62,497 nt of DNA, filler included, from Asterionella formosa (GCA_002256025.1; 18 parts of 18 records of this genome joined end to end with filler, not necessarily neighbours in it); one strand, 5' to 3'; positions 1 to 62,497 are shown, counted from the first letter of the whole stretch. A program made the numbers and translations. Notes: a model not told the origin generated them from the sequence alone.

Positions 1-105
1 CTTGGCTGTGCGTCGCAATCAGTATTGCGTGGCTTCAAAACTGGAGGGGCGGAGGGACAGGCGGAAGTGTGGTACAGTACATTTGTAAGGGGCGTTCTTA
101 ATATT

Positions 106-1553
106 GGGCGCGCTCTGAAATTAAAAATTATTATATCATGTGTATTACCGGTATAACACAAATCGTTGTACCCATAACCCCAAAATTTGTGTTTATGTTG
201 ACCAAATTTTTACAGTTATGCATAACAGTGCATTATATAAGAAGATGATTAGGCATGAATGACTACATATAATTTCCCATAATATTTCAAGACTTGCTTG
301 CTCATACCCGAAATGGCTTCTTGCTCTCACCAAAAAAGACGATGTTGGTATGCATATACATGTACACATCAATCATCATAAAAGTATCATCAATCCATGT
401 CTGCTTCCAGTTTTGTTGTGATCATGTCTTCTTGCTCACAATCCACCTGCAATACAATCTTAGAGGTTGCAGCCATTATTAACTCATGTGCAATGTCTGC
501 ACTGATTGATAATTATAAGGCGAAATGAAGAAACAGAGCACATTATATCATTCTATACATTTGTTTGTTAGCTTTAATGTCACTACATCGTCAACTCTGC
601 CATAAACTAAAATACATTTGCTGTGCTTGTAAATGAAGAAATTGTGTTCACCACAGACCTTTGTTACTGTAGTATCCTATGTACAATGGCGTCTGCAGCA
701 TTGAACTTATTTTGCAGACAAAAAACAGTCCACTTAATATCTCCGCTGGTACCTCATGATTGTATCCATCTACAAGCTGCAATACATTTGGATTTGCTGT
801 CTCTTCCTCTCGCAGCTGTTGATATTGACTTTCAATGTCATCAAAAACTGAATTGATTTCACCTCCGTCCCCATGGGAATTGATACAATCTTGTTGTCTT
901 GTTTGAAAGTCAGGAATAAGTTGGCGGGCTTGCTGCCAATCGCTCTTGCCTTTGCTGAAATTGATTTTCAATTTCATCGAAAACTTGATTGATTTCACCT
1001 CCATCGCTATGGGGATTGATAAGAACTAGTCGTTGAAAAGCAGGAACAGGTTGGGCTCAGTCCATAGCATGGGCAAACAAACGATGCAAGTCCCTCTGAC
1101 TGTCTTCATTTTGGAGTGAAAAGTCGCTCTTGGAGAGCAATACCTTGTTGTGAAAGTTCTGTTGGCCTGATTTGACGATCAGAGGCTTGTTTCTTCTTGA
1201 GAAAAGCTGAAACTTCTATGTCTCTGTCTCTCATGTTTTAAGTTCACTCATGGCATCACCCTTGTCATCAGGAGATGAGAAGTAAGCCGACATGCTGGTC
1301 AGTGACTGACATTAGTGAAATTATGGAACTCATGTGGACAGTGAACAAGAGGCCGCATAACACATAAGAGGATGCATCGCTATGAAACTATAACTGTTAT
1401 AAATTAAAGTTAAATTTATATAAAATGTCAGATGACTAATCTAAAACATCTTGATTATCAGAGCGTGACGATGTTATTATGTATCAAATCGCCAAATAAT
1501 TTGTGTTATAATACACACATGATGTAATAATTTTTTAATATCAGAGCGTGCCC
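106..1553 (-). mobile_element. Decayed TIR DNA transposon, possibly PIF/Harbinger-like
   Basis: ~60-bp imperfect terminal inverted repeats: GGGCGCGCTCTGAAATTAAAAATTATT... at 106 and ...AATAATTTTTTAATATCAGAGCGTGCCC ending at 1553. Broken minus-strand reading frames include a WIDDT segment reminiscent of the Harbinger FIDGT motif. The TIRs are seen directly; the family assignment is weak. Confidence 0.5.
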
Positions 1554-1850
1554 AGTGGGCGCGCTGCTTCTTCGATATACCAAATTAATTTGTGACAAAA
1601 TTATCATATCACAAATATTCCTTCATGATTTGATGTAGTATAATATCGTCGTTGCACTGTGAAATTCATATTATTTTAGATTACTTATCTAACATAAAAT
1701 AAAAATTCAACTGTTATTTTTATCAGTTAAATTTTCATAGCAATGCATCCTCCCATTTGTTATGCCTCCTCTTATTCATTTTAAATGTAATAATATCATT
1801 GATTTGAGTTGCATAATCTCGCCATCATTGGTCACTGACAATGTTGGCTT

Positions 1851-1950
1851 NNNNNNNNNNNNNNNNNNNNNNNNNNNNNNNNNNNNNNNNNNNNTTAATT
1901 AATTAANNNNNNNNNNNNNNNNNNNNNNNNNNNNNNNNNNNNNNNNNNNN
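1851..1950. other. Artificial contig-concatenation spacer (first of 17)
   Basis: N44-TTAATTAATTAA-N44, with stops in all six frames. Identical spacers at 3801-3900, 5751-5850, 7700-7799, 9649-9748, 11598-11697, 13547-13646, 15495-15594, 17444-17543, 46965-47064, 48909-49008, 50852-50951, 52795-52894, 54737-54836, 56678-56777, 58618-58717 and 60558-60657. Confidence 0.99.
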
Positions 1951-2333
1951 GTTCTACTTCTGTTTTTGTCTTCGTGCAATTGTGGTACCTGGCACCGGGT
2001 ACTTTGCACATTTCACACCAGCATGGATTTATCTATGTATTTTACTGGCATGTATCTCTGGCAACAAGCTCGCTGTCTGGGTAGTTCAAGAAGCTAGTTC
2101 TTTTTGTCTGCTTGGCGGCGGCGTTGTCATCAGCAAGAAGGGGGCAGGACGCCGAGGATATGATTTGCACTGGGTGTGGAGTACCTGGTACGTTAATATG
2201 TACAGTTCCAGGTCGTACAATACATAGTACCAGGTACCAGTGTCGTTGGCAACGAGGACAGTTTGCATGTCCCTGGTTCGTGTAGGTACTGGTCACTGCT
2301 ACACCAGAGACGGTACCTGTTACCCCTTGTACT

Positions 2334-2423
2334 GCAAGTTGCGGTCATTTTGCTTGTACTAACATTTCAATCTAGGATAAAGATAGCTAAATCTTTAGTT
2401 TCAGCAAAATCACGGCAACTTGC
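2334..2423. mobile_element. ~90-bp MITE-like element with ~21-bp TIRs
   Basis: GCAAGTTGCGGTCATTTTGCT...AGCAAAATCACGGCAACTTGC. A second copy lies in reverse orientation at 49651-49742. Confidence 0.7.
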
Positions 2424-2654
2424 CTGGTACCAGGCCTCTCTGTCTAGGAACAGTTGCATCGATAATTCAAATTTATCCGGGGCCATTTCGACTCCTACGA
2501 TTTTCTCCGGCTCAATAGCCTTATGGTGCAGCTTGCTCTAGGCTACGGATCCATGTCTAAATAATATATAGTTTGAAATATGTAGAAAGATTAACTACAT
2601 TTGAAAAAAGTTTTTCGGCTTTTTCGACTTCAACTTTTGCTCATCTCGAGCGAA

Positions 2655-3800
2655 ATGCAGATGCCTGACCCCCCTTTTTTCTTGCCACCACCTCTTCTTA
2701 ACAAGGATATGAGAAAGGATCTAACACCAGAAGAGCGTCAACTCAAGTTGGATTATGGTTTACGGAACCTCCAAAAGGGACCTGATGGAGGGGACAAAAT
2801 AGATGGTCAGCTCATTTTAGTGCATGGAAATGTTAAATTTTTGGCAGGCTGGTTCAAAGTTGATAAAACAACTGTACAACGTATTTGGAACCGCGCGCTC
2901 GAATCCTATTATAATGATGATACTTACGTGTTTGCATCGCTTTCCCGCAAATTATTGACTGGGTATACTCACAAATACCCACATGAAGAAATAATTGCAG
3001 CGATTAGAGATATTCCATATCACAAGCGTACTATGTATCGTAAACTAGCAGCTGCTCTTGCCCTTCCCAAGTCAACAGTTTTTTGGATTGCAAGGGATAA
3101 CAGAGAGAATGTAGTATGACTGCACACAAGTGTAGTCAAGCTGATGCTTTCGGAGGAGGGTAAGATAAGTCGTTTTATGTATTTTGTTAATCATTTACAA
3201 TTGATCCATCCAGATCTAAAACATCCTTCCCCTGACGTCGATTTTGATCCGGGACTGTTTGGTTATTATGATGGCTTTTACGACCAGGTCCATATAGATG
3301 AAAAGTGGTTCTTTGTTTCAGAAGGAAAGTTGAAAATATATCTGGGTCATGGAGAAGGAGCTCCCACAAGGCGGACAAAACATAAGGAGCATATCGAAAA
3401 TGTCATCATGTTCCTTTATGCTGTGACACGTCCGCGTTTTGACGACGAAAAAGTGTGCACGTTTGAAGGTAAAATTGGAATTTGGCCATTTGTGCACCAA
3501 GTAGCAGCGCAAAGAAGTTCAATTTATCGACCAGCAGGGACAACGGAAAGAAAGTCACTCCCAGTGAAAAAACAGTCATACGCTGACATGATTGTTGATA
3601 ATGTTTTACCTATGATAAAAGCGAAGTGACCTAATGGAAACAAACGAATATGTCTACAGCACAACAATGCTTCGACACATTTTGGTTCCGATTTTGCTCC
3701 CTTTGTAGCAGCTGCAACAGATGAAGAATGGGATATTCGATTGACTAAGCAACCAGCAAACAGTCCGGATTTGAATATCAACGATCTATCTTTTTTTAGT
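2655..3800 (+). pseudogene. Tc1/mariner DD39D-type (plant/oomycete-like mariner) transposase pseudogene, 3' truncated by contig end
   Basis: One frame across ORFs 2601-3119 and 3144-3629 and beyond, with in-frame TGA at 3117 and 3627. Motifs: HIDEKWFF, FEGKIGIWPFV, QHNNAS (second catalytic D changed to N) and QPANSPDLNINDLSFF. There are 39 residues between the second and third catalytic positions. Confidence 0.9.
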
Positions 3801-3989
3801 NNNNNNNNNNNNNNNNNNNNNNNNNNNNNNNNNNNNNNNNNNNNTTAATTAATTAANNNNNNNNNNNNNNNNNNNNNNNNNNNNNNNNNNNNNNNNNNNN
3901 TATTTAACATACGAGCATGTGGAACAGGCACAGGATTCCGAACAGGAACAAGGTAAGTAGTGTTAGTAATGTTAACTCCATGAACCTTA

Positions 3990-5071
3990 TGTTTGACCGT
4001 TGTTTCATATCCCATGCGTGGTCGGTTGCATTAAAATGCATGTGCCCTGCCATTTCCACTGAGTACAAAATTATCATGTACAAATTTACGCTTGAAAGGG
4101 TGGTTGTATTCTTGATACATCACAGGACTGCATTTAGTAAGAATGCGAAGACGATCTTTTGTTAAAATTGACACCAGTCACGCTTATTTTCTTGATACGT
4201 CATGGAAGTGTCTTCAACTTCAACTATTTATTTACGATTTTGTGTTAGAAAATTGACACCAGGCACGCGCGTTCTCTCGACATAACACGATTGCCTTCAA
4301 CAAGCGATGCGAAGTCGATTTCGGCTTATGGTAGAACTCATGCTTGAGGATGTGCTTGAGTTGATCTTTTAATAATTGTTGACTCTCGAAGTAAGTCAAA
4401 ACCAAGCAAATCAATTTTTTTTGTTCTTTTCATTGTTCCACTCAAACACTTGTTGCCACGCATTGTCAATAAAGCAAAATGACAATCAACCTCAAATCTT
4501 CCTTGGCGGAAACCTCTTGATCTTGCTTCTGGATGAGTTATCATGAGTTTTAGGAGCTTCTTCAAGGTCTTGAGACAGGCAGCGAAGTCGATTATAAACA
4601 TGTTGAAATGTTTTATTGAGAAATATCATGGCATTCAACCACTGTTGTTGACTCTCAGAGATATCATGAAGAAGGTAATCTTCCAACCACATCACTATGA
4701 CTTTTTTGTTGAGACTGTTACGGTGGGACTGAGCATCTGAGTGTATTGCAACGCTCATCCAGTCAGACAGGACGATATCTATGAGTCATCTTTTGTAGCA
4801 GTAGGTGAACAAGCAAGGAATCTGCTAGACTGAAGATATATGTGTTAGCCATATCACAGGATTTACTGAAATCAATAAACAAGCTTCCCCTGAGCGTCAA
4901 TTGATCATATCTTTGCTGTAAGACTCCAAATGTCGATCTGGCTTGTAAGGATACACAAAGAAGTTTGAATCTTGATGTTTAGTATGTTGTTATCCTTCAT
5001 CAATGGGACCACTGGAACTTGAGAGGACATCAACAATATTAATTCTAATTGGACTCTTTTTGAATTCAAAG
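3990..5071 (-). pseudogene. Degenerate gag-like interior of an LTR retrotransposon (probably Gypsy) adjoining the LTR at 5072-5268
   Basis: Broken minus-strand frames give QQQWLN...VYNRLRCLSQDLEEAP, NAWQQVFE, LTYFESQQ and a His-rich MHFNATDHAWD, resembling diatom Gypsy gag. Lies directly inside the LTR. Confidence 0.45.
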
Positions 5072-5268
5072 TGAAGTATCTAACTAGAAGTAGTAGTATT
5101 TATTGAATATATGAGCTTATTTGTTAATCCTTGTGTGTAACTCGTTCTCCAAGTCGACACCAAAGTATACAATGAGGGTTAGTCGAGTTCTCTCATTATT
5201 GAGTTCTTATACATATATGATATAACACTAACCCTATATACATCTGTATTGATGCGCAAGATCGCTCA
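5072..5268 (-). mobile_element. LTR, family B (~195 bp, TG...CA)
   Basis: TGAAGTATC...GATCGCTCA, followed by CCAGGTACCTGG. Homologous to 17556-17750 and, in reverse, 51603-51797. Confidence 0.8.
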
Positions 5269-5852
5269 CCAGGTACCTGGTTGTTGAATGGTGGTAAAAT
5301 TGTACAAGACTGCAGACTGCGCCAGTTTCGTTTGTGTGTTCATTTTATTAGAGGAGTCTGGTACATTTTATTAGGAAATGAGCACAATTGACCGCGCCCA
5401 TATTAAATTAATTAATTATAGACTTGTTTGTACCTGGTAACTGGTACATGGTACCAGGTACCAGTACCCTAGAATCATCATGATCATACTTGCGCCACAT
5501 AAATTATAAAATCATGCCAAAATCAAGGAAACCGCCACGATGAAGGTTGCTTCTGCATGGTCAGTTTGATGTGATTGTGACTCTTTCTGATCTTCTACTT
5601 CTCACACCTCTTACTCCTTTCTTAATTACAGCTTCTCATGAAAGAAAATTCAAGATTCAACGACGAATTGAGGTCGTTGTCAAGGTTGTTTTGCTGGCGC
5701 TTATCTTGGTATGATGTTGATTGTTATTTCATTTATTCCTTGCCTTTTGTNNNNNNNNNNNNNNNNNNNNNNNNNNNNNNNNNNNNNNNNNNNNTTAATT
5801 AATTAANNNNNNNNNNNNNNNNNNNNNNNNNNNNNNNNNNNNNNNNNNNNAA

Positions 5853-6998
5853 AGGTGGGTTGATACCCATATTCAAACGTGGGCCAACATTGCTGGACCA
5901 CTTCTTGGAGTACCCAAAGCAGTGCCATCTATTCTCTCAGGCGAAATGAAAGACACCAATATTGTGCATGGGATGTTTGGGCCAACCGTGATCGAGCAAT
6001 TCTTTGGAAGAAAACTTCGTCAAGAACTTTGGAGCACGTGGGGCTCGCTATGGTCCATGTTACCAAAGGGCGGCGATGCTATATGGGGTCCCGGAGCAGA
6101 CATGTGCAATGAAACATCAGTGGTTGATGGCGTAGAATGCAAAGAAACAACTGATGACGCCACCTACAATAATTTTGCATCGTTGGTGCAATTCACTGAT
6201 CATGGTTCCAAGGGGAAAGAATGTTCGAATTTGGCAGAAAACGTCATCGAGAAATTTGGCCGTGAGCAACGACATGGCGTTGATGCAACGATTGACCTCC
6301 TTACTAAGTGGGGTGCAGGTTATGGAAAATCCTTGGCCAACACTTGGTTTGTTTCTTACAACACACAGGAACGTTCATCCCCTAAAACGTGGCACGACTC
6401 TTCTCGAACTCCACTTCCAAATGCTCCGAATTTAAAGATATACTGCATGTATGGAACTGGTCTTGATACAGAACGAGCCTTCTTTTATCAACACAATGAC
6501 AATTTGAGCAGCAAAGAGGAGAATGGTCAGTGTCCGGTATCGCCCTCAGATCTTCCATTTATCATGGATTACTCTGTTGAAAAGAATGAAGGACAAGGCA
6601 TTAAATACGGAGTCAAAATGGTAGATGGGGATGCTTCTGTCCCGTTGATCTCGCTTGGATACATGTGTGTCAATGGTTGGAAGCAGCGATACCTGAACCC
6701 ATCTGGAACAAAAGTGATCACTAGGGAGTATCGTAACCAGCAGGCTTTTTCCATGGGCGATCCGATCCGTGGGGGATCCAGAAGTGGAGAACATGTGGAT
6801 ATCCTGGGAAACCTTGACATGACGGAGGACTTTATTCGTATCGTTACCGATCATGATTCGGGCAGTGTTCTAAACCAAATCAACAGTGATATTGCAGCCA
6901 TCTCGAAGCGTATTGATGCACACCCACTTGGTGGTCTCAACAAAAGGCGGAAGCGATCAAATCCTCTTCGTCGCTTCCTTCCAAAGAGAACACGATGA
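5853..6998 (+). CDS. PDAT: Phospholipid:diacylglycerol acyltransferase (LCAT family), 5' truncated
   Basis: Frame is open from the contig start. Motifs WVDTHI...NIAGPLLGVPKAV..ILSGEMKDT, PLPNAPNLKIYCMYG, DGDASVPLISLGYMC and RGG..SGEHVDILGN match PDAT/Lro1, including the catalytic Asp and His. Confidence 0.9.
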   Translation, partial: RWVDTHIQTWANIAGPLLGVPKAVPSILSGEMKDTNIVHGMFGPTVIEQFFGRKLRQELWSTWGSLWSMLPKGGDAIWGPGADMCNETSVVDGVECKETTDDATYNNFASLVQFTDHGSKGKECSNLAENVIEKFGREQRHGVDATIDLLTKWGAGYGKSLANTWFVSYNTQERSSPKTWHDSSRTPLPNAPNLKIYCMYGTGLDTERAFFYQHNDNLSSKEENGQCPVSPSDLPFIMDYSVEKNEGQGIKYGVKMVDGDASVPLISLGYMCVNGWKQRYLNPSGTKVITREYRNQQAFSMGDPIRGGSRSGEHVDILGNLDMTEDFIRIVTDHDSGSVLNQINSDIAAISKRIDAHPLGGLNKRRKRSNPLRRFLPKRTR

Positions 6999-7069
6999 AA
7001 GCTTTTCTCTCATAACAAAATATAAAACCGTAGAGCTGTACAATTTATAAAGAACCGTTGTATTTAATG

Positions 7070-7699
7070 TCATCGTCGCCTTTCTCCTAGACCTTTGCCA
7101 TGGATCTTACGCCGGCTGCTTGCATCTTCCTTTGGATCAACAACTAGATATTCGTCCATATTTCGTCCATCTCCACCCAAACCTTCCTTGGATTCATGAT
7201 CGACATGACGCTTGCACGTAAATGTGGATCCCAACCAATTCTCTGGATCTTCTTCCGTCTCTAGAACTTGACCATGATAGGACTCGTGTGTTTCAGCTCT
7301 TTTGGGAGTTTGTTGCTGACGAGCCATCATCATCCGAGTGGCAAGTCCATCGTCATCGTCATGACGATGTACCTTTTTAACATCTGACACAGTTTGTCGT
7401 ACCTTACTTTGAAAGGCCATTAATTTGGCCATGGTGTCGTCTTCTCTATGTTGTTTCGTGCCGGCTGAACCACGTTTGTATTTAGCAAGGCGTGCTTCTA
7501 CAATACTGGAAGAAACTTTCTTTGGTTGTGGTGGTGGCGGTGATGGTTTTTCCGTTGGTCTTGTTTCTACTGCAATTGTTGGAGGCTTGGAGGTTGGTTC
7601 ATATCGAATCGTTGCAACTGTTGATTCCATTTGTTCATTGATCGCATTATTATAATCCATGTCTTGTGTAGATTTTTCGATTTGTTTTTCTGTCATTGT
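7070..7699 (-). CDS. CWC27: C-terminal part of spliceosomal cyclophilin CWC27-like protein, 5' truncated
   Basis: REDDTMAKLMAFQSKV, WLGSTF and EYLVVDPK resemble the conserved CWC27 C-terminal blocks. The cyclophilin domain is not on this contig. Convergent with PDAT, 71 bp apart. Confidence 0.65.
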   Translation of the reverse strand, partial: TMTEKQIEKSTQDMDYNNAINEQMESTVATIRYEPTSKPPTIAVETRPTEKPSPPPPQPKKVSSSIVEARLAKYKRGSAGTKQHREDDTMAKLMAFQSKVRQTVSDVKKVHRHDDDDGLATRMMMARQQQTPKRAETHESYHGQVLETEEDPENWLGSTFTCKRHVDHESKEGLGGDGRNMDEYLVVDPKEDASSRRKIHGKGLGERRR

Positions 7700-7799
7700 N
7701 NNNNNNNNNNNNNNNNNNNNNNNNNNNNNNNNNNNNNNNNNNNTTAATTAATTAANNNNNNNNNNNNNNNNNNNNNNNNNNNNNNNNNNNNNNNNNNNN

Positions 7800-8820
7800 A
7801 AGACTGCTGGGCTCAAAAGCCGCCCAAAGATGTGGCCGTGCCAGTGTCCATGCTACACCACGTTGTTACTGAGAAAGAATGTTTGGCACCACAACATACT
7901 CAAGAAGCCAATCATCTGCAATGCCAGAATTCTCTTTCAGGACTCACTTACTAGTACATGCTCCACCGATGCACAATGCTGCTGCCACCTTGGCATCAGG
8001 GTAGGGTAGATTGACATCAATGTTAGTGTCCACTTGCTCTTTTGATCGTTTCCAGCGACCTCGAGAGCTGATGTCATCCTGTGAGCACCCATTTCGTTGT
8101 GCATGTGTTGATGGGAATTTTCGTAGGCTGTGCGTGCTGATTGGCCAATTGTTCAATCTGACAAACTCATATTTTTCCCACACATGGTCCTGAAGAATTC
8201 TATTTGCTTTGTTCTTCGCGTTATCTGGATTATCGGGGCCTATAAAAAGCAAACACATGAGGATTTTGCGATGCTGCACCGGATTCCATGCCTTCTGTTT
8301 CAAGGTGGTGGATGGCAATGGCAAGTTCAACACATTAGGTTGTTGACATGCATCAAATGAGTAATTGATCAGGAGCTTCTCTCATATTGTCTACATTCTT
8401 TGACCAACAGAGCCCTACAAGCAGGGTAAAGTGAGCGAAAACGGTCATTGGGTTTTAGATTTTCCTTCTTTAGTTGGACACAGTCATTAATTTGGCAAAC
8501 CATTTGGAATTGGAATGTGCAAAGGGTAGACATTTCATAACAACGAATACTGTCAGGATAGGTGTGTATTATTTTGCTACTTTTCGGTTTGGCATGAAGA
8601 AGGAAATGGCTTTTGTGTAGTACTCAAGTGAAGTTGAGTGTCCCAATGTTGGATTGTCATCACAAGCGATGGATCTGGCTGACCAAAAACCTTGAGAGCC
8701 ATCCATTTGTAGTAGATGTCATCCGGTTGGATTTCAATGATTTGCTCATCACTAAACTCATAGTCTTTACCATAGATTATTCCATATTTATAGGACATCA
8801 TGGAAAGAGGAACTATGCCA
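7800..8820 (-). pseudogene. Crypton-type tyrosine-recombinase transposon, decayed
   Basis: THSLRK...RGRWK...VDTNIDVNLPYPDAKVAAALCIGG is the stramenopile Crypton C-terminal signature, with the catalytic Tyr apparently replaced by Asn. N-terminal fragment IQPDDIYYKWMALKVFGQPDP...LEYYTKAISFFMPNR. Multiple frameshifts. Confidence 0.8.
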
Positions 8821-9099
8821 TTGTATCTCTTGCATTGTCAAGGCTCATTGAACATTTGTCGCTTTCCTGTCATGTTAATATTAGTCAATTCTTTATTTTA
8901 CACAGCATGAAATTCGATGATTTCTGGTATACCAGGTACCAGGTACTAGTACCACCATCAAGGTGCATCAATTTCGCTATGCTTACTGGTCTTTCTCCGA
9001 CTAATCAGAGTTTTTCAACCACGAAGGGAGTACAAAATCAACTGTCAGTACAACCGGTCTCTTGATTTTTTCTTTGGCTGTTCTACAGTATTGTACTTT

Positions 9100-9188
9100 T
9101 GTCATAGTGTATCTGTTAGGCTGTTGATGTCGACAGGTGTAAGAAGACTAGGTAGTCTGAGGAATGTCTAAACGGAAATAGACAGGAT
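9100..9188 (+). repeat. ~89-bp dispersed repeat with three short hairpins
   Basis: Near-identical copy at 54863-54951 and diverged copy at 43346-43437. All start with TGTCA. Confidence 0.85.
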
Positions 9189-9232
9189 TTATATAGCAAA
9201 ATAATATGCAGACAAGCGGCAAGAGAAAGTTC

Positions 9233-9296
9233 TTGACTGGTCATTCCAGGGCAGTACTGGAGTGCGCTAGAGTAGGCGCCATATATTTCAACATGG
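9233..9296 (+). repeat. ~65-bp dispersed repeat
   Basis: TTGACYGGTCATTCCAGGGCAG...AGAGTAGGCGCMATATATTTCAACA, also at ~17792-17860. Confidence 0.75.
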
Positions 9297-9748
9297 TAGC
9301 GGGCTCGTTAGTTCAAGTGGCACGAGCGAGGATATTCATAAAACCAGAGGTCGACAGTTCGAGTCCTCAGCAAGAACAGAAAGAAAAAAGAGAAGAGAAG
9401 AGAAAAAGAAAAAGAGACGAAGAAAAAGAGAGGAGACAAGTATATTATGTAGTGCCGGTATGTTGTATTCCGATATGATAAAACCTGGTACCTGGTACCG
9501 GTATCTGGTACCAGGTACCCAGTACCCTGTACTATTTGATTACCGTAGCGATGATGGTTTTCCAGAGCAAGTTGCTGTAAATTAGCAATTTAGCTCTGTT
9601 TTCTTATAGTAAAAACCGTCTTGTACAGCAACTCCCTAGGTACTGGGANNNNNNNNNNNNNNNNNNNNNNNNNNNNNNNNNNNNNNNNNNNNTTAATTAA
9701 TTAANNNNNNNNNNNNNNNNNNNNNNNNNNNNNNNNNNNNNNNNNNNN

Positions 9749-11597
9749 AGATAAAAGGCTTGCACATCGCCACTCTTGACATATACAGGATTGAACGATC
9801 CAAGTGGAAGAAGTGAGGGCTGTCCCGCGCCATTGGAAACAAACTCGGCTTTGCCAAGATATTCCCAATCACCAGAACTCGATTGAGATCCTTGGAAACT
9901 TCCAGGTGTCTTCTTCTTTCGAATTTCGATCACGACTGTGGTAGCCGCGTTCGCATGGACTGCGAAGTTTGTAATTGACAAGTCCTTCTTTGCACGTACG
10001 TCGAACATGTTTCCAGCTCCACCCACAGAATTACCAGTAAAAGTAGTTTCCAACTTGACTTCGTTGGTGGGAGGGAAGGTGGGTGCAGGCGCTGGTGCTT
10101 TTGTAGGCACAACAGGTGTTGGGACTGGTTTTGGAACATTTGTTCCGACATTAGGCTGAGCCGGTCGGAATGCCGCATAATTAGCAAGCCGAGCTCGTAT
10201 CCAGCCTGCATTGTTGGTGGATGAATCTCCAGAAGGTACTCCATTAAAGGTCCTGGAAGGGTCAGAGAATTGTTGAACTCGCCGACATTTATTTGTACAA
10301 TCGTAGGACATGACGGTCCGGAATCGAGTGTTGTAGGATGATCCAGCTGTATATTGATATCCGAAGTTGCTTCCACTTCCTGCGGCGTTGTTGTGGTCGT
10401 GGTTGCAACCCTAGAGATACGCCAAAAGCGGATACAAAGTTGGTTAGTATTGAGAGGTTAAGCGTTTAGTTCCATTGTGACGACGAAAGAAGCTTACCAT
10501 ATTATGACCAAGTTCGTGACCGAAGGAATAGTATCCGGTCGCACATGACCATTTTACGACAGTAAATGCAAGAGTGCCCGACGGCGAATCGGGCCGGTAG
10601 CCTATTCCACAGTAGCCACCGGTATCTACCATAATGGAAACAAAATCAGCTCCGACTTGGTCTCTCATACTATGAATATAGTCAAGTTGTCCATCGTTCG
10701 TTCCTTTCAAATAGGCCAAGGTTGTCTCCCACTGATTTCTATAATCATCATAGGTCGCGTCGAAGTGAGTCTTAACCAGACGAAGTTTAGCTGGAATTCC
10801 GGATCGTTCGTACGCCGTGTTGGTTTCTGAGACGGCCAAATTAATGAGACTTTCAATAGTACCCTGGTTATTGGTGCTGGCGGCATCACAATAACCACCA
10901 GTACCGTAGCCCGCTGCTGCACACATGGCTCCTTTGGTGTAGATGACCTATTTTCGATCACAGAGCAAAAGTGGTACATGAGATGAAAACCTTACATTTC
11001 GAGACGGCCGAAATTCCATCTCCCAGGAACAAGACTCACCATGACATCGATCTGAGTCAAACCACTCTGCAAGGCCCTCCCTCCACTTCCGGTAGTCCTC
11101 AAGTATCGTGCGGCGTTTTCATCAGTCACGAGACCATCCACCATAACAGTGGGTCCTGGTATATCCGCTTCTCTATCGCCCTCCATAGCCGACGAGGGCG
11201 GCTCAAGCTCATGATCAAAGCCATCTTGTATTTCGTCCACAATAACTTCCTCATCAGCCAATTGTCGAAGCTGGAAAACAGTTCCATTAGCGTTATGAAT
11301 AGTTCCTGTTACCATTCGTATACCATCTCTCGTTGTCGAAGTAACAAAAGTCATTCTGTCCCCAGTTTCATCGTTGGTCGAAGTGTACGACGTGAACGGA
11401 TCGTCGTCATAGTCTTCCTTACTGAGTTTAAATTTCATGGGCGTGTCGCCTCTCATGAGTTGGATTTCCACGTTTTGGTCGGCATCCAACTGGAGGTCTG
11501 CCAAACTCAACCGAGACCGACGTTTACGTTTGCGCGTATCAAGTTCTACAATGTTTTCTGGCTCGTCAATGGCATCCACGCGATTGGGTCGAGTCAC
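9749..11597 (-). CDS. Metzincin zinc metalloprotease (reprolysin-like/M12B-M72 type) with Pro/Thr linker and C-terminal GNMFD-type domain; partial at both ends; 2 introns
   Basis: GT-AG introns at 11039-10948 and 10497-10411 (CTAAC branch point in the latter) join the ORFs in frame. The joins give IDVM|VIYTKGAMC and HELGHNM|GCNHD (HExxHxxGxxH), followed by the Met-turn RTVMSY. Confidence 0.9.
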
Positions 11598-11697
11598 NNN
11601 NNNNNNNNNNNNNNNNNNNNNNNNNNNNNNNNNNNNNNNNNTTAATTAATTAANNNNNNNNNNNNNNNNNNNNNNNNNNNNNNNNNNNNNNNNNNNN

Positions 11698-13546
11698 CGC
11701 CTCACAAATAGTGTATGCAACACAAATGACATGCAGAAAAGCCCAGATTGGATTTTCTATGGGAAGTGTCCCGAGATATATGATAATCTTGTTGAATTTG
11801 GAAGAATTGGTTGGGTAAAAATACCAGGAAAAATACCTAAACTTGAGGCTAAAGCTACTAAGTGTATAATGATTGGGTACTCTGACAACCATGCAGGGGA
11901 CACATACAGAATGTACCGACCAGACACCCAGAAAGTGATCAATACTAGGAACATCAAGTGGGGAGAGTGGCATGGGAAGTCCAATATCACAACAGATATG
12001 ACCGTATATGACATCACAGAAAATGTCAAAATACCCCCAGCAATTGTGGTACCCCTACCAGTGTTTGGTGATGGAGCTAGTAGTACCCCAGCTACAACGA
12101 TACCCCCCATTAAACCTCATGTGCATTTTGCCGACCCTGAAGCAGGGAGAGAGAATACAGATAGTGCTTCTAAAGACAGCAAATTGCAACGAGAAATGAG
12201 AAAATTGGACGGATGGACACAGATCCCCATGAAAAATGCTAGAAGAGCACTAATTATGGCATCACCACCACCAAAACAACACGAAGAGGTTCTTACAACA
12301 ATGGTCAATGAAAATGACAGAGTAGTTGAAATACATTGGATATATTCAACATCATTAGCATCTGATCCTGGAGAACCAAAAGGGTACAAACAAGCAATGA
12401 CTGATCCTGAACGTGATAAGTGGATCGAGGCAATGAAAGTGGAAATTAACAATTTCTACAAACGCAAAGTGTGGGAGAAATTTCCAAGGAAAATGCTCAA
12501 TGAACGCAAGATGCTAGGCAGTCGATGGGTGTTTAAGAAGAAGTCTGAACAAGACTTATCCATCCGCTATAAAGGACGAATTGTTGTGAAGGGATATGTA
12601 CAAATCCCTGGCGTCGACTTCACAGAGTCATTTGCCCCAGTTGCAACCGATACAACAACAAGAACAGTTTTTGCAATCACACTCTATAATCACAGCAAGG
12701 ATGTTAACGAACGATGGATTTGCGAAATTGTTGATGTGGAAGCGGCATTCCTAGAAGGTGATATGGACGAAGCAATCTATATTGGCTGGCCAGAAGGAAT
12801 AGAAGAGCTTGGCTATGAGACAAAAGCCGACACCGAAAATTATTGCATTTTGCTCAAAAAAGCGATGTATGGGACAGTTCAGGGAGCTTTGCAGTTTTTT
12901 AAGAAACTGGTTGAAAATTTGAAATTAGTTGGTCTGACTCAATGTCAAGTGGACCCATGTATTTTCTATTTGAAACGGAATGGGAAATTAGTGTTACTAA
13001 TTGCCTCACACGTTGACGACTGCGCTGTAGCCGGAAAGCCTAGTGATGTAGAGTGGTTCAAGAATGAGATAAAGAAATATTTCACAATTAAAGAACTTGG
13101 GCAATTGAAGAAACACCTGGGCGTGTGGTACAAATGGGGAGAGGATTCTACAGGACGCTACTTAGAGAGTAGTATGGAAAGTTTTGTCCAAAGTATGAAA
13201 GACGATTTCAAAGATATCTTTGGACATTTCCCAAAAGATGCAGCAACTCCGGCTTTCCCAAGCACTACGCTGAGAAAGTCAACTGGGAATCCAGTGAAGC
13301 ATAAAGAGTACCGATCTATGGTAGGCAAGCTACTATACTACGTTAAAAAGATTGGTCCTGTTTGTTCCAACGCATGCCGAGAATTGTCACAACATTTGGA
13401 TAATCCAGGTGATGAGCACTGGAACGCAGTAGAAAGACTACTTGGGTATATTTGTGCTAAACCTGAAAATCGAAGATTGAAGTTGAGACCACCAAAGGAA
13501 CTACGTGTACAAGATGTCGTTGACAGCTCTTTCGGCGATAATCCTG
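11698..13546 (+). mobile_element. Ty1/Copia pol fragment (integrase C-terminus, RT, start of RNase H), uninterrupted
   Basis: KLEAKATKCIMIGY, RWVFKKK, YKGRIVVKGY.QIPGVDF, DVEAAFL, KKAMYG, SHVDD, YRSMVGKLLY and VDSSF. No stops across the ORF. Confidence 0.95.
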
Positions 13547-13646
13547 NNNNNNNNNNNNNNNNNNNNNNNNNNNNNNNNNNNNNNNNNNNNTTAATTAATT
13601 AANNNNNNNNNNNNNNNNNNNNNNNNNNNNNNNNNNNNNNNNNNNN

Positions 13647-15494
13647 CTTGGCTGTGCGTCGCAATCAGTATTGCGTGGCTTCAAAACTGGAGGGGCGGAG
13701 GGACAGGCGGAAGTGTGGTACAGTACATTTGTAAGGGGCGTTCTTAATATTGGGCGCGCTCTGAAATTAAAAAATTATTATATCATGTGTATTACCGGTA
13801 TAACACAAATCGTTGTACCCATAACCCCAAAATTTGTGTTTATGTTGACCAAATTTTTTACAGTTATGCATAACAGTGCATTATATAAGAAGATGTTTAG
13901 GCATGAATGACTACATATAATTTCCCATAATATTTCAAGACTTGCTTGCTCATACCCGAAATGGCTTCTTGCTCTTACCAAAAAAACGATGTTGGTATGC
14001 ATATACATATACACATCAATCATCATAAAGGTATCATCAATCCACATCTGCTTCCAGTTTTGTTGTGATCATGTCTTCTTGCTCACAATCCACCTGCAAT
14101 ACAATCTTAGAGGTCGCAGCCATTATTAACTCATGTGCAATGTCTGCACTGATTGATAATTATAAGGCGAAATGAAGAAACAGAGCACATTATATCATTC
14201 TATACATTTGTTTGTTAGCTTTAATGTCACTACATCGTCAACACTGCCATAAACTAAAATACATTTGCTGTGCTTGTAAATGAAGAAATTGTGTTCACCA
14301 CAGACCTTTGCTACTGTAGCATCCTATGTACAATGGCGTCTGCAGCAGGGAACTTATTTTCCAGACAAAAAACAGTCCACTTAATATCTCCGCTGGTACC
14401 TCATGATTGTATCCATCTACAAGCTGCAATACATTTGGATTTGCTGTCACTTCCTCTCGCAGCTGTTGATATTGATTTTCAATGTCATCAAGACTGGATT
14501 GATTTCACCTCCGTCCCCATGGGAATTGATACAATCTTGTTGTCTTGTTTGAAAGTCAGGAATAAGTTGGCGGGCTTGCTGCCAATCGCTCTTGCCTTTG
14601 CTGAAATTGATTTTCAATTTCATCGAAAACTTGATTGATTTCACCTCCATTGCTATGGGGATTGATAAGAACTAGTCGTTGAAAAGCGGGAACAGGTTGG
14701 GCTCAGTCCATAGCATGGGCAAACAAACGATGCAAGTCCCTCTGACTGTCTTCATTTTGGAGTGAAAAGTCGCTCTTGGAGAGCAATACCTCGTTGTGAA
14801 AGTTCTGTTGGCCTGATTTGACGATCAGAGGCTTGTTTCTTGAGAAAAGCTGAAACTTCTATGTTTCTGTCTCTCAGGTTTTAAGTTCACTCATGGCATC
14901 ACCCTTGTCATCAGGAGATGAGAGGTAAGCCGACATGCTGGTCAGTGACTGACATTGGTGAAATTATGGAACTCATGTGGACAGTGAACAAGAGGCCGCA
15001 TAACACACAAGAGGATGCATCGCTATGAAACTATAACTGTTATAAATTAAAGTTAAATTTTTATAAAATGTCAGATGACTAATCTAAAACATCTTGATTA
15101 TCAGAGCGTGACGATGTTATTATGTATCAAATCGCCAAAATAATTTGTGTTATGATACACACATGATATAATAATTTTTTAATATCAGAGCGTGCCCAGT
15201 GGGCGCGCTGCTTCTTCGATATACCAAAGTAATTTGTGACAAAATTATCATATCACAAATATTCCTTCATGATTTGATGTAGTATAATATCGTCGTTGCA
15301 CTGTGAAATTCATATTATTTTAGATTACTTATCTAACATCAAATAAAAATTTAACTGTTATTTTTAACAGTTAAATTTTCATAGCAATGCATCCTCCCAT
15401 TTGTTATGCCTCCTCTTATTCATTTTAAATGTAATAATATCATTGATTTGAGTTGCATAATCTCGCCATCATTGGTCACTGACAATGTTGGCTT
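13647..15494 (+). repeat. Near-identical second version of contig 1-1850 (allele or assembly bubble); TIR element copy at 13752-15197
   Basis: Same first bases (CTTGGCTGTGCG) and last bases (GTTGGCTT) as 1-1850, collinear throughout, with only scattered substitutions and small indels. Confidence 0.95.
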
Positions 15495-15826
15495 NNNNNN
15501 NNNNNNNNNNNNNNNNNNNNNNNNNNNNNNNNNNNNNNTTAATTAATTAANNNNNNNNNNNNNNNNNNNNNNNNNNNNNNNNNNNNNNNNNNNNAAGAAG
15601 ATGACAACAATGAAGGTGTGAGTGAGCATTATGATAGTCAGTTTACAATGATGGGCACTTTGGCATATGAAACTGGAAACAATGGTGTGCTTACCTGGGG
15701 AAGTTTGGAGGCAAATACAAACACAACGAAAACAAACAAGGAGGACATGAGTAGTACAACTATACAACTGTTGGTGGACGGCCCAAAGGTGCCACCATTG
15801 CTGCCACCATTAGCAACAAACCCCAG

Positions 15827-16600
15827 ATGCAAAATGCATTGATTGAAGCAACAGATGAGTACATGAATAAAATGCTAGACAGCAAAAATAACAACAAACG
15901 TACCTCCAAAGGAACAATTTCTTTGATCATTGATGCTGCCAAGGAAAGGAATGGAATACCTGCAAATTCTGCCACACCAAACAAGAAAGCAATTTATGAA
16001 CAAGGATGGTATCCCCTGAACTATAATGTCTTGCTTCACCCTGAGATTCAACTAGTAACCCAACCACGACACAACAGAACATCAATGCGCCCACAGAGAC
16101 TGCCACTCTCCCTCCTGATGAGTTAAACCTCCAAACTGGCTTTTCTGGAACAATTGTTGGAAGAATTAACAAGTTTTGCAAATGCGAGGATGTGCGAAAT
16201 GGAATCGACCGGGACGCCGCCCAAGCTAGTAGACAGAGAAGGGAGACAGCGGATTCACACATTGAGGGACACAAGAAGAGGATAACAGCAGGACTTCTGG
16301 CCTCTGCACAAACCTTTTCCCTTGGGCCAAATATTCTTGCTGTTACACTGGAACGGAAGCGAATTTCAGACATTGTCATTAGTACAAAAGAAACCAAGCA
16401 AAAGGCAACAAGAATTCAATACACTTCGCGGAAAAACACTTACATTAAAAGGGATAGAACAGAACAAAACAAAAGAACAGATGTCTGTGCCAGAATTGAA
16501 ATTAATGGTGCATTGGTACAAACAATCAGGTGATTTGCCGGTTCCACAAACAAGGCAAGCTCTGATTACAAGATTCGACGACACCAATCACCGTGGTGAC
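15827..16600 (+). pseudogene. Internally deleted pogo/Tc5-like (DDE_1) transposon remnant
   Basis: N-terminal segment KRTSKGTISLIIDAAKERNGI is joined directly to KKAIYEQGWYPLNYNVLLHPEI, then LNLQTGF and KRITAGLLAS. These resemble the termini of diatom pogo-like transposases with the DDE core missing. Frameshifted. Confidence 0.5.
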
Positions 16601-17224
16601 CAGCAGCCGCCATTCCCTCTCCATGCACCTCCTATTGCTGTGGTTGTTGTTACTGCACCTCCTCCTGTTGCTATTCCCTCTCCTTCTACAACTGCTACTG
16701 CCGATCCACCATTCCGTGATGAATATGCAATAATCTTAGTGACTTTGGAAAAATTATTTCTTCATGGCTAGATACACTGAATCAAAACTGATTCCTTAAT
16801 AGTATAGCAGAGAGCATTGTCTAACTTAAGCTTTGTACTTGCGTCAAGTTTTGATTGTTGAATTACATAAATATTTTTAGTCGAAAGATAGAGTAAAATA
16901 GCGGTGGCTTACAGTTTTTAAGTGGTACCAGGTACCAGTATATGAACAGGTATTCCGGTCGGCCGGATTCGTCATAACACGATATGAAAGCGCAGGAGGG
17001 TAAGATACGTTTCACAGTTGTCAGTGTAGGAATGAATCCTCACAACTTTATTACCTTTAGCTACCAGGTGTGCTGTACATGTATACCGGTACTTTTGTGA
17101 TGAAGAACTAGACTACGGTAGACAACGGGTACAGGTACAGATATACTATTATTATGTTTCATGAATGAGCCGCAAGACCCGATGAACACAACGGCCGGTA
17201 CCGCTCCGGCGACCAGTGTCACTG

Positions 17225-17226
<2 letters not shown>

Positions 17227-17255
<29 letters not shown>

Positions 17256-17256
17256 C
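17227..17256 (+). repeat. (AAC)10 microsatellite, encoding poly-Asn in a truncated ORF starting at 17161
   Basis: Read directly. Confidence 0.95.
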
Positions 17257-17555
17257 GATATGACTTTACGAAATGTAATTCATCAAGGCTGCAAAAGGAT
17301 TGATCTTGGTGCAGCCGTATTGCCCCAACCTCTCCTCAATGACTCCCAGTACGCAAAAGTCCTTGGCCGTGAAATGAATGCCATTGTTGTGGAACATCAT
17401 TTAAAATGGGGACCACTTTGCCATGATTTACCAGGACCATTGGNNNNNNNNNNNNNNNNNNNNNNNNNNNNNNNNNNNNNNNNNNNNTTAATTAATTAAN
17501 NNNNNNNNNNNNNNNNNNNNNNNNNNNNNNNNNNNNNNNNNNNTTGAATTCAAAG

Positions 17556-17750
17556 TGAATTATCTAACTAGAAGTAGTAGTATTTGTTGAATATATGAGC
17601 TTATTAATTAATCCTTATGTACAACTCGTTTCCTAAACTGACATCAAAGTATACAATGGGTGTTAGTCGAGTTCTCTCATTATTGAATTCCGATATATTT
17701 GATATATCCCTTATCCTATATACATCTTGTACGATGTGCAGGATTACTCA
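17556..17750 (-). mobile_element. LTR, family B (diverged copy)
   Basis: TGAATTATC...GATTACTCA. Preceded by the same TTGAATTCAAAG interior as at 5060-5071 and followed by GCAGGTACCTGG. Confidence 0.75.
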
Positions 17751-18002
17751 GCAGGTACCTGGAATGCAAAACGAGCGGCGCGACAAAGATTTTGACCGGT
17801 CATTCCAGGGCAGGCAGTGCTAGAGCGCGCCAGAGTAGGCGCAATATATTTCAACACATGGCTATTGGAAAATAAATTTTATGTTGAATTCAACGCCAGG
17901 TGGTACTACTCAAGAATTTACAAACACGACCACAAAGAAAAAGGCGTTTCAACACACATCCCATAAAACGAAAACAACCTTATCAACAAGAACAAAGCAA
18001 AC

Positions 18003-21000
18003 ATGGCTTCTTTCAGTGGTACATACGCCCCTCGCCATGCTGGAATCACGAACGCTCATGCCGTACAAGATAGGATCGTTAGGAGGGGAATTTATTATTG
18101 TCCTATTCATCCAGACATTCTGCTTCGCAGAATGAATTTGTTTGGAGTTTGGAAAATTGTGCGAGAGAGCTGCCCTAGATGCGATACTCAGCAGCCACCG
18201 CAGCCTCCTTCTTCGCCAGCAACACAAATTCCAACCACTTCAATTCCGTCTAAGATTGCTGAAATTATTTCAAAGATGGAAAGGAATCTGCAGATTAAAA
18301 AAATTCAAGAAGATTGTCTCAAGGAGCTCGGGGCATTGGCTTTGAATGACGAAAACAAGGCGGCGATTCTTGAAGCAGGAGGTATCAATTTGATTCTGTC
18401 TGCCATGAACACTCATTCATCCATTGCAAATGTGCAATACTACGGTTGTGGGCTTTTTTGGGCCTTGGCTGCTGAGAAAGATTACAATGTGGCGACTGCT
18501 GAAACAGGAGTTATCACTACGATTCTGTTTGCGCTGAGGAATCATAAATCCAATGCAATTGTGCAACACTATGGTTGTGCAGCACTTCAACGTTTGGCAG
18601 TGAATGATAAAAACAAGGGGAAGATTGCTGAAGGAGGAGGTATCAATTTGATTGTGTCTGCGATGAAGACTCATCCCTCCAATGCTAAGGTGCAAGAAGA
18701 GGGTTGTGAAACACTTTTTGTCATGTCTTACAATAATGACGAAAACAAGGTGGCCATTGCTGAAGCAGGAGGGATCATTACGACCGTGTCTGCGATGAAT
18801 AATCATGGTGGCAATGTTGAATTGCAATACTTGGGTAGTGGAGTACTTTGGAACTTGGCTGATAATCAGGACAACCAGGTGAAGATTGCTGAAGCAAAAG
18901 GTATCATTACAATTCTGTTTGCTATGAAAAATCATTTCCTCAATTCTCAGGTTCAACACTGTGGTTGTGCAGCACTTTGGAACTTGTCTATGAATGACGA
19001 CAACAAGGTAACGATTGCTGAAGCAGGAGGTATTCCTACGATTGTATCTGCGATGAAGAATCATTCCTCCAATGCTGACGTGCAAGAATATAGTTGTGGA
19101 ACACTTGGGAACTTGGCTTTGAATGACAGCAACAAGGTGGCTATTGTTGAAGCTGGTGGAGTATTAGCAATTGAGTCTGCTATGCAAAAGCACTCATCCA
19201 ATGCTGATGTGCAAGAAAACGCTTATCGAGCACTTTCTATCTTTCAACCAACCTCAACAACAACTCCAAAGCCAAGCAGTAGCAATCCAACTGATCCCAT
19301 TTCCATAGTTCAAAAAACAGAATTGAAAAAATATGTTGAACGAATTAAAGAAAATGATCTAAGTTTGACTACACTTTATCTCGCATCCAAATCAATTGGT
19401 GATGATGGCGCCAAGACCATTGCAGAGACTCTCAAGGTCAATACTGTCTTGACTGCACTTGATCTCGATGGTAATTTAATTGGTGTCGTTGGCGCCAAGG
19501 CCATTGCAGAGACTCTCATGGACAATACTCCCTTGACTACACTTTATCTCAGAGGTAATTTAATTGATGATGAGGGTGCCGAGGCCATTGCAGAGGCTCT
19601 CAATTTAAATACTGGCTTGACTACACTCAATCTCGGAGCTAATTCAATTGGTATTGATGGCGCCAAGGCCATTGCAGAGGCCCTCAAGGTCAATGCTTTC
19701 TTGACTACACTTTATCTAAAAGATAATTCGATTGATGATGATGGCGCCAAGGCCATTGCAGAGGCTCTCAATGTCAATACTGTCTTGACTACACTTTTTC
19801 TTGACAATAATTCAATTGGTGATGATGGCGCCAAGGCTATTGCAGAGGCCCGCAAGGACAATACTGTCTTAACTAGACTTGATCTCTATTACCTACAAGA
19901 TGAGCTTTTCAAAAGTGGATTTTGTCCTTATCATGCAGACATTCAGCTTCGCAAACCGAATTTGTTTGGAGTTTGGAAGATAGTGCAAGAGAGCTGCCCT
20001 AAATGCACCACTTCGCCTCTTGCTGTAATTCTTTCAGAGATGAAAATGAATGAGCAGAATGCTGACATTCAAAAAAGAAGGCTCTTCGAGCTTGCGAAAT
20101 TGGCTTATGCTCATGACAACAACAGGGTGACAATTGCTAAAGCAGGAGGTATTGATATGATTCTGTCTGCTATGAATATTCATTCCTCCAATGCTAATCT
20201 GCAAAACTATGGTTGTGGAGTACTTATGAACTTGGCTGTGAATGAAGACAACAAGGAGGTGATTGTTGAAGCAGGAGGAATTGCTATGATTCTGTCTGCA
20301 ATGGCGACTCATCAGTCCAATGCTAATGTGCAATACAATGGTTGTGGAGCACTTTTGAGTTTGTGTGACAATCATGACAACAACAGGGTGAAGATTGCCG
20401 AAGCAGGAGGTATTGCTATGATTCTGTCTGGGATGAACATACATTCCTCCAATGCTAATGTGCAAGAGTATGGTTGTGGAGTACTTGGGAACTTGGCTGT
20501 GAATGATGACAACAACACGGTGACAATTGCTGAAGCAGGAGGTATCATTACAATTCTGTCTGCGATGGCAACTCATCAGTCCAATGCTGATGTGCAACAC
20601 TATGGTTGTTTTGCACTTAATAACTTGGCTGTGAATGACGACAACAAGGTGGAGATTGCTGAAGCAGAAGGTATTACTACGATTCTGTTTGCTATGACAA
20701 ATCATTCCTCAAATGCTAAAGTGCAACACTATGGTTGTGCAGCTCTTTGGACCTTGGCTGTGAACGACATCAACAAGGTGAATATTGCTGAAGAAAGAGG
20801 TACTGTTATGATTTTATCTGCAATGAAGTATCATTTAGACAATGCTAAAGTGCAACACTATGGTTGTGCAGCACTTCAGAACTTGGCTATGAATGACAAC
20901 AACAAGGTAATGATTGCTGAAACAGGAGGTATTCCTACAATTGTGTCTGCAATGAAGTATCATTCCTCCAATATTAATGTGCAACACTATGGTTGTGCAG

Positions 21001-21302
21001 CACTTGGCACCTTGGCTGTGAATGACAACAACAAGAAGATGATTGCTGTTGCAGGAGGTATTCCTATGATTGTGTCTGCAATGAATTGTCATTTAGACAG
21101 TGCTGATGTACAACACTATGGTTGTGCAGCACTTTGTTGCTTGGCTGAGAATGACATCAACAAGGTGGCAATTGCCAATGCTGGTGGAAAAGGCGCAATT
21201 GAGTCTGCAATAAAGAAACAACCAAACAATGCTAATGTGCAATACTATGGTTGTGCAGCACTTCGCATATTGACCCAACATTGGAAATGGTCATTATGGT
21301 AA
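18003..21302 (+). CDS. 1099-aa modular repeat protein: CxxH-x20-CxxC / 7 ARM / 6 RI-like LRR / CxxH-x20-CxxC / 9 ARM
   Basis: Intronless ORF with 42-aa ARM units (NKVxIAEAGGI..ILSAM..HSSNANVQHYGCxAL), 28-aa LRRs (LTTLYL..NSIGDDGAKAIAEALKVNT) and Cys/His motifs at 18099-18182 and 19923-20006. Confidence 0.92.
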   Translation: MASFSGTYAPRHAGITNAHAVQDRIVRRGIYYCPIHPDILLRRMNLFGVWKIVRESCPRCDTQQPPQPPSSPATQIPTTSIPSKIAEIISKMERNLQIKKIQEDCLKELGALALNDENKAAILEAGGINLILSAMNTHSSIANVQYYGCGLFWALAAEKDYNVATAETGVITTILFALRNHKSNAIVQHYGCAALQRLAVNDKNKGKIAEGGGINLIVSAMKTHPSNAKVQEEGCETLFVMSYNNDENKVAIAEAGGIITTVSAMNNHGGNVELQYLGSGVLWNLADNQDNQVKIAEAKGIITILFAMKNHFLNSQVQHCGCAALWNLSMNDDNKVTIAEAGGIPTIVSAMKNHSSNADVQEYSCGTLGNLALNDSNKVAIVEAGGVLAIESAMQKHSSNADVQENAYRALSIFQPTSTTTPKPSSSNPTDPISIVQKTELKKYVERIKENDLSLTTLYLASKSIGDDGAKTIAETLKVNTVLTALDLDGNLIGVVGAKAIAETLMDNTPLTTLYLRGNLIDDEGAEAIAEALNLNTGLTTLNLGANSIGIDGAKAIAEALKVNAFLTTLYLKDNSIDDDGAKAIAEALNVNTVLTTLFLDNNSIGDDGAKAIAEARKDNTVLTRLDLYYLQDELFKSGFCPYHADIQLRKPNLFGVWKIVQESCPKCTTSPLAVILSEMKMNEQNADIQKRRLFELAKLAYAHDNNRVTIAKAGGIDMILSAMNIHSSNANLQNYGCGVLMNLAVNEDNKEVIVEAGGIAMILSAMATHQSNANVQYNGCGALLSLCDNHDNNRVKIAEAGGIAMILSGMNIHSSNANVQEYGCGVLGNLAVNDDNNTVTIAEAGGIITILSAMATHQSNADVQHYGCFALNNLAVNDDNKVEIAEAEGITTILFAMTNHSSNAKVQHYGCAALWTLAVNDINKVNIAEERGTVMILSAMKYHLDNAKVQHYGCAALQNLAMNDNNKVMIAETGGIPTIVSAMKYHSSNINVQHYGCAALGTLAVNDNNKKMIAVAGGIPMIVSAMNCHLDSADVQHYGCAALCCLAENDINKVAIANAGGKGAIESAIKKQPNNANVQYYGCAALRILTQHWKWSLW

Positions 21303-21321
21303 TATTTAGGAGGATAAAGTA

Positions 21322-21846
21322 CTGACGAAATAGGTATTGTTATGATTTTATCTGCAATGAAGTATCATTTAGACAATGCTCAAGTGCAACACTATGGTTG
21401 TGCAGCACTTCAGAACTTGGCTATGAATGACAACAACAAGGTAATGATTGCTGAAACAGGAGGTATTCCTACGATTGTGTCTGTAATGAAGTATCATTCC
21501 TCCAATATTAATGTGCAACACTATGGTTATGCAGCACTTGGCACCTTGGCTGTGAATGACAACAACAAGAAGATGCATGATTGCTGTTGCAGGAGGTATT
21601 CCTATGATTGTGTTTGCAATGAATTGTCATTTAGGCAATGCTGATGTACAACACTATGGTTGTGCAGCACTTTGGTGCTTGGCTGAGAATGACATCAACA
21701 AGGTGGCAATTGCCAATGCCAGTGGAAATGGCACAATTGACTCGAAATCACTCATCTGATGCTGGTATTCAAGATAATGGTAATGGGCCACTTTGCATAT
21801 TGACCCAACATTGGAAATGGTCATTATGGTAATATTTAGGAGGATC
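21322..21846 (+). pseudogene. Tandem duplicate of the last ~3.5 ARM repeats, stop codon and 3' flank of the upstream gene
   Basis: Near-identical to 20789-21315, with a 4-bp insertion frameshift near 21575 and a different last repeat. Confidence 0.9.
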
Positions 21847-22867
21847 AATTAGTATTTATCATTGTAATTACAAAACTGTTATATTTTGATTATCAAATAC
21901 TGTACTTTTTGTTTCACTTCGACTTGGAATTTACATTTATGCCCTTCTTTATTGATTTTTTCCTGATTGATACATTTGCATTGCAGGAATGCTTATGTTC
22001 ATCAGTTTTCATTGGTTCATGATCGAATTGCGAAGCTGAATGTCTATGTGATAAGGACAGATTCCGTTCCTAATGAGCTCAACGTGTATGGCATGCTCAT
22101 TCAAATTGGAGCATCATCGTGGGTAGGGGCGAATGCACCACTGATACTTGTTGCCATGTTTCTTTATTCTTGCTGATTTGGTTGTTTTATTGAATGTGTA
22201 ATGAAACGCCTTTTTCTTTGTTGTGTTCATGTTTGTAAACTCTTGAGTACTAGAATTCTACATGCAAGCTCCAAATCATTGCTTTCTCTCCTGTCATGAC
22301 GCCATAACTTTTGTCCATCATATAGCAGAAAGTTTGTATTCACTACATTTTATGCTGCCGGTATATCAGTAAAGTAAGATAGTGATGATGAAAGGGCTTT
22401 TGTATATTATACGGAACAATTTTGCTTGTTACACGAATATTTATGAATAAATATATTGCAGAAGCAATGCATCTTTTAGGAAAACGTTTCATGACTGATG
22501 AGGACATTTTGATAAATTACGATCTATTTTACTTTTTATTCAGCACACACCGGTATCAGTACAACAGGCACATTTTTTGGAAATATACCGGTGGTACCTG
22601 GAAGGTCCGGTAGGGCACATTCTATGGCTGCGCACCTTTCAGTTTCGACGCACTCCCAAGAGATTATCTTATGCCTGCTGTACGCGATAGACTGGCATTT
22701 AATTTCAAGTTCTCTTTACGTAGCTAGGTTCCTGCATTTGAAACCCTAACTTGAGCTACGGTTAAAATAATAAAATTATGTCAGAGTAGTTTTAAAACTT
22801 AAATGTATATCGCTAAATGGAGCTTTCACCAATACACACCCTTTCCATATGCTTAGATACACTATTC

Positions 22868-23262
22868 TTCTAAACTTCATGAAGCAATGCGCCATCGTTG
22901 CCTACTTCAATTTTCGTTTTCAATATTAGTACAATTACATAGCGTCATTTTCATTTTCAATGGAGAAGTTTGTTATCTTCGACATGGTCAAGGCAGAGAT
23001 GGCATGATGCAGGAACTACACTATAGCATTTTATATACAGAATGAAATCGCAACATTTAGGCTAAATAATTACATACTAGCTTCTCTAAGGGCTACCTCG
23101 GGTACCAGGTACCCTCAAAATAATTATCCGATGTATGTAGCACAAGTATACATGTGATAAGTGATACTATGAACGATATTGCAAATACAGTAGTATAGAT
23201 AGCGGTACTCCTACCCCGCTAGATTGTTGTTTGCATCTGGAATGATAATGACTGTGACCATG
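22868..23262 (+). repeat. Host repeat (family H) interrupted by the Copia; resumes at 30081-~30100
   Basis: Collinear with 51285-51958, which lacks the Copia but carries a solo LTR. Confidence 0.85.
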
Positions 23263-23648
23263 AGTTGAAACAGACAAGTCAAATGAATCTTGTTTGTGTC
23301 TCTAAATTAGTCCAATCATGACTTTTTTGGGTCTATACATGAAGATGAGTCAATCTTTACTCATACATGAATCAATCTTTGAATCTTGTCATGAACATGA
23401 GTCGATTTACTCATATATGTCTTAGTTTTGTTTGTTTGGTTTGCAAAAAGTTAATTCTATAAGCTCCCTTTATTTGGAAATACCAATAGAGTCAGATCTA
23501 TCCTAGCTACAACATTCTCCTAAATTCACCATGATTCTTTGATCCACTGCCTAGCACCTACGTTGCTGAGTATATATATCGAGATATATATACTATTCTT
23601 CAATAAGTCGAACTCCTTTCAGGTTAATCTACGACTTCTCTTTCAAGT
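23263..23648 (+). repeat. 5' LTR (386 bp, AGTTGAAA...TTTCAAGT)
   Basis: Direct repeat of 29697-30080. Confidence 0.95.
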
Positions 23649-23660
23649 GGTTATGAGCCC
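23649..23660 (+). promoter_or_regulatory. Primer-binding site GGTTATGAGCCC (half-tRNA-iMet type, as in Ty5/copia)
   Basis: Abuts the 5' LTR and is complementary to the anticodon stem-loop of initiator tRNA-Met. Confidence 0.9.
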
Positions 23661-23799
23661 AAGACGCTTATATCTGCGCATTCTTCAGTTGGTTTCTCCT
23701 GCTCCTTTGTTCCCAGAGCCATTTTCTAAAACCAGTTCATTTTCTTGTCCCAGTGAAAGTGTCAAACTTCTTTCAGCAAACTTCTTTGCATATTCTTTC

Positions 23800-24008
23800 A
23801 TTGTTACCCAGTATTGCCCCTTGAGACAATTGCCTGGTCCTTTTTTCTTCTCTCTTTCTTCTTTCAGCAAGCTTCATTGCAATTTCTTTTATTGTTACCC
23901 AGCATTGCCCCTTGAGAAGACAATCGCCCGGTCCTTTTTTTAATCTCTCTTTCTTTTCTTTATTACCCAGTATTGCCCACTGAGACAATTGCCTGGCCTA
24001 TTTTTTTT
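23800..24008 (+). repeat. Three imperfect ~48-bp direct repeats with pyrimidine spacers in the Copia 5' leader
   Basis: TTACCCAGTATTGCCCCTTGAGACAATTGCCTGGTCCTTTTTT at ~23804, ~23895 and ~23963. Confidence 0.85.
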
Positions 24009-24075
24009 ACTTTTCTTCACTCTCTTCTTTTATCACTGCTTTCTTATCTTTCCCATACACTCCCACTTCCTTGCA

Positions 24076-27000
24076 ATGTCAGTATTCACTACTATTACTA
24101 CTATTCTACCTACCAAGTTTGGCCAAGTGACCACTGGTACTGCTGTCAAACGGTACTCTGGTGGTCAACTGAATGATGACTTTACTATCACCAAGAAACC
24201 AATGTGGTCTCCTTACCAGATCCGTTCAGATGATTCCAGGGACATCAAGACTGCATTTGAGTCACTCAAAAACGTGAAAAGGTATACAATGGCCCCAATG
24301 GTGACCCTATCAACAATCTCACTCTTGCTTAGCTCTGCACTCTTATTTACAAGCAATGATGCAGAGACTGGCAGTGTGGACACTTTCCTCTATGCCCCTG
24401 ACAGTTCTGGTAAAGTTTGGTGTATGACCAGACACCATAAACGAAATATGTTGATCATTTTATTGGTCTTGAGACATTCACACCAGACATTGACACTAAA
24501 ACTGGAAATCCCACACCTGATTCTCTCACCAAGTCACATCAGATCTTTGATGATCAGGCATTGGATGATTCTTCCCACCTCTGGCATCTGATTGTATCCT
24601 ACATTTCCCCAAACCTCTTAACAGGTCTCCTTGAACGTCTCGAAGATTATGGTAATCGTGGTCCAGGCCTCCTCCTCTGGATGGCCTTAATGGATGAAGT
24701 CACCTCTGGTTCACCTCAGGCAATGGATAGCATCTTGGAAAATTTAAAGAAGATCCAACTTTCTGATTACTCTGGCGAAAATGTCCGCCTCATGGTCCAT
24801 GATATTCAAGCTTCATTTAACCTACTAAAGAGTGGACAGTGTCTTCCTATCACTGCCTCCAGCATTGTTGCTACCCAGCTCCTACCCTGTCAAGTTGAGG
24901 AATTTCGTGCTGTCTTCTATACAATCTCTGTCAAGATTGATACTGAAGAGCGGGGTCTCATGGGTAAAGATAATGCTGTCCTTGTCAAATTCCAAGCTAC
25001 ACCAAGTGGTGTCAAGACACTTCTTGATATGGCCCTCACTCAGTACAAACGTCTCATTGACAATGAACGATGGCCACCTTCCCAAACTGTTCCCAAGAAG
25101 CAGTCAGATTCCCTACCAGATGCATTCCAGGCTACAGTTTTTCCTACTGCTTCTTTTCAAGCCCTGCCTTGCTGATGAACTTAAAGCCCTCTGCAAAGAT
25201 TTTGAGACCAAGCCTAGTGGGGCTGGCCAAGACCTCTCTTAAACTACTTGCTACAAGTGTGGCAAAATTGGTCATCTTCGTCCTAACTGTCCTGACAAGA
25301 CAACCACTTACCCTGAGAACTCTTGGCAAAATGTTCCTCCTACTGATGGAAAATTTTCTATGACCAAAGATGGTCGCCAGTGGCATTGGTGCAACAAATG
25401 CCGTGGTGGGGAAGGGTGTTGGTCTACTACTCATGGCACTGAGACTCACAAAGGGAGTCCCAAAACTGTTACCTTTACTGCTGTTGCCAACCTAGCTGGA
25501 GTTGCCGAAGAGTCTCCAGCAGAAGATGGTGTTTTGATGTACAATCCTGCTGGTTTTGTTGCTTCTTGCTATGACCATGATTTCGATTGGTCTTCAATTG
25601 AACCTCCTGACTTAACTCATCATCATCTTTCCCTTGAGAAAGATGAATTTTTTCAGTTTGGCTTTGGCATCCATTCCAATAGTGTTGTCAATCCAATGTC
25701 TCCATCTTACTTGAACTTACACTTTCACCACTCCTCTCTTGTTGCCTCCTCAGCCTCCTACTGCCCACTGTTTGTGCTCCCACTCTGAATCAATGACACA
25801 TTATGACTGCCCAAGTGTCTTCCTCATCAATGAAGGACCTTCCTTGGCATTCCTGGATTCCAATGACATCACTAGACGTTTTTCTGTCATCTGGGACACT
25901 GGTGCCACTCGTCCTGTCAGTGGGTTCACTGGTGACTTTATTGGCCCAATGATTATTCCCTCTACTCCTTTGTTACTTGGAGGCATCGCCTCTGGTCTGG
26001 TTGTTGAAGGAATTGGAACCGTCAAATGGTCTTTCTATTCTGATAATGGCACCCTCCTTACTCTTCATTTAAAGGCCTTTTATGTCCCTACCTGCAAACA
26101 ACGCTTGCTTTCTCCCCAGAAAATCTTTTGTCCTACTGAAAATGTCCGTTGTACTTTTGTGATCTCTTCAGCACATGCCCAAATCTTACTTGATGACTCC
26201 CCCATTCTCACTGTTCCCTATGACCCAATGAATGGGCTACCAACCAGCCAAGCTATCCTCCTACATCATGGCGCGTCTTCCCCTCAAGTTAACTTGTGTG
26301 TCACAGAGGAGGTAAACCAAAATCTCACAGAGGCTCAAAAGGAATATCTTCGTTGGCATTTTCGTCTTGGACATCTTAATTCTAATATTATTTAATGGCT
26401 TCTTCGTCAACCTTCTTTTGGCAACAGTCATAAGGTCCGTGCTGCTGCCCGTTGCACTCCACCCAAATGTGCAGCTTGTGAATATGGCAAGGCCCATCGT
26501 CGTCCTCTTGCATCTACCCTCTCTACACCATCACCTGAGAGGGAGGGAGCTACAAAATTTGATGATTTATTCCCAGGTTCAGGTGTCTCAGTGGATCATT
26601 TTGAATCAAAGGTGCCGGGTCGTTTATATACCTCAAAAGGTAAATCACAACTTGCCTCAACTTATAAAGGCGGTTGTATTTTTGTTGACCATGCATCTGG
26701 ACTACTTTATGTCCGTCATCAAATCAGCTTTACTTCAGAAGAGACCATTCATTCGAAAATGCATTTCGAAAATTGGGCATACAATCAAGGTGTCTTAGTT
26801 CAAAAATATACTACTGATAATGGCATTTTTGGCGCTCGCGAATTTAACAGTGAAATTTCTGCCAAAGGTCAAATTGTGAAATATTGTGGGGTTGGAGCTC
26901 ATCATCAAAATGGTACTGCTGAACGTAGCATTCGTACAGTCTCAAACATGGCTAGAGTAATGATGCTCCATGCCTCCCTACGATGGCCAGAAACTGCCGA

Positions 27001-29670
27001 TGCTTCCCTCTGGCCCATGGCTGTTGACTATGCTGTCCATGTATACAACCATGTGCCAAACCCTAAATCTGGTCAAACCCCCCTTGATATTTTCACAAGT
27101 ACCATTGTGCCTCGTCATGGAATAAAAGATTTTCATGTCTGGGGTTGCCCTTGTTATGTACTGGACCCCACTTAACAGAATGGTCATAAACTCCCTCGTT
27201 GGCAACCTAAATCTCGTCATGCGATCTTTATGGAAATCTCTCCTTCTCATAGTAGCAATGTCCCCCTATTACTGAACCTAAAAACAGGTAGCATATCACC
27301 TCAGTTTCACGTGGTTTTTGATGACTACTTTACCACTGTTATGTCCATCTCTGATTCTGATGATCCTCCAGGTCACCGGGAAAATTTATTTCATGAATCC
27401 CGGTTTCATACTGAATTTGATGAACACGAACAAGTTTCCTTACATGGTGATTGGTTAACTTCCAGTGAACAAAATGACTTTCAACATCACAAACAGATGC
27501 AAGCAAAAATCTTACCTCGTATGAATATACCTAAGGATGAATTGCCAACAAATAAGAGGGAGTTTCCTCTGGTTCCCCTGCCTACTGTGGTGGCTCCTTC
27601 AGCCCATAAAGAGCCTGCTGTTAGTACATCTACCTCTGGCTCTGCTGTGGTTGTTCAGAGCCCTCCCCCTACTACCTATATCCACCCAGTTGATGTTCAG
27701 GATATTCCTATGGCTGCTCATTCTACTGAACCAGCAGCAATTCCTGGCCATGATCTGCCCACTATTTCTACCTCAAATTTACAGGTACCTCCAACTCCAC
27801 CTGTTCACACAACTTCTATTAGCATGAAATCAACTGCAATTTCTACACCTCGCCGTAGTACCAGGACAAACTTCGGTGTGTTTGGTACTCGTTATGTCCC
27901 TGAAGGCCACCTTGCCCATGCTTTCTTCTCCCAATTGGTTGAAGAAAGTGACACCCATGGCTTTGACTCTGATTTGGCCTACCTGGCTGCTGTTATGACA
28001 GATCCAATAACAGGTCTCTTGGAGTGTTCTAACCCACTTGTCTATGCTGCAATGGCTCGTCGAAATGACCCAGATAATCCTAGATACCATGAAGCCATGG
28101 CTAGCATTGATCATGAATCTTTTAAAGCTGCGATGGTCACCGAGATTGTTGCTCTTACACCAAAGAAAACCTGGACTTTAGTGACACATCAATCAGTTCA
28201 GGGTAAAAATATCTTACCTGGCATTTGGGCTTTCAAATGTAAGTTGTTTCCAGATGGCAGCTTACGTAAATGCAAGGCTCGGTTTTGTGTACGTGGTGAT
28301 CTGCAAGTTGAAGGAGTGGACTTCTTTGAGACAGATGCTCCGGTTGTCCCATGGTCCACTGCTCGTGCTTGCTTTACTGGTGAGGTCCATTGTGTTAAAC
28401 CTTGCGACTCAGCAAATCGATTTCATTAATGCCTTCTGTCAAGCGGACATTGATGAAGAGGTATATGTTGAAATGCCCAAAGATTTTGGTGATCCCAGGG
28501 GGAGAGACATGGTACTACTTCGGTTAAATAAATCATTGTATGGAACAAAACAGGCACCTAGGACTTGGTTCCTAAAATTGAAGGAATGTCTCGAGCAACG
28601 GGGTTTCACACAGTCATTGTTAGACCCAAGCCTCTTTATTCAAGCTGACATGGTCTACCTGGTATATGTGGATGATTCGATTCTTATTGGGCGTGATAGA
28701 ACCAAGATTGATGCTATGATTGAAAATTCGGCTATTGACCTAGAATTGAATCGAAAGGGAGTTCTAGCTGCTTTTCTGGGCATCCAAATTAACAAATCAA
28801 CTGAAAACGGTTCACTTAAACTTACGCAAGAGGGTATGATTAAGCGTGTTCTGCAAGCTACTGGCCTCGAAGACTGTCGGGCTAGCTCTACTCCAGCCAA
28901 TAAGGAGACTCTAGGAACAGATAAGGATGGTCTGCCTACAAGTGAAGCATGGAACTACCGGTCTATGGTGGGGATGCTACTTTACTTGGCCTGTAATTCT
29001 CGTCTTGACATTGCTTTTGCTGTTCATCAGTGTGCTCGCTTTTCTCATTGTCCTCGTGCTACTCATGAAATAGCAGTAAAGAAAATTTGTCGGTATCCTA
29101 AAGGCAGTTTTGATCAAGGAATTATTATTACTCCTACTCGTCCTGATGCCTTTGACATTGAATGTTTTTGTGACAGTGACTTTGTTGGGCTCTTTGGTTC
29201 AGAAGAAAATACTGATCCAGTCTGTTCTTGCTCTCGAACTGGCTATGTCATAACCCTTGCTGGATGTCCCCTCCTCTGGGTGTCCAAATTACAAACTACC
29301 ACTGCACTATCTACAATGGAAGCAGAATATCAGGCTCTTTCTGCCAGTTGTCGGGACCTCAGTCCTCTCCGTCATATCATTCAAGATGCATCTACAGCCC
29401 TACACATGATTGGTAAAGGTTCAGCTGTTCGATCTTTTTCAAAGGTCTACGAAGATAATAGTGCATGCCTGTCCCAAGCTACTATGCCAAAGATGACTCC
29501 TCGTACTAAGCACATTGCTGTAGCTAGCTTATCATTGGTTTTGTGAATATGTCCTTTCCGGAGTTCTTTAAATTGTCGAGGTGGCTACTGCAGCTCACCT
29601 TGCTGATATCTTTACAAAAGGTCTTGTGGCTGACAAATTCACAGCTATACGCAAGCAGTTATGTGGTTGA
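24076..29670 (+). pseudogene. Copia gag-pol with several frameshifts and stops
   Basis: Gag: CYKCGKIGHLRPNC knuckle (~25248) and WHWCNKC...WSTTHGTETH. Protease: WDTGAT. Integrase: WHFRLGH/CAAC, SVDH, TDNG, QNGTAER. RT: KARFCVRGD, KSLYGTKQAPR, YVDD. RNase H: CDSDF, STMEAEY, YEDN, RTKHI, ADIFTK. Confidence 0.93.
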
Positions 29671-29687
29671 TGACTGTTTGCTCTGCT

Positions 29688-29696
29688 GAGGGGGAG
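29688..29696 (+). promoter_or_regulatory. Polypurine tract GAGGGGGAG
   Basis: Immediately precedes the 3' LTR. Confidence 0.9.
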
Positions 29697-30080
29697 AGTT
29701 GAAACAGACAAGTCAAATGAATCTTGTTTGTGTCTCTAAATTAGTCCAGTCATGACTTTTTTGGGTCCATACATGAAGATGAGTCAATCTTTACTCATAC
29801 ATGAATCAATCTTTGAATCTTGTCATAACATGAGTCGATTTACTCATATATGTCTTAGTTTTGTTTGTTTGGTTTGCAAAAAGTTAATTCTATAAGCTCC
29901 CTTTATTTGGAAAACCAATAGAGTCAGATCTATCATAGCTACAACATTCTCCTAAATTCACCATGATCCTTTGATCCACTGCCTAGCACCTACATTGCTG
30001 AGTATATATATCGAGATATATTTACTATTCTTCAATAAGTCGAACTCCTTTCAGGTTAATCTATGACTTCTCTTTCAAGT
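29697..30080 (+). repeat. 3' LTR (384 bp)
   Basis: Direct repeat of 23263-23648. Confidence 0.95.
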
Positions 30081-30989
30081 CCATGTATATAGATATGATG
30101 TCCAAAGCACCATTGCAAATTATCATTTGTCCACTGAACATGATTTCATGTTATTTCAACCAGAAGATGAGGATAGCGGATGGCAAAACCAGACTATGGA
30201 TATTGATGACTTTATTAGGTGGGCGTTCACGCTTTATCGTTTTGCGCAGTCAAAGTGCATTGACAGGGGAAGCCAAGGATACCAAGTCTGGCGTGATGTT
30301 CTTGCTCCAGTGTATTTTATAGGCAGGACAAGCCGTGGAGAACCATTTCTAATAGGAGACAAATCTGGTGTGACCAAGCCAAATTTCAACTCAGTCTTCG
30401 GGCACAGTGTGAATTGCAATCACGTTTTGTTGGTTCACTGATCAATGCCAGTACAGAAGCATTTTGCTTCTTGGTTCTGAACGGAAGATTTCGATTGCAA
30501 CAAAAATATTTGGTTTTCAATCCAGATACCCAAGAAATTTCAGAGAACGATATTCGTCATTCTACTGATTTTGTCGACATTGGTGGGAAACCACTTATCA
30601 AAAGAAGTGTGAGGGAAGAAAGTTCAGTTTCAAATGGTCTCACTGATCAATGGACTGATGATTTACTCGTTTTTTATAAGGAAATCTACACTGGACTTTC
30701 ACAAAAGAATCGATCTGAATATGGAAGGAATCCTAGTAGTGGAATTGCTACTTCCACCACAAATATCATCTACCCACACTCATACTTCTCATTTCCCAAT
30801 GTAAGTGAAGAGGATATGCATCAATAGGTTCAAGCACTTAAACCAAAGGTTCCTCAGAAGAATATTGACTACAGTGACCGCATTAATCAACAGGACATTG
30901 ACGACAACATTGATTTTGAATTGATCTAATAGAAATTCAATGCATATTTAGTTAAATAATAAAAATAGTTAGTAACAACACTTATCCCT

Positions 30990-31560
30990 TCCAGCTTCAC
31001 TCAATATTCAAGCAGATACCCTTACCCATCTTGCTTACAAAGCTCTCTGCCCCGTCACTCCGTACTACAATCTTTCCCCTTCAAATCACGCCACCATGCT
31101 CATTGCAGGTCGCCCAGTAACCTCCAACATGGAGTCAACCTCTCGAATTGCTTACTATCAACCTAGACATTTCTGCTACTTCAAAACAAAGCACGGCTGG
31201 TCTCACGAAACCTCCTCTTCCATTGATTGGACATCCTCCTCCCATGTCGCCAAACATCTCCCACATGGCCGCAAACTTGCAATCTTTAAACTTTTCAACG
31301 GCCAATGGCCCACAAACTCAATTCTCAACCACTGGGGGAAAACCGATTTGCCCCTCTGCCCCCGTTGTGAAGAATTCCCTGAATCTCATGATCATGTCTT
31401 GACTTGCTCTCATTCCCAAGCCTTTCACGCTGCGAAATAATCCATACTTTCAACCCACCTCAAAACAAAACTTAAAACACCAGACATAGTTTTCTTTGCC
31501 CTGGAATATGGAATCCGCTCCTGGGAGCATGGCAACTCTGACCTCTCAAATTGCCCGGGA
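30990..31560 (+). pseudogene. 3' fragment of a non-LTR retrotransposon ORF (Ambal/L1-like)
   Basis: C-rich coding strand with IDW and a CPRCEEFPESHDHVLTC (CCHC) zinc knuckle, typical of LINE C-termini. Confidence 0.7.
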
Positions 31561-32372
31561 TAAACGACGCCAAGGCACTATTCGACAATACCTTATTCAA
31601 TGCAATGCCCCCGCCGTCCTGCTCCCCACAAGTAGCTTTCTTTTACTCAAAACCGGGCGCTTCGCGCCCCAGTGCGACCCAAAGAACTCCACTATTGTCG
31701 AGGCTCCATAACGCGTACATAAAAATTTATTTAGCAACTAATTATAGTTCTTGGTAACACTTTTACAATTCAAACTATATCATAAATGTTAAGAAAACAT
31801 TGACGCTGCTCTATACTACTAGTAGTGCCGCCTGTACTATATGTAGCGGTATTCCTCCATTTTTACTACTATGGTGAAGTGATAATTTCACGACTCTGTA
31901 TTGTCCAGCACAGAATGTTCGGAGTGATGCCAAATCTATTATTATTATTATTATTTCATTTTCATTCTATTCTGTTCATATCCTGACTTTGTCATCATTT
32001 GATATTTGCAATGTCTTTGCGGACATTGCAATGGTGTTATCGGTGTAACTACAAATTTCGGAAGAACAAATCCCCATCTGAGTCTCACAATCGAAATTGT
32101 AGCAACCGTGTTTTTTATGCATATGGTCATTGTCGACATTGCATGCAAGAACATCGAGTTCCTGGAATACATAATGAAACTATGTATTGCCATACTAGTG
32201 CATCAAATCATTCAAGGAAAGAAGTTAAGGTCAGTGTAGCTGCAGCATTTAGGGAGAGTAGACAAGAGATCATGTATCCTATCCTTGAATCAAGTGGCCA
32301 TAATCATCCATTTCATGATGACAGCGATGATTCAGTTTAAATAACAATATTCAGTCACAACAAGACGAACAA

Positions 32373-33140
32373 TTGAGACTAAAAGCTCTCCAAGGATTGA
32401 ATGCAGAAACCATGCAATTTTCAGATTTTCAAGATCACACCGGCTTTCTCCCTGAAAATGCATTGAAAACTTTCCCACTTCCTCCTCAATTTCAACCTCT
32501 AAGTAAAAATTTGCTAAACATGCATCCAACCGAATTGGAACTCATGTTATTCCTTAACGAGAATTATCTTCCACCAGCAGTGTGCTTTGATCATCTAATG
32601 AAATGGCTGTTCAAGGCAAAAGCAATGAAATATTTTGATGGAAGGTATCAATCTTCATCCTACCAGACTTTGAATAAACGCATTGACGAAACAAATACAG
32701 ATTGATAACAATGCAAACATGTTCATCTCACGCACAATCCATTATTTCGAACCAATACACCTCATGGCAGCATTGCTACGCAATTACAATATCATGCAAC
32801 ATTTTGTATGTCACCCACAAGTGAAACTTACAACTTGTGGAGAACCAATAATGTATGACAAAGTAACTTCTGCAACTTGGTTTGAAAATGCGTTCAACAA
32901 TTCTCCTGCATCAGAAAATGGAGTGATGAAGACAGGTTGTTAATTTGTTGCCCTTGCAGTTTTCAGTGATGGTTCACCTATTGATAAACAAATGAAACAT
33001 TCCGAGCATCCGTTTTTGTTTACAATGTTAAACTTAACATTAGAAGGAAGGAAAAAAGTTGATGGATGGCAATTGGTATCTCTTTTGCCAGACATTGAAG
33101 TCATTGATCTGGGGAAACAAATGAATAATAAGTTATCTAG
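32373..33140 (+). pseudogene. Plavaka/CACTA-related transposase relic
   Basis: Broken frames give ELMLFL...FDHLMKW, YDKVTSATWF and LAVFSDGSPIDK...EHPFLFTMLNL..EGRKKVDGWQLVSLLP, matching the Plavaka-type pattern. Confidence 0.65.
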
Positions 33141-33339
33141 TTAGAGCTGGGGCAAGGGTTATTGTTAGGATTAGAGTTGTATATAGCCAGCATGGTAATT
33201 AGCAGCGCACTTTGTGCATTCTACACACCATGGCGCGCCATAAATTTAATACATTTATACATATTTGAATATAATACATGTAGAGATCAAAACATAACTA
33301 GAAGTATCATTATTGACGATGAACGCCCGTATTTTCTCA

Positions 33340-33565
33340 GGAGAACAAGTGGATGTTGACTGGCTTAAGGCTGGAGCCAAAAATCATTTCACCATCAAGG
33401 AACTTGGACCACCAATAAAGAAACAATTAGGAGTTTGGTATTGACTGGGGAGAGGATGTTGATGGAAGATTTCTTGAATCTACTATGGAGGATTTCGTTG
33501 AAGGAATGTTTGAAGATTATAAGATTCTCTTTGGACGATACCCCGCGATTGCACCTATGCCAATG
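33340..33565 (+). pseudogene. Decayed Copia RT fragment of the same lineage as 11698-13546
   Basis: DVDWLK...HFTIKELG...KKQLGVWY.WGEDVDGRFLESTMEDFV aligns by eye to DVEWFK...YFTIKELGQLKKHLGVWYKWGEDSTGRYLESSMESFV. Confidence 0.85.
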
Positions 33566-33773
33566 CCATTTAATTTGCAATGATGTCTTTGGCTCCATAT
33601 CACAAACAAATACTATTAGAAACCTGACGCACAGAACAAGCACATAGTATACAAAGGCAATTGCCATCACTGAAGGTAGATTCTTTGATTCCCTCGCAGA
33701 AAATCCAACTTTGAGCTCACTTGCTTTTATGCTTGTCACACTAATAGTCTATTAGCACATTCAGTAGCAGTAA

Positions 33774-34058
33774 GGGAATGGCTAAGTGGGTAGTAAGCAG
33801 CACATTGCCTTTGATCTGAAATTGCATGGCTTGATTCCCGCAATTGTTTTGAGAAGCAATTGTTGGGTATGACTCCCATAGTCCTTACCGTCCCGCACAG
33901 TCTTGCCTGGTCTACAAAAAATAATGGGTTGCCTCGTCCCTACAAGCAGCTTTCCCCCCTTCCTCGGCGGTCAGACGAGTTTCCCCTAACGTCGCGGCTA
34001 AGACAATCATTTTTCGCGAAAGGTGGTTGGGGACTCACCTACTACTAAACAAAGAAAA
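33774..34058 (+). mobile_element. Possible tRNA-derived SINE
   Basis: A-box-like TGGCTAAGTGG (33779) and B-box-like GGCTTGATTCC (33828), a GC-richer body and a CTACTACTAAACAAAGAAAA tail. Single copy in the window. Confidence 0.35.
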
Positions 34059-35768
34059 CTAGGGAAGGAAAGTAGGTCTTGATGCAGGTAGATCAATGAA
34101 TACTTTCTTAGAAATAGGGTATTAGTACAAGCAAATGGGTTATGAAAAAGATTATCATGAACATTCAGTAGTAGTAAACAAATGGCAGTGCTCCTTTCCT
34201 TCTTTTCATGTTTTTGTAGCCTCAGCATTCAGTAGTAGTAAACAACTGGTTGTGCTCCTTTCCATTCTTGTCATTATTTTTCAAGTCAAGTTTGGAATGT
34301 CCACTAGTATTAACAAATGATGGGGCCGGGTCCTTGGGGTGTCATGACAGCAATGGCGATGCTGATGATGTTGATGCTGTTGATTGACAATGTGCCAGTC
34401 AATCATTTCATAAGAATGTTGTTTCTTCTAGCATCATATGCTACCGATAGTCTTCAAAATATATACAGGGGTTGAAGGCGAAGTTCTGAAATAGGTCTGT
34501 CATCTATTTATGCATACATAGCTATGCTGTTTCAATCAATTGCGTTTTCGTGGAGGCTGGGGTTGCTCGCTAATATGAATATTATGACATTCAAATGGAG
34601 AACATCATTTACAATTTGCTGGTGTGCCTAATTGAACTATATGAAATGTTTTCATGGAAAACACTACAACCACCCATGCAATGAGTTGAAACACGAGAGG
34701 AACAACCTGGCAGATGTGAAGTTGAAGTTGAGGCAGTAGTGATCGATATGCAAGGTCAAAACAATTTCTTGAAGAATATACTTGTGTTAGTATGATATGC
34801 TCTCACTTAAAAACTGGGTACCAGTAATTTTAATATCAAAAAGTATTAAATAATAATTTTCGTGGTATAAGCATATTCAAGTAAAATAAAACAAGGTTTG
34901 GAGGTAAAAATCTTCATGAAGAATAGATGAAAAATATGTACTAATTAACAAAGTTATGGGTTATGATAGGTGCCATAAAATGGCTTAGCTAGATCTCCAT
35001 AATTGTATGTTCTTCTTTAGAACTGATTATATGATAGCTATTCTGTTTCTATTGACTGCAGTAAAGTTTGTATTTGCTTCAAATTTTATCATTTAAGTGA
35101 TGTTGATAATTGAGTTGAAAGATGGGGTGATCAAATGTTGGCTCTCAGTTTCAGATTAAACTGAGTACACTTGCTTGTCAGCTATCCTTCTGATTTCATA
35201 GCTACACAAATTTATATTCTTTCCTAAGAAACACGTGAGAAAGACTTAAAATCTACCGGTACGTATAATGAAAGATGCTACAGTACTAATAAGAACATGC
35301 AGTAAATCAAGTACCGGTATTCCTTTTGTCGCCAGCATGCATCGTCAGAAAAGATTCTTGCAAGCTGGTATACTGGTAGGCGAATGTGAATCTTGATGGC
35401 TGACGTACGAGCCTTCTGGCATTCGATGTCTGTACTTGGTACCAGGGACCAGGTACTGAGACCACTACCTGGTACCATGTATAAGGTACTATGATACCTC
35501 CGGTTCAAGCAGAGCATGGACATAAAGTATATCCATGACGTAATTTTATTCCGGTATGATTTATGACATGTATGCACACAATTCTTATTCTCTTACTTAT
35601 ATTAGCACGATCAGGTATACATATAATTGTGGTTTGCCCGACAGCAGTAAATAAAAGATCGAAATAAATGTATAGAACTTCGCTCATATTCTCACATTTT
35701 GCTACATTATTTGATATTCCATGCCCGAAATCTAAATACCTCCAACACATCACTAAACAGTTTGCATA

Positions 35769-36797
35769 ATGACAAGAAGGTGCCTGTCCATCGGGGCTTT
35801 TTCTCGTAACTTCTTCCTTCTTTGGACTTTTCTATGGTGTCGCCTTGTTGCTCCTGCATTTGTTCCTTTAGCTCAGCACCGGTCAAGTTTCAAACAACCG
35901 ACTTCCTTCTCATTATTCATGGAGATGGATCCTACACTAGCTTCCCTTATCGCTGGCTCAGTGGCTGGATCCATTGGCGTTGGCGTTGCTTTCCCTTTAG
36001 ATACTGTGAAAACCAAAGCTCAAGTTTTGACTCAACAAGTAGCTCAGCAAGGGGCACTTGACGAAGGAACATATAACGTCAATGCCAACATGTTTGATTT
36101 ATTCAAGCTCATTTACCATCGAGAAGGATTGAATGGATTTTTTGGAGGCGTCTGGGGTATGATGGTTGGTCAGTCGCCTATTTATGCCACTGTATTTGCG
36201 TCCAAGACAGCAGCAATTCAAACCTTGAATGAATACGCAGAATATCTTCCGTCTATCGTGACCTTGACGCTGGCCGCCTGCTACGCTGGATTCATAGCTA
36301 CTTTTGTTGTTGTTCCTGTCGAACGTGTCAAAGTCCTTATGCAAACATCTTCAGAGTATAAGAATGAATGGGAATGTGTGCAGGCTATCCTTAATTCCGA
36401 GGGTTTGACAGGACTGTTTCGACGTGGGCTTGGAATTACTTTACTTCGTGAAGTCCCTGGTTATGGGATTTACTTTGTTGTGTATGATGTTATGATGCAG
36501 ACTTGGGGTTCATCTTTGGGTGTTGTAGCCCCACTTGTCTTTGGGGCCATAGCGGGCATGTTGAGTTGGGTTCCTGTCTATCCTTTTGATGTTGTGAAGA
36601 CGACTATTCAAAACACAAGTGGAGAGGATACCCAGACAACCTGGGAAATTTCGAAGCAAATTTATCAAACCAGTGGTATAGGAGGATTTTTTGATGGCTT
36701 GACACCGAAAATGCTACGAGCAAGTGTCAGCAATGCAACTATCTTTTTTGTTTACGGATTCATCCTGGAGCAATGGGGCTATATGCCAGAATACTAG
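35769..36797 (+). CDS. Mitochondrial carrier family (SLC25; carnitine/basic amino acid carrier-like) protein with bipartite plastid-type presequence
   Basis: Three Px[D/E]xxK signatures (PLDTVK, PVERVK, PFDVVK), REVPGYGIYF and RASVSNA. The N-terminal hydrophobic stretch is followed by VAPA-FVP and an S/F/K-rich transit-like region. Confidence 0.92.
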   Translation: MTRRCLSIGAFSRNFFLLWTFLWCRLVAPAFVPLAQHRSSFKQPTSFSLFMEMDPTLASLIAGSVAGSIGVGVAFPLDTVKTKAQVLTQQVAQQGALDEGTYNVNANMFDLFKLIYHREGLNGFFGGVWGMMVGQSPIYATVFASKTAAIQTLNEYAEYLPSIVTLTLAACYAGFIATFVVVPVERVKVLMQTSSEYKNEWECVQAILNSEGLTGLFRRGLGITLLREVPGYGIYFVVYDVMMQTWGSSLGVVAPLVFGAIAGMLSWVPVYPFDVVKTTIQNTSGEDTQTTWEISKQIYQTSGIGGFFDGLTPKMLRASVSNATIFFVYGFILEQWGYMPEY

Positions 36798-38899
36798 GCC
36801 CTAAAGGTTGAAATATCTTGGGAGCAGGGGGGTTTGATTGGTAAAAAATTGATAGGCAAGTCCCTTGTGAATCTTCTCATTTTGCATTATTCTTTGTGGG
36901 TATATCTACTACCGCCATCATGAATGTACTTTTTGTTTTTAACCTTATTTGCAGTTTTTTGCCACATGTTAAGCTAAAAGTATTGAATGTAGACTTCTAG
37001 AAAGCTAATAAAACTGTAGTCTATACATAGTTCAAGGCCAAATTCTTAATTCCTGTATTACTGATTGTCGGTGTGGTATATTTATTGCTCATCAACATGC
37101 AATATTTGACAATGATCAGGTACTACCTCAACCAGTAAATAAATAATGTATGAAGAAGATGTTGTTCATAGCCATCATTGTACCATGGTACAACAGAAGT
37201 GCCAGCCATTATGCTTCTACATTGATCACTTTGTCCCATCCTATTTATTAATGGCTATATGCTATCTTTTGGTATCACTTAAATTGGAACACACAGCAAT
37301 CCCACGTGGACACCATAAATAATAACATAGCACCCCTCTGGCCGGGGTACAGTTTCTACACTGGAAAACAAGGGATTTTCAGCAGAATTTCATAATGGCG
37401 GGAACCCCACCAAACAACAGCATCGAGAATGATGTGAGCGCTATGTACCAACACATCTGCAGCACCACTGACTGCAACTATCATTACTACAACGATGGTG
37501 GATTATGACAATGCACTACAGTGTGGAAAACAAGCAAGTTCCAATGGCCACTCCAGCACCACCAAAGGCAAAAAGCATTGCCAACACCACAGCACAAAGC
37601 AGAATTTTAGAAAAATATAGGAAGTACTAGAGTTGTTGCGATGACATTCACAGAAACGACTCTTCGAAAGGCATTGCAGAAAGGATATGGGAAATGATCA
37701 ATAGTACAGAAAAATACTCGAATATTAAATTACAGGAGGGACACAGTGGCAAACCCCTACCAGCAAAATATCATTAAAATCAACTTCACAAGGAGATATT
37801 CACATGACTGAAATCACATCAAAGACAGTACCAAGGACTCCCATGATGAAGAACAAGCCACCAACCACTGATGAAAAGTGCATTACAAATCCTCTAGATA
37901 GAAAAGGTCACAAAAAGCCTCTGATGAATCAAATTACTAAATGGGATGGTATGGAAGCCACCTTGGTAATGATGCAGAGAAAAATCAAGATCAGGATTTC
38001 AGTCAAAATGAACATAGCATTTGAAAAAAATGAAGAGGAACCCTTTCTGCATATATTAGAATAGCTGAAGAGGCTTCTAGCCATTAATTCAACTATAGTA
38101 TGGCTATTTCCAATGGAGTCTAACACCAATGAAATTGATGTACATGGAATTATGATAATTGAAAAAACCCTTCTTGACAAATACATAACTTATTACCAAA
38201 ACTTGATCTCATGCTGGCATATGTTTTGTGTCCTCATTTAGATTAGAAAATGTGTGGATCATTTGGGAATCGTGAACATAGCCCGCCCCCAGCACCAGGA
38301 TGGCTGGTTGATGGGCATCATGCAACAATCAAAGCAAAGATGCTTTGTTGCTAAATTGATTATCAAGCAACCCCTTCTAGATGTAAAAAAAGAGAATGAA
38401 TGAATGGTTAAGCATATTGTCTTTGAAGTAGGGTGTGACAACCAAGTCCTGCAATTTTTACATTGAAGTAATTTCTGGGTTCCATTCCTGATATTGATGA
38501 TTCCCGGTATGCTGGTGATAAATAATAAACATTATTGATAGTGCTGGGCACAAGCTGACATCACAGACATAGTATACAGCACGCATCACTATTATTTTTT
38601 GGTGATTTTACGTGTAATAATCACCATTACAATGATGAAACAAATATTTTATAATACTCACCCAACAGCGAAATTCAATTGAACAATAATCTAAATCACT
38701 TAAATTGTATAGCAATGCATCTGTTCCTCTGCTATTTTTGCTACACCAATATCATATGTAGTTTCATTGCTGATATGCAAATCATTTAATTTTCATGAGT
38801 TGATGGACATGTCAGGAAACAGCTTTACTCCCAACTACTATGATGATGACAAAAAAATTATAAACAAATATGCCTCCAAATTCACAATTATTTCTCACT

Positions 38900-39900
38900 A
38901 TTGCTATGATCAGAAGACATAGCATCAAATCTGACATTGAGCATTACAAGATCCAGCATCAAGTCCATTCTTGACTCTATTCCTCAGTGAGCATGCATGA
39001 TGATGCCTTTATCACATTGTGCAAGTTTGATCATTCTTCCTTCAAGCGGCTCTTGCATGAGTTATTCAAACTTGCCACAAGAAAGAGGAAAACGGAAGGC
39101 TTCATTTTGAGGAAGTCCTTTGCAACAACTGCCAGTTGTTCAAGACTGAAATATTCTATCAGTTGCTTGGCTCTTGTACTAAAATTGGCAGGGACTCATG
39201 GTTCGCTCTCTAGTTTTCACCAAGTGCTAGGTTGAAGGTTTTCGAGAAGGATGCTGATAAGATTTAATTATTGTTCAACTCCATATTCCTGCTGAAATAA
39301 CCACTTTATTTGCAAACATGGGATCAAAATCCAACCTTGCACCCTCATGTATAGTAATTGCATTGACAAATAATCCCAAGATGTGTCTAGATTTTGGTTG
39401 CTGACTACCACAAACTTCTGGAGAATCCAAATGTCATGGAACTGTTGCTGTAATTCATGCATCATTACAAGGTTGGAGGCAAAGTTGAAGCACCAGTAGA
39501 AGAATTTCGAACAGAAGCACCTGCCATCAGTAGTTGCATGCAGTAGTAGTGTTGCTTGTTTGAACTACAACTTTGCTGTATGGATTGTTGTCAACCATGA
39601 TGAAGTCATCATCATTGTTATTATTTTTGTCAATTTCAAGATCTAAATCTTCAATCTCTCTTGTGATATCATTGGGGGATTCATTGATCATTCGAACTAA
39701 CTGATTTTCATATTTCTAATCTGCAGTGGACAATTTGCATCACCATCAGCAGGTTTCTATACTTTCGGAGTAGCGAGAATTTTTGACAAAGTGAAGGATC
39801 AGTCCTGCATTGTCTGGAATTTTTTTATTGTTATCCATTGGAACAGCTTCATTCATAGGATTCAAATGGAGCATTGAAGGAAAATGAAGATGCTTGCATA
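38900..39900. pseudogene. Two-gene PIF/Harbinger relic (transposase N-terminus on +, accessory DNA-binding ORF on -)
   Basis: Plus strand: ALQDPASSPF..., DDAFITLCKFDHSSFKRLL, CLALVL..AGTHGS. Minus strand ~39700-39860: RTDPSLCQKFSLL and ADGDANCPLQIR, resembling the PTGDPxCP motif of Harbinger-associated proteins. Confidence 0.55.
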
Positions 39901-40037
39901 CAAATTCACACAAGATGTAACATTATTTTTATTGCATTTTAGACAACATCATACCGCGGTATAAGTACAATTGTGATCTACTCCGAGTATATATGTTATA
40001 TTTTATAGTCAACAAACAACAAAATGAAGTGAAAGCC

Positions 40038-41547
40038 ATGGTGATCGTATTATTACGTCTCGCCCTCCTAATCTCTGTTCATGTCGTCATTGCTGGCACA
40101 CCACGGCCAGCGCAATACTTTGACAACCAGTTGGTCGACCACGATGATAATGCCGCTATTCAGTTTTGGTCCCAGCGCTTTTATTCGTTTGGGGACTATT
40201 TTGGTGGCCCTGGCCATGCGATTTTCCTGGTCATGGGCGGCGAAGGCAACGTTGAACCCTCCACTGGGATTTTCTATCCATTCGTTACAGATCATCTGGC
40301 TAAGGAATTCGGTGCGTTTGTACTAGAAGCTGAACACCGATTCTACGGAGAGTCTCTACCGATCTATGATTTCCGTGAGCAGCAACCAGATCCAAGAATC
40401 AAGTTGCTTACGCCTAACAAGCGCTGCAAGATAACATGAGATTGCTGAGATACACTCAGGCAAAGCTAGGGTGCTCCTTCGACAGAGCATCTCCAAAATA
40501 TTGCCCTGTCATTACAGTCGGCGGAAGTTATCCAGGCTGGCTGTCGGCAATGGCAGGCTTGTCTTTCCTGACGTTGTGGATATGGCGTATTCAGCCTCGG
40601 CTCCCATGAAGTTCTACTCTCAGCAAGTTCAGCAGGAAGAGTATTACAATCATATCAGTAATGTGGCGGAAATGGCTCACAAGGGATGTTTTCAGGCGGT
40701 ACGACGCACATTACAGGTACTGAATGAACTTTTGGATGAGCTCACATTGGCGGCTGACCGTGAAACCATTGCCGACATGCTAGGGTTTTGCCCCCAAACC
40801 TTGCCCCAATACATGTTGAAGTCTCATGAAAATTTTAGCAATGAAGTTTTCATGATGATTGGATACACATTTGCCAACTTGAACATGGCCAATTACCCTC
40901 CATCGAACAATACAGGATTGTATAGAGCATGCACTATCTTTATGAATCCTGATACAAATACCACTGTCAAGGTGCATGACTTTTTTCAGTCGTTTCTTCC
41001 CAAAGACCCCACAGATTGCATCAATACCCGATCGCAACTGCCCTCGGGAATGCATGCAACTATTAGTGGAGGAGACTGGAGTGGCGTCGGTGACGGATTG
41101 TCGGGAGAGAGTTGGGATTTTCAAACATGCACGTTGTTAGTGGAAGCGATTGGTTTTTCCAACGGTTCCATGTTTCCTCCAAGAGAATGGAATTTGGAAT
41201 GGATGAATCAGCATTGTATCACAAGGTTTGGAGTTGTTCCGGAGCCATACAAGTTGGCAAACGAATGGGGATTTGATGATTTGCTTAAGGTAAATGCGTC
41301 TCGTATACTCTTTACGAACGGTTTGAAGGATGGTTGGTCTGTGGGAGGAATTAAAGAGAATATCTCTGAAAGTTTGTTGGTAATAAATTTTGAAAATGGG
41401 GCCCATCATTCTGACTTGACAGGAAATGGACCATCTCCAACAGATACAGACGATATTAAGGCAGGCTTTGAAAGCATTAAAAGCATTCTAGGAACTTGGC
41501 TTAATGAAGTTCAGTCCAGGCGTGAAGTTATGATTAAGAAACGTTAA
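40038..41547 (+). pseudogene. Serine peptidase S28 (PRCP/DPP7-like) with signal peptide and two 1-nt deletions (pseudogene or assembly error)
   Basis: WSQRF, MGGEG, AEHRFYGES; frameshift at ~40416; QALQD...PVITVGGSYPG in a third frame; frameshift at ~40555; then AYSASAP, WDFQTCT, NGLKDGW and AHHSDL. Confidence 0.85.
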
Positions 41548-41631
41548 AATCCAAGACTTGTGTGTATTTTATCATACATACACAAAATTGGCTTCTTTCA
41601 ACAACAACACTTCCTTCCATTATAGTTATGT

Positions 41632-43164
41632 TTAAAACAAGGGAAACTTGGGCATTTCTCGATCTCGATCAGCCGCAGCTCGTTTTATTCCTTGCCATGC
41701 CAACCAACCTTGAAAATAGTTGACTCCTAGAACAACAGCTCGAGCTGCAAATTTTTCATACCATTTTATAGGTCGGTGATGGATGGCATCTAAGTCATCT
41801 TCGTCAAGTTCTTGTTCTTCATCGCTTATCCTCGCTTCAGTCGCTTCCATCATGTCTGATACTAATCCATGAAGTGATGATACATACGAAAAATCAGCAT
41901 CTGCCAAGTCCCCTTGTTGGCATATTTCTGGAATTGCATGTTGTGCAGCGGTTCTAAAGTCTTGAGTGATTTTTGCTGCAGCATCAGTCCAGGTCTCTTG
42001 AGTTTGCGTGTCCAGTATGGTCTCATACTTTCTCCCATAGTGTTCTCTCAACGTATTTAGTTGAGTGTGATACAAGGATGCCAATTGTGTTGCAACCTGA
42101 AGGAGTATATTTTCTGGTAATTGATCCTTGGCATTGATCAAAATCTGATTGGCTTGTGTTCCAAAATGTAGGAGTGGAATATTATTTTGTATCCATATTT
42201 GTTCTTGTTGCTCCTCCAGATCATCCAATTGCGTTTTTACTTGCTGAAGTATTATGTCTTGATGACGGGACGTGGTGATTTCAGTCTTGTGATGGTGAGT
42301 ATTCGATGGGCTTGGTGTAATTTTGACTGGAGTGTGTGGATGATTTCCTGACAATGATGAATCACTGTTGTTAATATTATCATTATTAATAGAAGTAACA
42401 GTCGTAGCATTCATCATCATTGTAGTGGACCACTCGTCGGTATCCTTCCAATCAATACAAAACGGTTCCTTCGTGAAGTGCTCATGTACTTGTTTTAACA
42501 CCATATCATATTCTATTCTTGATTCAACATCAATCACGGGGTGTTGATTTTGCTGTTGTACAAGAGTAGACACAATTGTCTTGGCGTCGTGGACACTTGG
42601 GACGATATCTAGACTCTGCAAAATGTCAGGAGTGAAATGTTGTAGATCATTGAGGGCGATGCGATTCCTAATCTCCTCAAAATCTTCACTGTGCTCCACA
42701 ACTACCACGATTCGTAACTTGTTTATGGTTGATGATACACCGGCGTTGGTACGTCGAGTTGCCGCCAGGTACATGGCATCAAGTATGGATGCGGGAAGCA
42801 ACTGAGACGTTTTCGTGACTTCGACAATCAAAACGTCAGACACAAGGCAAATAGCTTCCATAGACGATAGCACGGTTTGTTGAGAAGCTTCATGGCTTTG
42901 TAGTGCAACTAGAGTCTGCGGACTATCATTATCAGCGATGATCCCAATTGACAGTATCGGTGGCCGAGAGACGGTTGTGGTACTACTCCGGACTCGTTGT
43001 TGTTGTCCTCCTCGAGAAAGAGTCCATCCGTTCGTGTTCGGCAGTGTTGCGTCTACTGTAGCTGCCACAGCCAGCAACATCATCAGCAAATTTAGAACAA
43101 CAACTGTGAGTGCTGTGAGTGATGGTCTCATGGAAGTACCGGTACCTGCTAACCACAGCATCAT
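41632..43164 (-). CDS. Hypothetical secreted/membrane protein, weakly RHD3/Sey1-like
   Basis: ~510-aa open frame with an N-terminal hydrophobic segment. AICLVSDVLIV and a helical QLASLYHTQLNTLRE region are reminiscent of Sey1/RHD3, but no P-loop is visible. Start codon uncertain. Confidence 0.7.
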   Translation of the reverse strand: MMLWLAGTGTSMRPSLTALTVVVLNLLMMLLAVAATVDATLPNTNGWTLSRGGQQQRVRSSTTTVSRPPILSIGIIADNDSPQTLVALQSHEASQQTVLSSMEAICLVSDVLIVEVTKTSQLLPASILDAMYLAATRRTNAGVSSTINKLRIVVVVEHSEDFEEIRNRIALNDLQHFTPDILQSLDIVPSVHDAKTIVSTLVQQQNQHPVIDVESRIEYDMVLKQVHEHFTKEPFCIDWKDTDEWSTTMMMNATTVTSINNDNINNSDSSLSGNHPHTPVKITPSPSNTHHHKTEITTSRHQDIILQQVKTQLDDLEEQQEQIWIQNNIPLLHFGTQANQILINAKDQLPENILLQVATQLASLYHTQLNTLREHYGRKYETILDTQTQETWTDAAAKITQDFRTAAQHAIPEICQQGDLADADFSYVSSLHGLVSDMMEATEARISDEEQELDEDDLDAIHHRPIKWYEKFAARAVVLGVNYFQGWLAWQGIKRAAADRDREMPKFPLF

Positions 43165-43568
43165 GGGGCACGATGGAATCGATGGCTGACAGGGGGAGAG
43201 GATAAACACCTTAATGATGATTTATGCATAAAAAGTCAAAATTGAACAAGACCATCATTTGCTATGTAGTATTTTGTGTACTGTATACTGTATACCATTC
43301 GAAATAGTACCATGTGTGCATACAGTACCAGTAACATTTTATGGATGTCAGAGTTTGTCTGTTAGGCTGGTTGACGTCGACTGGTGTCCGAACGCTAAGC
43401 AAATGTAGGCAGGCTGAGGAATGATGTCTGAACAGAAGTACCAGGTACCGGTAACCGGCAGTCTTCCGGTACCAGGTAGTACATTTCACAAAAGTATCAT
43501 TGTTGTCTTGAGAGCAAAAAATGATGTATATTTGATGTCCTTTGAAGGCCATTTCTGATAACCAATGC

Positions 43569-45590
43569 ATGATTCGTACCACTCTGCTCTTCTTGGGGTT
43601 AATCAGAGACGTTTATTGTGTTCAAAATCGCTGGATCCACCATCAGCACAACAATAATGGGATCATCATGACAGCAGCAGCAACCAACAACAACTTTGTC
43701 GACCATTCCATTGCCGATATTCTCGCTTGTCAAGTGAGCCCTTCTCCCATGCTTTTAGTAGACCCTGTGTCACTTCAACTGATGTATGATACATCCAAGG
43801 ATGAAGCCATTTCTATAATGGACTTGAAAATTCTTGCCAGATCAAGTCAACAGGCTTTGTATTCTTGTCCTCACTGCGATCATTCTCAATTTTCTCTGCC
43901 GCTTCAAGGGTTGATACAACTTGGCACTGTTAGTACTTGCTCCAAGAATGAATCAAAAGCAAAAGTTTTCACAGCAACTCTCATGGGTGTTAAAATGTTG
44001 GAATCTTCCATTAGAAATTATCTCAATTATACGACTGGGAAAGCTCCACTCCTCAAGACCATGGTACATCAAATGAAACAACAAGACCAGCACTCATCAA
44101 CAGTATGCGCGCCCATACTAAAGACACTTCTGCTTCCTCAAGGATTGAATCTTAGAAATCTTTTGTGGCATGGATTCATTACAGAGATTCCAAATTGTTG
44201 GTTGGCGCTTGTTGTGGTTCTCATTTGTAATATGGATAATCAATGCAGCAACAATATCAACAATTCCATCCATCAGATGAAACGGAGAATAACAATCGAA
44301 CCATCAGCCGCGTCGCTAGAATCATTATCATCTATTACTATACCAGAATACTATACTACTCACAAAATTCCAGTATGGATACCAACTTCTCACAAGGATA
44401 TTTACAACCTTGCATGTTGCTGGATTCAACAATATCCAACCATTGCAGCTGCACTGTTTTCTATTTTATTAGAACACACACTTCGATTGGAATGGTGCAA
44501 GTCAAATGACCAATGGCAAGATGCTACAGCCAAACCAGGAGCATACTATGTCACCCTAGATGGTCATGGTCAACATCAGTACCATGAATTACTGTTACAT
44601 CCATACTATCATAAAAATGACAACAACAAACAACGAAACAAATTAGTACAACGGTTGGGTGGATCTAGAATCGCATTATTAACAGATGTCTTTGCCTCAT
44701 CTTGTGGAGGACCCAACCTTCGAGCAGCATTGTCACATGGAATGTGGGATGATTGGATCCACGAGGAGCTGATATGTATGGTGGTTGGAGGTTGCAATAT
44801 GGAACGAAGGGAGAATTTGGACAAGATTAATCGGCTCCTCCTGTGGACTCTTGCAGATGATTCAAAGGAATTCATCATTTCCTATGAACCAATCTTTTCC
44901 TATTCGGCTGTTACAAAGCAAACTATCCAAAATATTATCAGAACGTGGCACAGATGGCTTGACATGAGACCAATGATGGTCGGAAGCACCAGTAGTGATA
45001 TCAACAATGCCCTGGCTGTGCTTCATCTACCATATGGTGCTCTCGAGCAGAAAGCCACACAGATTTTAGACTGGATCGGTAAGAAAGATTGTGACATTGT
45101 CTTTTGGACCGTAAACGATGTGTATGCAGAACATGATACCAATGCCTTGCTGGCAGAATGTGGAGCGGCAAGAAAGTTACTAGTGGATGTGGAACGAGTG
45201 CACACCAGGTACATGAAATCTTTGGAAGATGCTACAAATTGTGTTTTAGAAAATGGCATCGACCATGGATCATCCCAACAACATCGTCGTATCAGGTCAT
45301 TGCAAAGCCTAGCTTCATTGTCAGAAGATTTGTTTGGATTTGCCACCATTGTGGGGCTTCTTGCCATCCAAGCCAAGCTGGGGTCTGAGGACAATGATGA
45401 AAAACAACAAGTGCTTCTCAAGGCTGTGGAGCGTTCACGAATGGTAGTATCAACGTTTGAGACCTTTTATCACACCAATGCAGAACGAGCTATCAAGGCT
45501 GCTGTGGAATACACAAGAGGTAAATCTATCAAGGCTGCTCTGGAAATTATGAGAAAGTCATGTATGTCTGCAACACATGATATTATTTGA
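43569..45590 (+). CDS. ERMARD/DUF4209-like protein with two HEPN-like RxxxxH motifs
   Basis: PQGLNLRNLLWHGF, LLEHTLR, YYVTLDG and GPNLRAALSHG correspond to conserved ERMARD (C6orf70) blocks. Confidence 0.8.
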   Translation: MIRTTLLFLGLIRDVYCVQNRWIHHQHNNNGIIMTAAATNNNFVDHSIADILACQVSPSPMLLVDPVSLQLMYDTSKDEAISIMDLKILARSSQQALYSCPHCDHSQFSLPLQGLIQLGTVSTCSKNESKAKVFTATLMGVKMLESSIRNYLNYTTGKAPLLKTMVHQMKQQDQHSSTVCAPILKTLLLPQGLNLRNLLWHGFITEIPNCWLALVVVLICNMDNQCSNNINNSIHQMKRRITIEPSAASLESLSSITIPEYYTTHKIPVWIPTSHKDIYNLACCWIQQYPTIAAALFSILLEHTLRLEWCKSNDQWQDATAKPGAYYVTLDGHGQHQYHELLLHPYYHKNDNNKQRNKLVQRLGGSRIALLTDVFASSCGGPNLRAALSHGMWDDWIHEELICMVVGGCNMERRENLDKINRLLLWTLADDSKEFIISYEPIFSYSAVTKQTIQNIIRTWHRWLDMRPMMVGSTSSDINNALAVLHLPYGALEQKATQILDWIGKKDCDIVFWTVNDVYAEHDTNALLAECGAARKLLVDVERVHTRYMKSLEDATNCVLENGIDHGSSQQHRRIRSLQSLASLSEDLFGFATIVGLLAIQAKLGSEDNDEKQQVLLKAVERSRMVVSTFETFYHTNAERAIKAAVEYTRGKSIKAALEIMRKSCMSATHDII

Positions 45591-46104
45591 AAGGCAATCG
45601 ATGATGGCAAGGAAATCCCTTGCCATGTTGAGCAGCAAATATGGTAAATATCTTCCATCTGTTATTTTATTGATAATATCGACGTGGATTCTCACCGAAA
45701 ATATTTTAGAAAATAAAGTCATTGATTCTAACATGCTGGGGAAAGGAATTACTTTTGATGGGGCACCAGAGCACCACTGGGTCTAGCACCCCCCATGGGA
45801 GCACAGGAATTTGCATTCCGTAAGACTAAATCTCTTAACCTTTGAACCAAGCAACCTTTGCAGCAGTCTGACTGAGCCGGTAGTCAAATACTGTTTGCAA
45901 TTTATAAGATAAGCTGGAATATTAAGCAATAAGTTGATCAAAGGTATATTTTAATTGTGATTGATGATCTGCAACTGATGCATTTATGGGGTTATAAATA
46001 CTTTGCTAAAAGAACACAGGTGCAAGCTGAGAGTAAGGGGTGAAGTCTCCTTGTATACGTATAAAAAACATGAGGACAACTGCAAAGAGGCACATTGCAT
46101 AGTA

Positions 46105-46964
46105 CTAAGCTACAGGAGGGGCGAAAGGAACATCGCTTGGCATCATAACTGGTGGAATTTCAAAAGGGGCATCAACAGGAGGGTTTAACGGGGCATCACT
46201 TTGTGTAATGGTTGGGGAACAATTAACATGCGATGCAATAGGTGATGAAACCGGAGGGGTCAAAGGAGCATCGCTTATCACAACAATTGATGGGGATTCA
46301 GTATGTGACGCAACAGGAGGGGTCAAGGGAGCATCACTTGCTACAACAATTGATGGAGATTCAGTAGGCGACGCCACAGGAGGGGTCAGGGGAGCATCAC
46401 TTGCCACAGCAATTGATGGAGATTCAGTGGGCGACGCAAAAGGAGGGGTCAAGGGGGCATCACTTGTCACAACAATTGATGGAGATTCAGTAGGTGACGC
46501 CACTGGAGAAGTCAAAGGAGCATCACTTGACAAAAGAATTGATGGTGATTTTGTAGGCGACGCCACAGGAGGGATCAAGGGAGCATTACTTGACACAACA
46601 ATTGATGGAGATTCAGTATGTGACGCCAGAGAAGGGGTCAATGAAGCATCACTTGCCACAAAAATTGATGGAGATTTAGTTGGTGACGCCACAGGAGGGA
46701 TCAAGGGAGCATTACTTGTCACAACAATTGATGGAGATTCAGTAGGCGACACAACAGGAGGTGTCAAGGGGGCATCACTTGCAACAGCAATTGATGGAGA
46801 TAAAGTAGGTGATGAAACAGGAGGGGTCAATGGAGCATCTCTTTTCACAACAATTGATGGAGATTCAGTATGTGACGCCAGAGAAGGGGTCAATGAAGCA
46901 TCACTTGCCACAAAAATTGATGGAGATATAGTTGGTGATGCCACAGGAGAGGTCAAGGGAGCAT
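46105..46964 (-). CDS. 3' end of a mucin-like Ser/Pro/Thr-rich protein made of 20-aa (60-bp) tandem repeats, 5' truncated
   Basis: ~12 units of SDAPLTPPVASPTESPSIVV, with a TAG stop at 46105-46107. Confidence 0.8.
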
Positions 46965-47920
46965 NNNNNNNNNNNNNNNNNNNNNNNNNNNNNNNNNNNN
47001 NNNNNNNNTTAATTAATTAANNNNNNNNNNNNNNNNNNNNNNNNNNNNNNNNNNNNNNNNNNNNAAAATTGTGCGGTTGGCTGCTGAGGGGTGATTTTCC
47101 CTTAGCACGATTTATTTAGCCAAATTTAATTTAGTAGGTCAACTTTTCCATACTATTGCCCTGGCATCTGAATCCTATGCGTAACGAGAAGTGCTCTAGA
47201 TATGTGCTTTTAATGTGGTGTGGGCTGACTCGTCGATCGTCTGCCGCTGCACGCCGAGTACTTGGTGTACGCGATAGTCTAGCACCGGTATGAGGTACCA
47301 GTACCGGAACTTGTGTTTTACGCTTGTATTGGCGGGCGAGTGTGGCGGTCGAAGACCTCGTCCCGCCCGACGACCTGCCTTGTCTCTCTGATTGCCTGCG
47401 TATGTGAAAACCGGTACTTATTGTGCTGGTTGCGGAATCCCATCCTGCTTTCTTGTTATTTGTACTTTGTGTCGTGTGTGGGCTTTTCGACGATACTCAT
47501 GGAAGCATACGTTTCGTACATAGCTACAGATATTTGTCTACTTCTGATTGTGCTACCATTATATACCAGGTCAAACTAGGAAGGCAGCCCGTCCCGAATC
47601 GGCAAGTCCTGCAAGGCGGCGTCCACATGTGAAACGGTTTTATTTATATTCCTGTATATAGGGTGAAACTGGGAAGTCAGAGGCCCCTTCAGGCTGATCA
47701 AACATGGTGGTGCTCCATATGTGTAACACATAGAATGAGGAACGTCTAATCGATCAGACCAACCGTCCCTTCTTGTTCGTTCAGTTGTTCGTGTTTCAAG
47801 CGATCGACTAGAAAGGTGCTCTAGCCCTCATTCGTCAGGACTCAGTTACTACGAACGTTCCGGTCCGACTGGTGGCACTCTGACAATCAAGAGAGGCGAC
47901 AGCAAGGGGCAGCGACAACG

Positions 47921-48908
47921 ATGAACCTCCAGTCCTCCATGTCGCCATTATCGAGGCACAGCCGAAAACAAAGCAGCACCGCCAAGATGGGCAATGCCAA
48001 CGTGCCGCCTTCTAAGCCAATCGCTGCCCCCACTCGGCCCTTTGAGCGACATTCCAGCCACATTCGCATGCCAGGGTATTTCAGTAGAAACAAGCAGAAG
48101 CATTCAACTCTGCTACAGCTGATTGCGCACCGGGACTGGCAGAGAGTCTTGATCCGGGCCACTTTGTTTCCATCGGAAATTTCGATCAAACAAACTATTG
48201 AGTGGTATGGAATTCAGTGGGTGTTGTTACCGATTCATTTGGCTTGCGCACTTCAACCACCAAAGGAAGTGGTGGAGAAGTTGCTTTACTTTCACACTGA
48301 TACTGCCAGCATCTTGATGGTTCGCCGAACTGTCAAAAAGAAGAGTTTAAACAGGATACCTAGATTTCGACGAAAGAAGGACCCGTACCCAACTCAGCAG
48401 GCGAACCAAGGTAGCGGCATCCTACACGATGTTTCTCCCCCATTTAGTGCAGAGAGTAGTATATGCGATTCATCGGCGGGTTTCAAGTCGGAATTGAAAG
48501 GCGACGAACTAGGCGACACTTTTTCGGTAAGCACGGAAGGATCCATCCGTGACCGAGCTGCACACCTATGTGGCAAGCCGGAACCCGTAGCTATCGCACG
48601 GAATGGAGCTCCCAGCATGAACTGGGATTTGTTGTCCCTCTTGAAGGAAGCCAATCACTTCTTCCCTCTCCATATTGCATGTCTGTACCGCGCCTCTCCA
48701 GCTGTCCTGCAAGCTCTGATCCATGCATTTCCTGGTGGTGCACGCGCTCCCACATCGGCATGGGGAATGCTTCCTATTCACATTTGCGCAGCCGGTGTCG
48801 CTCTAGCTCCACCTATTTCGCTAGCGACGGCACTCATTCCTCTCGTTGAGGAGTGGGACGTATTGGCCAGCCTGGAACTCTTGGCAAAAGTGTACCCGGA
48901 GGGTCTGG
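47921..48908 (+). CDS. Diatom-type ankyrin-like (LPxHxAC repeat) protein, 3' truncated
   Basis: LIAHRDW..V, LPIHLACALQPP, FPLHIACLYRAS..VLQALIHAFP and GMLPIHICA. Confidence 0.8.
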
Positions 48909-49650
48909 NNNNNNNNNNNNNNNNNNNNNNNNNNNNNNNNNNNNNNNNNNNNTTAATTAATTAANNNNNNNNNNNNNNNNNNNNNNNNNNNNNNNNNNNN
49001 NNNNNNNNGATTGAGAGTATCTAAAATTGGTTGAATGGAAGCCATTCGGTATTGTAGTTCCTGACGAAACAGTCGTCGGTATGATTGCAGCATTCTTTGC
49101 TGACGAAATAAATGGCATACCAACATTTGTCCTTGCCGCCAATTGTGGGTTCATTTTTGGTTCACACAATGAAGCTTGGCAGGCCCCTCCAAGATAGAGG
49201 AATACTGCAATCCCAAGCATTTCGTATCAAAAGGTCACTTTATTCTCCTGACGACGTAGTGGTGGAACTGTTTGCATTAAGTTGATGATTGTGAGAATTA
49301 CAGTACTCAACGAACTGGAGGACGACGAATCAGTGATCGTGTGTTGTATTGGGCTGATGAACTTATTCTTGCTTCCCCCAGATTTTGCAACAATGCATGG
49401 GAAAAATTAAAACGGATAAAAGCAAACAAAGCAAGTAGAAATCATTTTAAAATTAGCGATGATCATAGTGACAGGAAGTCATACCTTGGGTACAGTGTGA
49501 TGTTTAGAAGTCTGTATATATGTATATGTATTCTGTAAATATATATTCCTCAGGTTTCGTAAACTATTAATATATATTTATACTTCACACTCCTTATTCA
49601 CATCGGGATATCAAATCGCCAGGACGAACACACCGACGCCGTAACAAACA

Positions 49651-49742
49651 GCAAGTTCCGGTAATTTTGCTGAAGCTAAAGATTTAGCTATCTTTATCTT
49701 AGATGAAAATGTTAGTTTAAGCAAAATGACCGCAACTTTTGC
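49651..49742. mobile_element. Second copy of the 90-bp MITE-like element
   Basis: Reverse complement of 2334-2423. Confidence 0.7.
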
Positions 49743-49778
49743 CGGTATATCATGCCAGCGTCGGCGAAAGCAATACCC

Positions 49779-49845
49779 CACTTAGCTAGCCACACGCACG
49801 CAAGGCAGAGGCCACTTAGCTAGCCACACGCACGCAAGGCAGAGG
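49779..49845 (+). repeat. 34-bp tandem duplication
   Basis: CACTTAGCTAGCCACACGCACGCAAGGCAGAGG twice. Confidence 0.9.
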
Positions 49846-49867
49846 TGGTCGCATCCCTGTGCGTTTC

Positions 49868-50800
49868 TTGCTGATGAAGGCAAGACACGCCTGAAGTTGT
49901 CTCTTGCCTGCGAGTTTTTTAAAACGTGTTCGCGGCTGGGTGGCGCGAAAAGGTTGACCGAACGAGTGGCGACCCCGGCGTTGCGAGAAGGTCACCCTAC
50001 GAGTGCCATCCATCCCAGCCGGGTACCGGTACACATGTATACGAAAAAGGCATGTAGCTGCCGAGAAGTATTTATTTTTGAGGCAATTCCCGCTCCAGCT
50101 ATCGTCTTGCCATTCGGGTACTTCTAAGTAATTTTTAGGCTCTAAGTAATTTCTTAAGTAATTTTTATTTTAAGGGCAATATGGGGCACATCGAATTTTT
50201 CGGCAATAAAATTGCCGATTTTAGCATGACAACCAGAATATCGGTAATATGCATAGAGATGGTACAACAAGCGTAAAACACATGAGAATGATTGTAACAT
50301 GCAACATCAATGAAAATTGATCATGATGTTTGGAGCAACCAAAGTATGAAATGCGATGTAATAAGTAGCATCAAATGAGAAATAGAAAAAATTGTTTTGG
50401 GTTAGAAATGAAATAAAAAATAAGAGTTCCAATGGAAACGTATGCATTGTGAATCATTGTAGTACTTACACAGGCAACATTGACTTTCCATCACCATATA
50501 CAATCGAAGACCGAAAGGAGAAGAAAAAAAACCCAACCCAATGTAGACCTGCATCGTTATTTAGCGTCAACGGTCTGGTTGCTGCAACCATACGCATCGC
50601 TGTAGTAGCCTGACACCAGTAGCAGTATTTCCGCCACAGTCATTCCTCTCCGCCCAGTACTACTGGGCGGAACTCGTAGGGTGACCTTCTCGCAGCGCCG
50701 GGGAGGCCACTCGTACGGTCAACCTACTCGCGCCACCCAGCCTCAAACACATGTACACTCGCAGGCATGAGACCACCTTGGGCGTGTATTGCCTTCAGCA
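49868..50800. repeat. Pair of ~135-bp GC-rich inverted repeats (49868-50007 and 50669-50800) around an AT-rich core
   Basis: Direct comparison of the two arms. Related sequence at 58085-58203. Confidence 0.85.
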
Positions 50801-50951
50801 ATTCACAGACTACCGGTAGCTATCATCATCCCTTTCGCTTAGCTACTGCCCNNNNNNNNNNNNNNNNNNNNNNNNNNNNNNNNNNNNNNNNNNNNTTAAT
50901 TAATTAANNNNNNNNNNNNNNNNNNNNNNNNNNNNNNNNNNNNNNNNNNNN

Positions 50952-51020
50952 AAGTATTTCAAATAATTATGTGAAGTATTTCAAATAATTATGTGAAGTA
51001 TTTCAAATAATTATGTGAAG
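50952..51020 (+). repeat. 22-bp tandem repeat (x3, truncated by contig start)
   Basis: AAGTATTTCAAATAATTATGTG. Confidence 0.9.
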
Positions 51021-51284
51021 GTGATCACGTAATATAGTGATGATCAGGAATGCATGCATGATACTCTGATCAAATAATTAACGTGATGTATTCAGATAAT
51101 ATATAGATATATTCAAGTAAGCATTTTGATGTATTCAACTAATTCATGTGATCCATTCAAATCAACTAGGCTTATTTACGTGATGGTCACTTCACGTAAT
51201 ACGCGGCTTAGATGTAGTGTAGCATGCTGCATACTGAAAAAGTGTCAAATCTGTTCGTAACTTCGTCGTTTTGAATTGTGGATC

Positions 51285-51958
51285 ATCTAAACTACGTGAA
51301 GCAATGCGCCATCAGCGAATTTTATATTGGTTGTCAATATTAGTGTTATTACAAATATTTTTTATGATTGTATTATCTATGTTGTGTTAGATATATTTAC
51401 CAGATAGGTTAGCGTCGTTTTCATTTTCCATGGAAAATTTCGTTGTTTTCGACATGATCAAGGCGGACGAGATGGCATAATGCTGGATTCTCCAGTCGCG
51501 CACAAGAACTACACTCTAGCGTTTTATATACAGAAATAAATCGCAACATATGAGCTAAATAATTATAAACTTGCTTCTATATGGGCTACCTTGGGTACCA
51601 GGTGAGCGATCTTGCACATCAATACAGATGTATATAGGGTTAGTGTTATATCATATATATCCAAACTCAATAATGAGAGAACTCAACTAACCCTTTATGT
51701 ATACTTTGGTGTAGACTTAGAGAACGAGTTGCACACAGGGATTAACTAATAAGCTCGTATATTCAACAAATACTACTACTTCTAGTTAGATACTTCACCA
51801 GGTAGCTACCCTGAAAGTATATACTGGTATCCTATGTAGCCATAGTACATATGTGATTCGTGATAAATATATGATATTGCAAATAGTATAGCGGTACCCC
51901 GTTAGGCTGTGGCATCTGGAGTGATAATGACTGTGACCATGTATATAGATATGATGTT
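51285..51958 (+). repeat. Host repeat family H, second copy, carrying a solo LTR
   Basis: Collinear with 22868-23262 plus 30081-30100. Confidence 0.85.
51603..51797 (+). mobile_element. Solo LTR of family B with 5-bp TSD CCAGG
   Basis: TGAGCGATC...GATACTTCA, flanked by CCAGG at 51598-51602 and 51798-51802. The empty site GGTACCAGGTACC is at 23101-23113 in the other host copy. Confidence 0.9.
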
Positions 51959-52083
51959 TGATATGCTTATATGTAGTATTGGCAAGGCAATCAGAGGGTA
52001 GTGGCATGTTTGTTCATGTATATACTTCATAGGCATAAGGGTCATTCAGAAAATCTATTCTTATTTGCAACTTCAAGTCATTT

Positions 52084-52218
52084 TCAGCTAATTCTAGTTG
52101 CTGTCAGCAAGTTCTAGTTGTAGTCAGCATATTCTAGTCACTGTCAGCAAGTTCTAGTAATTGTCAGCAAGTTTTAATCATTGTCGCCAAATTCTAATCA
52201 TTGTCAGCAAGTTCTAAA
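52084..52218 (+). repeat. 20-bp minisatellite (~7 units)
   Basis: Consensus TCAGCAAGTTCTAGTYAYTG. Confidence 0.85.
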
Positions 52219-52739
52219 TGTAGAAAGTTAAGATTCCAAGTATGTGACTTCCATAGCTAGAAGGCAGCTTGCTGGACCCATTCATCAGTCAGCAAATCCG
52301 AGTTGTGTTCAGAGGCTCATTCTAAATATTGTCATTGGTCAATAACTGTAACGTTTTCCTAAATTACTAAAGGAATATTGTTTTCATCGAAAGCTGGCCT
52401 ATTTTGTGTGGCAGGCATGAGACGATCCATTGGTAGTGCATCGAAACTGCGCTAGTGTGCCTTCCAGGTGACACAGGGCAACCAAATCAGCAGAGTCCGA
52501 CTTGTTGTGTGCACATCGTATTTTTCATATGAAATATGTACAGAATACCGGGTAGCTAATATCTATCTACCTGTATGCATGATAGCTATTTCAAACATAC
52601 TGTACCCTGGCACCAGTTGCTGGTACTGGTAGGTACCGGTATTCCGGATAATCATGCGCCACAATACGTATCAGCCCAAACTTTCACAGCCCAGCGTACT
52701 TTTAGTCATCATTGTTCCGATTCTTCCATCTCCTCCTTC

Positions 52740-52794
52740 ATGATGTTGTCTCGAGCAGTTTCATCTCTTCGATCAAGAGCCGTACAAGCGAGCC
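52740..52794 (+). CDS. Start of a gene with a mitochondrial-type presequence, truncated by contig end
   Basis: MMLSRAVSSLRSRAVQAS is R/S/A-rich with no acidic residues. Confidence 0.5.
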
Positions 52795-53789
52795 NNNNNN
52801 NNNNNNNNNNNNNNNNNNNNNNNNNNNNNNNNNNNNNNTTAATTAATTAANNNNNNNNNNNNNNNNNNNNNNNNNNNNNNNNNNNNNNNNNNNNAACTCC
52901 TATGCAGCTACAGTAACAATGAGAAGAATTGACTTGCTAGCTAGTCATGTTACACTGACACAACATCACGCCATTCCATTGTATCCTCTTGCTTGTTTCA
53001 CTTACCACAAATCAAAGCAACTGATGCATATGTCTGTAATAGTAAATTGTCAGTCAATTTTTGAATAGGAAAGTTTCAGGTATCCAATGTTGTCGAATAA
53101 AACTTACCGATTCATTTTAATTTGAAAGAAAGAAACCGTGTCCGTCAGTTATGTTCCAATAGAAGTGAATAGGTCCAACGACAAGAGAACTTACCAATTT
53201 TTTTGTTTTACATTGTTGCTCCCCAGCATGCGAAATGAGCTATTGAATCAACTGAGAAGAAAGGACACGTGCGTTTAGTTTACAATTTGTTGTTGCCCTC
53301 CCAACCATTGCCATCCACATACCATATTGATTGCTGAATTAGCTTAAACATACTCCATCCTTCGAAGGCGCAATGTGTCAAAGCCACAATGTTTTTCATT
53401 ATTGCGTAAACTTTCCTTGTCATATGTTTTACTACGATATTTCTTTTCACAAAGCAGGCATTGTTTGTTAACATGACAGAACGATTTCAAATACATTCGC
53501 CATGTATATAGTCAAAAAAATTGTAAATACATCAGGTGGCGTACATAATTAAAATTCAAAGGCACTCTCAATATGGCACATCTTGTAGAACCCATGATGA
53601 TCATATTTGCATATGCATAATTCGAAATCATTTAATGCACGATATGTCCATTGTTTTCTACGACTTCGTGTACCGGTAATGTTTCTGAAATTTGTTTGCA
53701 TCAATATTTTTATGTCAGTTGGAACTAATTATTTAGACCATTCAATTGGTGTAAGTCACAACCCATTTGTATCATTATTTATACAAGGA

Positions 53790-54066
53790 TTTTGGTAGCT
53801 GATAATTTAAGCCCCTTATTTGGCAGGAGTTCTTCATGTGTACATAATATGATCATAACATTTTATCATATACATTAAGAGGGATCATAACATTTTATCA
53901 TATATACTGGTATACAGAGTACCAGTAACAGGTAGGCAGTGATATCCTGGGGGTAGTCGGAGTAGTAAGAGAGCAACAGAACACCACATCTTCAGGACTG
54001 TTGCTACTGCAGTGGGACAGTAAATAATCATAGTTTCAGGATCGCATGATCGTATGATTGAAAACA
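53790..54066. repeat. ~270-bp dispersed repeat; reverse-orientation copy at ~62220-62473
   Basis: Direct comparison, also visible as near-identical spurious ORFs 53885-54067(-) and 62210-62425(+). Confidence 0.9.
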
Positions 54067-54862
54067 AGATATGCTATTACTCAAATTCGGTTCTGATTTT
54101 TTTGTATATGATAATGTAAATAGCACTGTTGGTTTTTATGGTATCATATCTAGACAGCGTAAAATATTAGATGTAGTGGCTGATGATTCATTTCAATGTA
54201 GCTTGCAACACCTGATTTTAAGATCATAGAACAGTAGTAAGCAAGACAACGACAAAATACTGCCGGTATGGAACAAAGAAGCAAGTACCAAAATGAGTTA
54301 ACAAAGAAAAAGCTAATAGGCGACTATCCAAAGGGACCCAATTGGCGACAGGGAGTTAGTGGGGGTACTACCCCATCGTCGATGGGGACTCCATCAGCTA
54401 CTAGTACAAAGGCTCACGTAATTGATACTGAAAGTGATGATGAGCGACGTTTCTTTTTCAGTTGTTGATACAAGAAAAATGGCTCCTGTCGATGATACCA
54501 TTAATTACTCCTGGATCATAAATTTTCTAATCGCATGGACCAACAAGTACATGACAAACTGAGGGGAAAACATTTTGCACTTGCCAAAGGATATTATCAA
54601 TTGGTCAATGAACTCAATCACTACAAAGGTCGTAATTCGGTTCAAAACTCGTCCATACGAGGTTATCAAGAATCTTCAATTTCAGCAGCCTTATCAGAAC
54701 GTCGTTCTCGCTTAGCTAAAATTGAACCGATCCATCNNNNNNNNNNNNNNNNNNNNNNNNNNNNNNNNNNNNNNNNNNNNTTAATTAATTAANNNNNNNN
54801 NNNNNNNNNNNNNNNNNNNNNNNNNNNNNNNNNNNNAGGGTTGATATATTTTACTACCAGGT

Positions 54863-54951
54863 TGTCAGAGTGTGTCTGTTAGGCTGTTGATGTCGACAGG
54901 TGTCCGAAGACTAGGTAGTCTGAGGAATGTCTAAACGGAAATAGACAGGAT
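54863..54951 (+). repeat. Copy of the 89-bp three-hairpin repeat
   Basis: Matches 9100-9188. Confidence 0.85.
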
Positions 54952-57049
54952 GTACTTACGGTAACTGGTACCAGGTACTAGTACAGTACAGGCACCGGTA
55001 TGGTAAATCCAATATTGTAGTAATCCTATCTTCCATTAAAATCACAAAACAATCATCCCAATCCATTCCTCCTGCTCCGAAGTCGTCATCATCGTGATCC
55101 TGCTCATGCTCATGCTCATGCTCGAGGCATAAATTCACGCCTTGTATCATTTGTCATTGTGGATTCTTTTTAGCAGGAATGCGATGAGCCTTGTTGGCTT
55201 TGCAGAACTTTTTCAAAAGCGACTGCTGTGAGAGCCACACCTCCTCGTTGTTGCGTTGTTGCAACGCAACCACGTCGTCTTCATGTTATCCTTTGTTGTA
55301 TCTTTTTGAATGCACATTCAAATGCAAATGCAAGAAACGTCGGCCATTTTTGCACTTTGCTACAGATGCTCCACAAGATTGCAAACATGAACCTTTCTGT
55401 TGCAGACGATGACACAAAGGTTTTCAGGCCTGTCAATCGATGAAAATTGGTTGATAATTATGACATACAAAGCGGTTTTGTGACTGCTCATCATCGCATG
55501 GCGACTGCTCTGAATCATAGAAGGACAGAGGAGGACATGATATCCTTTCATCATGATGCATGCAAAATGGTACTATTTTGAATCTCTGGCCCTAATTAAA
55601 CCTGAAACCGGGTTCAACATTGTATTGATACACTGCACAGCTGAATTTTCTTCAATTGAATCTGCCGTGGGGCTTGCCAAACTATAGGAGCATGAAAAAA
55701 ATGATGGACAAGGAATGCTGAACAGCATTGTTCCAACATTTGTATTATTGCCAAGGGGGCTCAACCTGATGTGCAGAGATTCCTGACATTGCACAAGCAT
55801 CTGTTCCCAATCAGATCGCTATGAAAGAGGGCTATTCTTGAATGCATCTTTAGATTGAGTTTGACCATGCAGCTTTCCAGCAACATGGACTTCAGATGCT
55901 CCATCATTTTCTACTGCAAACTTTGCTAACGAAGATAATGCTTTGTGAATATTAAATTTTACTGTTACCTTCAGAGGTAAAGGAATCAATTTCCGAAGGG
56001 TTAATGAAGTGTCTGGAGATGTCAGCTGCTCTCTCTGGTGGAATCTTGGCATATGAAGTTTTTCAGTGGATAGGTTCAATCAATTGACCACTGGTGGAGG
56101 GTGAGACAAGCCTGTACTTGTTGATGTATTGTCTGCCCGAAAATTGCTGGGCATTGCATCAGCTGCAACACCAAACAGTACAAAAAAAAGATTGCTGCAT
56201 TCGTTGTCATTGACAATTCCTGCAAGGAAATCCAGGATTGCTTTCTCTTCTCATGCATACTTGCGGTTACAAAATCTTTCTTCGAGCAGTTGATTTGTTA
56301 ATTTCCTCTCCCGAAATTACAAGGAGCAGAAAAACTATTTTTTTAAAGAGAAAAAGAACATCATCAAAGTTAGCATCAAATCTTAAAGAAATCAAAAATA
56401 ATGTAGATGACTGTAGAATGACTTGGCATGCAATGACTGTTAACAAAAACGCAAATTTGATACTGAAGGATTTTTGAGTATTGAGACTACCAAAATGATT
56501 TAGTGAATGACTTTAAGCGAAAATGCTATTTGAAGGTAGAAATGGCACAGTATGCATTTTTCAAAGCTCCTGAGTGGGATTCCAATTTCTTTCTATATTC
56601 TATTAGGTGTATAATAAAATATATCTCCTTTTAATTCATCTTAATTATCTTTATCCAATTCGATGTCTTTTACTTTTNNNNNNNNNNNNNNNNNNNNNNN
56701 NNNNNNNNNNNNNNNNNNNNNTTAATTAATTAANNNNNNNNNNNNNNNNNNNNNNNNNNNNNNNNNNNNNNNNNNNNTCATCACGCAAGACGAATATTCC
56801 CGGTCTGTCACTGGAGCATCGATCAGTGTTACAACCTAAATTATAGCTAAACAACAACCTCCATTATAGAACAGCACAATCTACTTCTCTGTAACATCGT
56901 CTCTATTGAAGCACAGCATAGCAGACGATATGCACAAAGAAGCATGGCTGAGACTGTAAATTTTTAGTAACAGAGTGATTCTGGTTTCGTAATTTTCATG
57001 TCTCATCAGATTTCCTTTGTCATCGTACTAGTTCTTTACCTTTGACAAC

Positions 57050-57730
57050 AAGAGCGTATTCTTTGATGTATCTGGAATGGTTCAATGGATGGCAGCAGTT
57101 GGATTTAGACACAAACCTCGACAAAAGCACTACTTTGTAGATGTTCATAAAAAGCCAGACACTTTGGCCTATCAACCACCACCAGCCAGTCTATACTGCA
57201 AAAATGTAAGAAGCTCAAGTTGAATGCCCATTTATTGATTCAAGTTTCAGCAGTGCAACAATGTAAAATATTAGAAACCGGAAGTAAAATTTCATCTAAT
57301 TACTGTTTTCATTAGCTCTACTAGCTAGTATTGATTGAGAGGAAGCAATGATAGAATGCCAAACAGGCGGGGGCAAACAAAGAGAATCCTACTAAGCAAG
57401 TTTTCTCCCCAATGATCCCAGACCCTTCTTTAATGTCACTTGCTACAGAAAATGGAGAACAGCCGCCATGATCTGTTGATTGTTGCTGTATGGTGCCACT
57501 GAGGACCAAAACCTCCAGAAAGCTCAATGAGTTGCTAGACTTGAATGCAAAAGGGATCAAAACCAGTGGAAAAATCAAAAGGGAACTAAAAATGCTCTAC
57601 AAAAATCAGGACAATTGTGAAAGAGAAATGAAGATTCTTGGGAGGAGAAGTAAAGGGATAATTGCTTCTGGTCTTGCGGGAACAAGAATAGATTGAACCA
57701 AACAATGTTGACAAATAGGTACCCATGGGA
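57050..57730 (+). pseudogene. IS630-Tc1-mariner-related transposase relic
   Basis: QWMAAVGFRHKPRQKHYFVDVHKKPDT resembles W..LGF....K..Y.DGHE..D, and SWEEK*KG..LVLREQE*IE resembles GW.GK.KG..QVL.ERG.ID. Heavily broken. Confidence 0.5.
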
Positions 57731-58717
57731 AAAGGAAGCAATGCTTTCGGCATCATCAATCTAGCTATACACAAGCCTGCGCCACCTGAAATCAATATAG
57801 CTACCTCGACTTCATCAATGAAAAAGTCAATGGGTGGAGCATGTGAGGAAAATCGGGGTTGAGGTTTTCTTGACGCCAACGTGGGCCTGATTGGCTGAAC
57901 TCCTTGCAGATGAAGGCATTGAGTAACCTGGGCCTGTGAAGCCGAAGGATAGTAAAGAAAAATCTATGACAAGGGTGGTGAGATAGTGTTTAGGAGGGGG
58001 GAGCAAAAGTTATCATAGCTGAACACATTCGAAACTCGTATAGACAATAAATGGTGGCATAACATTGGCTGCTCTTGGCCGAAAGTTGCTGAAGGCAATA
58101 CACGCCCGAGGTGGTCTCTTGCCTGCGAGTACACATGTATACGAGAAGGCAAGTAGCCGCCGAGAAGGGTATTGTTGAGGCAATTCCCGCTCTAGCTATC
58201 GTCGCGTCATTCGCTTACCTCCTGCCCACAAATTTAGCATAAATGTCAATTTTAGCCTACTATTGCCCATCATATAAAATACATTTCGTATATTTCCTAT
58301 CTTCACCTCGAAAATTGCCAAAGGTCTGATATTGCCCATCATTAAAATATATTTTGTATATTTCATATGTTCGCATTTTGGCAAGACAACAGACACCAAT
58401 TGCCCCTCGGTTTTCCAGCCCTGGGATTGCCGAAATCGGCAAGGGGTCTACTTAAGGAAACCATTTTATATACTATTCAGATTCTAATAGTTTATATCTA
58501 GAATTCACCTCGTTTTTGTTCGTCTCGTGAAAAGTGGACTCCGGCAATTCACCTTTCACCATGCCAATCGTCGTCCATCATGACCGGTTTGAAGCGAAAT
58601 CAGTTCCGCGATGACGCNNNNNNNNNNNNNNNNNNNNNNNNNNNNNNNNNNNNNNNNNNNNTTAATTAATTAANNNNNNNNNNNNNNNNNNNNNNNNNNN
58701 NNNNNNNNNNNNNNNNN

Positions 58718-60508
58718 CCCTCGACCCTCAGTCTACATGATGTCAAGGCGAGATAATTGTGGAGTTCATCATCTTTGCTGGCTTCCATTAAAAGATCAAC
58801 AGAGGGAAAGCGACGGTACCTTGTCCACCGAAAATTCAATTGAGCAGAAACCAGACCAACGAATCTTGGAAGTTGCATCTTGGGCTTGTCAGGTATTAAC
58901 TCTCTCCAATCTATCTGGTACTATTAGTACCATATTGTGATCTAGTCCCCTCTCTGCTGCTGCGACAACTAGCAACTTTACCATAGTATGAATTCTAGCA
59001 AATGACACATATAAATTTAAGTATGATTACTACCATATTTTGATCTGTAGACTACCATGATAATCATTGCAATAAATATGTACTGAAGTATCTAAACTAG
59101 CTATCCTCAATCATCAACTGTTACCCTAATTGCCAAATTGTTAATCCCAAACTTCATGCCACGAAGGCCTGACAGATCACTCCAAAATACTTTTTTCTAA
59201 GACTTGACCCTTTAAAATTGAAAGCATGAATCATATGTTTGATTTAAAATAATGGCAATTCTATACAGCTTACTAGGGTATCCTGCTTATGCATAACGCA
59301 ATAACTGTGATTGGCCCCTGGATTTCAGGAATATTGAGCAATTCTTTGTTCAGGACTTAAACAGAGCAGATACACCGTCATAAGCTTTGTTAGCCATCCA
59401 ACCTTGTCACACACTTCTGTAAATTTTTCCAACATATTGTGGTATTTTGATATAGGTACCTGAACACCAATCACTGTTTGACCAGACTTCCAGATCATGT
59501 CGATTTCAGGAAAATTGAAGTTTTGCGTTACATACATTCCATCAATTGCCATGATTTTTTTCGGTAACTCATTTGAGGGAAAGGTTTCAATCAGATTGTA
59601 TTCGTCCAAAGACAAAAACTCTCCAAAGCAACATTTACATTGAGTGAAAAGCGATTCATCGCAATGAGCTCAAAAATCCAACCATGACCATGTGCATCAT
59701 TTTTCAATGTCCTTCCAAAAGAAAATGCAATAGCCTACTAACCCCAAAAGATATAAAGGCTTCAATTTATAAGCCTCCACACCTTCATCAAAAAATGAAT
59801 ACTTCTTTCATAAAACACTCCATTTTCTGGTTCTGACAAAACACAACAAACAGCAGATTCTGCGATACAATCAAACTCTTCCTTTCGTTTCTCATCTCAC
59901 AACTTGTTAAGAGAACATAGAATTGAGGGCAATTAATGCCCTTCATATTCGTCAATAGAAAAATTGAACAAGATCAGATACCTCACTCGCAAGGGGACCC
60001 CAGCAGTCACCTCCTCAATTGCCTCTTCTAATGACTTGTTCAAATTATTGTCATAATCAGGTTGATACCTCCTGTCATTCTCATCTTCGCTGTTGCTTTC
60101 TGTTCCATCTTCACTTTCATTTTCCAAAGCATCCACAATCTGTGCAATTTTTTCTGGTCGTCGGTTCTTCATCATTTGACTTAGAGAGTCATTAAGGTTG
60201 CGCTTTGCTGATTTCAGTTCATGTTCGTCCAACCGATTTTGTGCTTTCAACAATTGCAGTTTATACACTTTATATTCCTGTATATCACACTACAAAATTG
60301 TTCCAAATGAACTGCAAGCTGAGCAGCATCAGATCCATTGATGATTCCATTTGTTGCATTAGCTTCCCAAAGATTCACCTTGAGTTGACATAACATCGTT
60401 GGGAGGTAACGTCGCTTTCCCTTCTGTTGATCTTTTAATGGAAGCCAGCAAAGATGATGAACTCCACAATAATCTCGCCTTGACATCATGTAGACTGAGG
60501 GTCGAGGG
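58718..60508. mobile_element. Long inverted repeats (58718-~58825 and ~60400-60508) enclosing passenger fragments
   Basis: ~100 bp of near-identical inverted arms, with weaker similarity for another ~60 bp. The left arm is cut by the contig end. Confidence 0.65.
59325..59700 (-). pseudogene. Crinkler/RHS-type C-terminal restriction-endonuclease-fold fragment
   Basis: GHGWIFEL followed, after a frameshift, by YVTQNFNFPEIDMIW...VIGVQVPISKYH (G.xFE ... NFP.ID ... Q.x...H pattern). Confidence 0.6.
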
Positions 60509-61582
60509 GTGATCATTCAAGTGCACAAATGCGCTCTGTATCTTCGAATTACAGCGCNNNNNNNNNNNNNNNNNNNNNNNNNNNNNNNNNNNNNNNNNNN
60601 NTTAATTAATTAANNNNNNNNNNNNNNNNNNNNNNNNNNNNNNNNNNNNNNNNNNNNACACTGTCGACTGGTTTTCAATGGTATGTTGTTCTTGTATTCA
60701 CTGTTGAACTTGTCCGCATCTTTGTTACCATCAATAGAGCGACGCAGACGAAGTGGGTCTCTTCATTGTTGTTTGCTCCTGGAAAAGTCCGTGTCCATGT
60801 CCGTGTCATCCTCATCAATAGAGAGACAAGTTCTTTCGTTGGAAAAATTGGTACCCGTGGTATCATCATTCGCTCGTTGGAACCACTGTCCGTTGCCTCA
60901 AACCTGATTAGCGTCTGAGTACCGGTACCCGGTATGTGCACTGTCGACTTTAGTACATTACAGGCGGAGTGACTTCGCTACTAAATTGCGTGATATAATA
61001 ATATACCCTGTAGCACGTCGCAGAATACATTTGCTTCCCAATCATCTCATCATGATTGATAAGATGATACTGTGATATCATGATAGGGTTACATCGATGC
61101 ATACATCACCAAAGTATGATACGTAATATTGAATAAAGTACATCACATAGCTATGATACATTGATCATAAAAATATGATGATTTTATAAAATGTTTATGA
61201 TATAATTTTGATCAAAATATGATCATGTAAAAATAGTACCCTGACAATAAAATACGATAAAATATGTACGCAAGTGTTACCAAGACATCATAGAATATAA
61301 ATCAAGCAATCATAAAGTATGTTAATTATTATATATGTTTGTCGTTTAATGTATACACTTAAAGTCAACAGTTAATATGATAGTATTATACAGTGGATAG
61401 GATCTAAGTATACGGATGCGTTGATATGTACATCACTATAATATGATTTGTGACATGATGGATTGATGCATATCACATACCGGTATCCTCAACAACCAGC
61501 CATCACGTTCATTGTTGTGTCGTCTTTCCTTGTTTTAGCTATATACCGGTATACTGGTGCCGTTTCTTTTGCTCCATCGACC

Positions 61583-61800
61583 GAGTCGGACAGAAGTGTC
61601 ATGTTTATGACAAGTCTCTTCGTTCCAACCACTCCTCATATTCGAAACCGTTTGATTCGTCGTTGTGGCAAGTTTTGTTGTGTTGCGCAGGAAGTCACAA
61701 ATAGGCGGGAGACATCCATCAACCAAGTCGGACAGAAGTGTCAGGTCAGTTCTTGTCACGTCTCTTTGTTCCAACTCCTCTTATTCGAAACCGTTTGATA
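61583..61800 (+). repeat. Imperfect ~75-bp direct repeat (x2)
   Basis: GTCGGACAGAAGTGTCA...TTCGAAACCGTTTGAT at ~61585 and ~61727. Confidence 0.8.
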
Positions 61801-62009
61801 CGGCGGGAAACAACCTTCCTCGCTGTTTCCCAAGTCCAATGGTACCACCAGAATGCAGCAAAGTTTTCTTCCCATTCATGATCCTTGGGACTTCGTCATG
61901 TTGTGGCGTTCTACCCCCTGCTCCATAACCACAGCCACCCTGTTGCGGGCCGTTGCAACGCACGATAATGGGTGGGAGGGGGGGCAGCGCTTTGACTTTC
62001 ACAGCCTCT

Positions 62010-62128
62010 CTACGGAGCTGCGACAGAAAATAATAGGGAAAAACATAGTACCACCATAACCGTACATCGCAGCCTTTACAGAGCTGCGACAGAAAATAAT
62101 AGGGAAAAACATAGTACCACCATAACCA
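62010..62128 (+). repeat. ~50-bp direct repeat (x2)
   Basis: GAGCTGCGACAGAAAATAATAGGGAAAAACATAGTACCACCATAACC at ~62015 and ~62081. Confidence 0.9.
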
Positions 62129-62497
62129 TAGGTGCTACTTAAAGGTGCTGACAAAAGATGTAGACGTACTACCTGGTACCGGTAGTAACTCGTCAGCCTG
62201 GTCCTACATATGGTGTTCTTTTGGTTTTTAGTTTTACGATCATATGATCCTAAAACTATGATGATTTACTGTCCCACTGCAGTAGCAACAGTCCTGTACA
62301 TATGGTGTTCTGTTGCTAGTTTACTACTCCGACTACCCCCAGTATATCACTTACTACCTGCTACTGGTACTCTGTATATATATATGATATATTGTTATTG
62401 TCATATGATGTACCGGTACACATGAAGAGCTCCCAACCAAAAAAGGGGCTTAAACAATTTGCTACCAAAACCCTTGCGGCAATTGAACGGTCTAAAT

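Follow-up and report, generated by a model that had tools for sequence, protein, structure and literature searches.

The locus under study raises the question of whether a Ty1/Copia LTR retrotransposon can truly be bounded by AG...GT, where TG...CA termini are typical of such elements if not strictly defining, and of how ends of this kind would be generated and joined. The window, i.e. the whole stretch of DNA that was analysed (62,497 nucleotides), is a chain of separate contigs connected by linkers of the form N44-TTAATTAATTAA-N44, and the element sits within one contig of 29.4 kb (17544-46964). The features that bear on this question are the following:

23258..23262, + strand: left TSD copy CCATG; repeated at 30081-30085 and present a single time in the repeat copy that lacks the insertion (51937-51941)
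23263..23648, + strand: 5' LTR of 386 nt, AGTTGAAACAG...CTCTTTCAAGT, from the LTR comparison; one X13 Logan contig departs right after 23648
23649..23667, + strand: PBS GGTTATGAGCCCAAGACGC, starting with GGTTATG and not TGG; the same motif adjoins the LTR end in relatives
23767..24018, + strand: within the leader that separates PBS and gag, three direct repeats (imperfect, 54-60 nt each) whose starts are 91 and 68 nt apart
24441..25785, + strand: gag in two frames (24441-25172 and 25243-25785), from frame reading
25715..26392, + strand: protease region (VIWDTGATR), followed by an in-frame TAA (26393-26395)
26396..27172, + strand: integrase, CX2C and core D (VSVDHF), D (TTDNG) and E (AERS), followed by an in-frame TAA (27173-27175)
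28185..29670, + strand: reverse transcriptase and RNase H (YVDD); RT at 28185-29543, frameshift near 29530, pol stop TGA at 29668-29670
29688..29696, + strand: PPT GAGGGGGAG, directly 5' of the 3' LTR; a tract common to relatives
29697..30080, + strand: 3' LTR of 384 nt, AGTTGAAACAG...CTCTTTCAAGT, from the LTR comparison; six X3 Logan contigs depart after 30080 and their sequences differ
30081..30085, + strand: right TSD copy CCATG, read directly
51935..51956, + strand: paralogue of the insertion site without the element, GACCATGTATATAGATATGATG; it belongs to another, small contig of the window

The two LTRs, PBS, PPT and short TSD by which Ty1/Copia elements are recognized are thus all found, the TSD being CCATG with an ambiguity of one base, and the pol order PR - IN - RT - RNase H is that of Ty1/Copia and collinear with the full-length relatives P0001 and P0002. 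The reverse transcriptase matches PF07727 RVT_2 (E 1.4e-28; 100.6 bits, cut-off 31.6) and the second part of gag carries a CCHC zinc knuckle (PF00098, E 4e-5); the integrase gave no match to Pfam rve at E 0.01 and is 74-76% identical to those of the relatives L001-L003, and a search of Rfam across the whole window returned no family. The window element is a degenerate, dead copy of a multi-copy Ty1/Copia LTR retrotransposon, with three frame changes between open segments, a further one near the pol end and two in-frame stops. At 26393, where the window has T, most contigs of all four sequencing runs have C, which indicates that other copies lack the stop at the protease end.

The two LTRs are 97.7% identical (BLAST), and a MAFFT alignment of both with 40-nt flanks places the limits of the shared stretch at AGTTGAAA and TTTCAAGT. 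Read directly, the left junction is ...GACTGTGA-CCATG (23258-23262) / AGTTGAAACAG (23263...) and the right junction ...CTCTTTCAAGT (30080) / CCATG (30081-30085)-TATATAGATATGATG, a slash marking the LTR boundary here and below. The inner ends agree, as the first-pass annotation had observed: PBS GGTTATGAGCCCAAGACGC follows the 5' LTR directly and PPT GAGGGGGAG directly precedes the 3' LTR. The AG...GT ends which it had proposed are real and heritable, as evidenced by direct reading, by the TSD flanks, by the abutting PPT and PBS and by the recurrence of the same ends throughout a clade of relatives. Its further claim, that an empty site fixes the exact ends and a 5-bp TSD, held for the CCATG flanks and for the existence of an uninterrupted repeat; the ends and the duplication length keep a one-base ambiguity, and the site is a paralogue. 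Indeed, the sequence GACCATGTATATAGATATGATG has a single exact match in the window, at 51935, on a different contig of 1.8 kb, and is not an allele of the occupied site. Where the host repeat is uninterrupted it reads GACCATG-TATATAG, and the 20-nt CCATGTATATAGATATGATG (TSD plus 15 nt of flank) occurs exactly at both 30081 and 51937, the match running one base beyond these 20 nt before being lost; on the left, this copy matches the flank of the element at just 72-76%. A G precedes both LTRs (23262 and 29696), and the window copy taken alone is just as compatible with an LTR start one base further left and a 4-bp TSD (CCAT).

Support from public data comes from Logan contigs assembled from four runs, with 24 of 643 loose contig ends listed. 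Two X13 contigs go from the left flank past 23262 directly into TATATAGATAT and one X1 contig links 23256 to 30082, all three being empty repeat copies. At least six contigs of X3 and at least one of X13 follow the LTR exactly up to its final ...CAAGT (30080 and 23648) and then continue into unrelated sequence. None of the 24 listed ends (of 643) lies at the left LTR end, and none of the contigs listed for the four runs bridges either junction of the window copy. The earlier annotation had named insertions with a duplication set directly on TG...CA as the observation that would count against it; the further LTR copies seen in these contigs end in ...CAAGT. The non-TGCA ends go together with a TSD, in the window, and with more than one insertion, as seen in at least seven further contigs and in the 3' junction of the relative L002.

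The comparison set consisted of 80 metagenome relatives which, with the window, make 81 elements. These come from freshwater and algae metagenomes; the only organism name among the best 120 matches is Fragilaria crotonensis (47% identity), and an RT scan of viral contigs found no relative. The same PPT (GAGAGGGAG) and PBS of putative half-tRNA type (GGTTATGAGCCC) abut the LTRs in metagenome relatives, and 64 of the 81 elements have this tract, mostly as GAGAGGGAG, in front of the LTR. Since the metagenome contigs are collapsed (RT-PPT-LTR-PBS-gag on one contig), LTR starts were derived from the PPT and not from flanks: over the 81 elements they are TG in 45 (TGT in 36), AG in 18, TA in one and unread in 17. 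The 27 readable PBS-anchored ends are CA (18), GT (4), TA (3) and CT (2), a count that leaves out L020, L063 and L036 (three mismatches; implausible LTR lengths in L020 and L063) and takes L035 with its 5' LTR reading, its 3' LTR match having been dropped. Element L035 is canonical and has both flanks, with a 5-bp TSD (CTTGA) and the boundaries GGGAG / TGTCG and CAACA / GGTTAT; in L007 TGTTG is joined both to flank and to GGGAG. These two sets of junctions indicate that in this group the LTR begins right after GGGAG. When anchored on PPT and PBS, the TG and CA of canonical relatives occupy the positions of AG and (G/C)T, with no length difference. The distant loci L048 and L064 start with TGAAAC right after the PPT, and L048 ends in TTTCA right before the PBS, the right end of L064 lying off its contig; the same letters form the inner sequence of the window element.

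The AGT-type ends define a lineage, in agreement with the first-pass proposal that the trait belongs to one. Ten loci, including the window, have AGT at the PPT, and all six readable right ends are A(G/C)T, right ends in T being confined to this clade (6/6), which spans at least five families. In an RT tree of 79 rows (a quick tree, no bootstrap) the eight AGT rows form one clade (SH-aLRT 90), within which the window and L001-L003 group with a support of 100. Locus L012, of the same family as the window (91% nucleotide identity), keeps GAGGGGGAG / AGTTGAAACAGACAA, and relatives at 67-73% amino acid identity, whose LTRs are unalignable by BLAST, keep the ends as well: L071/L001 reads GAGAGGGAG / AGTTAAAT...CTTTCAAGT / GGTTATTGAGCCC, the 5' LTR of L002 reads GAGAGGGAG / AGTTGAAACA...CCAACT / GGTTATTGAGCCC and its 3' LTR ...CCAACT / TCTTACGAGG, and L003 reads GAGAGGGAG / AGTTGAAACA. 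Compared with TGT...ACA, AGT...A(C/G)T keeps the T at position 3 and the A at position -3. The integrated left junction of an AGT-type element is represented by one case, that of the window itself. Grouping all 16 AG-start rows into one clade was rejected (p-AU 5e-59); those AG starts that fall outside the AGT clade arose separately or reflect a misread PPT end. A 3-bp duplication AGT around a TG...CA element was likewise discarded, as AGT stands at all four LTR boundaries, ACT is found at the right end of L002 and L006, and AGT is absent from the empty sites.

Some of these observations could be accommodated otherwise. The window is a concatenation of contigs and the flanks are high-copy repeats, so that a misassembly, or a chance direct repeat taken for LTR ends, has to be considered; it has next to no credibility given that the element lies in a single contig, that nothing is missing from the set of two LTRs of ~385 nt, PBS, PPT, Copia genes and 5-bp TSD, and that independent metagenome contigs and contigs from other studies show these ends again. 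The reading one base earlier (GAGTTG...CAAGT, with CCAT duplicated) draws on the G before both LTRs and on the empty site GACCATGTATATAG, compatible with both parsings, and a 4-bp duplication (TTCC) is described for the diatom element Blackbeard in the text of PMC2806351. It is nevertheless very improbable, because a start at A makes the two ends inverted repeats of each other in register, namely AGTTGAAA with ACTTGAAA, AGTTG with CAACT in L002 and AGTCG with CGACT in L006, and because the integrated LTRs of L035 and L007 begin right after GGGAG, with a TSD of 5 bp in L035.

The first-pass annotation had favoured another interpretation, in which the functional end is still TG...CA (TGAAAC...TTTCA) and three extra templated nucleotides (AGT on one side, AGT or ACT on the other) lie outside it, unremoved by the integrase. 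In fact, TG is found at positions 4-5 in the window, L002 and L003, and CA at positions -5/-4 in the window, L071 and L002; the termini of L048 and L064 described above also speak for it. We nonetheless consider it unlikely, and its conserved CA and added cDNA nucleotides are not borne out. Anchored on PPT and PBS, the elements show no 3-nt length difference from canonical relatives, and within this one clade the inner motifs are missing in sister families: inner TG is absent from L071/L001 (start AGTTAAAT), L004/L005 (AGTCACG) and L006 (AGTCGCG), and inner CA from the right ends of L006 (CTCGACT) and of L004 and L018 (TTTAAGT). Moreover, 36 of 45 TG-type starts and 10 of 10 AGT-clade loci have T as their third base, which fits a swap of one base in TGT, and TGT is also the start of those TG-type branches that lie nearest in the tree.

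The complement of the PBS, TTGGG-CTCATAA-CC, places CAT in a CTCATAA loop after GGG, with the shape of an anticodon loop, and at the level of sequence this fits a half-tRNA (anticodon stem-loop) primer. The tRNA is one which we take to be the initiator tRNA (Met); no tRNA was predicted by ARAGORN, whether in the window or in the 80 relative loci. Priming of the hemivirus type, according to the ICTV profile (PMC8515867), uses a short internal tRNA segment. Taken together, the data are in our view quite probably explained by a CoDi-like Copia element with a PPT and a half-tRNA PBS, a blunt untrimmed cDNA and a clade-wide swap of the outermost base pair. The PPT GAGGGGGAG would set the limit of U3 and the PBS, pairing with the anticodon stem-loop part of the Met tRNA, that of U5; with both abutting the LTR, the finished cDNA is predicted to be blunt and to have exactly the LTR ends. 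The integrase would then join both 3' ends untrimmed, at a stagger of 5 bp, like that of canonical relatives, and the swap relative to the common TGT...ACA would have added no bases, so that the joined strand would end in T-3'OH (...AAGT right, ...AACT left) and not A-3'OH. Direct observation covers the ends, the TSD, the PPT and PBS next to the LTRs, the conservation of the ends across the clade in otherwise unalignable LTRs, and several independent insertions; the blunt cDNA and the joining of T-3'OH by the element's own integrase are what these suggest. Of the untrimmed joining attributed earlier to this lineage, the part that stands is that nothing is trimmed between the PPT/PBS-defined and the integrated ends; it is not specific to the lineage, as the canonical L035 (PPT / TGTCG...CAACA / PBS, TSD CTTGA) behaves likewise.

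No cis signal of retroviral-type integration is more conserved than the terminal CA, and a whole clade still transposing with T-3' ends would show how far this rule bends. As TG...TA, AG...CA, AG...CT and AG...GT are all found among relatives, the integrases of the group appear to be tolerant at the last one or two positions and not specially re-tooled. Two positions ahead of the second catalytic Asp, 21 of 21 TG-type relatives have H or R, 6 of 6 AGT-clade integrases have T, M or Q, and the separately placed L058 (AG...CA) has Q; neither the integrase nor a 19-row integrase profile found a match in sequence searches of the PDB. A tentative and rather doubtful possibility is that the clade has moved the attachment sites of its integrase, at either end of the element, from ...CA-3' to ...(C/G)T-3', with an accompanying change in the active-site region of the enzyme; if true, such a co-change would amount to a natural experiment in the recognition of the terminal dinucleotide by retroviral-type integrases. 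The AGT...ACT/AGT and TGT...ACA elements, which share PPT and PBS, provide matched natural pairs for testing what the integrase reads.

Regarding known systems, in Ty1 of yeast the cDNA ends defined by PPT and PBS are, as in the window, the integrated ends, and 3' trimming is unneeded; Ty1 is primed from the 3' end of initiator tRNA and has TG...CA termini. Hemivirus-type Ty1/Copia elements (Drosophila copia and kin; Hemivirus, Pseudoviridae) share with the window the Copia gene order and a 5-bp TSD. Drosophila copia presumably ends in TGTTG...CAACA, whereas the window element ends in AGT...A(G/C)T and has as host an alga of diatom type. PPT and PBS abut the LTR in these elements as in the window, and the PBS, as the profile describes it (PMC8515867), pairs with an internal short tRNA segment and not with the 3' end.

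Among plant non-canonical Copia elements, the texts of PMC5659011 and 10.1101/137141 describe TGTT and AACA (both Rosaceae), Tos17 (TG..GA), TARE1 (TA..CA) and AcCOPIA1 (TG..TA), which resemble the window element in having clean TSDs and non-TG/CA termini, among them a joined 3' T (TG..TT) and a start in A (AA..CA). In the cases named there, except AtRE1 (TA...TA; 10.1101/137141), one end only departs from TG...CA, whereas the window clade swaps both outermost bases symmetrically (A...T); the first T, which the LTR_retriever preprint (10.1101/137141) presents as alone invariable in plants, is the very base changed in this clade. The preprint describes a list of plant non-canonical motifs and, judged by that description, the AGT-clade ends would fail it; finders or filters that require TG...CA or a fixed plant motif list would drop or mis-trim such diatom or algal elements. 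In diatoms, 3 of 26 CoDi families (CoDi3.2, CoDi4.2 and CoDi4.3) have no TG/CA inverted repeat in their LTRs (Maumus et al. 2009, PMC2806351) and are, like the window element, Copia elements without TG/CA ends, a likeness by description, as the main text gives no end sequences. The name CoDi-like is a label, CoDi sequences standing outside the comparison set. Non-TG/CA Copia ends are thus already known, from plants and from three CoDi families, and the window clade adds another variant to them.

Direct reading of the window element, a degenerate copy of a diatom-type Ty1/Copia LTR retrotransposon, bears out the LTR sequences and junctions described in the first-pass annotation, with AG...GT ends. 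The two LTRs are 97.7% identical and the gene order is that of Copia.

Features of the window element and of the contig that carries it
17967-21302: ARM/LRR repeat protein
23258-23262 and 30081-30085: target-site duplication (TSD) CCATG, adjoining the outer edge of each LTR
23263-23648: 5' LTR, 386 nt, AGTTGAAACAG...CTCTTTCAAGT
immediately 3' of the 5' LTR: primer binding site (PBS), GGTTATGAGCCCAAGACGC
between the LTRs: gag, CCHC knuckle (PF00098)
between the LTRs: protease, DTG
26396-27172: integrase, CX2C of the zinc-binding motif and D, D, E
between the LTRs: reverse transcriptase (RT; RVT_2, E 1.4e-28) with RNase H
29688-29696: polypurine tract (PPT), GAGGGGGAG, immediately before the 3' LTR
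29697-30080: 3' LTR, 384 nt, AGTTGAAACAG...CTCTTTCAAGT
35757-36797: mitochondrial carrier
40435-41547: peptidase S28
43536-45590: DUF4209 protein

This copy is dead; it has three frame changes from gag to RT, one frameshift near the end of pol and a TAA stop in frame at each of 26393 and 27173. Position 26393 is C, not T, in most contigs of four public sequencing runs (X1, X2, X3 and X13), so that the stop is absent and the codon open in other copies of the family. The leader from PBS to gag holds, at 23767-24018, a direct repeat of 54-60 nt in three imperfect copies, whose starts are 91 and 68 nt apart.

Linkers built as N44-TTAATTAATTAA-N44, 17 in all, occur in the window within 1851-17543 and 46965-60657, one per ~1.94-1.95 kb; the window consists of small unrelated contigs chained around one 29.4-kb contig (17544-46964) and is no tandem array. 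The linkers at 1851 and 15495 are immediately preceded by the same 40 nt, and some of the small contigs may therefore be duplicates. The element lies inside the long contig, which it shares with ordinary eukaryotic genes. The empty site GACCATGTATATAGATATGATG does run without interruption at 51935-51956, as had been proposed, and is located on another, 1.8-kb contig, whose left flank matches that of the element at 72-76%. On the right side, the 20-nt string CCATGTATATAGATATGATG (TSD plus 15 nt of flank) is exact at both 30081 and 51937, the match continuing for one more base before it stops. Being on a separate contig with so divergent a left flank, the empty site is a paralogue and not an allele of the insertion locus. 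Independent copies of the empty repeat are present in the public runs, as two X13 contigs continue past 23262 directly into TATATAGATAT and one X1 contig links 23256 with 30082. The summed contig depth of the flanks (22700-22963 and 30092-30600) amounts to 10-40x that of the element interior in X1, X2, X3 and X13; the host repeat around the element is of very high copy number.

The window RT has many metagenome relatives, the best being 72% identical; among the 120 matches listed, the only organism name is that of the diatom Fragilaria crotonensis (47%). The runs in which the element occurs are metagenomes of freshwater and of algae. Scanning metagenome contigs with the RT alignment yielded 80 loci (L001-L080), many of them collapsed assemblies with RT-PPT-LTR-PBS-gag on a single contig, in which the LTR is consequently bounded by its two replication signals. 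Many 6-7.6-kb contigs (L009, L016, L018, L032, L053, L074 and others) carry identical stretches of 99-132 nt at both tips, the assembler having collapsed their two LTRs into a cycle. Before the LTR, 64 of the 81 elements, window included, carry the PPT GAGAGGGAG or a near variant, and after the LTR comes the PBS GGTTATGAGCCC or a near variant across the group, both being far better conserved than the intervening LTRs; the PBS of L071 and L002 has a one-base insertion, GGTTATTGAGCCC. The dinucleotide after the PPT is TG in 45 elements (TGT in 36), AG in 18 and TA in one, with no call in 17. At the right end, the two bases before the PBS are readable in 27 elements, leaving out the weak PBS matches L020, L063 and L036: CA in 18, GT in four (window, L071, L004 and L018), TA in three (L019, L038 and L040, which have TG...TA ends) and CT in two (L002 and L006). 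L058 has AG...CA ends, with AGCAATGAT and the reverse complement of its right tip, TGGAACGAT, agreeing at 6/10 positions in register.

AGT directly follows the PPT in ten loci, with the following LTR ends:

Loci with AGT after the PPT, and their LTR ends
Window and L012 (both of one family, nt identity 91%): window, AGTTGAAAC...CTTTCAAGT
L001/L071: L071, AGTTAAATA...CTTTCAAGT
L002 and L003: L002, AGTTGAAACA...CCAACT
L004 and L005: L004, AGTCACG...ATTTAAGT
L006: AGTCGCGACT...CTCGACT
L018: AGTTGGAG...CTTTAAGT

In a quick IQ-TREE analysis of 79 RT rows the eight AGT loci of tree length form one clade (SH-aLRT 90), within which the window and L001-L003 group with a support of 100. All six members of this AGT clade with a right end on the contig terminate in T, and of the 27 readable elements none outside the clade does so. 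The LTRs of the different families cannot be aligned with one another by BLAST and their ends are nevertheless kept; conserved tips on diverged LTRs have the look of integrase attachment sites, and the non-canonical ends are thus a heritable, selected trait of the lineage, as the first-pass annotation had supposed. A single clade for all 16 AG-start rows is rejected (p-AU 5e-59), and AG starts have thus arisen more than once.

The exact boundary of the LTR can be drawn in two ways, since the base preceding both LTRs is G (23262 and 29696): an LTR starting with this G and a 4-bp TSD (CCAT) fits the window copy equally well. However, an A start brings the two ends into register as an inverted repeat, AGTTGAAA with ACTTGAAA; the tip pairs of relatives are AGTTG/CAACT and AGTCG/CGACT, and in two canonical relatives with real 5' flank the LTR starts at the base directly after the GGGAG of the PPT. 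From the inverted repeat and these canonical relatives we prefer the A start with TSD CCATG; one of the two, L035, likewise has a 5-bp TSD, CTTGA. In the public runs, seen as assembled contigs rather than raw reads and with 24 of 643 loose ends listed, other insertions of the window LTR are found: at least six contigs of X3 and at least one of X13 track it to ...CAAGT (30080/23648) and then pass into unrelated sequences that differ from one another. For the left LTR end, no departing contig occurs among these 24 loose ends.

With the A start, the terminal AGT and ACT had been read as 3 nt lying beyond a conserved CA, and the starts TGAAAC of L048 and L064 and the end TTTCA of L048 indeed equal the inner sequence of the window LTR, both loci being placed in a distant part of the RT tree. 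This reading is nevertheless improbable: when anchored on PPT and PBS, AGT-clade LTRs show no length difference from canonical relatives, canonical T-G-T occupying the same positions as A-G-T at the left tip, and A-C-A those of A-C-T or A-G-T at the right. Furthermore, the inner TG/CA is not retained throughout the clade, TG at positions 4-5 being absent in L071/L001, L004/L005 and L006, and CA at -5/-4 in L006, L004 and L018; it is part of a common TGTTG...CAACA-type tip. The simplest account is that the outermost base pair was swapped at each end, the second-last base of the right end having also gone from C to G in some families.

As to mechanism, the first strand would be primed by a tRNA fragment paired to the PBS GGTTATGAGCCCAAG, whose complement is shaped like an anticodon stem-loop containing CAT; the putative primer is initiator tRNA, cleaved within its anticodon stem in the manner of Drosophila copia. 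The second strand would be primed from the PPT. Both signals abut the LTR, and the integrated ends are those defined by the signals in the window element and likewise in canonical L035, from which we infer that the cDNA is blunt and that its ...AAGT-3' and ...AACT-3' ends are joined without trimming, at a 5-bp stagger. The unprocessed joining earlier proposed for this lineage would accordingly hold, as a property of the whole group; what would distinguish the AGT lineage is the base carrying the 3'-OH. The TG...TA and AG...CA relatives and the repeated origin of AG starts lead us to think that the integrases of the group tolerate variation at the last one or two positions; the AGT lineage might instead have a re-tooled integrase. 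The catalytic D, D, E are intact, and nothing in the helix that follows the catalytic Glu (AERSIRTV) is peculiar to the clade. Comparing window 26396-27172 with 35 loci, four alignment columns distinguish six AGT-clade from 21 TG-type integrases. The most suggestive lies two residues ahead of the second catalytic Asp (Y-x-x-D-N-G), with H/R in 21/21 TG-type rows and T/M/Q in 6/6 AGT-clade rows, as well as Q in L058, which is placed separately from the clade; resting on one clade and one further lineage, it offers no more than a lead. A sequence search of solved structures gave no match to the integrase.

Overall, the first-pass interpretation is partly supported. Half-tRNA priming is predicted for the diatom-type elements of the AGT clade, and a short tRNA segment serves as primer in hemiviruses according to the ICTV profile (PMC8515867). 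In the limited literature covered on non-canonical LTR termini, we found AG...(G/C)T ends described nowhere. Plant Copia elements with non-TG/CA ends and clean TSDs include Tos17 (TG..GA), TARE1 (TA..CA), AcCOPIA1 (TG..TA) and, in Rosaceae, the subfamilies TGTT and AACA (PMC5659011), the LTR_retriever preprint describes seven plant types in which the first T alone is invariable (10.1101/137141), and Maumus et al. report CoDi3.2, CoDi4.2 and CoDi4.3, three of 26 diatom families, without the TG/CA repeat (PMC2806351). Non-TG/CA ends are thus already known in plants and in three CoDi families, and the ends described here are a symmetric A...T variant of them, common to a clade of diatom-type elements.
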